From Squalus acanthias (Eukaryota): DNA of 64,000 nt. Each line of letters opens with the position of its first letter. The first letter of the stretch is position 1. The notes below the pieces were generated by a model that had not been told where the DNA came from, did no database searches, and was given only the letters and a program-made list of their open reading frames with translations. The stretch spans positions 3,410,001 through 3,474,000 of the forward strand of contig CM059432.1 of the NCBI GenBank assembly GCA_030390025.1, written 5' to 3'. This document shows, one piece after another, positions 1 through 64,000 of the stretch. The position numbers were made by a program, and so were the translations under genes.

Positions 1-175
1 AAAGGGTGGTGGGAGCAGATTCAGCAACAACTATCAGAAGAATTGGATAAATACTTGAAGCGAAAGAATTGGCAGGGCTATGGGGAAAGAGCAGGGGGGG
101 AGTGGGACTAATCGGAGAGCTCGACCAAAGACAGGCACGATGGGCCGAATGGCCTCTTTCTGCACTGTAAGATTC
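1..175 (+). mobile_element. CR1 LINE 3' end fragment
   Basis: Typical CR1 3' end (ggcacgatgggccgaatggcct...ctgcactgtaagattct), shared with many copies in the window. Confidence 0.8.
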
Positions 176-368
176 TAATGAGGTGTTTCGTGCCAACATT
201 AAGACAATCCGGTATCTTTGTCCTCGGCAAGCTTAATTTAAGAGAGGGCGCTATTTGTAATCTCACAAGGGGAGAATGGAAAGTGAACGTCTTAAAATAA
301 AACTAATTTGATCAGGAAGTCATTGTGTTTTGTTTGAGGGATGAGAGTAGGGGGAGCAGGAGTCTACT

Positions 369-604
369 TTTTTTTTAATTCGCTTATGGGATGTGGGCGT
401 CGCTGGCAAGGCCAGCATTTATTGCCCATCCCTAGTTGCCCTCGAGAAGGTGGTGGTGAGCCGCCTTCTTGAACCGCTGCAGTCCGTGTGGTGAAGGTGC
501 TCCCACAGTGCTGTTAGGGAGGGAGTTCCAGGATTCTGACCCAGCGACAATGAAGGAACGGCCGATATACTTCCAAGTCAGGATGGTGTGTGGCTTGGAG
601 GGGA
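369..604 (-). mobile_element. CR1/L2-group LINE 'family B' 3' end with poly(A)
   Basis: Reverse complement of the 3' end at 60300-60527 (ORF end ...SWNSLPNSTVGAPSPHGLQRFKKAAHHHLL.GN). Confidence 0.8.
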
Positions 605-1714
605 ACAATGTTAACTGCACACGGTGCAAAGCGAGGATGCAGCATTAATTTGAGGGTATCAGATGTCTTTTCACAGGATCAAATAAAGTCAGGTCACACT
701 CTCTCCTAATTTGAACTGATGGGCTTGTGAGGAGATCCCTTTGGAGCCAGGCACTGGAATGTGCTTCATTTGTTGTTCCACCCCTCCCAGCCACGCTGCT
801 CCACCAGATATTTTGACCCGATATACCTTAAGCCGTAAACTATGAACCGTTAAAATACAAAGTGCAAATTTCTTGCCAACTGACACTTCACAAAACCGAA
901 ACTACATGCGTGAATAGTGAGTCTGGGGTTTCGGACACTCGTTTCTCAATTACATTGATTGTAGTGACTGAATCCAGGGACAGACTTACTCCCGAACAGG
1001 GCAGCCGAGTTTTGGATGACCTCAGTTTATGTAGGGTGGAATGTGGGAGGCCAGCCAGGAGTGCGTTGGAATAGTCGAGTCCAGAGGTGGAGGGCCATCG
1101 TAACGGAGCCAACACTGGCCTCGTAGATGTCCACATAAGTTTTCCAGCTGCGGTATTATGGGATAGCTGTTAGGAGCAAGAAACCTTACACACAGGGTGT
1201 CCAAGCTCGTGTCCTTATGCCCACATCGATTTCTACCGCGGACCCTCACAGTTCACACGCATCGCTTGAATTGATGTTCACATTAATTCATACTTATTCG
1301 AAGTCGCTGATATGAACACATCTTTGAAATTTTGATTTAGGATTTATCCACCAATGAGGGACCAGCACGGAAGAAAAACCCCCTTTCCAAAGTCTCCAGG
1401 TTAACAAAGCTCACAGATCAAAGCAGAAAAAGAATAAGCACAAATGGGACCACATCGCCTGGGTTGTGAAGGGCAAATTGTCAGGGTTCAGGGGCTGCAT
1501 GTGACTCTCCCCATCCCACCGACTTCTCCCCTACCTCCAAACCACCCCCCTACTACCCCCCCCCTCCCCCAACCCAATGGCGCAGAAAGCAAATGGAGCT
1601 AGCGCCACTTAAAAAAAAATAAGCAGCTTTGGAGGACCACTTACATTAAACAAAAAAAATACAAGCCCGTTTTAGCTGAAACTGCAGGCAAGCCCCAAAG
1701 TTTTCTGAAGTGAA

Positions 1715-2015
1715 ACAAAATCTGACACCGAGCCACACAAGGAGATATTAGGACAGGCGACCAAAAGCTTGGTCAAAGAGGTAGGTTTTAAGAAATGTCT
1801 TAAAGGAGGAGAGAGAGGCGGAGAGGTTTAGGGAGGGAATTCCAGAGCTCGGGGCCCCGGCAGCTGAAGGCACGGCCGCCAATGGTGGAGCGATGGAAAT
1901 CGGGAATGCGCAATAGCTAGAATTGGAGGAGGGCAGAGATCTCGGAGGGTTGTAGGGTTTGAGGAGATTACAGAGATAGGGAGGAGCAGGGCCATGGAGG
2001 GATTTGAAAACAAGG
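1715..2015 (-). mobile_element. L2 LINE 3' fragment
   Basis: ORF 1748-2107 contains ILVFKSLHGPAPPYL...FKTFLKTYLFDQAF, the L2 ORF2 C-terminus. Confidence 0.8.
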
Positions 2016-2351
2016 ATATCAGTTTTATTACAATTTATTAATTGGCTGACTCTACGGGTATCTGGAGTTAGCTGGGAGGCAAATATTGTTGCATTCTGGA
2101 GAACCAAAATTATTCTAGCGCAGGTTTGATTCTGGTCCTATTCTTAAGTAGCTCAGTCTCATAAAAAAACTAAAATATCTCCAAAGGAAAACAAGACAAC
2201 CGCATTACAGTTCACGACCTTGGCTTGCATGACCCGAGTTCGAATCCCTTTTAAGTAAATATAAGCAATAGTTGAGAACATAAAACAGAGGTAAACAATG
2301 GTACTGAAGTTAGCTCAGACACTTGAAATGTCAAAAAAGACCTTTTCTCAG

Positions 2352-3230
2352 AGTCATAGTCATAGAGTTATACAGCACAGAAAGAGGCCCTTCGGCCCAT
2401 CGTGTCCGCACCGGCCATCAAGCCCTGTCTATTCTAATCCCAGTTTCCAGCACTTGGTCCGTAGCCTTGTATGCTATGGCATTTCAAGTGCTCATCTAAA
2501 TGCTTCTTGAATGTTGAGGGTTCCTGCCTCTACCACCCTTTCAGGCAGTGAGTTCCAGATTCCAACCACCCTCTGGGTGAAAAAGTTTTTCCTCAAATCC
2601 CCTCTAAACCTCCTGCCTCTTACCTTGAAACTATGCCCCCTGGTTATTGACCCCTCTACTAAGGGGAAAAGGTCCTTTCTATCTACCCTATCTATGCCCC
2701 TCATAATTTTGCACACCTCAATCAGGTCCCCCCTCAGCCTTCTCTGCTCTAAGGAAAACAACCCCAGCCTGTCCAGTCTCTCTTCATAGCTGAAGCGCTC
2801 CAGCCCAGGTAACATCCTGGTGAATCCCCTCTGCACCCTCTCTAATACAATCACATCCTTCCTATAGTGTGGTGACCAGAACTGCACACAGTATTCCAGC
2901 TGTGGCCTAACTAGCGTTTTGTACAGCTCCATCATAACCTCCCTGCTCTTATATTCTATGCCTCGGCTAATGAAGGCAAGTATCCCATATGCCTTCTTAA
3001 CCACCTTATCTACCTGTCCTGCTGTATTCAGGGATCTATGTACATGCACACCAAGGTCGCTCTGATCCTCTGTCCTTCCTAGGGTCCTACCATTCATTGT
3101 GTATTCCCTTGCCTTGTTAGTCCTCCCAAAATGCATCACCTCACACTTTTCAGGGTTAAATTCCATTTGCCACTGTTCTGCCCATCTGACCAACCCGTCT
3201 ATATCGTCCTGTAGCCTGAGGCTTCCCTCC
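2352..3230 (-). mobile_element. CR1 LINE, 5'-truncated (RT C-terminal region and 3' UTR)
   Basis: ORF 2492-3193: WQMEFNPEKCEVMHFG, LVRPQLEYCVQFWSP, RRLRGDLIEV, FFTQRVVGIWNSLP. Confidence 0.9.
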
Positions 3231-3309
3231 TTTCTGATATGTATGGATTTAAAAAAATCCCGTCACTACTTTAGCCTGTCCCTCCCCTCATATCCTGGAG
3301 GTGATGAAT

Positions 3310-4205
3310 CCTAGGAAGAGGAGGAGGCCATTCAGCGCCTCGAGCCTGCTCCGTCCATTCAATGAGATCATGGCTGATCTGCGACCTAACTCCATATACC
3401 CGCCTTTGGCCCATATCCCTTAATACCTTTGGTTAACAGAAATCTATCAATCTCCGTTTTAAAATTAATTGATCTAGCATCAATTGCCGTTTGCAGAAGA
3501 GAGTTCCAAACTTCTACCACCCTTTGTGTGCAGAAGTGTTTCCTAATTTCACTCCTGAAAGGTCTGGCTCTAATTTTTTTATTTTTTTTTAAGGCTATGC
3601 CCTCTAGTCCTAGACGTCCTAACCAGTGGAAATAGTTTCTCTCTCTCTACCCAATCTGTTCCCTTAATATCTTGAAAATGTCGATCAGATCACCCCTTAA
3701 CCTTCTAAATTCTAGGGAACACAACCTTAATTTGTGTAATATCTCCTCGTAACTTAACCCTTGAAGTCCGGGTATCGTTCTGGTTGGTCCCTGATGGGCT
3801 ACTGTTCCAAGGATGCTAGGCACCCCTCCACTACCAAGTGGCCATTCTTTTATGTGGAAATCTAGACAGCAAGTGTGTGTGAGTGAGCGAGCTATGTACA
3901 ACAACAACTTGTATTTATACAGGGCCTTTAACGTAGTAAAATGTCGCACGGTGTTTCACAGGAGCGATTGTCAAACAAAATTTGACACCGAGCTACGAGA
4001 TATTAGGACAGGTGACCAAAAGCTTGGTCAAAGTGGTAGGTTTTAAGGAGTGTCTTAAAGGAGGAGAGAGAGGCGGAGAGGTTTAGGGAGGGAATTCCAG
4101 AGCTTAGGACCCAGGCAGCTGAAGGCACGGACGACAATGGCGGGGGCGAAGGAAATCAGGGATGCTCGAGAGGCCAGAATTGGAGGAGCGCAGAGATCTC
4201 GGGAG
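3310..4205 (-). mobile_element. CR1 3' end (about 3310-3790) and L2 3' end (about 3899-4205)
   Basis: Matches other CR1 and L2 3' ends in the window; the L2 part ends in (caa)n cttgtatttata. Confidence 0.75.
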
Positions 4206-5373
4206 GGTCAAACACAAATTCGGAGCCCCGCCCAGCAATCATGCACTTTCTCGCAAAGTGCACTGGACAAGAATTAGGAGCGGCAGGTTCGCTCAATTAG
4301 CCCCATCCAGCCGACAAGCACCAACTATGACTTCCTTTCTTTCCCTCTCTCCTCTCCTCTTTTGTCCCACTATCAAGCCAACGTCTAACTTGAACCTAGG
4401 ACCATCCTGGCCTGTATGGCTCAGTTCCAACATCGAGGGAAGCTATGGAATGTCACGTTTTTTTGATTCATTCGAGGTGTGGGCGTCGCTGGCAAGGCCG
4501 GCATTTATTGCCCTTCCCTAGTTGCCCCGAGGCGGCGACGACACTGATCCCACTCCTTGAACCTGCTGCAATTCTTTTGTAGCGGCTCGATACAACCGAG
4601 TGGCTCGCTAGGCCACTACGGTGATAGTCACGAGTCAACCACATTGGTGTGGGACTGAAGTCACACGTAGGCCCAGACCGGGCAAGGACGGCAGGTTTCC
4701 TTTCCCCCCCCCCCCCCCCCCCGAAAAAAAGGACATTGGTTGGGTTTTTAGCAACAATTTCGTTATCCCTTTTACTGGTACCACGTGCCAATTTTTTTTT
4801 TTTAATACCGAATTCAAATTCTCAAGACTGCCACGGTGGGATTCGAACTCACATTCTCCGGATGAGTCTAGGCCTTGGATTACCAGTCCAGTAACGATAC
4901 CGTCATCATAACCGGAACTTATTTCCAGGAGGATTACATCAAATACATCGGAATACACAATGTCTTGCCTTGTTCGCAAGAGTTTAACTGAAGCCCTGTC
5001 AAATGTAGTTCTATATCTCAAAAAAAAACAGCACAAAGGCCTGCTTGGGATTCCGTATTTGACGTCGCGACGGAAAACAGTCCTTTAGACGGCTTTTAGG
5101 AAAGTACAGAAAGCATTATCTCATTAGGCTGATTTCAATGTTTTATCACGTCAGCTGACTTCCACTCAACACATTCCCTTTGTGTGGCAGCTCAGACCCT
5201 AGTGTGCGTGAGTGTTTTTTTCCACCATGCTTATAAGCCTTTATTACAATCCTTCGGGAATCTGGTACTTAAAAAGAGAGAGAGAGAGAGAGGGAAAAAA
5301 ACCCTTGCTTAATGCAAAGTCCCGGATTTCCCCCCACTGTACTTAGTGGCTACACAAACTGAGTCTACCTCAC

Positions 5374-5446
5374 CGAGAACCCGTGTCCCTTGTCAAAGAG
5401 GGCTACCGGGGGGTAGTTGGACTAAATCCAACGCTCCCAGTGACTC
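5374..5446 (-). other. Probable 73-nt non-coding exon (5' UTR or poison exon) of an unidentified minus-strand host gene
   Basis: Minus strand shows a long polypyrimidine tract ...ccctccctcctgctgttgttcag|GAGTCAC and a donor TTCTCG|gtgagg. Stop codons in all three frames, no ATG. Lies in repeat-free DNA. Confidence 0.5.
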
Positions 5447-5794
5447 CTGAACAACAGCAGGAGGGAGGGTGAAACAAAAAAAAAAGTGGGAGGAAAAAAA
5501 GCCATCGGGACCAGCTCTGTGCATCAGAGCAGTCAGTTGGCGCTGGACGTATACACTGTAGTCAGGCTGCCTACAGGTAATGCGGTAAATTCCAGTTAAC
5601 GGGCTAATTGCGAGTCAGGGACATGTAGAAAACCCACGGAAATACTAATGTTACTCATCCAATTCTGAAAAGATAATCACACGTGGCGCAGTACTAACGA
5701 GGGCTTCTTTGTGTTCAGCACCTTGCCTGCTACTAATACAAATATACGCGCGCACAATCCGAATTGTATTTATATTTTACACATTTTTAATAAC

Positions 5795-6570
5795 AAATTT
5801 GAGACTTCAATTGTGTGGCGAGACTAGAGAAGCTGGGGTTGTTCTCGTGGAGCAGAGAAGGTTAAGGAGAGATTTAATCGAGGCGTTCTATAATCATGAA
5901 AGGTTTTGATAAGATTAGAAGGACAAGGGCAGCAGCCGCATGGGAACACCAATTTCTCCAAGTTCTCCTCCAAGTCACACACCATCCTGACTTGGAAATA
6001 TATTGCCGATCCTTCATCGTCGCTGGGTCAAAATCCTGGAACTCCCTCCCTAACAGCACTGTGGGAGCACCTTCACCACACGGACTGCAGCGGTTCAAGA
6101 AGGCGGCTCACCACCACCTTCTCGAGGGCAACTAGGGATGGGCAATAAATGCCAGCTGGCCTTGCCAGCGATGCCCACATCCCATAAACAAATAAAAAAA
6201 GGATGGAGAGCAACTGCTTCCACTGGCGGGAGAGTCAGTAACCAGAGGACACAGATTTACGGTAATTGGCAAAAAGAACCAGAGAGGGAGGTGAGGAGAA
6301 TTTTTCTTTCATTAAACGCCGAGAGTTATGATCTGGAATGCGCTGCCTGAAAGGGCGGTGGAAGCAGATTCAATAATAACTTTCAAAAAGGGGAACTGGA
6401 TAAACATTTGGAAGGAGAGAATTTTTTTTGCAGGGCTATGGGGAACAAGCAGGCCGGGGAGGTGATGGGGGGGGAAAGAGAGAGAGAGTGGGACTAATTG
6501 GAGAGCTCTTTCAAAGAGCCAGCACAGGCACGATGGGCCGAATGGCCTCCTTCTGTGCTGCAAGATTCTA
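5795..6570 (+). mobile_element. CR1 3' fragment interrupted by a family-B LINE 3' end (about 5915-6200)
   Basis: CR1 EQRRLRRDLIE region resumes after the poly(A) of the nested LINE. Confidence 0.75.
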
Positions 6571-7995
6571 CGGTGTCTATCAGCCACTCACTGCAAACTT
6601 AGCAACCGATTATCAAGGATCCAAGATAAAACGATTCGAAACAAACAAGCCCTTCAGAATGTGCACACACTTATCAGCAACACATTCCAGGCAAGTTGTT
6701 CCATAGATACAGGTGGGGGGGGGGAAATCACTCTCCTGCAGTCTACAGCTTCACATTCTGCCTGTGAGCACGGACAAAAGAGTGCAGTGCATCTTCCTCT
6801 CTCCGTGGGCCGCCCAATCGCTGCCGTTTCCCTCAGCTCTGCAAGGGCAAATCTCCAAAATAGGTGACTTTGAAAAGAAAAATCTGCAGCTGACTCTGCA
6901 CTGCCAATGTTTAATTCTGAATCATCAGCTGGACAAAAGAGGGAGGGAGAGAAGAACAAAAGGTGGGGGGGGGGGAGAAAAATACACGAGTGGACAAGCT
7001 GCAATAGCATTTATTACAGCTCAATTGCACCCCCCCCCCCCCAAACAAATCCCCCGCAGTAATGTTTGGGTAGGAATTGGAGCAGAGACTTCATTACATT
7101 GCATCGATCAGCCCCCAAACACAAAGACCCTGGATTTATCGATCACTTCAAACAACACAAAAAAAAACCCGGGCCATTTGCCAATCCATGAGCCACAACT
7201 CTCACAGTCGATACTGGCCTCACTCAGCAAACAGTACTGCTCAAATATTGCACCTTTCCTTTACAAACACCACGCATTCTTTTTTTTTTAATCAGCAGTT
7301 CCTAACCGCCGAATTAAATCAGAGTTTCAGCCCAACAAACCAGCATCCCCATATTAGGAGAGTCGATACCCTCCGTCACACCACCTCCTTCTCACACACA
7401 CGCACATTAAACGCAAGTGGATAAAGGGTCTAGGACACAACAGATGCCCATTAATCATCACCCAGCCTCGTGATTAATTTCCAACTGCAGATATAGCTCA
7501 AGACTTTAAAGTCAGGAAGTTATTTTATGCCATTTTGCTTACTGCAAGCATCAGATTATGTGGTCTAAATCAATTAAACTCTCATCTTCCTTCCTCCAGC
7601 ACACTTTGCACCTACATTAGCCTGTCTACAGTGAATCTATAGCCCTCATTCTCCAGGTGCCTTTCACTCACATTTGGTACTTTGAATTTTAAGCCGGCAC
7701 TTATTTTTTTTTAATGAGTACTCATTTTTTTTTATCCCGAATGATTATTAGCCCAATTTAAAAGGACATGTGTAATATTTTATTAGCATTTAGAACATAA
7801 GAATTAGGAGCAGGAGTAGGCCATACGGCCCCTCGAGCCTGCTCCGCCATTCAATAAGATCATGGCTGATCATCGACCTCAACTCCACTCTCCCGCCCGA
7901 TCCCCCTAGAGATCTTATCTTATTATTATAGTCCAAAAATCTATCAATCTCAGCCTTGAATATACTCAACGACTCAGCATCCACAGCCCTCTGGG

Positions 7996-9443
7996 GGTGG
8001 TGCCAGAGGACTGGAGAATTGCAAATGTTACATCCATGTTCAAAAAAAGGGTGTTATGGATAAACCCAGCAACCACAGGCCAGTCAGTTTAACCTCGGTA
8101 GTGGGGAAGCTTTTAGAAACAGTAATCAGGGACAAAATTAGTCACTTGGACAAGTGTGGATTAATTAAGGAAAGCCAGCACGGATTTGTTAAAGGCAAAT
8201 CGTGTTTAACTAACTTGATCGAGTTTTTTGATGAGGTAACAGAGGGGGTTGATGAGGGCAATGCGGTTGATGTGGTGTACATGGACTTTCAAAAGGCGTT
8301 TGATAAAGTGTCACATAATAGGCTTGCCAGCAAAGTTGAAGCCCATGGAATAAAAGGGACAGTGGCAGCATGGATACGGATATGGCTAAGTGATAGGAAA
8401 CAGAGAGTAGTGGTGAACGGTTGTTTTTCGGACTGGAGGAAGATATACAGTGGTGTTTCCCCAGGGGTCGGTTCTAGGACCACTGCTTTTCTTGGTATAT
8501 ATTAATGACTTGGACTTGGGTGTACAGGGCACAATTTCAAAATGTGCAGATGACACAAAGCTTGGAAGTATAGTGAACAGTGAGGAGGATAGTGATAGAC
8601 TTCAAGAAGACATAGACAGGCTGGTGGAATGGGCGGACACGTGGCAGATGAAATTTAATGCAGAAAAGTGCGAAGTGATACATTTTGGTAGAAAGAATGA
8701 GGAGAGGCAATATAAACTAAAGGGTACAATTCTAAAGAGAGTGCATGGAGAGAGAGACCTGGGGGTATATGTGCACAAATCGTTGAAGGTGGCAGGGAAG
8801 GTTGAGAAAGCGGTTAAACAAGCTTACGGGATCCTGGGCTTCATGAATAGAGGCATAGAGTACAAAAGCAAGGAAATGATGATGAACCTTTATAAAACAT
8901 TGGTTCGGCCGCAACTGGAGTATTGCGTCCAATTCTGGGCACCGCACTTTATGAAGGATGTGAAGGCCTTAGAGAGGGTGCAGAAAAGATTTACAAGAAT
9001 GATTCCAGGGATGAGGGACTTCAGTTACGTGGATAGACTGGAGAGGCTGGGGTTGTTCTCCTTGGAGCAGAGAAGATTGAGGGGAGATTTGATAGAGGTG
9101 TTCAAAATCATGAGGGGTCTGGACAGAGTAGATAGAGAGAAACTGTTCCCATTGGCAGAAGGGTCGAGAACCAGAGGACACAGATTTAAGGTGATTGGCA
9201 GAAGAACCAAAGGCGACATGAGGAAAAACTTTTTATGCGGCGAGTGGTTATGATCTGGAATGCACTGCCTGAGAGGGTGGTGGAGGCAGACTCAATCGTG
9301 ACTTTCAAAAGGGAATTGGATAAGTACCCGAAGGAAAAAAAAATTGTAGGGCTACGGGGAGTGGGACTGGCTGAGGTGCTCTTGCAGAGAGCCGGCACGG
9401 GCTCGACGAGCCGAATAGCCTCCTTCTGTGCTGCAACCATTCG
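7996..9443 (+). mobile_element. CR1 LINE RT region nested inside a minus-strand CR1 3' end (7790-7995 and 9445-9727)
   Basis: ORFs 8056-8505 (RPVSLTS, SQHGFVKGKSCLTNL, DFQKAFD) and 8450-9253 ([14 protein letters not shown]) are separated by a frameshift. The host CR1 reads ccacagccctctgggg|...|gagaattccaaagattcac. Confidence 0.9.
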
Positions 9444-10176
9444 AGAGAATTCCAAAGATTCACAACCTCTCTGAGTGAAGAAATTGCCCCTCATCTCAGT
9501 CTGTAATAGTCACTCCCTTATCCTGAGACTCTGCCCCCTAGTTCTAGACTCACCAGCCAGGGGGAAACAGCCTCTCAGCATCTACCCGTCAATCCCCCTC
9601 AGAATCTTGTATGTCTCGATGAGATCACCTCTCATTCTTCTAAACTCCAGAGAGTATAGGCCCAATCTACTCAATCTCTCCTCACAAGACAACCCTCTCA
9701 TCCCAGGAATCAATCTAGTGAACCATTGATTTTAAAAGCAAAAAAAAGTTCAAACTATTAATCCATCTAAAACTAGTAACAGATCTCAGTAGCATAGCCG
9801 AAATAAAGGATTCCGAGCCCAATCATGGAGCCATACTTTAGTCGCTAAAATTAGTGTTCAAAAATACTGTCAGCATCGTTAGATGCAACACACACACAAA
9901 AGACACGTCCTGGCTTTTGTGTATATGCACAGTAATAACTGGGGACTGATTTCCAATCTAATCTTTTCTGAAGATTCAGATAACTACGAATCACAACGTT
10001 TACTGCCACAGTTTCACATCATAACCCCTCATATCATTATGGCCTTGTTAATACTTTCACATATCCATTACTCGATATGGCTAAATAACAGTATTTCAAC
10101 TTGGCTCATTCAGCGTATTGATATCAATATAATATTGGAAACCAAATCTCTTAAGCCAATATACTAATGTTGTACC

Positions 10177-11225
10177 AACAACAACAACAACTTGTATTTA
10201 TACAGCACCTTTAACGAAGTAAAACGTCCCAAGGTGCTTCACAGGAGCGATTATCAAACAAAATTTGACACCGAGCCACATAAGGAGATATTAGCACAAG
10301 TGACTAAAAGCTTGGTCCAAGAAGTAGGTTTTTAAGGAGCGTCTTAAAAGGAGGAGAGAGAGGCAGAGAGGTTTAGGGAGGGAATTCCAGAGCTTGGGGA
10401 CGAGGCAGCTGAAGCCATGGTCGGCAATGGCGGAGCGATGGAAATCGGGGATGCTCAAGAGGCCAGAATTGGAGGCGCGCAGAGCTGAGGTAATAGGGCT
10501 GGAGGGGGTGACCGAGATGGCGAGGGGAGAGGCCATGGAAGGATTTGAACACAAGGATGATATAATTTGATGCGGAGATGCCGGTGTTGGACTGGGGTGG
10601 ACAAATGTGAGAAGTCGCACAACACCAGGTTATAGTCCAACAGCTTTATTTGAAATCACAAGCTTTCGGAGAGGCTGCTCCTTCGTCAGGTGAAGTGAAG
10701 AAATACATATGGGCACAGCACATATAGTCAGAGAGCACTGCCAGACGACTACAGTTAATCTTTCCAACTGCCCTTTATCACACTATAATTAAACTATTAA
10801 ACTATTAATAGTATAATTTGAAGCATCGCTGGACCAGGAGCCAATGTAGCACAGGGGGTGGTGGGAGAACACAACTTGGTGCGAGTTAGGATACGGGCAG
10901 CAGAGCTTTGGATGAGCTCAAGTTTACAAAAGGATGGAAGATGGGAGGCCGGCCAGGAGTGTGTTGGAACAGTCGAGTCTGGAGGTAACAAGGGCACGGA
11001 TGAGGGTTTCAGCAGCGGATGGGCTGAGGCAGGGGCGGAGACGGGCGATGTTACAGAGGTGGAAGTAGGCAGTCTTTGTGATAGAGAGAATATGGGGGTC
11101 GGAAGCTCGGCTCAGGGTCTAAACAGGATGCCAAGATTGCAAACAGTCTGGCTCAGCCTCAGACAGTGGCCAGGGAGGAGGATGTTAATTGGTGACTAGG
11201 AAAGGGATTCTGTGGCTGGGGCTGA
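10177..11225 (-). mobile_element. L2 LINE fragment interrupted by a Penelope-like remnant (about 10605-10810)
   Basis: L2 3' tail at 10177; L2 coding remnants in ORFs 10291-10620 and 10797-10997. Confidence 0.8.
10657..10692 (-). ncRNA. Minimal type I hammerhead ribozyme motif (Penelope-associated, family 2)
   Basis: Minus strand: cac-CUGACGA-a-GGAG-cagccu-CUCC-GAAA-GCUU-gug. Stem I cac/gug, stem II GGAG/CUCC, palindromic stem III AGCU. Confidence 0.7.
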
Positions 11226-11980
11226 ATCACAGAAAGTTACAGCACGGAAGGAGGCCATTTCGGCCCATCGTGTCCGCGCCGGCCAACAAAGAGCTATCCA
11301 GCCTAATCCCACTTCCCAGCTCTTGGTCCGTAGCCCTGCAGGTTAGAGCATCCCAAGTGCACATCCAAGTACTTTTTAAATGTGGTTAGGGTTTCTGCCT
11401 CTACCACCCTTTCAGGCAGTGAGTTCCAGACCCCCACAACCCTCTGGGTGAAGAAATTTCCCCATAAATCCCCTCTAAACCTTCCCCCAATTACTTTAAA
11501 TCTGTGCCCCCTGGTGTTTGACCCCTCTGCTAAGGGAAATAGGTCCTTTCTATCCACTTTATCTATGCCCCTCATAATTTTATACACCTCAATAAGGTCT
11601 CCCCTCAGCCTCCTCTGTTCCAAGGAAAACAGACCCAGCCTATCCAGTCTTTCCTCATAGCTAAGATTCTCTACTCCAGGCAACATCCTTGTAAATCTCC
11701 TCTGCACCCTCTCTAGTGCAATCACATCTTTCCTGTAATGTGGTGACCAGAACTGCACGCAGTACTCTAGCCGAGGCCTAAATAGTGTTTTATTCAGTTG
11801 AAGCATAAACCCCCCCCCCCCCGCTCTTGCCTTTATTAGCCGTGGCATAGAATACAAGCATTCCGTATGCCTTCTTAACCACCTTATCTACTTGGCCTGC
11901 TACCTTCAGGGATCTGTGGACATGCACTCCAAGGTCCCTTTGTTCCTCTACACTACTCAGTGTCCTACCATTTAATGTGC
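11226..11980 (-). mobile_element. CR1 LINE 3' fragment
   Basis: ORF 11303-11857 with RPRLEYCVQFWSP and RRLRGDLIEVYKI. Confidence 0.9.
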
Positions 11981-13694
11981 ATACACATCTTGTATGGAAC
12001 TCTTAATTCATTACCTTAAATTCTTCACACCAACAGTGGCAGACCTGTAAACCACCAGTAATTAAGCACAGCTCAAAACTTGGAAGGATGAAATCTCTAA
12101 ACTTAACCGTGCTGCTGGGTATTACTCGTGAACCAAGTAGACACATTAGGAAAATTTCACACACCTCTCTGTGAAATCATAGAATGACACAGCACAGGAG
12201 GAGGCCATTCGGCCCATCGTGCCTGTGCCGGCTCTTTGAAAGAGCTCTCCAATTAGTCCCACTCCCCCCCTGCTCTTTCCCCGTAGCCCTGCCAATTTCC
12301 CCACTCCTTCAAGCATTTATCCAATTCGCCTTTTGAAAGTTACTATTGAATCTGCTTCCACCGTCCTTTCAGGCAGCGTGTTCCAGATCACAACAACTCG
12401 CTGCGTAACTCCTCTCGCCTCCTAATCCAAACAACATTCTGAAGTGATCTTCGTGCCAAACTTCATCATTTTGATGTCAGATTTCAGAGATACACTTCCG
12501 TTGCATTTTCTAAGGAAAAGGGGCCCAGTAGTTAAACACTTGTAAGAGCCACTTTTTGAAGCAATGCATTACCGAGTTCTTTGTTCTCCAACATCTCTCC
12601 AAATCCTACATACAAAATTCGGAGATTTTGGAAAAAAAACAATTTAATAGATTCCTAAATATTTTTCTATTGCGTGCAGAAATCAATTGCAGATTTTGCG
12701 ATGTGCAAATTTATTATATATTCAACAATGACGTAGAAAAATTGCAACTAATTACTTGGAACTGTAGAGCAAGTTAGTGCTTTCTACATAGAATTAACAG
12801 CACAGAAACAGGCCATTCGGCCCAATAGGTCTGTGCCGGTGTTTATGGTCCACACGAGCCTTCTCCCACACCTCTTCATCTCACCCTCTCAGCATTCCTT
12901 TCTCCCTCATGTTTATCCAGCTTCCCCTTAAATGCATCTGTACTATTCGCTTCAACCACTACCTGTGGTAGCGAGTTCCACACTCTCACCACTCTCTGGG
13001 TAAAGAAGTTTCTCCTGAATTCCCGATTGGATTTATTAATGACGGTCTTATATTGATGGCCCCTTGTTCTGGACTCCCCCCACCCCCAAGTGGAAACATC
13101 TTCTCTATGTCTACTCTATCGAGCCCCTTCATAACTTTTAAAGACCTTCTATCAGGTCAACTATCAGTCTTCTAGTTTCTGGAGAAAAGATCCGCAGTCT
13201 ATTCAAGCTTTCCTGATGGTTAGAAACTCTCAGTTCTGGTATCACCCTCTAATCATAAAAGCATTTATTCTGTCACCTGATCAGCTCTGCAAGTCCTTCC
13301 AAAGACACATCGTTCACAACTACCTCCCTCAAACATTTCAAACATTGGGGTCTGAAAAATCAGCACCTGCAGCAGCAGCTCCAGAAAGCCTGGGTTTCTA
13401 TAACTCTCCCGCCCAGGACAGCACTCTACGCACCGGTCATCACAGACAGGTCTGACATTACAATGGAGTCAAAGCCAACGGTGGTGTCAAACCCAGGCGG
13501 CACTAGATCACCTTATCCAGGTATCTTACACCGCCTGTCATTTACCTCTCGACTATAGAGTTATACTGCACCTTCAGCAACAGTGTGAGGGGGGAAACTA
13601 CTTTGCAGTGACTCTTGTTACAGTATAAACACACCCCTTAAACGCATTAGGAAATGGTGGTGGGTGTGATCCCCAAAAGACAATAGAAAAGACA

Positions 13695-14523
13695 GACTCG
13701 CATTTCTACAGCGTCTTTCACCACCTTAGGACGTCACAAAGCGCTTTTACAGCCAACGTACTTTTGAAGTGTAGTCACGGTTATAACATGGGAAACTCGG
13801 CAGCCAATTGACATCGAATTTACAACACAGAAACAGGCCATTCGGCCCAACAGGTCTATGCCAGTGTTAATGCTCCACATGAGCCTTCTCCCCACCCCTC
13901 TTCATCAGCATATCCTTCTATTCTTTTCTCTCTCATGTATTTAATCCAGTTTCCCCTTAAATCCATCCATACTATTCGCTTCAACCACTCTCTGTGGCAG
14001 CGAGTTCCACACTCTCACCACTCTCTGGGTAAAGGAGTTTCTCCTGAATTGCCCACTGGATTTATTAGTGACCATCCCATATTCATGGCCCCCAGTGTGG
14101 AGTCCCTGACAAGCGGAAACGTCTTCTCTATGTCCACCCGATCGAACCACCTTCATAATTTTTAAAGACCTCTATTAGGTCACAACCTCAATTTGAGCAC
14201 AGTAAGGTCTCACAAACAATGTGATAATGACCAGATAATCTGTTTTTAGTGCTGTTGATTGAGGGATAAATATTGGCCAGGGCACCGGGAATAACTCTCC
14301 TGCTCTTCTTCAAAATAGTGCTGTGGGATCTTTTACATCCACCCGGGGTGGGCAAACGAGGCCTCGGTTCAACGCCTCGTCTGAAAGACGGCACCTCCGA
14401 CAGCGCAGCGCTCCCTCAGTGTTGCACTGGGAGTGTCAGCCTAGAGTTTTGTGCTCAAGTCTCTGAAGTGGGGCTCGAACCCACAACCTTCTGACTCAGA
14501 CGAGAGTGCGGCCCACTGAGGCA
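13695..14523 (-). mobile_element. DeuSINE (SacSINE1-like) interrupted by a CR1 3' end (about 13810-14185)
   Basis: tRNA-like head at about 14470-14523, Deu core, and L2-like tail at 13695-13810. Confidence 0.75.
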
Positions 14524-14976
14524 CGACACGTTGAGTAATATCCATATTTGAATTCTCAAGTACAATTAAGGCCTCATTTTGGGCTGCATTACTAGCCTTC
14601 AAAAATGGCAGCTCCAGGATGTTTAATTTGCAGAATGCATTTGCCACATTTTATTTTAACCTCTTGAACCTTAACCCCAGAGAGTAGTCATGTCAAAAAA
14701 AGTGAATCACAATGGTTCTCAAAACACTTTTTCCTGATGTCCAACTTAAGCTTAAAAAAAGTAACAGTTTTGCCAAGACAGACATGGATTACATGTCTAC
14801 AGATTGTAATGGAAGAGGTTTTACTTCACGTGAAGTTGTGTGTACTTCATCGACCGTGTCCAAATAAAAATCTGAATAATTAACTTACAAAGCGGCAAAA
14901 CTAAACCTTCTGTAACCAGTTGCATTAGTCGCCCATTGGCTACCAAGAAATTGCTACCTTCTAATTACTAGTACAT

Positions 14977-15462
14977 CAACAACTTGCATTTATATAGCGC
15001 CTTTAACGTAGTAAAACATCTCAAGCGCTTCACAGGAGCGATTATCAGGCAAAATTTGACACCGAGCCACATAGGGAGATATTAGGACAGATGCCCAAAA
15101 ACTTGGCCAAAGAGGTAAGTGTTAAGGAGCGTCTTAAAGGAGGAAAAAGAGATCTAGAGAGACGGAGAGGTTTTTGGGAGGGAATACCAGAGCTTGGGGC
15201 CCAGGCAGCTGAAGGCACGGCCGCCAATGGTGGAGCGATTAAAATCAGGGATGGAGGGATTTGAAAACGAGGATGAGAATTTTAAAAATCGAGGTGTTGC
15301 TTAACCGGGAGCCAATGTAGGTCAGCGAGTACAGGGGGTGATGGGTGAACGGGACTTGGTGTGAGTTAGGACACGGGGCAGCCGAGTTTTGGATGACGGA
15401 GGGTAAAACGCGAGTGGCTGGCCAGCAGTGCGTTAGAGAAGTCAAGTCTCGAGGTAACAAAG
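14977..15462 (-). mobile_element. L2 LINE 3' fragment
   Basis: Same L2 family as 34213-34770. Confidence 0.8.
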
Positions 15463-17409
15463 TACATCAGAGCAACCATGCATCTCTTAAACTTTAGATA
15501 CTTCTATTTTGAAACCAATCTAGCCACAATAGCTATATTTAATATATTTTTATGCCAACATTGTACTAAGGATTAATTACTTGGCCTTGCCGATAACAGA
15601 AGCTCTGGAACCGCACTAAGTCAAAACTAAATACCTTTATTGTCTAATTTAAATTCCTCTGACTCACTCAAGCACTTGCTGCATGGTACCTTATCTCCAG
15701 CGATTACCACTTTTCATCGAGACCGGTCAGTGTTTAAACGCAAGAATCCGATTAATGAATGACCAATCCTTAAGGCTCAAGCTTTGAAATAGTAGTGAGG
15801 CAACAACCGCCTGCATACCTAAAGTCAGAACACATTTGTACGCACAATTCATCTGAAAGACTATTTTTATTAACTGGCTAACAAAAAAACACATTGTCTT
15901 GTATTCAGTTGAGATTTAACCCAAACTACAAAAAGGTCAGACTTGTGAGCATATTTGTTTTGTACTAAAAAAAAACATTCCTAGGCTAGAAAAACAATCA
16001 AAGTGAACTACTTGATCTGAATATCAGCAATAAAATTAAACATGAACAGCGCCTCTAACGTAGTAAAACGTCCCAAGGCGCTTCACAGGAGCGATTATCA
16101 AACAAAAGTTGACACCGAGCCACAGGAAGAGATATTTGGACAGATGATCAAAAGCTTGGTCAAAGAGATAGGTTTTAAGGAGCATCTTAAAAGGAAGAGA
16201 GAGGCGGAGAGGTTTAGGGAGGGAATTCCAGAGTTTAGAGCCCAGGCAGCCGAAGGAACTTCCTTCCCACTTTTTCCATTTAGTCTTGAGAAAAACAGAG
16301 AATACTCTTGTAGAACATAAGAAATAGGAGCAGGAGTCGGCCATTCGGAATCTCGAGCCTGCTCCGCCATTCAATAAGATCATGGCTGATCTGATCTTGG
16401 CCTCAACTCCACTTTCCTGTCCGCTCCCCATAACCCTCGACTCCCGTATTGTTCAAAAATCTCCACCTTGAATATGGATTCAATGACCCAGCCTCCACAG
16501 CTCTCTGGGGTAGAGAATTCCAAAGATTCACGACCCTCTCAGAGAAGAAATTCCTCCTCATCTCCGTCTTAAATGGGCGACCCCTTATCCTGAAACTAGA
16601 ACGTGCACTACTTTTTAACTGGTTCAAGGAGGAACAGTGTGCTGGCACAGGTGCGATGGGCCGAATGGTTTGTACTGGGTGAATCTACGAGATACCAACT
16701 CCCTCACCGTTACAAAGAACACAACGGCATTCGGAAGTGGGAGAAAAACCAGAAGGTTCATTCCAATATTAGACCCGCTCATAGTGCACCAACACTAGTA
16801 TCGCACTACTGAAAAACTGAGGCAAGAGTTCAGACTGAAGCAAGCTTGGCGGGGCAGACTATATTAGACGAACAATATTAAAAGACTAAGTGAAATTGAG
16901 GGGCAATTGAGTAAAAAAAAGGCAAATGTCACCTTTCTAAAATTCTACCCCGCAGACCGCATACAACACCGACATACTGCACCAACACACGGATTCAAAT
17001 ACTGTGAGGAATTTCAGACCCCAGTGCCAGTTTCAAAGCTACACTAAACCATCACCCAGTTCTGCTTATCCATGTAACACTTATTCAGTATTTGAAATCT
17101 TCTCAAATCGCAGTATTTACTTGCATTGCTCAACAAAATTAATCCTTCTATTTGGAAGTCTATTTTGCAATCTAGTGGTGTGCCACACCTCAACAGTCAA
17201 CATTTAAAACTAGTTTATCAGAGTTTCCTTCTGACCTTGTAACTCAATAATGAACAGACCCAATTGCTAAGTGGATGCATTCCAGTGTTCCTCATTATGA
17301 CACTTTGAGAAGTCGCAAATTAATCACGGTGCAGATGTTCCACTTACTAAATGTGTACGGTTAAGATCCTTCTACAGTGCGCAATAGGCTGGTCAACCCA
17401 ACATCAAAT

Positions 17410-18900
17410 CACAGAATCATACAGCACAGAGGGAGGCCATTCAGCCCATCGTGTCTGTGCCGGCTCTTTGAAAGAGCTCTCCAATTAGTCCCACTGCCCC
17501 CCCCGCTCTTTCCCCATCGCTCTGCAAAATTTCTCCCCTTCAAGTATTTATCCAATTCCCCTTTGAAAGTTACTATTGAATCTGCTTCCAACCGCCCTTT
17601 CAGACAGCGCATTCCCGATCACAACAGCTCGCTGCGTAAACTTTTTTTTAATCCTCATCTCCCCCACTGGTTCTTTTGCCGATTACCTTCAATCTGTGTC
17701 CTCTGGTTACTGACCCTCCTGCCAATGGGAACAGTTTCTCTCTATCTACTCTGTCAAAACCCCTCATAACTTTGAACACCTGTGTCAAATCTCCTCTTCA
17801 ACCTTCACTGATCCAAGGAGAACAATCCCAGCTTCTCCAGTCTCTCCACATAACTGAAGTCCCTCATCCCTGGTACCATTCTAGTAAATCTCCTCTGCAC
17901 CATCTCCAATACCTTGACATCCTTCCTGAAGTGTGGTGCCCAGAATCGCATACTATACTCCAGCTGATTTCTAAAAGGTTAAGCATAACTTTTGTAACTC
18001 TACGCTGCTATTTATAAAGCCAAGGATCTCGTGTGCTTTTTTAAACTGCCTTATCAACGTGTCCTGTCACCTTCAAAGATTTGTGTGCGTACACCCCGGG
18101 TCTCTCTGTTCCTGCACCCAAGTGTTCCCTCTAATTTCTTTTTGGCCTGCGCGGCCCCTTTAACGGTCTGCGCGGCCATTCAGAATTCTGCGCAGGTGCT
18201 GTTTTTCTATTTAATAATCGGCTCACCGGCTGTGCGAGACCTGCAGAGCGCCACGCAGCTTGCAGGTAACATAGAAACATAGAAGATAGGAGCAGGCCAT
18301 TCGGCCCCTCGAGCCTGTTCTGCCATTTAATGAGATCATGGCTGATCATCCAAATTCAGTACCCTGTCCCTGCTTTCTCCCCATATCCCTTGATACCTTT
18401 AGCCTTAAGAAGTATATCCAACTCCTTCTTGAATATATTTACGGACTTGGCCTCAACTGCCTTCTGTGGTAGAGAATTCCACAGGTTCACCACTCTCTGG
18501 GTGAAGAAATTCCTCCTCATCTCAGTCCTAAATGGCTTACCCCTTATCCTTAGATTGTGACCCCTGGTTCTGGACTCACCTGCCATCGGGAACATCCTTC
18601 CTGCATCTAGTCTGTCTAGTCCTGTTAGAATTTTATAAGTTTCAACGAGATCTCCTCTCATTCTTCTAAACTCCAGCGAGTACAAGCCCAATCGACCCAT
18701 TCCCTTTCCTTTGTGCTGCGCCCCCTTTAACATTGTACCCTTTCGTTCACATTGCCTCTCCTCATCCTTCCTTCCACAATGCATCACTTCACACCTCTCT
18801 GCGTTAAATTTAATCTGCCACGTGTCTGCCCAATTCACCGGTCTGTCCGTGTCCTTCTGTAGTCTGTTACTATCCTCCTCCCTGTTTACTACATTTCCGA
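17410..18900 (-). mobile_element. CR1 fragment with a nested short hAT-like MITE (about 18120-18270) and a second CR1 3' end (about 18268-18700)
   Basis: CR1 motifs in ORF 18356-18943. MITE ends resemble (c)agtgttccctctaa...gcaggtaacat. Confidence 0.7.
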
Positions 18901-20206
18901 GATTGAAGGCACAGTTATTTAACCATTTTTGCTGCAGAAACATTGACTTTTCGGTTGCGCAGCAGGAAGCAAGGAACTAAAAGGCTGGAGATGTCAAGAT
19001 AAAACGGAATAGATATTCGCATACATCCTGCAATACTCCTTACATTGACTGCATACTGAACAGCACCACAGAGCTCCAGCCTGACAGAAGAGCATATGGG
19101 TTAAAAAAAGAGAGACAGGCCTCGCCAATTCAACTACCCCGAGTCTAAAGAGCTAAAAAGTCGTTTCAGTGTAGCATCAAGGCCAAGTAAGTGTCAAACT
19201 CGAGGCAAACTTCAAATCGGAGACCTTCAGGTCGCAAGTCAAGTGTTTGTCGCTTAAAATAACATCAACCACTGCACTTCTAAAAAAAAAAAAAAAAATG
19301 TACAAAAAAGGAAAGTCCAGCACAGGTTTTTTTCCCCCACCAATGATGATTTTTTTTCCCCCCCAAGAGAAACATTTGCCTTCTTCTGTTCTTTCACTTT
19401 TATATGTAAAGCTTGAAGCTACTGTGTTTCGGACTGTAGGAAGATCTTGCCTGCTTTCTCCGTCTCTAATGTAACACAAACATCCAACCATACTTTGCAA
19501 CAACAACAAAAAAAAGAGCAATATAACACAATGATGAATTACCATTTAAGAGAGGCTGCCCTTCGCGTACGCTCCTTGAAACCACTGCGTTGAAAATATC
19601 TTCTGAAAATCCAGCCATGCATGACGCGAGTCCCGTTGCTTCTATTGGTAGCTTTAAAAAAAAAAGATAAAATGATTAAAAATGTAAAATGTATTTCAAA
19701 TTCAAATGTGCTTCTTTGTTGCAGCTCCCTCTGGTCTAAAAAGAGTGCTTTACATCAACTATAGAATGATACGGCGCAGAAGGAGGCCGCTCGGCCCATC
19801 GTGCCTGTGCCGGCTCATTGAAAGAGCTCTCCAATTAATCCCACTCCCCCCACCCCGCTCATTCCCCATAGCCCCGCAAATTTTTTCTTTTTCCAAGTAC
19901 AGTATATATCCAATTCCCCTTCTGAACGTTATTATTGAATCTGCTTTCAGGCAGCGCATTTCAGATCATCACAACTCGCTGCGTTTAAAAAACAAACCCC
20001 TCATCTCGCCTCTGGTTCTTTTGTCAATTATCTCAATTCTCAAAATCTGCCTGTTACAGCTGAAATGAAACACGGAAGGAGAGGTGGACCCAAACCTGCT
20101 TTTATGTTAATTAAACCAAGATTACTTTAAGGTGGCCAACACTGCCATAAGAAATGACCCTCAGGTGACAGATTGTTTGAAGAGGCAGGGGGGCGGGGGG
20201 GGGGAG

Positions 20207-20675
20207 TAAGAAAAACCTGCATTTCTATAGCGCCTTTCACGACCTCAGGACGCCCCAAAGCGCTTTACAGCCAATGAAGTACTTTTTGAAGTGGAGTCAC
20301 TGTTGTAATGTGGGAAACGCGGCAGCCAATTTGCGCACAGCAAGCTCCCACAAACAGCAACGTGATGATGATCTGTTCTTTTAAGTGATGTTGATTGAGG
20401 GGTAAATATTGGCCCCAGGACACCGGGGAGAACTCCCCCGCTCCTCTTTGAAATAGTGGCCGTGGGATCTTTTACGTCCACCCGAAGAGAGCAGACGGGG
20501 GCCTCGGTTTAACGTCTCATCCGCAAGACTGCACCTCCGACAGCGCAGCACTCCCTCAGTACAGGCGCTGGAGCGTCAGTCTAGAATTTTTTTGTGCTCA
20601 AGTTTCTGGAGTGGGACTCGAACCCACAACCTTCTGACTCAGCAAGGTGAGGGTGCTACCCACTGAGCCACGGCT
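20207..20675 (-). mobile_element. DeuSINE (SacSINE1-like), near full length
   Basis: A/B-box tRNA head (agccgtggctcagtggg...ggttcgagtccc), Deu core, L2-like tail. Confidence 0.85.
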
Positions 20676-20989
20676 AGCACACAAGAGCAAATTGCTGCCA
20701 GGCTGGAGCTTTACTGCAGACAGTCACAGGGTGGAAACAATCCGACTGCAAGCATGATGCGTCCCTGATCATGTAAATTTGAATTGGACAATACACTTAA
20801 CTGATTTCATGCTTAAAGGAGTTTGATTACTACACACAGTACTTCAAACAATTCTTTTATTAGATATGTGCAGTGCAAGAGGCTGTTGGAATAAAAAACA
20901 AATTGGCCCACGGGTAGAAAATTTAGCTACATTTTAAAATGCACCGTATCAATAAACTTCAACCAAATAATGCTCAGATCTCAAGAAAA

Positions 20990-21897
20990 TTGGAGAATTT
21001 TAGCTCTGAGGAAAGATTGGATAGGCTGGGTTTGTTTTCTTTGGAACAGAGGAGGCTGAGGGGAGATGTATAAAATTATGAGGGGCCTAGATAGAGTGGA
21101 TAGGGAGGACTTATTTCCCTTAGCAGAGAGGTCAATAACCAGGGGGGCATAGATTGAAAAAAAGAAAAGAAAGACTTTCCTTTCTATAGCGGCTTTCACG
21201 ACCACCGGACCTCTCAAAGTACTTTACAGCCAATGAAGTACTTTTTGAAGTGTGGTCACTGTTTTAATGTAGGAAACGCAGCAGCCAATTTGTGCACAGC
21301 AAGCTCCCACAAACAGCAATGTGATAATGACCAGATAATGTTTTTGTTATGTTGATTGAGGGATAAATATTGGCCCCAGGACACCGGGGAGAACTCCCCT
21401 GCTCTTCTTCGAAATAGTGCCATGGGATCTTTTACGTCCACCTGAGAGAGCAGACGGGGCCTCGGTATAATGTCCCATCCGAAAGACGGCACCTCCGACA
21501 GTGCAGCCCTCCCTCAGCACTGCACTGGAGTGTCAGCCTAGCTTTATGTGCTCAAGTCTCGAACCCACAACCTTCTGACTCAGAGGAAAATGTGCTACCC
21601 ACTGAGCCACGGCTGACACTTAATAGTAATTGGTAGAAGGATTGGAGGGGAGTTGAGGAGAACTTTTCTCACCCAGAGGGTGGTGGGGGTCTGGAACTCA
21701 CTGCCTGAAAGGGTGGTAGAGGCAGAAACCCTCATCACATTTAAAAAGTACTTGGATATGCACTTGAAGCGCCGTAACCTACAGGGCTACGGACCAAGAG
21801 CTGGAAAGTGGGATTAGGCTGGGTAGCTCTTTGTCGGCCGGCACGGACACGATGGGCCGAATGGCCTCCTTCTGTGCCATAAACTTCTGTGATTCTA
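20990..21897 (+). mobile_element. CR1 3' fragment with nested minus-strand DeuSINE (about 21155-21619)
   Basis: CR1 ...aggggggcatagatt resumes as ...gtaattggtagaagg after the SINE. Confidence 0.85.
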
Positions 21898-22964
21898 CAA
21901 GAACTAATTACGCAAGTCCAACTCCCAATTACTGAAACAAGTTAAACTCCCACAACTCAATTGTAAATCGGAAAATGTAGCCATAATAACCATTTCACTC
22001 CCATGTATGTATCATCACACACCATTAAACAGACATTCTGACCCGTTCTCATCAGACTGAAAATACAGAAGGACAAAACGAGTTACTTTGATTTTTTTTT
22101 TTAAAAAGGAAGCTGCTGCACTGGGATTTAAATCCGTGTCAAACTCGAGTTGCCTGCTGAACTCCGCTACGTCCACCTTTGACAAAGCAGCTTTCTGGAG
22201 GACAGCGACAGAATGAACCTTGCTCATTACTGAACAAAGCTCTCGGCTATCAGTACTCCAACTCCTCGCTACAATGTAGTGCATTTTTTTTTAGACCAGT
22301 TTCTATTGTGAGGATACTAGCCCAACCTTGAAATGAAAAGGCGTGCTAAAGAAAGGGTTCCATTGTGATTTAAAATCGACAGAAATGGGCAGTTAATGGG
22401 AACACGTTGATGTTCTAAATGCAAACATTTTTTGCAGGGCAATTGGTGCTAAAACTACCCTGGTTTAACTGGAAGGGTTGGTGGGGGGGGGGGGGGGGGA
22501 GCGTCCCACAGTCTGGGAAAGATAGTGGGAATCCTCTCAATCTATCTCACACATCCTCCTTCTCAGTGCAACCTGCTGGAAACCAGACGGTGCTAAAATG
22601 AAACTCGATTGCATTGCTCATTAAAGATTTATACAAAATGCACCGACTAAAAGTAACGCGGATTAAAACAAGACCAGGTGCTGGGGCTCGGGCAGGGCCG
22701 CCTGCTCCGCTCAAACAATGCCCCATGTTCAAAACAATACGCCCTTTCCCCAGAAATCTGAACGACAGCATCTTTTGCAATGCAAACCTCCCGATTCACA
22801 GGACATTATATATTTTTGGACGTTTAATTTAATCCACTTTTTTTTAATGCATTGGAAGGAGCTTTGGCAATTTTGCAAACTGTCTGCTGTAAATTCCAGG
22901 CACATGGCGGGGAGGGGAGGGAAGGGGGTGAGAGAGAGGGAGGGAGGGGGGGTGAGAGAGAGGG

Positions 22965-23464
22965 NNNNNNNNNNNNNNNNNNNNNNNNNNNNNNNNNNNN
23001 NNNNNNNNNNNNNNNNNNNNNNNNNNNNNNNNNNNNNNNNNNNNNNNNNNNNNNNNNNNNNNNNNNNNNNNNNNNNNNNNNNNNNNNNNNNNNNNNNNNN
23101 NNNNNNNNNNNNNNNNNNNNNNNNNNNNNNNNNNNNNNNNNNNNNNNNNNNNNNNNNNNNNNNNNNNNNNNNNNNNNNNNNNNNNNNNNNNNNNNNNNNN
23201 NNNNNNNNNNNNNNNNNNNNNNNNNNNNNNNNNNNNNNNNNNNNNNNNNNNNNNNNNNNNNNNNNNNNNNNNNNNNNNNNNNNNNNNNNNNNNNNNNNNN
23301 NNNNNNNNNNNNNNNNNNNNNNNNNNNNNNNNNNNNNNNNNNNNNNNNNNNNNNNNNNNNNNNNNNNNNNNNNNNNNNNNNNNNNNNNNNNNNNNNNNNN
23401 NNNNNNNNNNNNNNNNNNNNNNNNNNNNNNNNNNNNNNNNNNNNNNNNNNNNNNNNNNNNNNNN
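22965..23464. other. Assembly gap (500 N)
   Basis: Run of N preceded by a G/A-rich low-complexity tract. Confidence 1.
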
Positions 23465-24294
23465 ATAAATGCCGGCCTTGCCAGCGACGCCCACATCCCA
23501 TAAAAAACGAATTTTAAATAAAGTGTCAGCTGTGGCTCAGTGGGGAGCACTCTCGCCTCTGAGTCAGAAAGTTGTGAGTTCATAGTCCCACTCCAGGGAC
23601 TTGAGCACATAATCTAGGCTGACACTCCCAGTGCAGTACCGAGGGAGCGCCGCACTGTCGGAGGTGGCGTCTTTCAGATAAGACGTTAAACCGAGGCCCC
23701 GTCTACTCTCTCAGGTGGACGTAAAAGATCCCGCAGCACTGTTTCGACGTTTTACTATGATAAAAGGCTCGATATAACTGCAAGATGTTGTTGTTGAAGC
23801 TGACCCCATATTTCCTGGTAATGTCACTGAGGCACTTGTCATAGACGAGAAATCGGTGGGACCCAGAATGTTGCCATGACAGAGGTGGCTGTGTAAATGG
23901 AGGATAAGCCATTGCATTATACAATCGTAGAATCCTAGAACAGTACAGCACAGAAGGAGGCCATTCGGCCCATCGAGTCTGCGCCGGCTCTTTCGAAGAG
24001 CAATCCAGTTAGTCCCACTCCCCCCCGCTCTTTCCCCATATCCCCGCAATTAATTCTCCTTTCGAGTTTTTATCCAATTCTCTTTTGAAGGCTACTATTG
24101 AATCTGTTTCCACCACCCTATCAGGCAGCGCATTCCAAATCCTAACCCACTCGTTGCGTAAAAAAGTTTTCCCTCATGTCGCCTCTGGTTCTTTTGCCGA
24201 TCACCTTAAATCTGTGCCCTCTGGTTGTCGACCCTTCAGCCATTGGAAACAGTTTCTCTTCATTTACTAAACCGGTCACGATTTTAAACAGCAA

Positions 24295-26947
24295 GGGGGA
24301 AAAATTGACTCGCGCCCCCTTTGGAGCGATAACTTCGCCGGGGCGCTGCTTTTAGCGTCCCGAAAAAGTTAGCGCCCCTGCACCCAAAATTGAATGGTAG
24401 CGCCCCAAGCAGGAGGCGGGGCGCTACTGGAAGCGCTCCCCCTCCCTCTTGGGGTGCTCCCATTGAACATAAGAACATAAGACGTGGGAGCAGAAGTAGG
24501 TCATTTGGCCCCTCGAGCCTGCTCCGCCATTCAATAAGATCAAGGCTGATTAATCTTGGCCTCAACTCCACTTCCCTGCCCGCTCCCCATAACCCGCGAC
24601 TCCCTTATCATTCAAAAATCTGTCTATCTCCACCTTAAATATATTCAATGACCCAGCCTCCACAGCTCTCTGGGGAAGAGAATTCCATATATTTACGATC
24701 CTCTGAGAGAAGAAATTCCTCCTCATTTCCGATTTAAAAGGGTTTCCCCTTATTCTGAAATTATGCCCCCTAGTTCTAGATTCCCCCACGAGGGAAAAGA
24801 TCCTCTCTGCATCTACCCTGTCAAGCCCCTTCAGAATCTTATATGTTTCAATAAGATCCACACTCATTCTTCTAAACTCCAATGAGTTTAGGCCCAACCT
24901 GCTCAACCTTTCTTCATAAGACAACCCCTTCATCTCCGGAATCAACCTCATGAACCTTCTCTGCAACTGCCTCCAATGCAAGTATATCCTTCCTTAAATA
25001 AGGAGACCAAAACTGTACGCAGTACTCCAGGTGTGGTCTCACCAACGCCCTGTACAGTTGTAGCAGGACTTCCCTACTTTTATACTCCATTCCCTTTGCA
25101 ATAAAGGCCAACACTCCATTTCCTAATTACTTGCTGTACCTGCATGCTAACTTTTTGTGATTCATGTACAAAGACCCCCAGATCCCTCTGTACCTCAGCA
25201 TTTTGTAATCTCTCTCCATTTAAATAATAATTCGCTTTTTTATTTTTCCTACCAAAGTGGATAACCTCGCATTTTCCCACATTAAACTCCATCTGCCAGA
25301 TCTTTGCCCACTCACTTAGCCTGTCTATATCCCTTTGGAGATTCTTTGAGTCCTCCACACAACTTGCTTTCCCACCATCTTTGTATCATCAGCAAATTTG
25401 GCTACATTACACTCGGTCCCTTCATCCAAGTCATTCATACAGATTGTAAATAGTTGAGGCCCCAGCACTGATCCCTGTGGCACCCCACTAGTTACAGTTT
25501 GCCAACCTGAAAATGACCCATTTATCCCGACTCTCTGTTTTCTGTTAGTTAGCCAATCCTCTATCCATGCTAATATATTACCCCAACCCCGTGAGCTCTT
25601 ATCTTGTGCAGTAACCTTTTATGTGGCACCTTATCGAATGCCTTCTGGAAATCCAAAGACACCACATCTGTTGGTTCCCCTTTATCCACCCTGCTCATTA
25701 CATCCTCAAAGAACTCCAGCAAATTTGTCAAACATGATTTCCCTTTCATAAAACCATGTTGACTCTGCTTGACTATATTATGATTTTCTAAATGTCCTGC
25801 TACCACTTCCTTAATGATGGACTCCAGCATTTTCCCAACGACAGATGTTAGGCTAACTGGTCGATAGTTGCCTGCTTTCTGGCTCCCTCCTTTCTTAAAT
25901 AGGGGCGTTACATTTGCGGTTTTCCAGTCCGCTGGGACCTCTCCAGAATCCAGGGAATTTTGGTAGATTACAACCAATGCATCCACTATCTCTGCAGCCA
26001 CCTCTTTTAAGACTCTAGGATGCAGGCCATCGGGTCCAGGGGACTTGTCCACCTTTAGTCCCATTAATTTGCCTAGTACTTTCTCTCTAGTGATAGTGAT
26101 TGTTTTAAGTTCCCCCCCCCACCCCAATAGCCCCTTGATTATCCATTATTGTGATGTTTTTAGTGTCTTCTACCGTGAAGACCGATACAAAATATTTGTT
26201 CAAAAGTCTCCGCCATTTCCCTGTTTCTCATCCCCAGACTCATCCTCTAGGGGACCAACGTTTACTTTAGCTACTCGCTTCCTTTTTATATACCTGTAGA
26301 AGCTCTTACTGTCTGTTTTTATATTTCTTGCTAGCTTACTCTCATAAGCTATCTTCACTCTCTATCATTTTTTTAGTCGTCCTTTGCTGGTTTAAAAAAA
26401 TTTCCCAATCCTCTGGCCTTCCACTATTCTTCGCAACATTGTATACTTTGAATATCGCGGCACTACAAGCAGCAGCGCCACGCGTGTCGGCACATAGCAC
26501 CACGTCATTGCAGGCCTCCCTCCCCTGATTAAAGGGGAGGGGCCTAGCGCAGCGTGCACCGGGGCCCTGCTGGACCACCGGGGAGCGGGGTGCCGGCCAA
26601 AGAGCCCGGCACTCAAGAGGAGCGCCGGGCTGACCAATCGCGGCCGGCACCCCGCAGGAGGAGGCCAGAGGGGGCAGGTGCTGGCAGGCGGCCCGAAAAA
26701 AAATGGCCGCCCAGCACCTGCCGTTTAATTTGCATCGCCGCGGCCGCAAAAACGCCACCGTGACCCTGTCGGACATATTGTCCGGCGATAAGTCAGGGGG
26801 CGCGAGACAGGTTTGCGGTCGGGGCACGAGCGGGGCGCTGTGCATGGCGATTTTCACTGGAGGTGTTAGCGGCGCCGCGCCCGGGCGCTCCCCGTTAACG
26901 GCCCCTTGGGGTGCTAACGGGAGGCACAAAGCAACCGAATTTGTCCC
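24295..26947. mobile_element. GC-rich Harbinger-like TIR element, inserted in a CR1 (23925-24290 and 26950-27280) and itself split by a CR1
   Basis: Ends gggggaaaatt...aatttgtccc. The outer CR1 reads attttaaaca|...|caaatctcctctt. GC-rich portions at 24295-24462 and 26450-26947. Confidence 0.6.
24466..26445 (-). mobile_element. CR1 LINE, about 2 kb, frameshifted ORF2
   Basis: ORFs 25570-26127 (KSPGPDGLHPRVLKE, NYRPVSLTS), 25080-25358, 24914-25114, 24562-24981; (tatgttct) tail. Confidence 0.9.
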
Positions 26948-27281
26948 TCCAAATCTCCTCTTAGACTTCTCTGTTCCAAGGAGAACAACCCCAGCTTCTC
27001 AAATCTATCCACGTAACTGTAATCCCTCATCCCTAGTAAATCTCCTCTGCACCCTCTCCAAAGCCTTCACGTCTTTCCTAAAGTGCGGTGCCCAGAATTG
27101 GACACAATACTCCAGCTGGGGCCGAACCAGTGTTTTATATAAAGGTTTAGCATAATCCTGGCTTTTGTACTCGATGCCTCTGTTTATAAAGCCCAGGATC
27201 CCATGTGCTTTATTAACTGCTTTGTTAACCCGCCCTGCCACCTTCAGAGATTAGTGCACAAACACCCCCAGGTTTTTCTCT

Positions 27282-27650
27282 TCATCCTGACTCAACTGGG
27301 ACAGGTAGGAGTGCTGCCAAGGAGGAGACGATAACGAGGAGAGCAGTGCTTGAGCATACTGAAGGACATGAAGAAGTCTCAGAGAACAAGGAAGGATGAT
27401 GCGCAGTCACAAATGACGTCTTTGGTGATTTGGTCTCAGTGCTATGGACGGGATGGAAACCAGACTGAAGGGATTGAAACGAGCGAATGGTGATCACCGG
27501 AGCCAAGTGGCAATGATGTGTTTAAAGTCCTTCGAGGCAAAAGGTTGGAGATGGGGTGGCAGTTAGAGGGAACATGGGGTTGAAATGAGCTTTGTAAAGA
27601 AGAAGGTGATCACATCAGTTTTGAAGAGGCTGGGCAAAAAATTTGTGCAT
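27282..27650 (-). mobile_element. Old L2 RT fragment
   Basis: LQSGFHPVHSTET resembles the L2 RT motif QSGFRxxHSTETAL. Confidence 0.55.
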
Positions 27651-28159
27651 AAAGGGGCTCATTTACAACGTCAGTGACCATTTGACCGAGGAGAGTGAAA
27701 TTTGAGTGGTCGTGCTGGATTAGGAGAGGGTTGAGGAAATTAATCTGATAACTGCTGGTAGAAGATGGTGGAGAGGCTACAATGTTGTGGAGTCAGCACT
27801 CGGATCGGAGGGGGACTGGGTAGGGTCAGGCAAAGGAGAGAAGGGGGAGGTTGAGACAATTAAGCAGATGCCCTTTGACATGAATCTTGTCATTCATGTG
27901 GAAATGACTTATGACATAATACTGGGCGGCCTGCTGGTGGCGCTGTCCAGGGAGAGTATAAATACTCGGGCATGGGCCCAGCTTGCTCAGGACATTCTTT
28001 AACAGGAACTAAGGAAGGACACAACTAGATCTCCATGTTGTAAAACAGTTGATTAAAGCCTTGTTTAACGCTTAGACCAAGTGCCTAGTAGTTTTCTTAC
28101 GTCGCCCTTGATTTTGGAGATAAAGAGAATCCAGGAGTTCCTCACACTTGATGTTAGAG

Positions 28160-29095
28160 GTGAAGTCAGGAGTGCGATGGAATACTCTCCACTTGCCTGG
28201 ATGAGGCGATCTTATCGAAACATATAAGATTGTGAGGGGGCTTGATCGGGTGGAGGCGGGAAGGATGTTTCCACTGATGGGTGAGACTAGAACTAGGGGG
28301 CATAATCTTAGAATAAGGGGCTGCCGTTTCAAAACTGAGATGAGGAGAAACTTCTTCACTCAGAGGATAGTAAATCTATGGAATTTGCTACCTCAGAGAG
28401 CTGTGGAAGCTGCGACATTAAATAAATTTAAAACGGAGATAGACAGTTTCCTAGCTGATAAGGGAATTAAGGGTTATGGGGAGCGGGCAGGGAAGTGGAC
28501 GTGAGTCTAGGTTCGGATCAGCCATGATCCTATTGAATGGCGGAGCAGGCCCGAGGGGCCATATGGCCGACTCCTGCTCCTACTTCTTATGTTCTTATGT
28601 TCTTCTGAGTGCAGCTCCAACAACAGTCAAGAAGCTCGACACCATCCAGGACAAAGCAGCCCTCTTGATTGGCACCCCATCCACCACCTTAAACATTCAC
28701 TCCCTCCACCACCGGCGTACCGTGGCTGCAGTGTGCACCATCTACAAGATGCGCTGCAGCAACTCGCCAAGGCTTCTTCGGCAGCACCTCCCAAATCCGC
28801 GGCCTCTACCACCTAGAAGGACAAGGGCAGCAGGCGCATGGGAACACCACCACCTCCAAGTTCCCCTCCAAGTCACACACCATCCTGACTTGGAATCATA
28901 TCGCTGTTCCTTCATCGTCGCTGGGTCAAAAACCTGGAACTCCCTCCCTAACAGCGCTGTGGGAGTACCTTCACCACACGGACTGCAGCGGTTCAAGAAG
29001 GTGCCTCACCACCACCTTCTCAAGGGCAATTAAGGATGGGCAATAAATGCTGGCCTTGCCGGCGACGCCCACATCCCATGAATGAATAAAAAGAA
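28160..29095 (+). mobile_element. Family-B LINE 3' region with nested CR1 3' end (about 28202-28605)
   Basis: cttgcctggatgag|...|tgagtgcagctccaac continuity matches the uninterrupted copy at 60030-60060. Confidence 0.85.
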
Positions 29096-29343
29096 AGATA
29101 GATGGGACAGTGGATATGCTGATAGAGTGAGATGAAGAGGGGTTGGCGGAGGCTCGTGTGGATCATAAACGCCGGCACGGACTGGTTGGGCCGAATGGCC
29201 TGTTTCTATGCTGTAGATTCTGTACAATGTTGCTTGAAGCTGTCAAGCCAGATCTGGAGTGAACAACTCGGGTCATTGTTTAAGGAGTCTGTAATCCATG
29301 GATTTGAGGATGGGCCGTCGTACTGAACAAAATCGTGGCGCTG

Positions 29344-29555
29344 GGAGACCTCGAGGAGTTTGGTGGGAATGAGGGAGACCTTGAGGAGTTTGGTGGGAAT
29401 GAGGGAGACCTTGAGGAGTTTGGTGGGAATGAGGGAGACCTTGAGGAGTTTGGTGGGAATGAGGGAGACCTTGAGGAGTTTGGTGGGAATGAGGGAGACC
29501 TTGAGGAGTTTGGTGGGAATGAGGGAGACCTTGAGGAGTTTGGTGGGAATGAGGG
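29344..29555. repeat. Minisatellite, 30-bp unit gagggagaccttgaggagtttggtgggaat, about 7 copies
   Basis: Six identical units at 29371-29550 plus one imperfect unit before them. Confidence 0.98.
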
Positions 29556-29689
29556 CGTCAATACATAGAAACATAGAAACTAGGAGCAGGAGTAGGCCAT
29601 TCGGCCCGTCGAGCCTGCTCCACCATTCAATACGATCGTGGCTGATCATCCAAATCCAGTACCCTGTCCCTGCTTTAATCCCCACAGTA

Positions 29690-29990
29690 CACATATCCCA
29701 CCCTACCCCCGTAACCCCACGTATTTAATTCCCCCTAACATATCCCACCCTATCCCCATAACCCCACGTATTTAATCCCCCCCTAACACTAAGGGTCAAT
29801 TTATCATAGCCAAATCAACCTAACCCGCACATCTTTGGACTGTGGGAGGAAACCGGAGCACCCGGAGGAAACCCACGCAGACACGGGGAGAATGTGCAAA
29901 CTCCACACAGACAGTCACCCGAGGCCAGCTTCGAACCCGGGTCCCTGGCGCTGTGAGGCACCAGTGCTAACCACTATGCCACCGTGTTGC
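29690..29990 (-). mobile_element. V-SINE (HE1-like)
   Basis: V-domain gggaggaaaccggagcacccggaggaaacccacgcagacacggggagaatgtgcaaactccacacagac with a tRNA-like head at about 29930-29985 and an internal duplication of about 48 bp. Confidence 0.8.
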
Positions 29991-30339
29991 AGGAGCAAGG
30001 AGCTGCTAATCAAGCCAACAAATGGGAATGATATAGTGTGTGGGAGGCAGAGGTTGGGGGGGGGGGCAGGGGGAGAAGTTAGGCATGATATCGGGACAGA
30101 ACTTGGGGTCGTTTTCTGCACAGGCAGAGAGTGAGCGTGGCAGGGTTGGAGACAGGTAGGGAAATGTGGACGGCGAGGGAGAGGAGAAAGTGATTGGGGA
30201 TGACCGTGTCAGTTATGATCTTTGGGTTGGGAGGGGAAAAATTGGCCAAGCATTTCACTTTTTACTGCTATCTACTGATCATTCAACGTGCATCGGCTGA
30301 GGCAAGATCTAGGCAGGCTTGCATGGTGAATAGGCCAGT

Positions 30340-30826
30340 GATCCAAAGTTCTGCTGCCCATGTCCTAACTCGCACCAAGTCCCACTCACCTACGTTGACT
30401 CCCAGTCCGGCAACAGCTCAATTTTAAAATTCTCATCCTTGTTTTCAAATACCTTCATGGCCTCCCAACTCCCTATCTCTGTAATCTCCTCCAGCCCTGC
30501 TACCCTCCGAGATCTCTGCGCTCCTCCAATTCTGGCCTCTTGTGCATCCCCGATTTTCATCGCTCCACCATTGGTGGCCGTGCCTTCAGATGCCTCGGCC
30601 CTAAGCTCTGGAACTCCCTCCCTAAACCTCTCCGCCTCGCTACCTCTCTTTCCTCCTTTAAGATGCTCCTTATAACCTACCTCTTTGACCAAGCTTTTGG
30701 TCACCTGTCCTAATATACTCCTTAGGTGGCTCGGTGTCAAATTTTGTTTGATAATCGCTCCTGTGAAACGCCTTGGGACGTTTTACTCGGTTACAGGCGC
30801 CGTATAGATACAAGTTGTCGTTGTTG
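30340..30826 (+). mobile_element. L2 LINE 3' fragment
   Basis: IQSSAAHVLTRTK region through the ...tacaagttgtcgttgttg tail. Confidence 0.85.
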
Positions 30827-31924
30827 TTCACAGGTCTAGATAGGTGCACAGAAGAGTCATCTGAGTGCAGTGCCAGATGTCTGCGGGAAACATGGAACCA
30901 TCTCCTATCGGGATCACCACTTGCCGGAGAGGAAGAGTTAGAGGTAGAAGCTGGTGGCAGATAAGTACTTTAAAAATCCATTTGAAGATGATGTTCAAAG
31001 TAAAAATATTCTAATTTCACAGCCCACAGCAACTGAGTAATTAAAAGTTGCAGTGAGACCAAATCACAGAGGAATATAGTGCGCCATATATCCATTTTCA
31101 TTACCTCTTCGCCTCGTTCTTTATGAGCTTGATTTTAACATATGGCGTAAACAGAAAGTATTATAAGAAAACTGAGTGGGCTGCCTAGATTACTCATGAA
31201 TAACAAGGTCATCATAAATGAGTTACGGCCATTGACTTAATCTCTCCCTAATATGATTAGCCCACTCACAGAACACAAATCCTTTCGTACTGGCCTTCAT
31301 TACACATCCTCTGAGTGTCATGACAGGAATCTGACCATTTGACCCTCATCAGCCCAGACTAGAATTTCTAACTGTGTATCTCTCTGCCTCTTATTCCCCT
31401 CGCCACTGTTTGTTACTTGATGTCTTTCTCTCTCTCTCTAACTCTCTCTCTCTTCCCGCCGCAAATTTTCTCTTCCCTCCATCACTCCACGCTTTCACGT
31501 TCTCCTTTTCTCCTGCGGCTTAATTCTCTCTCCCCACACATTCTTTGTCTGCACTCTCAATCCCTCGCTCGGTATCCATAAACCGAGCAACAGAATGCCC
31601 ACAGCTGTGCAGTCACGACAGCAAGATCAATAGGAGGGCAGTGGGAAAAATAGGAAGAGGGTCAGACAGACGTGTAGCACATTTGCAAGCCGCGGATGAT
31701 AATCAATAGCCTGGAGGGACTTCAAGGCTGTAATCTTATTTTCAGGCTTATAATGTCATCTGAACCCCCTAGATCAGGTAACCTATCTTGTTTCAGTTTC
31801 AGTACTCACTGTACAATAACAGTGGGATGGGTTAGGATACTGCAGTTAATCATTATAATATTTTGAAAAAGGATGTAGAGATTCAACTAAAACTAAAACT
31901 GAAATGATAAATCACAATGGCATA

Positions 31925-32700
31925 GGAACATAAGAAATAGGAGAAGGTGTAGACCATACGGCCCCTCGAGCCTGCTCCGCCATTCAATAAGATCATGGCT
32001 GATCTTCGACCTCAACTCCACTTTCCTGCCCGATCCCCATATCCCTTGATTCCTCTAGAGTCCAAAAATCTATCGATCTCAGCTTTAAATATACTCAAAA
32101 ACTCAGCATCCACAGCCCTCTGGGGTAGAGAATTCCAAAGATTCACCACCCTCTGAGTGAAGAAATTCCTCATCTCAGTCCTAAATGGCCGACCCCTTAT
32201 CCTGAGACTGTGCCCCCTAGTTCTAGACTCTCCAGCCAGGAGAAACAACCTCTCAGCATCTACCCTGTCAATCCCCCTCAGAATCTTAAATGTTGCAATA
32301 AGATCACCTCTCATGAAGAAAGAAAGAAAAACTTGCATTTATATAGCGCCTTTCACGACCACCGGATATCTCAAAGTGCTTTACAGTCAATGAAGTACTT
32401 TTGAAGTGTAGTCACTGTTGTAATGTGAGAAACGTGGCAGCCAATTTGTGCACAGCAAGCTCCCACAAACAGCAATGTGATAATGACCAGATCATCTGTT
32501 TTGTTATGTTGGTTGAGGGATAAATATTGGCCAGGACACCGGGGAGAACTCCCCTTCTCTTCTTTGAAATAGTGCCATGGGATCTTTTACATCCACCTGA
32601 GAGAGCAGACGGGGCCTCGGCTTAATGTCTCATCCAAAAAACGGCACCTCCGACAGTGCAGCACTCCCTCAGCACTGCACTGGCAGTGTCAGCCTAGATT
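31925..32700 (-). mobile_element. CR1 3' end (31925-32312) plus DeuSINE (32315-32700)
   Basis: ORF 32012-32338 with RGDLI...FFTQRVVNLWNSLP, followed by the Deu core. Confidence 0.85.
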
Positions 32701-33211
32701 TATTTGGAATAATGGGTGGGAGGCGGAGGAAATGAAAGCGAAGGAGAGGAAAATGCACTTGCACCATCTACATCTGCTTTGGGGGAGGCGGAGGTCATTA
32801 AAATTATAAGAAAATGAATAACAGTGTGAACAGCTCTCAGATTCACAGCTGTTCCTGTGGTGGAATGCATTATAATTGTAATAAAAACTGAAAAAAGACC
32901 AGACAAACAGCTCATACCCTTAAGTCTCTGAGGTAAATATCATAAGTCACACTCGCAGGCTGCCATACCGTAGCAAAGTGCATGCGTGTTTTAGCAACCG
33001 TCACATGAGTGTTACAATTAAAAAGTGCGAGATTGCTAAGCAGAATATCGTACTGCAAGCATTGCGTGGGACAAAGCCAGTGAACTTGGGCCAGAGAAAG
33101 GTTCAACTGGTTCCTCTCAGAACAGAATCTTCTCTGGTGATTGCTTATCAGTGAAGCCTTGTAGAGCTCGTCATCAGGCAGGAAGAGCAAATGTACTGGA
33201 AGAAGTGGAGC

Positions 33212-33578
33212 CATAGAATCTGAGAAGTTCACGGCACAGAAGGAGGCCATTCGGCCCATCGTGTCTGTGCCGGCCGACAAAGAGCTCTCCAGCCTAATCC
33301 CACTATCCAGCTCTTGGTCCGTAGCCCTGTCGGTTACGGCACTTCAAGTGCATATCCAAGTACTTTTTAAATGTGATGAGGGTTTCTGCCTCTACCACCC
33401 TTTCAGGCAGAGAGTTCCAGACCCCCACCACCCTCTGGGTGAAAAAAGTTCTCCTCAACTCCCGTCTAAACCTCCTACCAATTACTTTAAATCTCTGCCC
33501 CCTGGTTATTGACCTCTCTGCTAAGGGAAATAGGTCCTTCCTATCCACTCTATCTAGGCCCCTCATAATTTTATACAC
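33212..33578 (-). mobile_element. CR1 3' end
   Basis: ORF 33303-33620 with FFTQRVVGVWNSLPERVVEAET. Confidence 0.85.
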
Positions 33579-34212
33579 ATATAGAGGTAAGTATTTTATT
33601 CCAATTACCATTAACTTCACCCAGAAGGTCTCAGTGGCAATCAGTGCTGCCGTGAAATGCTGGCACCAAGTGGATAATTTGGCAATGAACTGTTGACATC
33701 AACAAACAGCAATGCTGTGCCCAACAACGATGTCATTCCACAAGTGCCTAAGTGTGACTTGTGATATTTCTCACACGCCAGTCAGAAACTATGCGCAATT
33801 GTTCCTGTCCTCTAATGTGTTTAAAATAAAATAAGTCGTGAAAAATCTCGTCGTCCTAACTGTAGTTAGGAGCATAGGAACAGGATAGGGGGATTAAATG
33901 TTATGGGGATTAAATACGTGGGGTTACGGGGATAGGGTGGGATATGTGTCGGTGCAGGCTCAATGGGCCGAAATGGCCTCTATCTGCACTGTGGGGATTC
34001 TGTGATTCTGTGATTTCTGTGAGGAGTTGGCCATTCAGCCCCTCCAGCCAGTTCCGCCATTCGATGGCTGATTTAGAGTTAATGGTTTCTCTGGTGCCAA
34101 ACCGTCATCGGAAGAAGATTGACCACACTAGTACCAAGCCATGAATATGGACCCATGACACAAACCGTGCACCTACATGAAAGATTACAAATAAATATGC
34201 ATAATGATTGCT

Positions 34213-34770
34213 GCAACAACAACTTATATTTATATAGTGCCTTTAACGTAGTAAAACGTCCCAAGGCGCTTCACAGGAGTGTTATCAAACAAAAGCAAAA
34301 TTTAACACCGAGCCTCATAAGGAGATATTAGGGCAGGTGACCAAAAGCTTGGTCGAAGAGGTAGGTTTTAAGGAGCGTCTTAAAGGAGGAAAGCGAAGTG
34401 GAGAGGCGGAGAGGTTTAGGGAGGGAATTCCAGAGCTTAGGGCCCAGGCAGCTGAAGGCACGGCCGCCAATGGTGGAGCGATTAAAAACGGGGATGTTCA
34501 AAATAGGCACAGCGCCGAGATCTAGGGGGCTTATAGGGCTGGAGGAGGTCACAGAGCTAGGGAGGGGCGAGACCATGGAGGGATTTGAAAACGAGGATGA
34601 GAATTTTAAAATCGAGGCGTTGCTTAACCAGAAGCCAATGTAGGTCAGCGAGCACAGGGGGTGATGGGTGAACGGGACTTGGTGTGAGTTAGGACACGGG
34701 CAGTTTTGGATGACTTCAAGTTTATGGAGGGTAGAAGTAGGGAGGCCGGCCAGGAGTGCGTTGGAATAAC
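34213..34770 (-). mobile_element. L2 LINE 3' fragment
   Basis: ORF 34328-34777: YSNALLAGLP...GGRAFSCLGPKLWNSLP...FKTLLKTYLF. Confidence 0.9.
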
Positions 34771-35089
34771 AGGGCAAAGTAAATTATCTGCCATACAACA
34801 GAGTGTCATTTTCCTAATGATATGTTAGCATCCCATGATCCATGATCCCACCATCTCCATAACTGCTCCAAAGTACTAAGAACTAGTAGGACAAAGGCAA
34901 AAATGCATATTAATTGTGCTTACTGTGTGTATTGCATGGTCTTCCCACGTGAAACCTATATAGTTATTCTCCTCTTATGCCTACGGATCCATGATAGTAT
35001 CCACTTCTGATAGCAGCACTCGTGCTGCAAGGTTGCTTGTTAAACTAGGGTCTTTAAGTGAAGTGTGAGGGGATGGTGGATCAGCAGCG

Positions 35090-35400
35090 CTCTCTCTGAA
35101 CGAGGTCTCCCCATAGTCCTATTCCCCTGTCCTTTCCCCATTCCCCCATCGCCCCTGTGCCCTCTCTCTGAACGAGCTCTCCCCATAGTCCCATTCCCCT
35201 GTCCTTTCCCCATTCCCCCATCGCCCCTGTGCCCTCTCTCTGAACGAGCTCTCCCCTCAGTCCCATTCTCCTGTCCTTTCCCCATCCCCCATCATCCCTG
35301 TGCCCTCTCTCTGAACGAGCTCTCCCCTCAGTCCCATTCCCCTGTCCTTTCCCCATTCCCCCATCGCCCCTGTGCTCTCTGAAAGATCTCTCCCATAAGT
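35090..35400. repeat. Minisatellite, unit of about 72 bp, about 4.3 copies
   Basis: ctctctgaa recurs with periods of 72, 72, 71 and 68 bp. Confidence 0.9.
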
Positions 35401-36484
35401 CCCGTTCCAGTTCCAAAATCCACGGTGGATTGTAACGTAGCCAATCATTGATCCAGCACATTATATATGTCAGAGAATCAGAGAATTGTCCGTCTGTAAA
35501 CCACATTCCTGTAAGGATTCAACTCCTTCAAAGGGAGAAAATTGGGCAGAAAATATAGTTAGCACTGACTACAGAATATAACTCTAATTATAGGGAGCAA
35601 TCACCTTCAGTTTCCAATCCTGACAAAGACTCGTAGAGTGGTGCAGCACAGAAGGAGGCCGTTCAGCCCATCGTGCCTGTGCCGGCTCTTTGAACGAGCT
35701 CTCCAATTAGTCCCACTCCCCCCTGCTCTTTCCCCATAGGCCTGCAAATCAGGTATTCATCTCGAAGTTAGATCTCCCTTCCTTGTCATCCATCATAGTA
35801 AACCATGGTGAACATTGCAGACACCTTGTTAATGGTTCTAACACTGGAGATGGTTTCACTGACCTCCTTATCCCCACATCCCTCAGCTTTGGTCTTGAAT
35901 CGAAGAGTATTACAACCTTTGTGTAACGTGGTCTCCTTACTTGGTGCTGGCCATTCACTAACTGGAACAGGTCGCGTGATGCCGTGCCATGGGCATTATG
36001 GTGGATGAGAAGGATGGAGAGGTCCATCTCAAAAGATGTTTCCCATGTTGACCATTTTCTTTGGCGACCTCAGGAGGCGGGTCAGCCGGCTTGATCGGCC
36101 CAGGGGAGCACATCAGTTCCTTATCCTTGGTGGCATAGAAGTTAGTGTGTGGCCATATCCCTGCGTCCATGTCCTCTCGCTGGATCACCAAGTTACAAGG
36201 TAGGACAAATATGACCCTTGTTGGTGCAGCTACAGCACAAAGTCCCTTCTGTTCTCCAGCCACAGTAATAGGGAATTATGGCAGGAATTTCATTATGCAT
36301 TATGCAAAAATTGTTGCATACATGTGCAGTGAGATAAAATGTACGTGCAGTGGGACAGAAATGGAATATGCATGTGTAGGTGTACATCCACACGAGGAGT
36401 CTAGAGGGGATTGTCCACAGAATTAGCTCCATGATTTTGAAAATACCAAACCTATGGGCTTTGAAACATATGGCAAATGAGAAA

Positions 36485-36942
36485 TAAAAGAAAAGAGAGA
36501 CCTGCATTTCTATAGCGCCTTTCAACGACCACCGGACGTCCCAAAGCGCTTTACAGCCAATGAAGTACTTTTTGAAGTGTAGTCACTGTTGTAATGTCGG
36601 AAACGCAGCAGTCAATTTGCGCACAGCAAGCTCCCACAAACAGTAATGTGATAATGACCAGATAATCTGTTTTAGTGATGTTGATTGAGGGATAAATATT
36701 GGCCCCAGGACACAACTCCCCTGCTCTTCTTCGAAATAGATCTTTTACATCCAGCTGAGAGAGCAGACGGGGCTTCGGTTTAACATCTCATCTGAAAGAT
36801 GGCACCTCTGACAGTGCAGCACTCCCTCAGCACTGCACTGGGAGTGTCAGCCTAGCTTTATGTGCTCAGGTTGGTGGAGTGGGACTTGAACCCACGACCT
36901 TCATGACCCAAGCAAGAGTGCTGCCCACTGAGCCACGGCTGA
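36485..36942 (-). mobile_element. DeuSINE (SacSINE1-like)
   Basis: Same family as 20207-20675. Confidence 0.85.
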
Positions 36943-37537
36943 GACATCGATTCCCCCCCCCCCCCCAAATAAACCACATTCAGCCCCCAGTGTAACCCAT
37001 GGACAAACACTTGACAACACAACTTCAGTTCTTATCTCACATATAAACATTGAATGTAATGCAAAATTGGGTATAATAATTGACTTTCACAGTACAAGTG
37101 CAGACCTCGGGACGATGGATTATTCCTAATGCAACATTTTGTTGTTAAAAACTACGTTCCAATCATTGTGATTGTAGCTTCAGCAGTCAGTGAATGAAGA
37201 TCTTGCTGACATACACAGAATCCCTCGGACCTGCTTGTAGTAATAACATTAGCCGCTATGGAGCAGATATTCAGACTGTCAGATGTGTTTATGCTGATTT
37301 ACCAGCAAGTGGAAAGGCCACTTGAGGCATTCAGGTTCCGACCAATGCAAGTTTACATATTCCGATGTAGGTCTAATGTGGCAGTAAATGTAAATTCTAA
37401 CCTACTTTCCAATATAACAAGCCGAATATGCATGCCACAATCACGTATATAAAGGCAACAGGCATTAGGATCAATAGTTTTCTCCCATATTAAGTGGCGC
37501 AGTGTCTGTAATGAACTCTCTTTGCATTGCATTGTAA

Positions 37538-38232
37538 ACTTCAGCTCATCCAAAACTCTGCTGCCCGTGTCCTAACTTGCAACAAGTCCCGTTCACCCAT
37601 CACCTCCTGTGCTCCCCCTTTATGACGCTCCCTAAAACCTACCTCTTTGACCAAGCTTTTGGTCACCTGCCCTAATCTCTCCTTATGTGGCTCGGTGTCA
37701 AATTTGTTGTCTTCCAATGCTCCTGTGACGTGCCTTGGGACGTTTTACTACGTTAAAGGCGCTATATCAATAGAAGTTGTTGTGCTCGCTGACCTACATT
37801 GGCTCCTGGTCCAGCAACGCCTCGATTTTAAAAATTCTCATCCTTGTTCTCAAATCCCTGTGTGGCCTCGCCTCCTCCCTAGCTCTGTAATCTCCTCCAG
37901 CCCTTCAACCTCCCCCCCCCACCCCGAGATATCTGCGCTCCTCTAATTCTGGCCTCTTGCGCATCCCCCCGATTTCCATTGCTCCACCATTGGCGGCCGT
38001 GCCCTCAACTGCCTAGGCCCTAAGCTCTGGAATTCTCTCCCTAAACCTCTCCGCCTCTCTCTCCTCCTTTAAGACGCTCCTTAAAACCTACCTCTTTGAC
38101 CAAGCTTTTGGTCACCTGCCCTAATATCTCCTCATGTGGCTCGGTGTCAAATTTTGTTTGATAATCGCTCCTGTGAAGCGCCTTGGGACGTTTTACTACG
38201 TTAAAGGCGCTATATAAATACAAGTTGTTGTT
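37538..38232 (+). mobile_element. L2 3' region containing a second L2 3' end
   Basis: The L2 tail occurs twice (about 37780 and 38230); VLADLHWL motif. Confidence 0.8.
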
Positions 38233-39130
38233 TTTGTATGTGTATTTTCCATACTTTATATCATAAATCTGTGCAAATTTGTCAAAGTATATCTATTGAT
38301 TTGATATGATGGAAAATGTACGTATTTCAAAAACTGCAAAGGACACTTGGTATTTCAATAAACAATTCAGTGTCTCATTAACACTGAGCTCTAACTCATG
38401 CAATCATTCCATTCTGCTATCGGCATTTATTGGCTTGGAACTCTGTTTGTCTGAATTATAGAAACCGTTATAAACGCAGTAAAGGAGACATTTACATTTT
38501 TATTGGTGTCTATCAGCTGTTGCTTGTTGCTATAGTTTATGCTTTAAGTCTGCTGCAGAGACAGTCTGCACACAGACATTTTGGGCTCCCTTTTCTACGG
38601 ACACAGGAGCAGGAGCAGGAGGAGGCCATTCAGCCCCTCGAGCCTGTTCCACCAGTCAATTAGATCACGGCTGATCTGTATCTTATCTCCGTCTACCCGC
38701 CTGGGTTCCATATCCCTTAATACCGTATCTCTTTGATCAATCGTTTTCTGTCCTAATATCTTATGTGGCCCAATGTCAGATTTTGGTGAAAACGCTTATG
38801 CGAAGCGCCTTGAGACGTTTTACTACCTTGAAGTCGCTATATAAATGCAAGTTGTTGCTGTTGTAACGCCCCTCGGGAATGGGAAGCGGAATGTAATTCC
38901 AGTCTGAAGGGACCGAGAAAGCCATTTAGTTGTGAAGCCAATCTTTATGAAGTATAGAAAGCAGACTAACTCCCACTGTCTCAAGTCAACTAGGGATGGA
39001 CAATAAATCAAGCCTTGCCAGGATTGCCCACATCCTGAGAACACATTCGAAAAATCCAAGTCGGCAGACTCTGAGGGACATGTTGCCTCTTTTTTCACTC
39101 TGTTCTCTTGCGTTTCCAGTTCCATCAGTT

Positions 39131-39595
39131 GTCAGCCGTGGCTCAGTGGGCAGCACCCTCGCCTCTGAGTCAGAAGGTTGTGGGCTCGAGTCCTACTCAA
39201 GACTTGAGCACAAAAATCTAGGCTGACACTCCCAGTGCAGTGCTGAGAGACTGCTGTACTGTCGGAGGTGCCGTCTTTCAGATGAGACGTTAAACCGAGG
39301 CCCTGTCTGCCCTCTCGGGTGGATGTAAAAGATCCCATGGCCACTATTTCAAAGAAGACCAGGGGAGTTCTCCCCGGAATCCTGGCCAATATTTATCCCT
39401 CAATCAACGGCACTAAAAACTGATTATCTGGTCATTATCACATTGCTGTTTGTGGGAGCTTGCTGTGCGCAAATTGGCTGCCGCGTTTCCCACATTACAA
39501 CAGTGACTACACTTCAAAAAGTACTTCATTGGCTGTAAAGCGCCTTGGGGCGTCCGGTGGTCGTGAAAGGCGCTATAGAAATGCAAGTTCTTTCT
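39131..39595 (+). mobile_element. DeuSINE (SacSINE1-like), full length
   Basis: gtcagccgtggctcagtggg head, Deu core, gcgctatagaaatgcaagt tail. Confidence 0.85.
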
Positions 39596-40057
39596 GTTTA
39601 TCAGTTTCTGCCAGCATACTTGCTCATCCTATGCTACTAACTTGCCTGCACCCCACCCCCGCAACAATAAAAATCCAGAGGGAGGGACAGAGGGACCCAG
39701 AGGGAACTAATCTGGTTGCCAAAAGAAATAAAGGTGTGCTGATTAAGAGGGTTGTGAGACTCAACACAACAGCAGTGAAAGGGACTGAGGAATTTGAGTT
39801 TAGAGATTGAACATGTGTAAATATTAATGAGCAGAATTTTAGATTTGGACACACGTGGATTGTAACATGTATAAAAAAAACTGGTTATTTTTTCTAGATA
39901 ATTAACAAAATTCTCTTTGAATTGATTATACAAATAGTAAATATTAAAGATGCAGGGGCAGAGCTAAAGGTTCGTAAGACATGGGGACGGAATGGTTCTT
40001 TCTGCACATATAATCTGCCAAATTGTTTTCCTTCTTCCTACCTGTCTTGTGATATAG

Positions 40058-40514
40058 AAAGAAAGGCTTACATTTATATAGCACCTCAGGACGTCCCAAA
40101 ATGCTTTACAGCCAATGAAGTACTTTTTGAAGTGGAGTCACTGTTGTAATGTCGGAAAAGTGGACAGCCAATTGTGTACAGCAAGCTCCCACAAACAGCA
40201 ATGTGATAATGACCAGATAATCTGTTTTTAGTGATGTTGATTGAGGGATAAATATTGGCCAGGACACCGGAGAGAACTCCCCTGCTCTTCTTCGAAATAG
40301 TGCCCACGGGATCTTTTACGTCCACCTGAGAGAGCAGACGGGGCCTCGGTTTAACGTCTCATCCGAAAGACGGCACCTCTGACAGTGCAGCACTCCCTCA
40401 GCACTGCACTGGAGTGTCAGCCTAGATTTTTGTGCTCAAGTCTCTGGAGTGGGGCTTGAACCCACAACCTTCTGACTCAGAGGCGAGAGTGCTACCCACT
40501 GTGCCAAGGCTGAT
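40058..40514 (-). mobile_element. DeuSINE (SacSINE1-like)
   Basis: Inverted copy relative to 39131-39595. Confidence 0.85.
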
Positions 40515-42315
40515 TGTGTCACAAACACCCACACATACTGTTCAGCAAAGATTACTGGAGCTTGTGGTCTACTCCGCTAATGAGGCACGGCAGCAGCAGA
40601 GCAACTTGACAGGTAAATCTTAACTTGCATAGTTAACGTCACTTTTGTAAAATAATCATTCGTGGGATGTGGGCATCGCTGGCAAGGCCAGAATTTATTG
40701 CCCATCCCTAGCTGTCCTTGAGAAGGTGGTGGTGAGCCTTCTTCAGTGCTGTTAGGGAGGGAGTTCCAGGATTTTGACCCAGCGATGATGAAGGAACGGC
40801 CGATATATGTTCCAGTCAGGATGGTGTGTGACTTGGAGGGGCACTTTATGTAGTATATATATTTGTTAATAAATAAAGCAAAGAAATTTAAGTCCAGGTT
40901 TTCATGTGCAATGTTTGCAACCCCAGAGTGATTGTGTTGACTGTGCGCTGCAGTATAAAGGTGTTAGAAATGAAAAAGATTGTTTCCCCATACATGTACC
41001 AAAAATGTCATTTAGTTCAGATTTACACAACACTAGTTGTTGAGTTTTGAGAGGACTTCACTTGAAAAACCTTCCATGTGTAGAAATAGTATATAGTATG
41101 GAAAAGATTATTCCGGAACGCTACTTTAAATTAAACTGTGGGAGTAAGACAAGGGGACACAGGTTGAAACTAGTAAAAGGCAACTTGAGGACTAAGAACA
41201 GGAGGTCCTTCTTCATGCAGATAATGAGGAACACATGAAATGGACTTCCGAACAAAGAGATTAAATGAAACCCTGGAATCATTTAAGGATCTCTCTAATC
41301 TCCTCCAGCCCTACAACCCTCCAAGATCTCTGCGCTCCTCCAATTCTGGCCTCTTGCGCATCCCCGATTTTAATCGCTCCACCATTGGCGGCCGTGCCTT
41401 CATCTGCCTGGGCCCTAAGCTCTGGAATTCCCTCCCTAACCCTCTCCGCCTCGCTCCATCTTTCGGATGAGACGTTAAACCGAGGCCCCGTTTGCTCTCT
41501 CAGGTGGACATAAAAGATCCCACGGCACTATTTCGAAGAAGAGCAGGGGAGTTATCCTCTGTGTCCTGGCCAATATTTATCCCTCAACCAACATAACAAA
41601 AACAGATTATCTGGTCATTATCACATTGCTGTTTGTGGGAGCTTGCTGTGTACAAATTGGCTGCCGCGTTTCCTACATTACAACAGTGACTACACTTCAA
41701 AAAGCACTTCATTGGATGGCTGTAAAGCGCTTTGGGACGTCCGGTGGTCGTGAAAGGCGCTATAGAAATGCAAGTCTTTCTTTCTTCTTTCTTGCCTCTC
41801 TCTCTCCTCCTTTAAGATGCTCCTTGAAACCTACCTCTTTGACCAAGCTTTTTACGGAAGGTGCAAGATGGGAGTCCGGCATGGAGAGCATTGGAATCGT
41901 TGAGTCCAGAGGTAACAAAGGCATGGATGAGGGTTTCAGCAGCAGATGGGCTGAGGCAGGGGCGGAAACGAGCGATGTTACGGAGGTGGAAGTAGGGCTG
42001 TCTTGGTGATGGAGAGGATGTGTGGTCAGAAGCTCAGCTCAGCGTCAAGGTTGCGAACATTCTGGTTCAGCCTCGGACAGTGACCAGGGAGGGGGATGGA
42101 GTTGGTGGCTAGGGAACGGAGTTTGTGGCGGGGGGAGTGACCACAAGAACTGTATTAACAATCCTGCTTCTCAGAAGCATAAGGCAAGCCTCAAGACCTA
42201 CCAATGTTTACATGTGTCACGTAATCATGTTTGTAACTCAAGACACAATCGTAGAATTGTGTGGTATCACAGACAAATGAATCCTCCCCAATGCGCTTAC
42301 ATGTTGATGTGTAGT

Positions 42316-43348
42316 CAGGGCCGGCCTTACGGGTGGACATCGTGGGCAACTGCCCAGGGCACTGCGGTCAGCAGGGCGCCGTGGTCAAGAGGGTCTGACA
42401 TTAACATTAACATTAACAATGGTCACCACATTACAGGAAGGATGTGATTGCACTAGAGAGGATACAGAGGAGATTTATGAGGATGTTGCCAGGACTGGAG
42501 AATTTTAGCTATAAGGAAAGATTGGATAGGCTGGGGTTGTTTTCTTTGGAACAGAGGAGGCTGAGGGGAGACTTAATTGAGGTGTATAAAATTATGAGGG
42601 GCCTAGATAGAGTGGACAGCAAAGACCTATTTCCCTTAGCAGAGAGGTCAATATCCAGGAGGTATAGATTTAAAGTAATGGGTAGAAGGATTAGAGGGGA
42701 GTTGAGCAGAACTTTTTTCACCCAGAGGGTGGTGGGGGTCTGGAACTCACTGCCTGAAAGGGTGGTAGAGGCAGAAACCCTCATCGCATTTAAAAAGTAC
42801 TTGGATATGCACTTGAAGTGCCGTAACCTACAGGGCCACGGACCAAGAGCTGGAAAGTGGGATTAGGCTGGATAGCTCTTTTTTGGCCGGCACAGACACG
42901 ATGGGCCGAATGGCCTCCTTCTGTGCTGTATCGGTGGCGATGGATAGCACTCAGGGTCCTGTTAACCGTGCCCGTATCGGTGGTGAGCCGCGAACGGAGT
43001 TCTCGAAGTTGAAGCTCATAAAAACGTATTGGCGATCGGCCATGGGAGACGACAGGCTATCTCCACTGGCCATCCTGTCTAGCGAGAATGATGTGGCTCA
43101 AAATATCTTGGTGAACTAAGTTTTTTATTTGTTATTGTTATTTATTAGCTTGGTGTTTAGTTTATTTGTCACTTAGCTGTAATGTTATTTTTTATGACAT
43201 ATCACTGATTATTTAAATTGTAAAAACCTTTTGAGATTACAGCTTTATTTTTGAAACTTTCGCTAATATTACTACATACTTACACTGAAAGAAAGGGCGC
43301 CAAAATACAAGTTCACCCAAGGAGGCATTGCCCCTAAAGCCGGCCCAA
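42316..43348 (+). mobile_element. Internally deleted hAT DNA transposon with nested CR1 3' fragment (about 42420-42930)
   Basis: TIR cagggccggc/gccggccc(aa); 8-bp TSD tgtgtagt/tgtgtagg; remnant hAT C-terminal dimerisation motif FSKLKLIKTYWRSAMGDDRLSPLAILSSE. Confidence 0.85.
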
Positions 43349-43772
43349 TGTGTAGGGTACAGGCGCAAACAGAACACGCAGTCAGGAAAACTCGGATGCT
43401 GAGATGCGATCTGTCTGTGGGTTATAATGAGGTTTCTCACAGGGACAGAACAAGCAATCTCTCACTCTTCCCCTGTTGTCAGAACTTGACGTGTGTACGG
43501 TTCACTAACAAATACAGACCATAATGTTCCCCCCTCCCCCCACTCTTGCCAAAGCTACAAGCTCTTTTCCAGCAGGCCAGTGTAATGACAAAGGAGTGGT
43601 TGGAGCTGAAAAGAGGAGGCAGGGCACATGATGTCACATCTAAATGGCATTTTAAAAATACTCAATCCACACTGCACGCACGCAGGAATATAAATAGAAA
43701 GGTTTGGTATGAAAAGTAGCCACAAAAAAAACCCAAATTGGTTCTGGAGTGTGCATGGCTCAAATTAAACAT

Positions 43773-44515
43773 GGCCCAGAAATTGATCTCGCTCTGTTCC
43801 CGCGGGGGTAAGCCTTCCCCGCGATGTCTCACCTCGCTTATGCTTTTTCTGATCCAGCTCGCACGAACTTGATGTTCCAGACATCAGCTGTGCTGGGCTT
43901 GCGTATCCCAGCGGCGTAGTGAATTCGTGCGAGCTGTGGGATCACGTGACTCAGTTAGAGCCAATGGCAGCACACCATCTTCCATTCATAAGTCTCACAG
44001 CATGGCTGTGAGACTTATGAATCTTACACCCCCCCAAAATAACAGCTAAACCTCAATTAAATAAAAAAAAAAACCCATCACATTAATAAAATAAGTATAG
44101 TTAATTAAATTAACCATTTTAAATAAAAAATAAATTTTTGAAAAAATTTAAAATCTTTTAAAAAGTTATAAAAATAAACTTACCTGTCTTTAAAGTCTAT
44201 AAAAAAGATATACCTGTAAAAAAAAATTCAAAAAAATACTTAATTCACTACTTACCTTCTTAAAAGCGGGTCTTACTCCTCCTTTTTACATTTCCAAAAT
44301 CTTCCCTACTTACCTGCGCGACCAAAGCATGAAGTGCACAGCGTGCGCGCAGCCTGTAGCGCGCACGCGATGCACCCAGGCCCCGCCCCCTTTTCGGAAG
44401 AGCAATTGCCGGTTTTCAGCGCATGCGCAGGGCATGCAGAAAACCAGCAATTGGAGTGGGAATACGCGAGAGTATGCAGTGCGTACTCTCGCGTCCCGAG
44501 ATCAATTTTCGGCCC
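43773..44515. mobile_element. Non-autonomous Harbinger-like TIR element, family X copy A
   Basis: TIR GGCCCAGAAATTGATCTCG / CGAGATCAATTTTCGGCCC; collinear with 61990-62749. Confidence 0.75.
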
Positions 44516-44535
44516 TACAGATATGGCCACTATCA

Positions 44536-44618
44536 CGATAGCAAAATACTGCGGATGCTGGAAATCCGAAATAACAACAGAAAACGCTGGAAAAACTCAG
44601 CAGGCCAGGCAACATCCG
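44536..44618 (-). mobile_element. Penelope-like 3' end fragment
   Basis: Matches the 61447-61674 arms; flanked by the direct repeat tggccactatca. Confidence 0.7.
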
Positions 44619-44642
44619 TGGCCACTATCAGCTGTGAAAGGT

Positions 44643-45100
44643 GTCAGCCGTGGCTCAGTGGGTAGCACTCTCGCCTCTGAGTCAGAAGGTTGTGGGTTCA
44701 AGTCCCACTCCAGAGACTTGAGCACAAAAATCCAGGCTGACGCTCCCAGTGCAGTGCTGAGGGAGTGCTGCACTGTCGGAGGTGCCGTCTTTTGGACGAG
44801 ACGTTAAACCGAGGCCCCCGTCTGCCCCCTCAGGTGGACGTAAAAAATCCCACGGCCACTATTTTGAAGAAGAGCAGGGGAGTTATCCCCGGTGTCCTGG
44901 GGCCAATATTTATCCCTCAATCAACATCACTAAAAAACTGATTATCTGGTCATTATCACATTGCTGTTTGTGGGATCTTGCTGTGCGCAAATTGGCTGCC
45001 GCGTTTCCTACATTATAACAGTGACTACACTTCAAAAGGTTCTTCATTGGCTGTGAAGTGCTTTGCGACATCTCGAGGATGTGAAATGCTCGATATAAAG
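44643..45100 (+). mobile_element. DeuSINE (SacSINE1-like)
   Basis: Head, Deu core and tail as in the other copies. Confidence 0.85.
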
Positions 45101-45492
45101 GCTTTTTTGCTTTTTTAAAAGTGGTGAATAATAAGACCACTAGATTTAAAAGTAGAAAAACCTTGACATACTGTAATTGGTTCAGAGTGGGAGAAAAAAT
45201 TCACATTTATTAACACTGTCACCAGCGTGAATCCTGTCTCAACAACTGCAGTTTACGTTGGAGGAGAAATTGAGGTGTATAAAATTATGAGGGGCCGAGA
45301 TAGAGTGGATAGAAAGGACCTATTTCCCTTAGCAGAGAGGTCAATAACCAGGGGGCACAGATTTAAAGTAATTGGTAGAAGGATTAGAGAGGAGTTGAGG
45401 AGAACCTCTTTCACCCAGAGGGTGGTGGGGGTCTGGAACTCACTGCCTGAAAGGGTGGTAGAGGCAGAAACCCTCATCACATTTAAAAAGTA

Positions 45493-45837
45493 CAGGAAAC
45501 TCTTTATTAACCGGCACCGACGGGACCGGCGTGGTGCCGGTTAATCAAAAAGTCCGGATAATGGAGAGTTATATCTCCCAACGTTGACATGCGCCTGCAT
45601 TCGGAGCTCCGTCTCCCCGGCGACCGCCAGCTGACCATCTGTCGTGTCCGCTGCCTACCCGGGCTGCACATTCCCCTCCCAATCTACACGCTCCGATACA
45701 AGGCAAACGCCTCGGGGTTTTTTTTAAAGTTAATTTTAAACGAGAGATGAAGGAAAACCCCGGTTACCTACTCAAGAATTTTGCCGGTTAAGAGAGATTT
45801 CCGGATATTTGGGTGCCGGTTAATAAAGAGTTTCCTG
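45493..45837. mobile_element. Tc1/mariner-superfamily (pogo/Tigger-like) MITE inserted in a CR1 3' end (45265-45980)
   Basis: Perfect 26-bp TIR CAGGAAACTCTTTATTAACCGGCACC and TA TSD. The CR1 sequence aaaaagTActtggat is restored on removal. Confidence 0.92.
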
Positions 45838-46282
45838 TACTTGGATGTGCCCCTGAAGTGCCGTAACCTACAGGGCTACGGACCAAGAGCAGGAAAGTGG
45901 GATTAGGCTGGGATAGCTCTTTGTCGGCCGGCACGGACACAATGGGCCAAATGGCCTCCTTCTGTGCCGTAAACTTCTATGCTGCTGTGAAATGGTTCCA
46001 ATCAAAAAGTAAATGAATATGCTCTTAAGAGAAGGTTTCTGGATGACATTTAATGATGAATTAAATCCAGGATACAAAGCAATAGTAAAATAATTTATTG
46101 TGCAGGCAACAAAAGCAGTTCAGTCTCAGTTAACCTGGGAGATATAATCATATTTATGCTAATGGCAGCCCACTTTGAACACTAAAAGTACTTTTTCAAA
46201 TTTAAATGCCACTCCCTAAGAATGGCTTGCTGGCACATTACACTGAGATACTAATGCACTGGGTCATTGAACACCACAAACA

Positions 46283-47090
46283 ACTTGCATTTCTATAGCG
46301 CCTTTTACGACCACCGGATGTCCCAAAGCGCTTTACAGCCAATGAAGTACTTTTTGAAGTGCAGTCACTGATGTAATGTCGGAAACGCGGCAGCCAATTT
46401 GTGCACAGCAAGTTCCCACAAACAGCAGTGTGATAAATGACCAGATCATCTGTTTTTAGTGATGTTGATTGAGGGATAAATATTGGCCCCAGGACACCGG
46501 GGATAACTCCCCTGCTCGTCTTCGAAATAGCGCCATGGGATTTTTTATGTCCACCCGAGAGAGCAGACGGGGCTTTGGTTTAACGTCTCATCCGAAAGTC
46601 GGCACCTCCGACAGTGCAGCACTCCCTCAGCACTGCACTGGGAGTATCAGCCTGGATTTTTGTGCTCAAGTCTCTGGAGTGGGGCTTAAACCCACAACCT
46701 TCTGACTCGAGAACCCACTGAGCCATGGCTTTAATGTAGTAAAACGTCCCAAGACACTTTTCAGGGGCGATTATCAAACAAAATTTGACTCCAAGCCACA
46801 CAGGAGATATTTGGACAGGTTTGGTCAAAGAGGTCAGGTTTTAAGGAACGTCTTAAAGGAGGAGAGAGAGAGGCGGAGAGGTTTAGGGAGGGAATTCCAG
46901 AGCTTAGGGCCCAGGCAGCTGAAGGCACGGCCACCAATGGTGGAGCGATGGAAATCGGGGGATGCGCAAGAGGCCAGAATTAGAGGAGCGCAGAGATCTC
47001 GGAGGGTTGTAGGGCTGGAGGAGGTGACGGAGATAGGGAGGGGGTGAGACCATGGAGGGATTTGAAAACAAGGATGAGAATTTAAAAATT
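46283..47090 (-). mobile_element. DeuSINE (46283-46730) abutting an L2 3' fragment (46730-47090)
   Basis: Matches other copies of both families. Confidence 0.8.
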
Positions 47091-47239
47091 GAATACCTTG
47101 AACTTACATTTGCGTGCATGATCCCCCCAACACGGTTAATTTAAATTCTGCTGTGCTATCAGCGATGGGGGTGGGGGGTGCGGGGGAAGAAGCATGAATA
47201 CAGCAACTGATGTACAAAAGGGAAATTTAGCCCCCCACG

Positions 47240-47740
47240 CCCACTCTGACCTCGGCCTCTTACACTGTTTCAATGAAGCTCAGTGTAAGCTCGGGGGACA
47301 GCACCTCATCTTTCGATTAGGCACTTTACAACCTTCCGGACTCAACCTCGAGTTCAACATCATAACCACCGCTCCCATATCCTCAGACAGCAGCTGCTGG
47401 TAATGGTTGTGCTGTAGCCATTCACACCTCCTCTAGACCCATCTGTTGTTCCTTTACTTGTCCCATTACCACCCCCTTTCGCCTCACACCATCATCGCTT
47501 TTGTCATTTAATCTCTCCTGCCTTCCACCCCTATCACAGACCTTCCCTTTTGTTCTTTCCTCCCCTCCCTTGCTTAAAACCTGTTACGTCTCTAACTTCT
47601 TCCAGTGCTGACGAAGGGTCATTGACCTGAGACGTTAACTCTGTTCCTCTCTCCACAGAAGCTGCCTGACCTGCTGGGTGTTTCCAGCATTTTCTGTTTT
47701 TATTCCAGGTTTCCAGCAATCCGCAGCATCTTGCTTTTGT
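47240..47740 (+). mobile_element. Penelope-like element 3' end (GIY-YIG endonuclease C-terminus, pLTR with HHR at about 47604-47640)
   Basis: ORF 47194-47403 has QHLIFRLGTLQPSGLNLEF, resembling the Penelope GIY-YIG end. Downstream CTGACGA-aggGTC-att-GACct-GAgA-cgtt is an HHR with a GAAA>GAGA change. Confidence 0.8.
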
Positions 47741-47779
47741 TTGAGCCCAGCAGTATCGGTTTCAAATCTCTTTGTGTTC

Positions 47780-48225
47780 TGAAATAAAAACAGAGAATTC
47801 TATAACACTCAGCAGGTCAGGCAGCCTCCGTGGAGAGAAAGAAACAGAGTTAATGTTTCAGGTCGATGACCCTTCGTCAGAACTCTTTGTGTTCAGGTCT
47901 GTTGCAAGAGCACAAGGAACTTACAGATCAGGAAGAACATTCAACCGATCTTAACTCATTCATTCCAGAACAACTCAACACTTCAGCCCCTATTACGACA
48001 TCTATTTGTTCCTTAAATGATTCCAGAGTTGTTGCTTCTGTCACTCTACCCAGAGCTTCATTACAGGCACCGATCACTCTGTATGAAAAAGAACCTCCTG
48101 CTATTAGTCCTAAAGTTAGTAGTTTGTTAGGGTGCTGACGAAAGCTCATCGACCTGGAACGTTAACTCTCTTTCTCTCTCCACAGATGCTGCCTGATCCG
48201 CTGATTATTGCCAGCATTTTCTGTT
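47780..48225. mobile_element. Inverted pair of Penelope pLTR ends with HHR motifs (minus 47847-47885; degenerate plus 48134-48168) flanking an old CR1 fragment
   Basis: Arms match 61447-61674. Confidence 0.7.
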
Positions 48226-50148
48226 TATGTTATACTCTATATTATATATTATATTAGTAGTTTGAACCTTGACCTACTCCCACGGTTTAATCTTATAATC
48301 CTCTATAAGGTCACGTTTCAGAGCCCTCCATTCTCGGCCAAAAAGCCTAAGGTTCTCCAGTCTTTCCTTCTAACCCAGACCGCTGACACTGGGGATTAGT
48401 ATCGTGGCTTGTCTCTGTCCTGTCTCCAGCGCGTGAATTTCTCTCATATCAGATTATATTTTACACATTCGTCTTTGACAAGCTCCTGTCGGCAGGCCCA
48501 ATTACATAGGGTTACATAGGATGACACAATTACATAGGGTTACATAGGATGACATAGAATGTACAGCACAGGCCTTGGGCGCTTCTTTATCCGCCTTCAG
48601 CAATATGGTGGGCGCCGCACTTCCTGCGCGTAATAAGCACGCGCGCGCCCCGCCCGCCCGCCATATTGGATGCTTAGGCGCCCATTTTGTGCCTGAAAAA
48701 GCAAGCGCGCCGCCATCGGCTGTCTAGGTCTATGCGCTCTTTAGTGATCGAAAATTTCGTATCACAAGCAGAGTTGCCAATTGGCTATGGATGGTGGAGC
48801 ATCCAGTGCGTTCCGCCTACGGTTACTCGTCAATAAGATGATTGCTGGCAGCAGAGTTCCTTTAAAGATTCATTCTTATAATCTCATCACTATTGTACCA
48901 TACGCTGCTTATTATCAGTACCAGGCATTCGGCGTTGCAATCATGTTCTGCTTATATCTATTAGAGGTAATTTTATCATAAATGTAAGAAGTAATGAAGT
49001 ATTTTTCTTTGTGAAGTAATTTTCTATATTACAGTAGCTCAAACAGCCAATGAAGTAACTAAAATTAGTTTCTAATGTACCATACAGGCGTGAAAACGTT
49101 ACGGTATAATTTCATTCATCAAATTATATTCTTAACAACAAAACCCACCCTGCCCAGCGTCCGAAATATAACCAGCAATTGTTTTGCGTACAAGAGGATT
49201 TGATTACAAGAGCGACTCCAGAGAGCTCATGGGAAAAAAGATCCAGAAACCCGAGAGAAGACACATATAAAAGTGAAGTATTCTGTTCCTCGCTATCAGC
49301 TAGAGTACTGCGAACAGTCCTGGTCACCACTGGAGAAGAACTTGGAGCGGGAGGGGGAGGATCCAGTTGTCGTGGTCCACGTAGGAACCAACGACATAGG
49401 TAGAACTAGGAATGAGTTTCTGCTGAGGGAGTTTGAGGAGCTAGGATCGAAATTAAAAAGCAGAACCTCAAAGGTAATAATCTCTGGATTGTTACCTGAG
49501 CCACGCGCAAATTGGCATCGGTACAAACAGATTAGAGGTTTAAATGCGTGACTCAAAGAGTGGTGTGGGAGTTCATGGGACACTGGCACCAGTACTGGGG
49601 GAAAGAGGGAGATGTTCCATTGGGATGGGCTCCACTTAAACCGGGCTGGGACCAGTGTCCTGGCGAACCGAATATCTAGGGCAGTAGATACGGATTTAAA
49701 CTAATGAAGGGGGGGGGGGGTGGGAGGATTCAGGAAAGAGTAAATTTAAAAGCAGCAAGAGAAATGTCAAGGCTCTAGAGCAGAGTAGAGTTTTGGGTAA
49801 AAATAAGCAGAGTGGGTCAGGAAGGGACAGAGAGAGTAACAAAGGTAATAGGGCATCAGTGACTAAGGTGACATCAGGGAAAAATAGAAATAAGTCAAAG
49901 CTAAAGGCACTATATCTGAATGTGCGAAGCATTTGCAACAAAATAGATGAATTAATAGCGCAGATAGAAATTAATAGGTTTGATCTAATAGCCATAACGG
50001 AGACGTGGTTGCAAAGTGGCCAAGGTTGGGAACTAAATATTCCAGGATACTTAACTTTTAGAAGAGATAGGCAAAATGGAAAAGGAGGAGGGGTAGTCCT
50101 GATAATAAAGGATGGGATAGAGACAGTAGTGAGAAAGGATCTTAGCTC

Positions 50149-53050
50149 TGTAGGGGGTGGTGGTTTGTGTCAGCTTCATCTCTGACTTCTGAGCGGTTCG
50201 AATCGCTCCCACTCCCTTGGTTCTAGACCTTGGACTTATTTGGGGGTTAAAAACATAGAAACATAGAAGATAGGAGCAGGAGTAGGCCATTCGGCCCCTC
50301 GAGCCTGCTCCGCCATTCGATGAGATCATGGCTGATCATCCAAACTCAGTACCCTGTCCCTGCCTTTTCCCCATATCCCTTGATCCCTTTAGCTTTAAGA
50401 AATATATCTAACTCATTCTTGAATATATTTAATGACTTGGCCTCAACTACCTTCTGTGGTAGAGAATTCCACAGGTTCACCACTCTCTGGGTGAAGAAAT
50501 TCTTCCTAATTTCTGTCCTAAATGGCTTACCCGTTATTCTTAGATTATGACCCTTGGTTCTGGACTCTCCGACCATCGGGAACATTCTTCCTGCATCTAG
50601 TTTGTCCAGACCTGTCAGAATTTTATATGTTTTGATGAGATCCCCTCTCATTCTTCTATACTCCAGCGAGTATAAGCCCAATCGACCCAATCTCTCCTCA
50701 TATGTCATTCCTGCCATCCCAGGTATCAGCCTTGTGAATCTTCGCTGAACTCCTTCCATGGCAAGAACATCCTTCCTCAGATAAGGCGACCAAAACTGCA
50801 CACAGTACTCAAGGTGTGGTCTCACCAAGGCCCTGTACAACTGCAGCAGGACATCCCTGTTCCTATACTCAAACCCTTTCGCTATGAAGGCCAACATACC
50901 ATTTGCCTTCTTCACCGCCTGCTGCACCTGCATGCTTACTTTCAGCGACTGGTGCACAAGGACACCCAGGTCTCGTTGCACTTCCCCTTCTCCCAATCTA
51001 TTGCCATTCAGATAATAGTCTGCCTTTCTGTTTTTGACACCAAAGTGGATAACCTCGCATTTATCCACGTTATATTGCATCTGCCACGCTTCTGCCCACT
51101 CACCCAACCTGTCCAAATCATCCTGGAGTTTCTCGGTATCCTCCTCGCAGCACACACTCCCACCCAGCTTTGTGTCATCTGCAAACTTGGAGATATTACA
51201 TTTAGTTCCCTTATCTAGATCATTAATGTATATTGTGAATAGCTGGGGTCCAAGGATCGAACCCTGCGGTACCCCACTAGTCACAGCTTGCCACTCGGAA
51301 AAAGACCCATTAATTCCTACTCTCTGCTTTCTGTCCGCCAACCAGTTCTCTATTCAAGTCAATACCTTGCCCCCAATCCCATGTGCCTTAACTTTACATG
51401 CTAATCTCTTATGCGGGACCTTATCGAAAGCCTTTTGAAAGTCCAAATACACCACATCTACTGGTTCTCCCTTATCTATTTTCCCAGTTACATCCTCAAA
51501 AAATTCCAGTAGATTAGTCAAGCACGATGTACCTTTTGTAAATCCATGTTGACTTTGTCCGATCCTGTCACTGTTTTTCAAGTGCTCAGCTATTACATCC
51601 TTTATAATGGACTCTAGCATTTTCCCCACTACCGATGTCAGGCTTACCGGTCTGTAATTCCCTGCTGTAATAAAAAGTGCAGCAGACAACTGGTTTTGAT
51701 GCAAGAACTTTGATCTTTATTCAAGAAAGTAAAACACAACACAAACACTCTTAACACTCTAAAAGTGGGGAACACTTCGGTACAAACGAGAGAAATAACA
51801 TTAGAAGAATACTACACCCTCCCAATCCCACTTCACTAGCTAGGTTGGACTCCAGAGGACCAGGGATGATACTCACCAGAATCCTTGACAGTTAGGTTAG
51901 TTCGCGGTTTTGGGGTTCACTCTATATGTCGGTTGGTGTCCGCCGTACCCCGTACGTGGTAGAGGACTTCAACTGCGTATCTGGTCAGTCTTCGCGAGTC
52001 CGCTGATGTGGTAGGGTGCGTATTGGATTTATCAGGTGAGTACCCACTTTTCTTTGGTTTAGAAGTAGGGTTGAGAGTTTTTTTAAGGGAAAATCTTACC
52101 CAGGGGTAAGTCAGGAGTAGATTGTAGAGTGGAAACTTTGCGGTTCTTCGGGTTTTCTTCGAGTTGGTTTTCTTTGGTCACGGTGGCCCAAATATTGATA
52201 CTTGGTGTTTGGTTGGTTGTTTCGTGAGGGCCTTGTTGCCGCGAGGTGTCTGGTGGTCACTGAGGCGGTCGTTCTGGTTTCTTCTCATGTCAGCCTGCTT
52301 TGTTGGATGGTCTGGCCTTCGAGCTGTCGACCTCCTGGCTGGACACAGAACGCTGAACGGTGGTGTTGCAGAACTGTGTTGTGGAGAATGCCTCCGTCGA
52401 TGTCTTCTTGTTCTTCCTTCCTCTTCTTTTTCAAGTTGAGAACGGGCCTTCAATTATACCCATTGAAGCTCCCTTATCTGCGCGCCAAATCAGGTCCCGG
52501 TCTTTGTTAGTTTTGGCGGGCTCGTTAACGATAACTGGTTTGTTAAGGTGTGAAGTGGTTCCGGGATGGCCCTCATCCTGTCGATTTGCCACTTAATCGG
52601 AGTTTGATTGTTCTTATGTTTTGGGTTTTCTTGGCTGGGCCTATGATTTCTATGGAGTAGGCCGAAGTAATCTGTTTTATGCATGTCTTAATGGGCTCTG
52701 TAAATTGGGGTGGAGACTGTTTTTCCTCGGGTTTATTGTTAGGATGCTAATGTCTGATAGGGGCCGATTTACACTCCCAGCGAGATCATACGGTTCCCCA
52801 GACAGTTCCCATTAGCTCCAATACCCAAACTCTCTTTACAGAGGTTGATCCCACCTTCCTTCACAGCTTTTTCTCCCTCACAAGCCCAGACATGTTTTAA
52901 AAGTACCAAATCTTGGTTTTTGCTCAAAATGTCCTTCGATTAGGCCCAATGCACTTCACTACCCTGTAATAGCTAGAAAAGAGTCCAAAGTCTTTTACCT
53001 TAGGGTTTTTCTTAGGGTTAGGGGGACCTGTGAATTTTGAGAATCTTACA
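50149..53050 (-). mobile_element. Solo LTR (about 1.5 kb net) of an LTR retroelement/ERV, split by a CR1
   Basis: TGTAGG...CTTACA termini and 4-bp TSD GCTC (50145-50148, 53051-53054). The host CR1 frame RKDLSS|ENQEVESVWVEL is restored on removal. AATAAA on the minus strand at about 51716-51721. Confidence 0.85.
50252..51665 (-). mobile_element. CR1 LINE, 5'-truncated, nested in the solo LTR
   Basis: 331-aa open RT C-terminal ORF 50346-51341 (FADDTK) and ORF 51354-51704. Confidence 0.92.
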
Positions 53051-53957
53051 GCTCTGAAAATCAAGAAGTAGAATCAGTTTGGGTGGAGCTAAGAAACAGC
53101 AAGAGGCAGAAAACATTGGTGGGAGTTATTTATAGGCCCTCAAACAGTAGTTGTAATGTAGGGCCGAGTATAAATCAGGAAATTAGAGGCGCATATAACA
53201 AGGGTAATACAGTGATCATGGGGGACTTTAATCTACATATAGACTGGGCTAACCAAATTTGCAGTAATAGTGTGGAGGACCAGTTCAGTATGTTGAGAAA
53301 CTAACTAAGGAACAGGCGATTTCAGATCCAGTATTGTGCAATGAGAAAGGGTTAATTAATAACCTTGTAGTAAAGGGGCCTTTAGGGAAGAGTGACCATC
53401 GTATGATAGAATTTTATATTGAGTTTGAAAGTGATTTAGTTAAGTCCGAAACTAGGGTCTTAAACCTAAACAAAGCAAATTACGTAGGTATGAGGGGCGA
53501 GTTGGCTACGGTAGATTGGGAAACTACATTAAAAGGTATGACAGTAGACAAGCAATGGCTAGCATTTAAAGAATTGATACATAATTTATAACAAATATAC
53601 ATTCCTTTAAGGCACAAAAATCCCACAGGAAAAGTGGTCCAACCGTGGCTAACAAGAGAAGTTAAAGATAGTATTAGATCAAAGGAAGAGGCTTATAATG
53701 TTGCCAAAAAGAGTAGTAAGCCTGAGGATTGAGAGGATTTTAGAATTCAGCAAAGGAGGACCAAGAAATTGATAAAGAAAGGGAAAATAGAATATGAGAG
53801 TAGACTAGTGAGAGACATAAAAACAGACTGTAAAAGCTTCTATAGGCATGTAAAAAGGAAAAGATTAGCAAAAGTAAATGTGGGTCCCTTACAGACTGAG
53901 ACAGGAGAAATAATAGTGGGGAATAAGGAAATGGCAGTGAAATTAAACAAATACTTT

Positions 53958-54835
53958 GGCCGCGATCTTACCTTTCAGTGTGAGCTGGGAGCGGGACTGC
54001 TGCCTTCAGGGTTCCGATCCCGCTCCCAACAACGTCCAACACAAAGGCGCTATTTTGCGTCAATTGGCCTTGTTAACCCCGCCCTGCGGGCTTGTCGGAC
54101 AATTAAGAGAAAGCTGGTGTCAGATGACGTCAGTTGATGACGCGTAATCTGCCGATTTTCTTAAAGGGGCCACGCACATTTTTTTTTGACAGCTGATTTT
54201 TCAGTGTTTGACAGCATTGAGGTGCTGCAAACACTGACAATCACTGTACAAAGGTGAGCCCTTGCACCCAAACCCTCCAGTGACTCTCTCTTTAGGATAA
54301 AACAGATGGCAGCTGCAGGTGAGGTTACAGAGGCAATCTGTCACTGGTGAGAGAGGTTCTCCCAATGAGCTGGGACTACACAAACACTTCAAACCTTGTT
54401 ACCTACAGAAAAAGTCTAAATACATTAAAAAAGATTTCCCCAACATTTTCTTACCTCTGAAACTCACCAGTGTACCAGTGGATCCTCCACACCACTTCTG
54501 CAGCTGTCATCAATGCAGAAACACGACAGTAGACCCACAACACGCCACACTTACCCGGCATGGTGTCCGGACGTCGGGAAGCCCGCAGTCCTCCTGTCAA
54601 AATTGAAAAAAGCCTCTTAACTGCCTGTTAACTACCTGTTAACAAGCAGTTAAGTGCCTATAATCCTCTTCCCACCGCTAGGTGTCGGGTCCCTGCGCAA
54701 ATCGGGGACCCGACACTTGGGAAGATTGTATGGAGGCGGGTTGACAGCGGGTTTGGGACCCGCTGTCAATCTTTGCAATTTTGCCGGATGTCCCGCCTCC
54801 AAACCCGCCCCCTGAGTGCCGGCAAAATTCCCCCC
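53958..54835. mobile_element. Harbinger-like TIR element, family Y copy D, inserted in CR1 ORF2
   Basis: The CR1 reads aaatacttt|...|attgtgtctgtc (3-bp TSD ttt/att). Homologous, in inverted orientation, to 58871-59709. Confidence 0.75.
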
Positions 54836-56389
54836 ATTGTGTCTGTCTTCACGGAACAAGGCGCAAAAAAACCTCCCGGAAATAGTGGAGAACCAAGGGT
54901 CTAGCGAGAATGAGGAATTGAAAGAAATTAGTACTGGTAAAAAAATAGCACTGGATAAATTAATGGGACGGAATGCCGATAAATCCCCTGGACCTGAAGG
55001 CCTACATCCTAAGCTTTTGAAAGAGGTGGCTATAGAGATAGTGGATGCGTTGGTTGTCATTTTCCAAAATTCCATAGATTCTGGAACGGTTCCTGCGGAT
55101 TGGAAGGTAGCAAATGTAACCCCACTATTTAAGAAAGGAGGGAGAGAGAAAATGGGGAACTACAGACAAATTAGCCTGACATCAATAGTCGGGAAAATGC
55201 TGGAGTCTATTATTAAGGACGTGGTAACAGGGCACTTAGAAAATAATAATAGGATTGGGGAGAGTCAACACAGATTTATGAAAGGGAAATCATGTTTGAC
55301 AAATCTGTTAAAGGTTTTTGAGGTTGTAACTAGCAGAATAGATAAGGGGGAACCAGTGGATGTGGTCTATTTAGATTTTCAGAAGGCATTCGATAAGGTG
55401 CCACACAAGAGGTTATTAAACAAAATTAGGGCTCATGGGATTGGGGGTAATATACTAGCATGGACTGAGGATTGGTTAATGGACAGAAAACAGAGAGTAG
55501 GAATAAACAGGGTCATTTTTGGGTTGGCAGGCTGTAACTAGTGGGGTACCACAAGGATCAGTGCTTGGGCCTCAGCTATTCACAATCTACATCAATGATT
55601 TGGATGAGGGGACCAAATGTAATATATCCAAGTTTGCTGATGATACAAAGCTGGGTGGAAATGTAAGTTATGAGGAGGATGCAAGGAGGCTTCAAGGGGA
55701 TATGGACAGGCTAAGTGAGTGGGCAAGAACATGGCAAATGGAATATAATGTGGAAAAATGTGAAGTTATCCACTTTGGTAGGAAAAATAGAAAAGCAGAG
55801 TATTTTTTAAATGGTGAGAGATTGGGAAATGTTGGTGTTCAGAGGGACCTGGGTGTCCTTGTACACAAATCACTAAGCTAACATGCAGGTACAGCAAGCA
55901 ATTAGGAAAGCAAATGGATTATTACAATAGGATTTGAATATAAGAGTAAAGACGTCTTACTGCAATTATATAGGGCCCTGGTGAGACCACACCTGGAGTA
56001 TTGTGTACAGTTTTGGTCTCCTTATCTAAGGAAGCATATACTTGCCATAGAGGGAGTGCAACGAAGATTCACCAGACTGGTTCCTGGGATGGGGGGATTG
56101 TCCTATGAGAAGAGATTGAGTAGACTAGGCCTATATTCTCTGGAATTTAGAAGAATGAGAGGTGATCTCATTGAAACATACAAAATTCTTACAGGGCTTG
56201 ACAGGGTAGATGCAGGGAGGATGTTTCCCCTGGCTGGAGAGTCTAGAACCAGGGGTCACAGTCTCAGAATAAGGGGTCAGCCATTTAGGACTGAAATGAG
56301 GAGAAATTTCTTCACTAAGAGGGTGGTGAATCTTTGGAATTCTCTACCCCAGAGGACTGTGGAGGCTCAGTCGTTGAGTATATTGAGTC

Positions 56390-56762
56390 AGTGTGTACCA
56401 TCTACAAGATGCACTGCATCAACTCGCCAAGGCTTCTTCGGCAGCCCCTCCCAAATCTGCGACCTCTTTCACCTAGAAGAACAAGGGCAGCAGGCGCATG
56501 GGAACACCACCACCTCCAAGTTCCCCTCCAAGTCACACACCATCCTGACATAGAAATATATCGGCCGTTCCTTCATCGTCGCTGGGTCAAAATCCTGGAA
56601 CTCCCTCCCTAACAGCACTGTGGGAGCACCTTCACCACACGGACTGCAGCAGTTCAAGAAGGTGACTCACCACCACCTTCTCAAGGGCAATTAGAGATGG
56701 GCAATAAATGCTGGCCTTGCCAGCGACGCCCACATCACATAAACGAATAAAACATTTTTTTT
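56390..56762 (+). mobile_element. Family-B LINE 3' end nested in the CR1 3' region
   Basis: Matches 60165-60527. Confidence 0.85.
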
Positions 56763-56939
56763 TTAAGTATATTCAAGACAGAGATCGATAGATTTTTGAA
56801 TATTCAGGAAATCAAGGGATATGGGGATAGTGCAGGAAAGTGGAGGTGAGGTAGAAGATCAGCCATGATCTTATTGAATGGCGGAGCAGGCTCGAGGGGC
56901 TGAATGGCCGACTCCTGCTCCTATTTCTTATGTTCTTTT

Positions 56940-57805
56940 TATAGGAAGGATGTGATCGCAGTAGAGAGGGTACAGAGGAGAGGTACGAGGATGTTGCCAG
57001 GACTGGAGAATTTTAGCTATGAGGAAAGATTGGATAGGCTGGAACAGAGGAGGCTGAAGGGAGACTTAATTGAGGTGTATAAAATTATGAAGGGCCTAGA
57101 CAGAGTAGATAGGAAGGACCTATTTCCCTTAGAGACGTCAATAACCAGGGAGCATAGATTTAAAATAATTGGTAGAACGATTAGAGGGGAGTTGAGGAGA
57201 ACTTTTTTCACCCAGAGGGTGGTGGGGATCTGGAACTCACTGCTGGAAAGGTAGGAACATAGGAACAGGAGGAGGCCATTCAGCCCCTCGAGCCCGTTCC
57301 AACATTCAATTAGATCATGGCTGATCTGTATCTTAACTCCATCTACCCACCTTGGTTCCGTAACCCTTAATACCCTTGCCTAACAAAAATCTATCAATCT
57401 CAGTTTAATTTGAAGAAAGACTTGCATTTATATAGCACCTTTCACAACATCCCAAAGTGCTTGACAGCCAATGAAGTAATTTTGGAGCATAGTCACTGTT
57501 GTAATGTAGGAAACACAGCAGCCAATTTGCACACAGCAAGCTCCCACAAACAGCAATGTGATAATGATGAGATAATCTGTTTACTAGTCATGCTGATTGA
57601 GGGATAAATATTGACCAGGACACCTACTCTTCTTCAAAATAATGCTGTGGGATTTTTTTCTTCCACATGAGGGGGCAGAAGAGGCCTCAGTTTAACGTCT
57701 CATCCGAAAGACGGCACCTCCGACAGTGCAGCACTCCCTCAGCACTGCACTGGGAGTGTCAGCCTAGATTTTTTGTGCTCAAGTCTCTGGAGTGGGACTT
57801 GAACC
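56940..57805. mobile_element. CR1 fragments (+ 56940-57255; - 57255-57405) and DeuSINE (- 57412-57805)
   Basis: ORF 56904-57254 CR1 motifs; Deu core. Confidence 0.75.
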
Positions 57806-58870
57806 TTCTAATGTAGGATTAGGATCAGTTAAAAGTTTTGGTTTTAGCTTGCCTATTTAAGTGACCTTCACTGTCAGAAGTATTCTTTCGTCTTCCTGCT
57901 AATTTTGTCAAACTGCGTCTGAAAAGAAGAAATAACATTCTCTCCAGTTAATTGTTGGTCACCTAATTGGCAAAAATTAGCCAACTGACAATTTTTAGTT
58001 GGACTTCCATTTTATTACTTCTTTTTATCAGTGGAAACTGTCAGCCTGTGAGAGAGCTCCAATTAGCAGGGTTCGAGCGGACTAAAGCACAGCTACCTAT
58101 TATTTTAATTTAATAACACTTGTTAATAATACTCATCTTATCCTTTTTTAAAAAGACATTTAATTTAAACACACGATAGCAAATCTTACAAGGGATATTT
58201 AAGACTCTTCATTTTTTTTAAGCAATTTTTTTCAAGTGGTGGGAAAAGTGCAATTATATTGTGACAAGTTTACATGTCAGAATTCCCATTAGAATTGCAG
58301 ACATTAGCAATTAAAATGGAAGGAATCGTTAATACAGAAAGTGTGCCAAGACATAAGATTTTTAATACATCATAGACTGATACAGCACTGAAGGACATTC
58401 GGCCCATCGTGCCTGTGCCGGCTCTTTGAAAGAGCTCTCCAATTAGACCCACTCCCTCTGCTCTGTCCCTGTAGCCCTGCTCCTGCCACTTTGAAACACA
58501 GCATAACATAAGAACATAAGAAATAGGAGCAGGAGTAGGCCATTCGGCCCTTCGAGCCTGCTCCGCCATTCAATGAGATCATGGCTGATCTTCTGCCTCA
58601 ACTCCATTCACCGGCCATATCGCCATATCCCTCGATGCCCTTACTTGATAACACTTTTGAAAGTCACTATTGAATTTGCTTCCACCACCCTTTCAGGCAG
58701 TGCATATCTCATATATATTTTTTTCTTTCTCTCCTTTTACTGCCACTTAGTTCCTTCCTGAGGCATGGTTGGGATATGCTCACAAGTAGCCATTCTTCAT
58801 AAAAACAGAAAATGCTGGAAATACTCAGCCGGTCGGGCAGCATCTGTGGAGAGAGAGAAACAGAGTTAAC

Positions 58871-59709
58871 GGGCAGAATTTTCACTGACCCGTGGAGGCG
58901 GGTTTGGAGGCGTGTGGGGTGGGAAAATAGCAGATTCCCGAACCCATCCCGCCCCCAACCCGCCTCCTATGCCAGTTTCCCAGGAGGTGAGTACCCGACC
59001 TGTGCTGGGACCCGCCTCCCCGAGGCGGGAAGGGGATTTAGTGCCAATAAACTGCCTGTTAACAGGTAGTTAACAGGCAGTTTTTTGCCTAATCCCTATT
59101 TTTAGCCCTGAAGTGTGGGCTTCCCGACAGGTCCGAACCACGCCGATTTAGCGAGGCGGACCGTTGGTCTGGAAGGCTTGGAGGGGTCGAGATGTCCGGT
59201 GTGCAGGTGAGTGATGGGTGCATGAGTGCAGAGGTAAGTGTGTTTGGTGTGTGTAAAGTGTTTTAAGAACTTTTACTTACCTTAACTTTGTCCTCCAGGC
59301 TTCCTCCCTTCAGTTCTCGGGAGTCCCTCAGCTCACCAGCACAGAAAGCAGAATGGCCGCGGAGCTGTCAAAAGCTGCAGTCTCTGCTTTCTGTGCTGGA
59401 TTGATTTCTAACTGAGTCTAAGTACAGGGACTCAAGTTAGAAATCATATTGTCAGTGTTTGACAGCTTCACAGAGCTGTCAAACGCTGAAATTTCATCTG
59501 TCAAAAGCTCTTGACAGATGAAATTTCAATGGCTGACGTTACCTGTATCCAAGGGACCCTTGATTGGCCTGCTGAGCCCGCTGGGCGGGCTTAACAAGGT
59601 CAATCAAGGGAAAATACAGTGGGTTGGCCACAAGTTGATGGAGGCGGGACTACAACCCAAAAAGTGGGAGTCCCGCCTCCATCACGTCCCCATTGACAAA
59701 ATCCAGCCC
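58871..59709. mobile_element. Harbinger-like TIR element, family Y copy C
   Basis: TIR GGGCAGAATTTT/AAAATCCAGCCC, exact 3-bp TSD AAC, several internal palindromes. Confidence 0.85.
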
Positions 59710-59771
59710 AACGTTTCAGGTCGGTGACCTTTCGTCAGAACTGGAAGAGGTTAGAGTATTAACAGTTTATA

Positions 59772-60527
59772 ATGACTATCTCCAACAAGCGAGAGTCTAA
59801 CCACCGGCCCTTGACATTCAACGGCATTACCATCGCTGAATCCCCCACCATCAACATCCTGGGGGGGTCACCATTGACCAGAAATTTAACTGGACCAGCC
59901 ACATAAATACTATGGCTACAAGAGCAGATCAGAGGCTAGGTATTCTGTGGCAAGTGTCTCACCTCCTGACTCCCCAAAGCCTTTCCACCACCTACAAGGC
60001 ACAAGTAAGGAGTGTGATGGGATACTCTCCACTTGCCTGGATGAGTGCAGCTCCAACAACACTCAAGAAGCTCGACATCATCCAGGACAAAGTAGCCCAC
60101 TTGATTGGCACCCAATCCACCACCTTAAACATTCACTCCCTCCACCACCGGTGTACCGTGGCTACAATGTGTACCATCTACAAGATGCACTGCAGCAACT
60201 CGCCAAGGCTTCTTCGGCAGCACCTCCCAAACCCGCGACCTCTACCACCTAGAAGGACAAGGGCAGCAGGCGCACGGGAACACCACCACCTCCAAGTTCC
60301 CCTCCAAGTCACACACCATCCTGACTTGGAAGTATATCGCCGATCCTTCATCGTCGCTGGGTCAAAATCCTGGAACTCCCTCCCTAACAGCACTGAGGGA
60401 GTACCTTCACCACACGGACTGCAGCGGTTCAAGAAGGCAGCTCACCACCACCTTCTCAAGGGCAATTAGGGATGGGCAATAAATGCTGGCCTTGCCAGCG
60501 ACGCCCAGATCCCATGAACAAATAAAA
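59772..60527 (+). mobile_element. CR1/L2-group LINE family B, 3' 750 bp
   Basis: ORF 59912-60469: YKAQVRSVMGYSPLAWMSAAPTTLKKLDIIQDK...SWNSLP; poly(A) signal and tail. Confidence 0.85.
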
Positions 60528-61218
60528 TTTTAAGCAATTGCAGAGCTAAGGAAAAGGGTGGGGGAGGTGCGGGCGTGGGGAGGAGATGGGGTGAGGGAGG
60601 GAATAACAAAAGGCAAGTTCTGACGTAAAGTCACCAACCAGAAACGTTGGGCTGAATTTTCCGGGGAGGTAGATGGCAGGATCAGTGGCAGGTCGGGTGG
60701 GAAAGTTGGTTTTTTTGACAGCGGGTTAAGAGCCTTTTCCCCCCTACTTTTTAAATTTCCCTGCATGGCCATGGGATTCACACAGCTCGGGAACCCCGTC
60801 TGTCAACCTGAGGCGTGAGTTCAGTGGCCATTGCTCCAGCTGATTACTTGACAGCATGGAAAACAAACCAAAATAAAAACATGTTGATCACATCAGCTAA
60901 CAGATTGATGGAGATTCTGTTCTACTTGAAAAGCTACTGGTAAATGTTAATTTTTCACTGTCCATTCTCGGCTGTTGTCTTCCAACAGGACAGTCATTGC
61001 AGTGAATTGATCTGCGCTATAAAAAGATGACACATACCATTTAAATAAACATTTGTGTTGTTTCTGGTCAGGTTTTTGTCACAGTATACTGTGATTGTCC
61101 AGTTACACATAAATCAAGTCATCAACCGTAACAATTTCGTTCTCATCACTCATTCCACTGGTTCAATTTGCTCTCAGTCCCTGAATATAACTAATTTAAT
61201 TTTTCAGTCTGAGACTTT

Positions 61219-61376
61219 AGGGTGAATTTCTGCAGAGGTTCTCTCACTTGTCCATTGTTAACTTCAACGGGAGAGCTGCATAAATCCCAGAAACACATTG
61301 CAAGCACCATTTACACTGTTTGTCAGGGATTCCGCAGCTCTTCTGCTGAACTTGCGTAAGGTCGTAAATCCACCCC
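61219..61376. mobile_element. 158-bp palindromic MITE
   Basis: TIR AGGGTGAATTT/AAATCCACCCC, TTT on both flanks, internal inverted repeat gagagctgc..aaatccc/gggatt..gcagctctt. Confidence 0.55.
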
Positions 61377-61446
61377 TTTACAATTGCATTTAAAATCTGC
61401 TTAATTTTATGTATTACCTATACACACACATCTTATATTTGTACCA

Positions 61447-61674
61447 ACAACAGAAAGCGCTGGAAAAACTCAGCAGGCCAGGCAACATCCGTGGAGAGAG
61501 AAACAGAGTTAACGTTTCAGGTCGAAGACCCTTCGTCAGAACAGTTCTGACGAAGGGTCTTCATCCTGAAACGCTAACTCTGTTTTGCTCTCCACGGATA
61601 TTGCCTGGCCTGCTGAGTTTTTCCAGCGCTTTTTGTTGTTATTTCAGTTTTCCAGCATCCGCAGTATTTTGCTA
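61447..61674. mobile_element. Palindromic Penelope pLTR remnant with two back-to-back HHRs
   Basis: Inverted arms of about 95 bp centred at 61542; perfect 14-bp flanking direct repeat ttatatttgtacca. Confidence 0.85.
61506..61541 (-). ncRNA. Minimal type I hammerhead ribozyme motif, intact core (family 1)
   Basis: guu-CUGACGA-a-GGGUC-uuc-GACCU-GAAA-C-GUU-aac. Stem I guu/aac, stem II, palindromic stem III ACGU, NUH = GUU. Confidence 0.75.
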
Positions 61675-61989
61675 TTATATTTGTACCAGTTACTGATACA
61701 AAAGTCTACAGATTTGTGACTAAAGCACCAATAACTTCCCAATTAATGTACTTTTTAAATTATGTTCTTGATCGTGTTTGTAGATGGAGTCATATTACTG
61801 AATGATAATTTTATTTAAAGATTTGTTTGTCACTCATATATAACTTTTATTATGTTATTGTACAGTAAAGATTCAACACCCACTATGTTAGATTAAACTT
61901 AAAATGCAATGTGGCCATGGTCCCTTTAAAGATCCCGACTTAATACTTAAAACCCTTAAAACTCCTGCTCCTATTTCTTATGTTCTTAT

Positions 61990-62749
61990 GGCCCAGAAAT
62001 TCGGGTTGGAGGATTCCCGCGGGCGCAAGCCCCCAACCTGCACTTACATAGCACGCCTGCCGTTGTGATGTGGACCTGCGTGGGATTCGGATCCTGGGCC
62101 TCCTCCAGCTGCCGGCGCGCAGTGCTCGCGTATCCCAGTGGCGAAGCTAGTTCGCAGCGTCCCCTGGGATCACGTGGGCCATGGGGAGCCAATCGGAGCA
62201 GGGAATCTCCATTCATAGATTTGACAGGAAGACCTGTCAAATCTATGAATAGAGATCGGCCCCAAAACCCAAGTAAAACTTCAAATACATTAAAAAAAAA
62301 AATCACATTTTTAAAATAACTATAAATTACACAAATTAACTATTTTAAACAAAAATTTAAATTTTTGAAAAAATTAATTAAAGTTTTTAACGGGGCTAAA
62401 AATAAACTTACCTTTCTTTAAAGTATTTAAAAATGATAAACCTGTGGAAAAAATGTTTCAATTTTACTTAATTCACCTCTTACCTTGTTAAAGGCAGGCC
62501 TTGCGCCTGCTTTTTCCCCGCGCAGCTGCTAGGGACTTACCCACACGGAGAAACCTGTAAAACAAGCGAAAGTTCCAGGTCTACGCGCTGCCTCTCCGGC
62601 GCACGTGTTTGACCCGCGAACCCCTTCCTTCAAGGGAACGGAAGTTCCGGTTTCCAGCGCATGCGCAGTGCATGCGCGAAACCGGCACTTTCGTTGGCCT
62701 TACGGGTGAGTACACAGCGCGTACTCACCCGTGGGGACCCGAATTTCTG
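61990..62749. mobile_element. Harbinger-like TIR element, family X copy B
   Basis: TIR CAGAAATTCGGGT/ACCCGAATTTCTG; TAT on both flanks, within a CR1 (tatgttct)n tail. Confidence 0.75.
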
Positions 62750-63499
62750 TATGTTCTTATGAATGACATCACCAGACCCGCTCCACCTCATTGGGCTGGG
62801 TAACGCGCTGGGCGGGCTTAATAGGCCCCATTAAGGTAAGTTCATTTTGTACAGCGTGATGGAGCCAGCAGCGGGGTCGCGTCCCGCCATAGACACCGGC
62901 CACACCAGACCCGCCCAGGTAAGGAAAATTCCTGCCGTTAGCTCTGTTTCTCTCTCCGCGGACGCTGCCCGACCTGCCGAGCGTCTCCAGCATTTTCTGT
63001 TTCTGATTTCGGATTTCCAGCCTCGGCAGTATTTTGCTTTCATGTGTGAGCCTAGACTGAGGGCTTTTAACCATTGGATGATATCACAACCGAGGCCAAA
63101 CAGGGTTACGGACAAAAGAAGCGGGACTAAAGCACGACGGCTCTTGCAGAGAGCCGGCACGGGCACGACGGGCCGAATGGCCTCCTTCTGTGCTGTAAGT
63201 TTCTGTCATTCTACGATAACCCGATGTCACACATGCACGCTTTCCCCCCCACTACCTAAACCTCAATTTGCAGTTCTGCTAAACCCCCCCCACCCCCAAA
63301 CCTCCTTATGTTGGCCTTTTCGCTAAAATAAACATGTGTATAACCATTTTGAGATGAGGCCTGAACTTATTTCAGGTGGCCACCAGGGGCACCCTAACAA
63401 AAAAAAAAGGACCCTGACTAATTCAGCAGTGGGCCCGGCTAAATTAATTAGATATCTAATGCAAATGAAGCAGCATTGTGTAATTAGCTTTGCTAGAGT

Positions 63500-63785
63500 T
63501 ATCTTGTGGGGGAGACCAAAACTAGGGGCCATCGATACAAGCTAGTAAATCCAATAGGGAATTCAGGAGAAACTTCTTTACCCAGAGTGTGGAACTCGCT
63601 ACCACAGGGAGTGGTTGAGGCGAATAGCAGAGATGCATTTAAGGGGAAGCTGGATAAACACATGAGGGAGAAAGGAATAGAAGGTTATGCTGATGGGTTG
63701 AGATGAAGTAGGGTGGGAGGAGGCTCGTGTGGAGCATAAACACCGGCACGGACCAGTTAGGCCGAATGACCTGTTTCTGCTCTTA
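63500..63785 (+). mobile_element. CR1 3' end
   Basis: GETKTRGHRYK...VWNSLPQGVVEANS. Confidence 0.8.
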
Positions 63786-64000
63786 TAAAATGCCAATTAG
63801 GTTGACCCAGGTGTCATCAATAGAAATCAAATTAACAAAAGTGCCCTTTTTTTTTAAAGGGGCACAAACCAATAAACTCCAAGTTATAAGTAAAACAAAA
63901 GGAAACTAATCAAATTAACGTATGATGTTGTTCCTGGTGTCGACTATGCCCGCCAATCCCTCCGGTGCCCACCGGTCGCGGAAGGCCTCGGCTGTACTGG

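Follow-up and report, generated by a model that had tools for sequence, protein, structure and literature searches.

Matched changes in the internal hairpins of two diverged MITE copies from Squalus acanthias and their probable origin by arm-to-arm copying

Copies of two MITE families in the window

The window analysed was a 64,000-nt stretch of the Squalus acanthias genome. Four elements were located in it:

43773-44515, plus strand: copy A, putative non-autonomous PHIS/Harbinger-type MITE, 743 bp, collinear with B
61990-62749, plus strand: copy B, same MITE family as A, 760 bp, right TIR without its last 4 nt
58871-59709, plus strand: copy C, second multi-hairpin MITE family, flanked by duplicated AAC, with an empty site at 61506
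53975-54835, minus strand: copy D, related to C at 60-68% identity depending on the aligner, one end not found and limits approximate

Copies A and B were alignable end to end with 506 of 733 aligned columns identical, and this 69% identity over the full length bore out an earlier note which had described them as collinear but diverged. Blastn found no third copy of the family in the 64-kb window. B had inserted into a CR1 LINE, within its tail of 8-bp repeats. Contigs aligning to B numbered 28,548, 57,435 and 43,880 in the sequencing runs of three organisms and had heterogeneous flanks; these are contig counts and not copy numbers of the MITE. A fourth run (raw reads, about 6% sampled) gave 2 reads on B, and part of B was present in 20 of the 24 sequencing runs listed, with no RNA run named among those containing it, which counts neither for nor against transcription. 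Pattern scans for further copies produced 0 hits in viral contigs and 0 in bacterial genome contigs, while in metagenome contigs the first pattern gave 0 and a looser pattern 22 loci, none matching A or B (blastn, E 0.01).

No ORF of at least 40 aa was common to A and B, and no Pfam match was found for the longest ORF over the right half of A, a frame of 187 aa. A and B thus had no coding capacity, were short with TIRs in both copies (743 and 760 bp) and belonged to a family of high and dispersed abundance as judged by contig counts and varied flanks, as is required of a MITE. No autonomous partner was found in the window, where 35 of 45 long frames were scanned and gave 6 domain matches, all LINE.

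Ends, target sites and class membership

The left TIRs were as follows:

43773-43791, plus strand: left TIR of A, pairs with 44497-44515, inner part GATCTCG, 16 of 19 pairs Watson-Crick, 1 G-T and 2 mismatches
61990-62007, plus strand: left TIR of B, pairs with 62736-62749, inner part CGGGT, 13 of 14 pairs Watson-Crick

The 14th pair of the B TIR was regained with the family-majority letter at 62007. Loose ends of the family contigs showed that the final 4 nt of the right TIR of B were absent, with a left limit at 61988-61989 and a continuation of GGCC/GCCC beyond 62749. The inner TIR, which had been said to co-vary between the copies, indeed carried 4 double changes; TIR subfamilies should be expected to show such covariation anyway.

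TAT flanked B on both sides (61987-61989 and 62750-62752), and A was flanked by CAT and TAC with no clean 3-bp duplication. The TWA target duplication of the PIF/Harbinger group (accessible part of Han et al. 2015, PMC4482050) was not found, as the triplets next to the GG termini were TAT in B, AAC in C and CAT/TAC in A, and the family loose ends fitted A-N-T better than TWA. The Pangu group has an ANT target duplication and TIRs of 11-40 bp starting with AG or GG, and no vertebrate host is given for it in the accessible part of the same paper. Majority letters of the loose ends fitted ANT with an agreement of only 0.37-0.46, and the window copies themselves did not fit. B alone was also readable as having a TTA duplication, given a longer end deletion. 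A T-GG terminus with an ACA duplication would fit A, but was rejected as it fitted neither C nor the family loose ends.

The PHIS superfamily has short TIRs beginning with G/A and a duplication of 3 bp (or 2 bp); here the termini were GG, and a 3-bp duplication was clear in C, consistent in B and absent in A. As far as the accessible text of Han et al. 2015 (PMC4482050) describes PHIS and Tourist-like MITEs, A and B resembled them in short TIRs starting with GG, no coding, an apparent 3-bp duplication and high copy number. They differed in a triplet other than the TWA of PIF/Harbinger proper (family flanks A-N-T; copies TAT and AAC), a length of 750 bp, at least five local hairpins, motifs resembling those of promoters and splice donors, and the lack of an autonomous partner in the window. 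Overall, A and B probably belong to two old subfamilies of a PHIS/Harbinger-type MITE that lacks genes, an assignment that forms part of the explanation favoured below.

Single-strand elements of the Helentron/HINE and IS200/IS605 HUH types have a stem-loop near the 3' end, subterminal inverted repeats with a hairpin outside these, and no target duplication. A and B were like them in the 3'-near stem-loop but unlike them in that the inverted repeats were terminal, hairpin 2 lay on the inner side of the TIR, and B and C showed a 3-bp duplication.

Hairpins 1 and 2

Two hairpins, listed without strand, were perfect in both copies:

43984-44022: hairpin 1 in A, perfect 18 bp, loop 3
62205-62256: hairpin 1 in B, perfect 18 bp (62211-62250, loop 4) and a 6-pair outward extension
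44464-44494: hairpin 2 in A, perfect 11 bp; 13 of 14 pairs when lengthened, a decayed CpG giving one T-G
62702-62732: hairpin 2 in B, perfect 12 bp

Positional homology of the hairpins, which the earlier note had named as a check on its claim, was found for hairpins 1 and 2, both lying between conserved flanks. For hairpin 1 the claimed perfect 18-bp stem stood in both copies; the five compensated pairs claimed for it came down to 4 clean ones among 17, with 13 invariant, and the fifth, innermost pair was uncertain because it depended on the alignment of 5- and 6-nt loops. The 11-bp stem given for hairpin 2 was correct for A, but B had 12 bp. Among the 28 pairs of these two hairpins, which were selected for being perfect in both copies, 6 were altered on both sides, 0 on one side and none was broken. 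Three of the 6 double changes were transversion pairs, which have no route through G-U intermediates, and no wobble intermediates were seen apart from the one decayed CpG. CpG decay was rejected as the origin of the apparent covariation in hairpin 1, as no CpG site was among its differences.

The extended hairpin 1 of B had 24 pairs, 23 of them Watson-Crick, with 5 of the 6 extension pairs formed, and A had no extension. The left flank of this extension was common to A (one gap) and the right flank was different at 6 of 6 sites. By hand arithmetic with p=0.25, a random hexamer has a probability of about 0.005 of pairing at 5 or more of 6 positions. Four loops, those of hairpins 1 and 2 in A/B and two in C/D, were compared by eye and showed no inversion. 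The ends of hairpin 1 were also considered as splice acceptors and rejected since the spacing to the branch point was too short.

Other stems of A and B

Further stems, also without strand, were found as follows:

43801-43823: left-end hairpin in A, 7 bp; in B at 62019-62041 with 4 of 6 pairs, or 5 once the family-majority letter is put in
43855-43936: long-range stem in A, perfect 13 bp, spacer 56 nt, encloses two small hairpins
44403-44453: hairpin 3 in A, surrounds GCGCATGCGC, 16 of 18 pairs
62637-62695: hairpin 3 in B, outer helix of 16 of 18 pairs and an 8-bp inner stem
44341-44368: hairpin 4 in A, perfect over 10 bp and extendable to 15 of 17 pairs
62579-62606: hairpin 4 in B, decayed to 4 of 10 pairs; family-majority letters bring it to 7

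The third, imperfect stem of the earlier note was recovered as hairpin 3 with 16 of 18 pairs in A and in the outer helix of B. CpG decay may explain its GCGCATGCGC/GTGCATGCAC pair. The counterpart in B of the 13-bp long-range stem had 3 pairs the same, 3 compensated, 4 wobble and 3 broken. Preservation was not universal, as hairpin 4 was intact in A and decayed in B. Family-majority letters mended hairpin 4, the left hairpin and the TIR of B, which indicated that resting copies decay; the majority letter at 62676 disrupted a pair present in B.

Copies C and D as a replicate

Copy C contained a perfect 18-bp stem (59487-59528) that was absent in D, where 10 of the 18 pairs remained with a longer spacer and the segment paired downstream instead. 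Compensated pairs among changed pairs in C/D were 10 of 58 and 10 of 32, and most changed pairs were broken. The covariation of C/D was the same in kind as that of A/B and weaker.

Statistics of pairing and compensation

Stems of at least 8 bp held 52 bp in A and 46 bp in B against a median of 8 in 82 window tiles. Shuffle controls for the same quantity gave a mean of 2.0 for A (maximum 9 of 60) and 4.6 for B (maximum 34 of 60). Among changed pairs in stems of at least 8 bp, 9 of 23 were compensated for the stems of A in B (p 1.4e-5) and 7 of 11 for the stems of B in A (p 2.2e-6), with 0.07 expected in each case; the two counts are not independent because hairpins 1 and 2 are common to both. 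It was thus confirmed that A and B keep several internal hairpins paired through matched changes. A slid-partner control gave 0 double changes. In a column-shuffle control 39 of 500 shuffles were as high, a control in which two sequences cannot reach significance.

Arm-to-arm copying and selection on DNA structure

Arm-to-arm copying by template switching in active masters of the A/B family is the reading that we regard as probable for the co-evolution of the palindromes. Mobilisation of the MITE would be by cut and paste, with a transposase provided in trans. In actively amplifying master lineages, short template switches with fold-back of the nascent strand would copy one arm onto the other; the likeliest occasion may be when the break left at the donor site is repaired with the sister chromatid as template and the new strand is single-stranded, and this repair would be the step that gives such elements extra copies. 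A point change in one arm would be erased or written into the other arm, leaving perfect stems with double changes, and arm copying would at times also lengthen a stem or make a new one. In copies resting in the genome, stems would decay like ordinary DNA. Moderate constraint, presumably directed at hairpin positions, the CpG-rich motifs and the AT core, probably acts too and may decide which palindromes persist.

Direct support for template switching came from the one-sided extension in B, the lineage-specific stems of C/D, the lack of wobble intermediates in hairpins 1 and 2 and the decay of hairpin 4 in the resting copy B. Equal numbers of G-T and A-C mismatches in the stems of A-D (5:5) and the like folding of both strands also spoke for copying. 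Template-switch homogenisation explains the double changes in the hairpins, and of the features expected from it, double changes including transversions and a block-like extension (B 62205-62256) or new stem (C 59487-59528) were present, while loop inversion was absent from the four loops. With only two copies, the B extension and the stem found in C only are not polarisable, so loss is possible.

The accessible parts of Monttinen and Loytynoja 2022 (PMC8794818) and Loytynoja and Goldman 2017 (PMC5453318) describe how template switches make and keep hairpins; stem extension is a listed footprint and loop inversion is rare (PMC8794818), and template switching may maintain DNA structures without selection (PMC5453318). 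A and B shared perfect stems, compensated pairs, extension and new stems with these cases, and differed in having several palindromes in one mobile element, about 30% divergence and no loop inversion. For covariation to hold over about 30% divergence, copying in the active lineage would have to be frequent. Excerpts of two further papers report that mPing transposition is made replicative by homology-dependent repair (PMC10288884) and invoke template switching in gap repair for hairpin MITEs (PMC3814204). Angel of teleosts (Izsvak model via PMC5172404) and the Goblin/hairpin MITEs (PMC3814204) are, in the accessible text, likewise non-coding palindromes with an A-rich centre for which fold-back or template switching was proposed; they are whole-element palindromes or have long TIRs, whereas A and B have short TIRs and several independent internal stems. 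The present case adds an example and not a new mechanism, as the process itself is already known. The accessible literature yielded no account of internal hairpins that co-vary in a Harbinger MITE of sharks or other vertebrates; Repbase, Dfam, subscription journals and supplements lay outside this search, and the A/B family may therefore already sit in repeat libraries.

The main alternative, which we consider unlikely, is that selection on DNA structure acts alone: mobilisation or copy gain would require the hairpins, whether folded in single strands or as cruciforms, masters with broken stems would die out and ordinary second-site mutation would restore the pairs. A toy model compared copying with selection alone. 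At a neutral distance of 0.6 copying was favoured 14- to 900-fold in three of four A/B data sets and 7-fold in the fourth, and at 0.45 300- to 30000-fold; selection alone fitted poorly at 0.6 or below. At a distance of 1.0 selection plus copying was favoured over selection alone 2- to 316-fold (1- to 15-fold at 2.0), and copying alone against selection alone gave a ratio of at most 1. At about 1.5-3 selection alone fitted as well as any model. The model thus prefers copying only if the neutral distance is below about 1 substitution/site, and it requires copying at 3-100x the site mutation rate, a rate undocumented for animal MITEs in the literature consulted.

Divergence between A and B was uneven, with 80% identity in the AT core and 57-59% in the left end and hairpin-4 region, the latter near the 54% obtained with shuffles and amounting to about 0.8-1 substitution/site. 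Should this be the neutral rate, selection alone gives a better fit than copying alone. The uneven divergence weakens the argument that neutral-rate double changes exclude selection. Hairpins were kept at homologous positions while adjoining unpaired stretches were near saturation; the arms differed at 18-24% of sites, and for the left end, the region of hairpin 4 and the part that follows hairpin 1 the figure was 39-45%. In addition, 0 of 40 listed family differences (of 194) fell within 60 arm sites (p 0.034). Selection does not itself account for the block-like B extension or the stems private to C or D. Mobility of mPing is affected by internal sequence, and A and B may be like mPing in this respect (accessible parts of PMC9921582 and PMC10288884), but hairpins have 0 occurrences in that text of PMC9921582. 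Selection on DNA structure may thus act: arms and motifs diverge less than unpaired ends, and the model is undecided at neutral distances of 1.5-2 or more.

Arm-to-arm copying could also be part of a larger device. It seems quite unlikely that these shark MITEs are multi-hairpin, self-correcting DNA devices, in which a single-strand fold in donor-site repair would correct the palindromes at a very high rate and raise the chance of copy regeneration. On this reading MITE amplification would depend on secondary structure as the cis-element under selection, a role put forward in the Angel model. A many-subfamily MITE across several shark-like species would be good material for measuring arm rewriting by template switching, and the same data set could show whether internal structure explains the strong amplification of some MITEs.

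Protein-binding and RNA readings

It is very unlikely that the palindromes are sites for a dimeric protein, e.g., a Myb-like transposase partner, whose half-sites changed jointly as subfamilies adapted with no folding or copying: this suits the 4 double changes of the inner TIR, whose two ends have to fit the same partner, the core T[GC]ACAG...CTGT[CG]A recurrent in hairpin 1 and the C/D stems, and the binding of Harbinger TIR sequences by a Myb-like protein (accessible part of PMC9179366), but perfect pairing over 17-24 bp, spacers of 3 to 56 nt and lineage-private stems exceed the needs of a binding site.

Two further features bear on a reading as RNA:

43943-43965 (B 62171-62193), plus strand: conserved motif block with CACGTG and CCAAT, 72% identical
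44061-44314 (B 62289-62541), minus strand: AT-rich core, 80% identical between A and B

CACGTG is E-box-like and GCGCATGCGC in hairpin 3 is NRF1-like. A small transcription unit whose RNA folds into functional stems, e.g., pre-miRNA-like or intron-masking hairpins, is highly improbable. CACGTG, CCAAT and GCGCATGCGC were conserved, and CpG o/e was 1.06 in A vs 0.52 in the window (about 1.05 for the element). In the AT core each copy had four minus-strand motifs resembling 5' splice sites (A 44184, 44214, 44256 and 44314; B 62412, 62442, 62484 and 62541), AATAAA occurred on the plus strand only, and predicted folding was strong (z -7 to -9.5 vs 50-nt block shuffles). Against this, stem mismatches in A-D comprised 5 G-T, 5 A-C and 10 others, small numbers with no G-T excess on either strand; both strands folded alike, hairpins 1 and 2 had no G-U intermediate beyond the decayed CpG, and Rfam gave 0 matches to known RNA families in the window at the gathering score. 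Of the two alternatives of the earlier note, template-switch homogenisation was supported and, within the other, selection on RNA structure found no support. Covariation is commonly taken as proof of functional RNA structure; here a DNA transposon covaried without an RNA-strand signal, which calls for caution in structure screens of repeat-rich genomes.

Covariation of the hairpins in copies A and B

Copies A and B, two diverged copies of one gene-less MITE, could be aligned over their full length, agreeing in 506 of 733 columns, and their hairpin covariation is real. The features compared were:

43773-44515, copy A: hairpin 1 at 43984-44022, hairpin 2 at 44464-44494, hairpin 3 at 44403-44453, hairpin 4 at 44341-44368
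61990-62749, copy B: hairpin 1 at 62211-62250, hairpin 2 at 62702-62732, hairpin 3 at 62637-62695, hairpin 4 at 62579-62606
Internal order, both copies: left multi-stem region, CACGTG and CCAAT, hairpin 1, AT-rich core, hairpin 4, hairpin 3 around GCGCATGCGC, hairpin 2
Terminal inverted repeats (TIRs), both copies: 18-19 bp, both starting GGCCCAGAAATT, inner parts matching within each copy and differing between A and B

Hairpin 1 was, as the earlier note had described, an 18-bp perfect stem in both copies; conserved flanks lay on either side. The note had also counted five compensated pairs there; four stood as double changes (17 unambiguous pairs, 13 invariant) and the fifth was lost, since it abuts loops of unequal length and vanishes in a MAFFT alignment. 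The two compensated pairs claimed for hairpin 2 were recovered between conserved flanks, and the stem, given as 11 bp, measured 11 bp in A and 12 bp in B. Sliding the partners of hairpin 1 left 0 double changes, and its column shuffle gave 39/500, a test in which two rows make significance unattainable.

Picking bias was lessened by reading every stem of at least 8 bp in one copy out in the other. Stems of A read in B gave 52 pairs, of which 29 were unchanged, 9 compensated, 6 wobble and 8 broken. Stems of B read in A gave 46, with 34 unchanged, 7 compensated, 1 wobble, 3 broken and 1 falling on a gap. The compensated share expected under independent substitution was 7% of changed pairs, with p values of 1.4e-5 (A in B) and 2.2e-6 (B in A) for these two overlapping tests. 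Overall, stems of at least 8 bp covered 52 bp in A and 46 bp in B; block shuffles averaged 2.0 and 4.6 bp, and the median over 82 window tiles was 8 bp.

A second multi-hairpin family

A replicate pair was provided by two copies of another MITE family:

58871-59709, plus strand, copy C: second multi-hairpin MITE family
about 53975-54835, minus strand, copy D: relative of C, 60-68% identical

Compensated pairs made up 10/58 (p 0.023) and 10/32 (p 2e-4) of the changed pairs. The majority of changed pairs were broken and several perfect stems were confined to one copy. The 18-bp perfect stem of C at 59487-59528 retained 10/18 pairs in D, with a longer spacer, and the matching segment of D paired with downstream sequence instead. 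This family was hairpin-richer than that of A and B, with 126 bp (C) and 91 bp (D) in stems of at least 8 bp. In addition, three donor-like motifs, ACTTACCT and an acceptor-like site were seen in C at 58987-59300.

Ends, target sites and internal motifs

Public runs from three organisms placed 28,548, 57,435 and 43,880 contigs on B, and the run of a fourth organism gave 2 reads. Loose contig ends bunched at 61988-61989 and past 62749, where majority letters ran on as GGCC or GCCC, from which it follows that the family is dispersed and that the right TIR of B is without its last four bases. The majority flank letters were best read as GG...CC termini and an A-N-T triplet (agreement only 0.37-0.46), which may suit the ANT rule of Pangu (PMC4482050). 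The copies in the window do not fit that rule: B, which interrupts the 8-bp repeat tail of a CR1 LINE (61950-62765), had TAT on both sides, and A had CAT/TAC, no clean duplication. The TWA rule of PIF/Harbinger proper (PMC4482050) does not hold for the element. Copy C, of the related family, was flanked by AAC at either end, and its empty site lay at 61506. Termini and flanks together suggest a PHIS-superfamily MITE.

The CpG observed/expected ratio of the element was ~1.05 versus 0.52 for the window. In each copy the AT-rich core carried four ACTTACC-type motifs at even spacing (44160-44325 and 62390-62550), splice-donor-like on the minus strand, downstream of the CpG-rich GCGCATGCGC end; AATAAA was present on the plus strand only. 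On the plus strand these motifs presumably resemble the 5' end of U1 snRNA. As read from sequence, the arrangement resembles a putative promoter followed by U1 sites. A GCAGTGC-like central loop motif was common to hairpins 2 and 3 (44419-44490 and 62657-62725).

Family view and decay

Majority letters mended B in hairpin 4 (4/10 to 7/10 pairs), in the left hairpin (4/6 to 5/6) and in one TIR pair, and broke one pair in hairpin 3. The mended stems therefore assign the covariation to subfamily founders, with resting copies decaying. Among the 40 of 194 family differences from B that were shown, 0 fell on the 60 sites that make up the arms of hairpins 1 and 2 (p 0.034), a weak result, since it covers just the displayed rows and a contig from a palindrome may be placed on either of its arms. 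A third hairpin-1 left arm, between A and B in sequence, was found in loose ends of two runs, with only the left arm visible. In the majority letters of the family, the second half-site of hairpin 3 was GTGCATGCAC, the form that GCGCATGCGC takes after symmetric CpG decay.

Origin of the paired changes

The double changes in hairpins 1 and 2 had no one-sided intermediates and half were transversions. Hairpin 1 of B showed a 6-pair outward extension with 5 paired, because the right flank differed from A at 6/6 sites while the left flank was common to both copies. PMC8794818 and PMC5453318 list double changes without one-sided intermediates, stem extension and lineage-specific perfect stems as template-switch footprints. 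No loop inversion was found in four loops compared by eye (hairpins 1 and 2 in A/B, two in C/D).

Copying, in which one palindrome arm is rewritten from the other by template switching, was compared with stepwise selection on structure in a 16-state toy model with four A/B data sets. At 0.45 substitutions/site copying was favoured 300- to 30000-fold and at 0.6 it was favoured 7- to 900-fold. Selection alone, overall an unlikely source of the double changes, does better at higher divergence: at 1.0 copying alone was no better than selection alone, and the two together were 2- to 316-fold better than selection alone, a gain of 1- to 15-fold at 2.0. Divergence between A and B was uneven, from ~0.25 in the AT core (80% identical) to ~0.8-1 in the left end and around hairpin 4 (57-59%), which implies either constraint or a mosaic history of exchange among subfamilies. 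That the structure is a selected device behind MITE amplification is unlikely. A functional RNA structure is improbable, as mismatches in the stems of A-D were G-T 5, A-C 5 and other 10, both strands folded far below block shuffles and the whole window gave 0 Rfam matches.

Copying would thus supply the paired arm changes, and some constraint probably decides which stems persist. Copying may take place during donor-site gap repair, a placement drawn from PMC10288884, PMC13148408 and PMC3814204.

Known systems and window setting

The mobility of mPing is modulated by internal sequence, with hairpins unmentioned in the portion of PMC9921582 available, and for Angel there is a model of amplification by fold-back, related second-hand in PMC5172404. 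In the accessible journal literature, PMC9179366 included, no account was found of the A/B family, nor of internal hairpins that co-vary within a vertebrate Harbinger MITE. The element is a real, clean example of a known process, and its MITE family is apparently undescribed.

The window is repeat-dense animal DNA. Scanning of 35 of its 45 long frames gave 5 reverse-transcriptase and 1 endonuclease matches, from LINE fragments, and no transposase; the other 10 cross an N run, are part of a tandem repeat or overlap one of the LINE frames that were scanned. We take further repeats to be CR1-type tails and tRNA-like SINEs. A 30-bp unit tandem array of ~7 near-identical copies (29313-29585) adjoins a CR1 tail. 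Between C and B, a SINE/MITE-like repeat contains a 19-bp perfect palindrome (61524-61562). A 355-bp element (45488-45842), presumably Tc1/mariner-like, sits in a CR1 3' end with 31-bp perfect TIRs and TA flanks, and its internal 13-bp hairpin repeats part of its own TIR. Finally, more GG-ended MITE fragments with local palindromes were seen at 24291-24470, 26455-26950, 60649-60870 and 62760-62890; the fragment at 60649 and copy C share their SINE insertion triplet (GTT/AAC).

Follow-up and report, generated by a model that had tools for sequence, protein, structure and literature searches.

A predicted hammerhead cleavage triplet in Penelope elements is a real but incidental insertion hot spot of PIF/Harbinger transposons

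The GTT triplet at the predicted cleavage site of a hammerhead-like motif in Penelope retroelements is a real but incidental hot spot of transposon insertion, a side effect of a known kind of target preference rather than an attack on the ribozyme. Very probably, several PIF/Harbinger families hit this triplet because its DNA chances to match the palindromic target of ~15 bases that their transposase complex would read everywhere. In the window, the whole analysed stretch of 64,000 nucleotides, an inverted Penelope remnant carries one such insert in each arm (Table 1). Reading of the sequence confirmed the first-pass annotation that both inserts split the motif exactly at GTT, with a target site duplication (TSD) of 3 bp. 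The minus-arm core CTGACGA...GAAAC lies at 59738-59713 on the minus strand and is interrupted by insert 1, with the termini GGGCAGAATTTT...AAAATCCAGCCC; the plus-arm core lies at 60620-60645, followed by GTT at 60646-60648. An uninterrupted copy within insert 2 displays the empty site, GAAAC-GTT-AAC. The third Harbinger-type element is nested in a short repeat fragment that itself lies inside insert 2, and the target type of the related in-window element is also used by elements L251, L260, L264, L124, and L156. The numbering G16.2-U16.1-U17 was inferred from the minimal-hammerhead description in the accessible text of PMC4209133.

Table 1. Features of the doubly interrupted Penelope remnant and of related elements in the window
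Feature	Coordinates	Strand	Basis
Minus-arm Penelope 3' end, lying downstream of the predicted cleavage site	58799..58867	-	85% identity to the 3' end of the Penelope copy with an 876-codon open frame
TSD copy 1, GTT on minus strand (AAC on plus)	58868..58870	-	sequence read
Insert 1, non-coding Harbinger-type element, 839 bp (family ~835-845 bp)	58871..59709	+	29 relatives, 88-98% identity
TSD copy 2 (AAC on plus), predicted G16.2-U16.1-U17 cleavage triplet	59710..59712	-	sequence read
Hammerhead-like motif of the minimal type I, with helix I 5' strand, CUGACGA, a single bulged base, helix II of 5 bp, and GAAAC	59713..59742	-	sequence read
Unrelated repeat inserted in the minus arm, presumably a LINE 3' end	59773..60527	+	second copy at 56389-56752, 93-94%; edges read from sequence
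Penelope minus arm continuing to the inversion point	60528..60616	-	likeness by eye to the upstream flank of other copies
Plus-arm hammerhead-like motif, already degenerate, with CTGACGT and a disrupted helix II; the GTT duplication forms its end	60617..60648	+	sequence read
Insert 2, second Harbinger-type element (family ~1.35 kb), carrying two later insertions	60649..62936	+	24 relatives, 90-93% over the right end
Later insertion in insert 2: uninterrupted inverted pair of Penelope ends, two hammerhead-like motifs	61447..61674		alignment gap against relatives; inverted repeat
Third Harbinger-type element, GGCCCAGAAATT family, ~763 bp	61990..62749	+	83% to a 763-bp paired element; ends resemble transposase-bearing elements
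GTT duplication (62937-62939) and plus-arm Penelope 3' end	62937..63040	+	83% to Penelope copy
Related element at another target type, AAATAC-TTT-GTGTCT, in-window control	53958..54835		sequence read

The inserts are PIF/Harbinger elements. Both, together with their relatives, carry short terminal inverted repeats of the GGGC(A/T)G(A/G)ATTTT type, and of the 25 insert 1 relatives in which the two ends could be located, 19 have an identical 3-bp TSD and six a TSD with one mismatch. Between the same kind of ends, element L108 encodes a DDE_Tnp_4 transposase (PF13359, E 2.9e-42) and a Myb/SANT protein (PF13873, E 1.8e-4), while L269, a 4,160-bp (4.2-kb) element with transposase and Myb genes detected by tblastn, occupies the ribozyme site elsewhere in the genome and is identical to insert 1 in 25 of 27 bases at its right end. 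These two represent autonomous PIF/Harbinger partners of the kind that the first-pass annotation proposed to look for. The genome contains 63,886 transposase candidates. The long elements L112 and L130 have matching ends and a Myb-like piece but no transposase match, and L120 proved to be a short element lengthened by a simple repeat.

All 24 examined relatives of insert 2 have right ends in register with 62936, mostly ...GGAAAATTCCGGCC, and 12 of the 24 match its left end at 60649, nine of these being 1.33-1.41 kb long. Thus, both positions are true termini, in-register relatives ruling out false ones, and the window copy exceeds the family length because of the two later insertions inside it. 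Inserts 1 and 2 lie in opposite orientation relative to the ribozyme and have common sequence only at their ends and in one 50-bp stretch at 74%. As their likeness is limited in this way, they represent different families and two independent events, as had been proposed, and a single event copied by the inversion is rejected.

By its sequence, the host repeat belongs to a Penelope element, of which it forms the 3' end, in line with the first-pass annotation. In one copy (L165), a single 876-codon open frame with matches to RVT_1 (E 2.1e-5) and, C-terminally, to GIY-YIG (E 3.4e-4), each falling slightly short of the Pfam cut-offs, lies upstream of the terminal repeat, and the arms in the window are 81-93% identical to the 3' end of this copy. 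L165 was found in a randomly drawn stretch; searching the genome for the GIY-YIG family yielded a single match, with no ribozyme nearby. The motif has the conserved core boxes, the NUH triplet, a palindromic 15.2-16.2, and helices I and II, although the plus-arm copy is degenerate. Among 63 copies, 54 have a wholly paired helix II; one pair alternates between A-U and G-U, and none of the common types has a pair changed on both sides. In place of the G10.1-C11.1 pair, 32/63 copies have A-U and 30/63 have G-U. No Rfam hammerhead family matched up to E 1, presumably as expected for minimal motifs that lack helix III. Single-strand folding of the empty motif forms helix II without the hammerhead fold, as expected because the motif is said to need a dimer, and low activity is described for other minimal motifs in the accessible text of PMC4209133. 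An insertion would destroy the predicted self-cleavage of the affected copy.

The recurrence seen in the window extends far beyond two events. Genome-wide, 693 exact insertion junctions were found at the intact GTT, compared to none for the reversed pattern, and 90 of the 100 insertions listed near the motif lie exactly on the triplet out of 31 allowed positions (another three do so with a 1-base deletion), so that chance is not a viable explanation. These 100 also include insertions at the minor sites +6 (n = 3), +2 (n = 2), and +8 (n = 1). Viewed from the other side, 83 of the 100 listed are exact, nine have length changes, and eight are at minor sites (+8, n = 5; +6, n = 3). The duplicated letters vary while the insertion position stays fixed.

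An extended target preference, as suggested in the first-pass annotation, probably accounts for the position of this hot spot. A matrix from 49 paired elements not selected for their target yielded the palindromic preference ~WGASWC-WWW-GWSTCW, with A at -4 in 90/98 half-sites, C/T at -1 in 93/98, and G at the first duplicated base in only 3/98; 19 further elements of the insert 1 family repeat it. With ribozyme sites left out of its training, the matrix gives the GTT site the highest rank of all positions in the repeat, followed by +8, +2, and +6, which are the minor sites actually observed. The predicted use of the ribozyme site is ~150-170-fold over average (bootstrap 5-95%, ~50-390), for a matrix with the small-sample limit of 36-49 distinct training targets, mostly from one contig. 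The count-based estimate is higher, at roughly 550-700-fold, leaving a 2-5-fold excess.

In the main comparison, occupancy follows the same order as the matrix. Intact GTT sites are occupied in 693 of 65,965 cases (1.05%), about 99% of the intact-sequence copies thus being untouched, mutated ATT sites in 450 of 6,680 (6.7%), and a LINE reverse-transcriptase site in about 1,820 of 7,092 (~26%), about 25 times the intact GTT value. The LINE count covers all matches; a pattern built on a rare flank variant yielded just 9. ATT is present in both TSD copies in 12 of 18 cases, so most such sites were ATT before insertion. The TGTT variant departs from the order: the matrix predicts it to be a worse target than intact GTT, yet its occupancy is higher (154/5,598), which copy age may explain. 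A further repeat site is often filled, as seen with a pattern that leaves out many empty sites and is unfit for occupancy.

The Myb/transposase pair would recognise the flanking bases, above all A at -4 and C/T at -1 with the mirror bases of both, and would make a 3-base staggered cut. One half-site comes from the conserved GAAAC of the ribozyme and the other from AACTC in the helix I strand, so that the duplicated bases coincide with the predicted cleavage triplet. The triplet G that the ribozyme would need is the one base disfavoured by the transposons, so that a mutated copy is a better target than an intact one. Given elements in the tens of thousands and more than 65,000 copies of the target, a remnant with hits in both of its arms is expected now and then; the partner arm is occupied too in 1 of 16 two-armed loci.

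The excess over the matrix could mean that sequence preference sets the position while a Penelope-specific feature, such as a hairpin or cruciform at the inverted arms, open chromatin, or longer-range sequence, adds a real boost. The main position indeed takes a larger share of insertions than predicted (92-93 of 100, against a matrix weight of 65-75%). However, an inverted partner arm is present at 16 of 60 occupied and 2 of 10 empty loci, no clear difference, so a cruciform effect large enough to show in 70 loci is rejected, and CpG decay in both GTT duplicates would drop sites from the matching-TSD training set and thereby lower the prediction. We consider such a boost unlikely. An extension of it, in which the ribozyme is an inescapable target because its catalytic bases fix most of the half-sites, a Penelope-specific feature lifts use several-fold above the sequence-based prediction, and the triplet G is the sole protection of the ribozyme in a standing conflict with a DNA transposon, appears similarly improbable.

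The first-pass annotation also suggested that the ribozyme is what these families have evolved to target, either for safe harbour or in order to disable a competing retroelement; the occupancy counts already largely refute this. The exact hit is repeated at least 1,297 times over three 13-base variants of the site, and many families use it, including full-length ones. Yet only an estimated 1-4% of elements sit there: the site holds 1/29 of the closest insert 1 relatives, 0/24 of the closest insert 2 relatives, 0/49 of the unselected paired elements, and 0/76 termini with non-redundant flanks. Occupancy is far higher at the LINE site and lowest in intact triplets, and a Penelope copy whose 876-codon frame is open is still present. 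Evolved aiming is thus very improbable. Even less credible is a joint spread of the composites from a single old unit of Penelope and insert, or from a few such units. Loci L011 and L012 do have flanks and insert in common, and one dispersed repeat with a constant flank makes up 24 of 100 termini, but inserts at the ribozyme site vary in ends, orientation, and length (235 bp to 5.9 kb), and those in the window belong to different families.

The incidental hot spot illustrates cleanly, in a natural setting, the way in which a known Harbinger trait, the 15-base preference, yields base-exact hot spots in abundant repeats, and an exact hit on a functional motif should accordingly not be taken as a sign of evolved targeting. 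The near-identical target copies, numbering tens of thousands and including natural one-base variants, also provide a measurement of the preference within the genome (1% vs. 7% vs. ~26%). No Harbinger was found in the elephant shark, and a check of other species was asked for (PMC9179366); if the host is a cartilaginous fish, the transposase candidates reported here bear on this question.

In the literature covered, which takes in a minority of subscription journals and Repbase entries, we found no published account of transposons inserting into the hammerheads of Penelope elements, and the accessible text of Cervera and de la Peña 2014 (PMC4209133) makes no mention of DNA transposons inserting at the motif. 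The minimal type I hammerheads of Penelope elements described there resemble the present motif in the core CUGAnGA and GAAA, the missing helix III loop, the palindromic 15.2-16.2, a single base left unpaired ahead of helix II, a short helix I, the occurrence mostly as solo or inverted copies, and the position at the end of an RT and GIY-YIG frame; in contrast, the first helix II pair in the present motif is A-U or G-U instead of G10.1-C11.1. As far as described in PMC2836001, the mPing/Tourist elements of plants are likewise short, non-coding, and moved by PIF/Harbinger proteins, with a 3-bp TSD and an extended preference, which in plants covers 9 bp around TTA/TAA. A close parallel is Harbinger3_DR of zebrafish, a PIF/Harbinger element with a reported 15-bp palindromic target preference (PMC3016246, PMC2836001): both systems comprise two-gene elements (DDE transposase and Myb-like protein) with a 3-bp TSD and a palindromic ~15-bp target, and the zebrafish consensus AAACACCWGGTCTTT agrees with the present preference in having A at both -4 and -2 and C at -1. 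Unlike in zebrafish, the present TSD is A/T-rich and loosely fixed rather than CWG, the base at -5 is mostly G, and the preference is common to many families and creates hot spots inside abundant retroelements.

In the window, two Harbinger-type elements interrupt a Penelope remnant whose two arms, diverging from an inversion point at about 60616, carry one hammerhead-like motif each. Both motifs are broken immediately 3' of GAAAC-GTT; the interrupting elements have GG(G/C)...ATTTT ends and duplicate the GTT, and their positions agree with the first-pass annotation. The insertion it describes at the hammerhead triplet recurs genome-wide, with the exact insertion junction found 693 times versus 0 for the reversed control pattern. 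With 31 positions allowed in a search from the motif side, 90 of the 100 insertions listed (of 543) hit the triplet exactly and another 3 are off by a one-base deletion, with minor sites at +6 (3), +2 (2), +8 (1), and -3 (1) relative to the GTT site. Among the 100 listed (of 696) from the opposite side, 83 are exact and 9 have length changes, with minor sites at +8 (5) and +6 (3). Since the inserts vary in ends and size, most represent independent events, and the Harbinger hot spot on the GTT triplet is real. The position is fixed while the duplicated letters vary, suggesting the flanks as the signal.

Features in the window and at loci elsewhere in the same genome
Location	Coordinates	Strand	Feature
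Window	47607-48200		Cluster of three further intact Penelope ends, one of them an ATT variant
Window	53958-54835		Harbinger-type insertion in a further repeat-borne hot spot
Window	58.8-63.0 kb		Two-armed Penelope remnant
Window	58871-59709		Insert 1 (minus arm), 839 bp
Window	60649-62936		Insert 2 (plus arm)
Window	61447-61674		Intact inverted Penelope pair with visible empty site
L120	1790-7638		Harbinger-type element, 5.8 kb long owing to GA-rich simple-repeat expansion
L165	7158-9788	minus	Penelope copy

An Rfam search of the window returned no hammerhead match; the motif, together with its context, is thus the basis of the ribozyme reading. The Penelope copy in L165, one of 20 random 10-kb stretches sampled, has an uninterrupted 876-codon reverse transcriptase and GIY-YIG frame (RVT_1 and GIY-YIG matches weak, both slightly below the Pfam cut-offs), followed ~280 bases downstream by the same hammerhead-like motif as in the window. 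The window arms are 81-93% identical to its 3' end. The motif resembles the minimal type I hammerheads of Penelope elements, as described in PMC4209133, in its core boxes, the bulged base preceding helix II, the absence of a helix III loop, and the palindromic C-G at 15.2-16.2. In 54 of 63 motif copies helix II is completely paired; A-U or G-U takes the place of the G-C usual in minimal hammerheads at its first pair. By the numbering in that paper, GUU is the predicted cleavage triplet.

Insert 1 belongs to a family of ~835-845 bp (29 relatives examined) and insert 2 to one of ~1.35 kb, the ends of which agree with 60649 and 62936, confirming these as true termini. Apart from their ends, the two inserts resemble each other only over 50 bp (74% identity). 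Insert 2 later took up two insertions, an inverted Penelope pair and a short repeat that contains a third element. This pair thus lies within a Harbinger element that is itself inside a Penelope ribozyme motif, implying that the activity periods overlapped or that Penelope outlasted that Harbinger element. The autonomous partner sought by the first-pass annotation has candidates in ~4-kb elements that have the same type of ends, are flanked by 3-bp duplications, and carry both transposase and Myb genes, including a 4,160-bp element (L269) that is located in the ribozyme site and shares 25 of 27 bases with the right end of insert 1. Together, these features identify the inserts as PIF/Harbinger elements. 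A first look found 63,886 candidates of the transposase family, of which 150 were scored. Frames of 384-392 codons are open in many of the candidates, which points to a superfamily that is very abundant and has probably been active recently.

Across 49 paired elements collected regardless of target, the insertion sites follow a palindromic consensus of ~WGASWC-WWW-GWSTCW, with half-sites carrying A at -4 in 90/98 and C or T at -1 in 93/98; G is the first duplicated base in merely 3/98. The preference was repeated in 19 further elements, one of which was in the ribozyme site and was removed before enrichment prediction. When a matrix is built with ribozyme sites left out, the GTT site comes first in the repeat, followed by +8, +2, and +6, the minor sites actually observed. 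The score of the GTT site exceeds 99.85% of random positions and is mid-range among real targets (6/19 lower). The Myb/transposase complex would recognise two half-sites and make cuts separated by three bases; the half-sites may by chance be supplied by the catalytic core (GAAAC) and helix I (AACTC), so that the duplication would coincide with the predicted cleavage triplet. Unselected insertions also recur at no fewer than three further hot spots carried by repeats (L057, L122, L128, L266, and the window), whose flanks end in GTACTC-TAT, AAATAC-TTT, and AAAGAC-AAT, and GTACTC-TAT is frequently occupied under a biased search pattern.

If the element were aimed at working ribozymes, intact sites should be fuller than mutated ones. 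The opposite was found: occupancy is 1.05% (693/65,965) for intact GTT versus 6.7% (450/6,680) for the mutated ATT, which argues against the proposed targeting of functional ribozymes. Compared with the TGTT variant (154/5,598, 2.75%), which serves as an approximate age control, ATT is also 2.4 times fuller. Where the left duplication copy is ATT, the right copy agrees in 12 of the 18 loci with both ends, and where it is GTT, in 15 of 18 others (far end absent within the locus for 12/30 in each set), and many insertions thus struck copies already lacking the G required by the ribozyme. A much stronger hot spot for Harbinger-type elements lies within the reverse-transcriptase region of a LINE (L044, L054, and L160 among its loci), adjoined by an RVT_1 match (E 9e-8), in a repeat we take to be CR1. 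Of its 7,092 copies, ~1,820 (26%) continue with GGG and ~2,290 (32%) with GG, as extrapolated from 100 matches listed in each of two complementary searches.

The matrix predicts enrichments of ~150-170-fold for GTT (bootstrap 5-95% ~50-390), 1,500-1,750 for ATT, and 14,000-16,000 for the LINE site, versus roughly 550-700 for GTT and ~18,000 for the LINE site from counts, so that occupancy of the ribozyme site exceeds the prediction 2-5-fold. The excess could reflect small training sets and the CpG decay of GTT duplications; a modest Penelope-specific boost is a less probable alternative. An inverted partner arm accompanies occupied (16/60) and empty (2/10) sites about equally, and is itself filled in 1/16, so double hits resembling the one in the window arise elsewhere at roughly the occupancy of older copies.

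Contrary to the first-pass suggestion, the ribozyme is also not the main target of these families: it holds none of the 49 unselected paired elements and, among the closest relatives, 1/29 for insert 1 and 0/24 for insert 2. In an overlapping listing of 100 termini and their flanks, one constant-flank repeat accounts for 24, and the other 76 include none in the ribozyme and 6 in one LINE site. The commonest end is carried by ~60% of 1,297 exact junctions (estimated from 19/30) and by roughly 35,000-44,000 elements in the genome (90,157 termini minus chance matches and the constant-flank repeat); these counts suggest that 2-4% of elements are in the ribozyme site. The constant-flank repeat, preceding a Harbinger-like end in 8/30 and 24/100 of termini listed (L031, L033-L036, L049, L050, and L060; three copies at 4,247-bp spacing), may be an old insertion transported by another mobile or tandem unit.

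Insertion at the GTT site would abolish the predicted ribozyme of the copy hit, as first proposed, yet ~99% of intact-sequence sites are unoccupied. No report of the hot spot emerged from the literature searched, which included passages of PMC6155905, PMC9179366, and bioRxiv 10.64898/2026.07.22.740005. A palindromic preference, AAACACCWGGTCTTT, is reported for zebrafish Harbinger3_DR (PMC3016246), and a 15-bp preference is stated for vertebrates (PMC2836001). Rather than a new targeting system, the GTT hot spot is a new, tidy, and quantifiable instance of this known target-preference trait.
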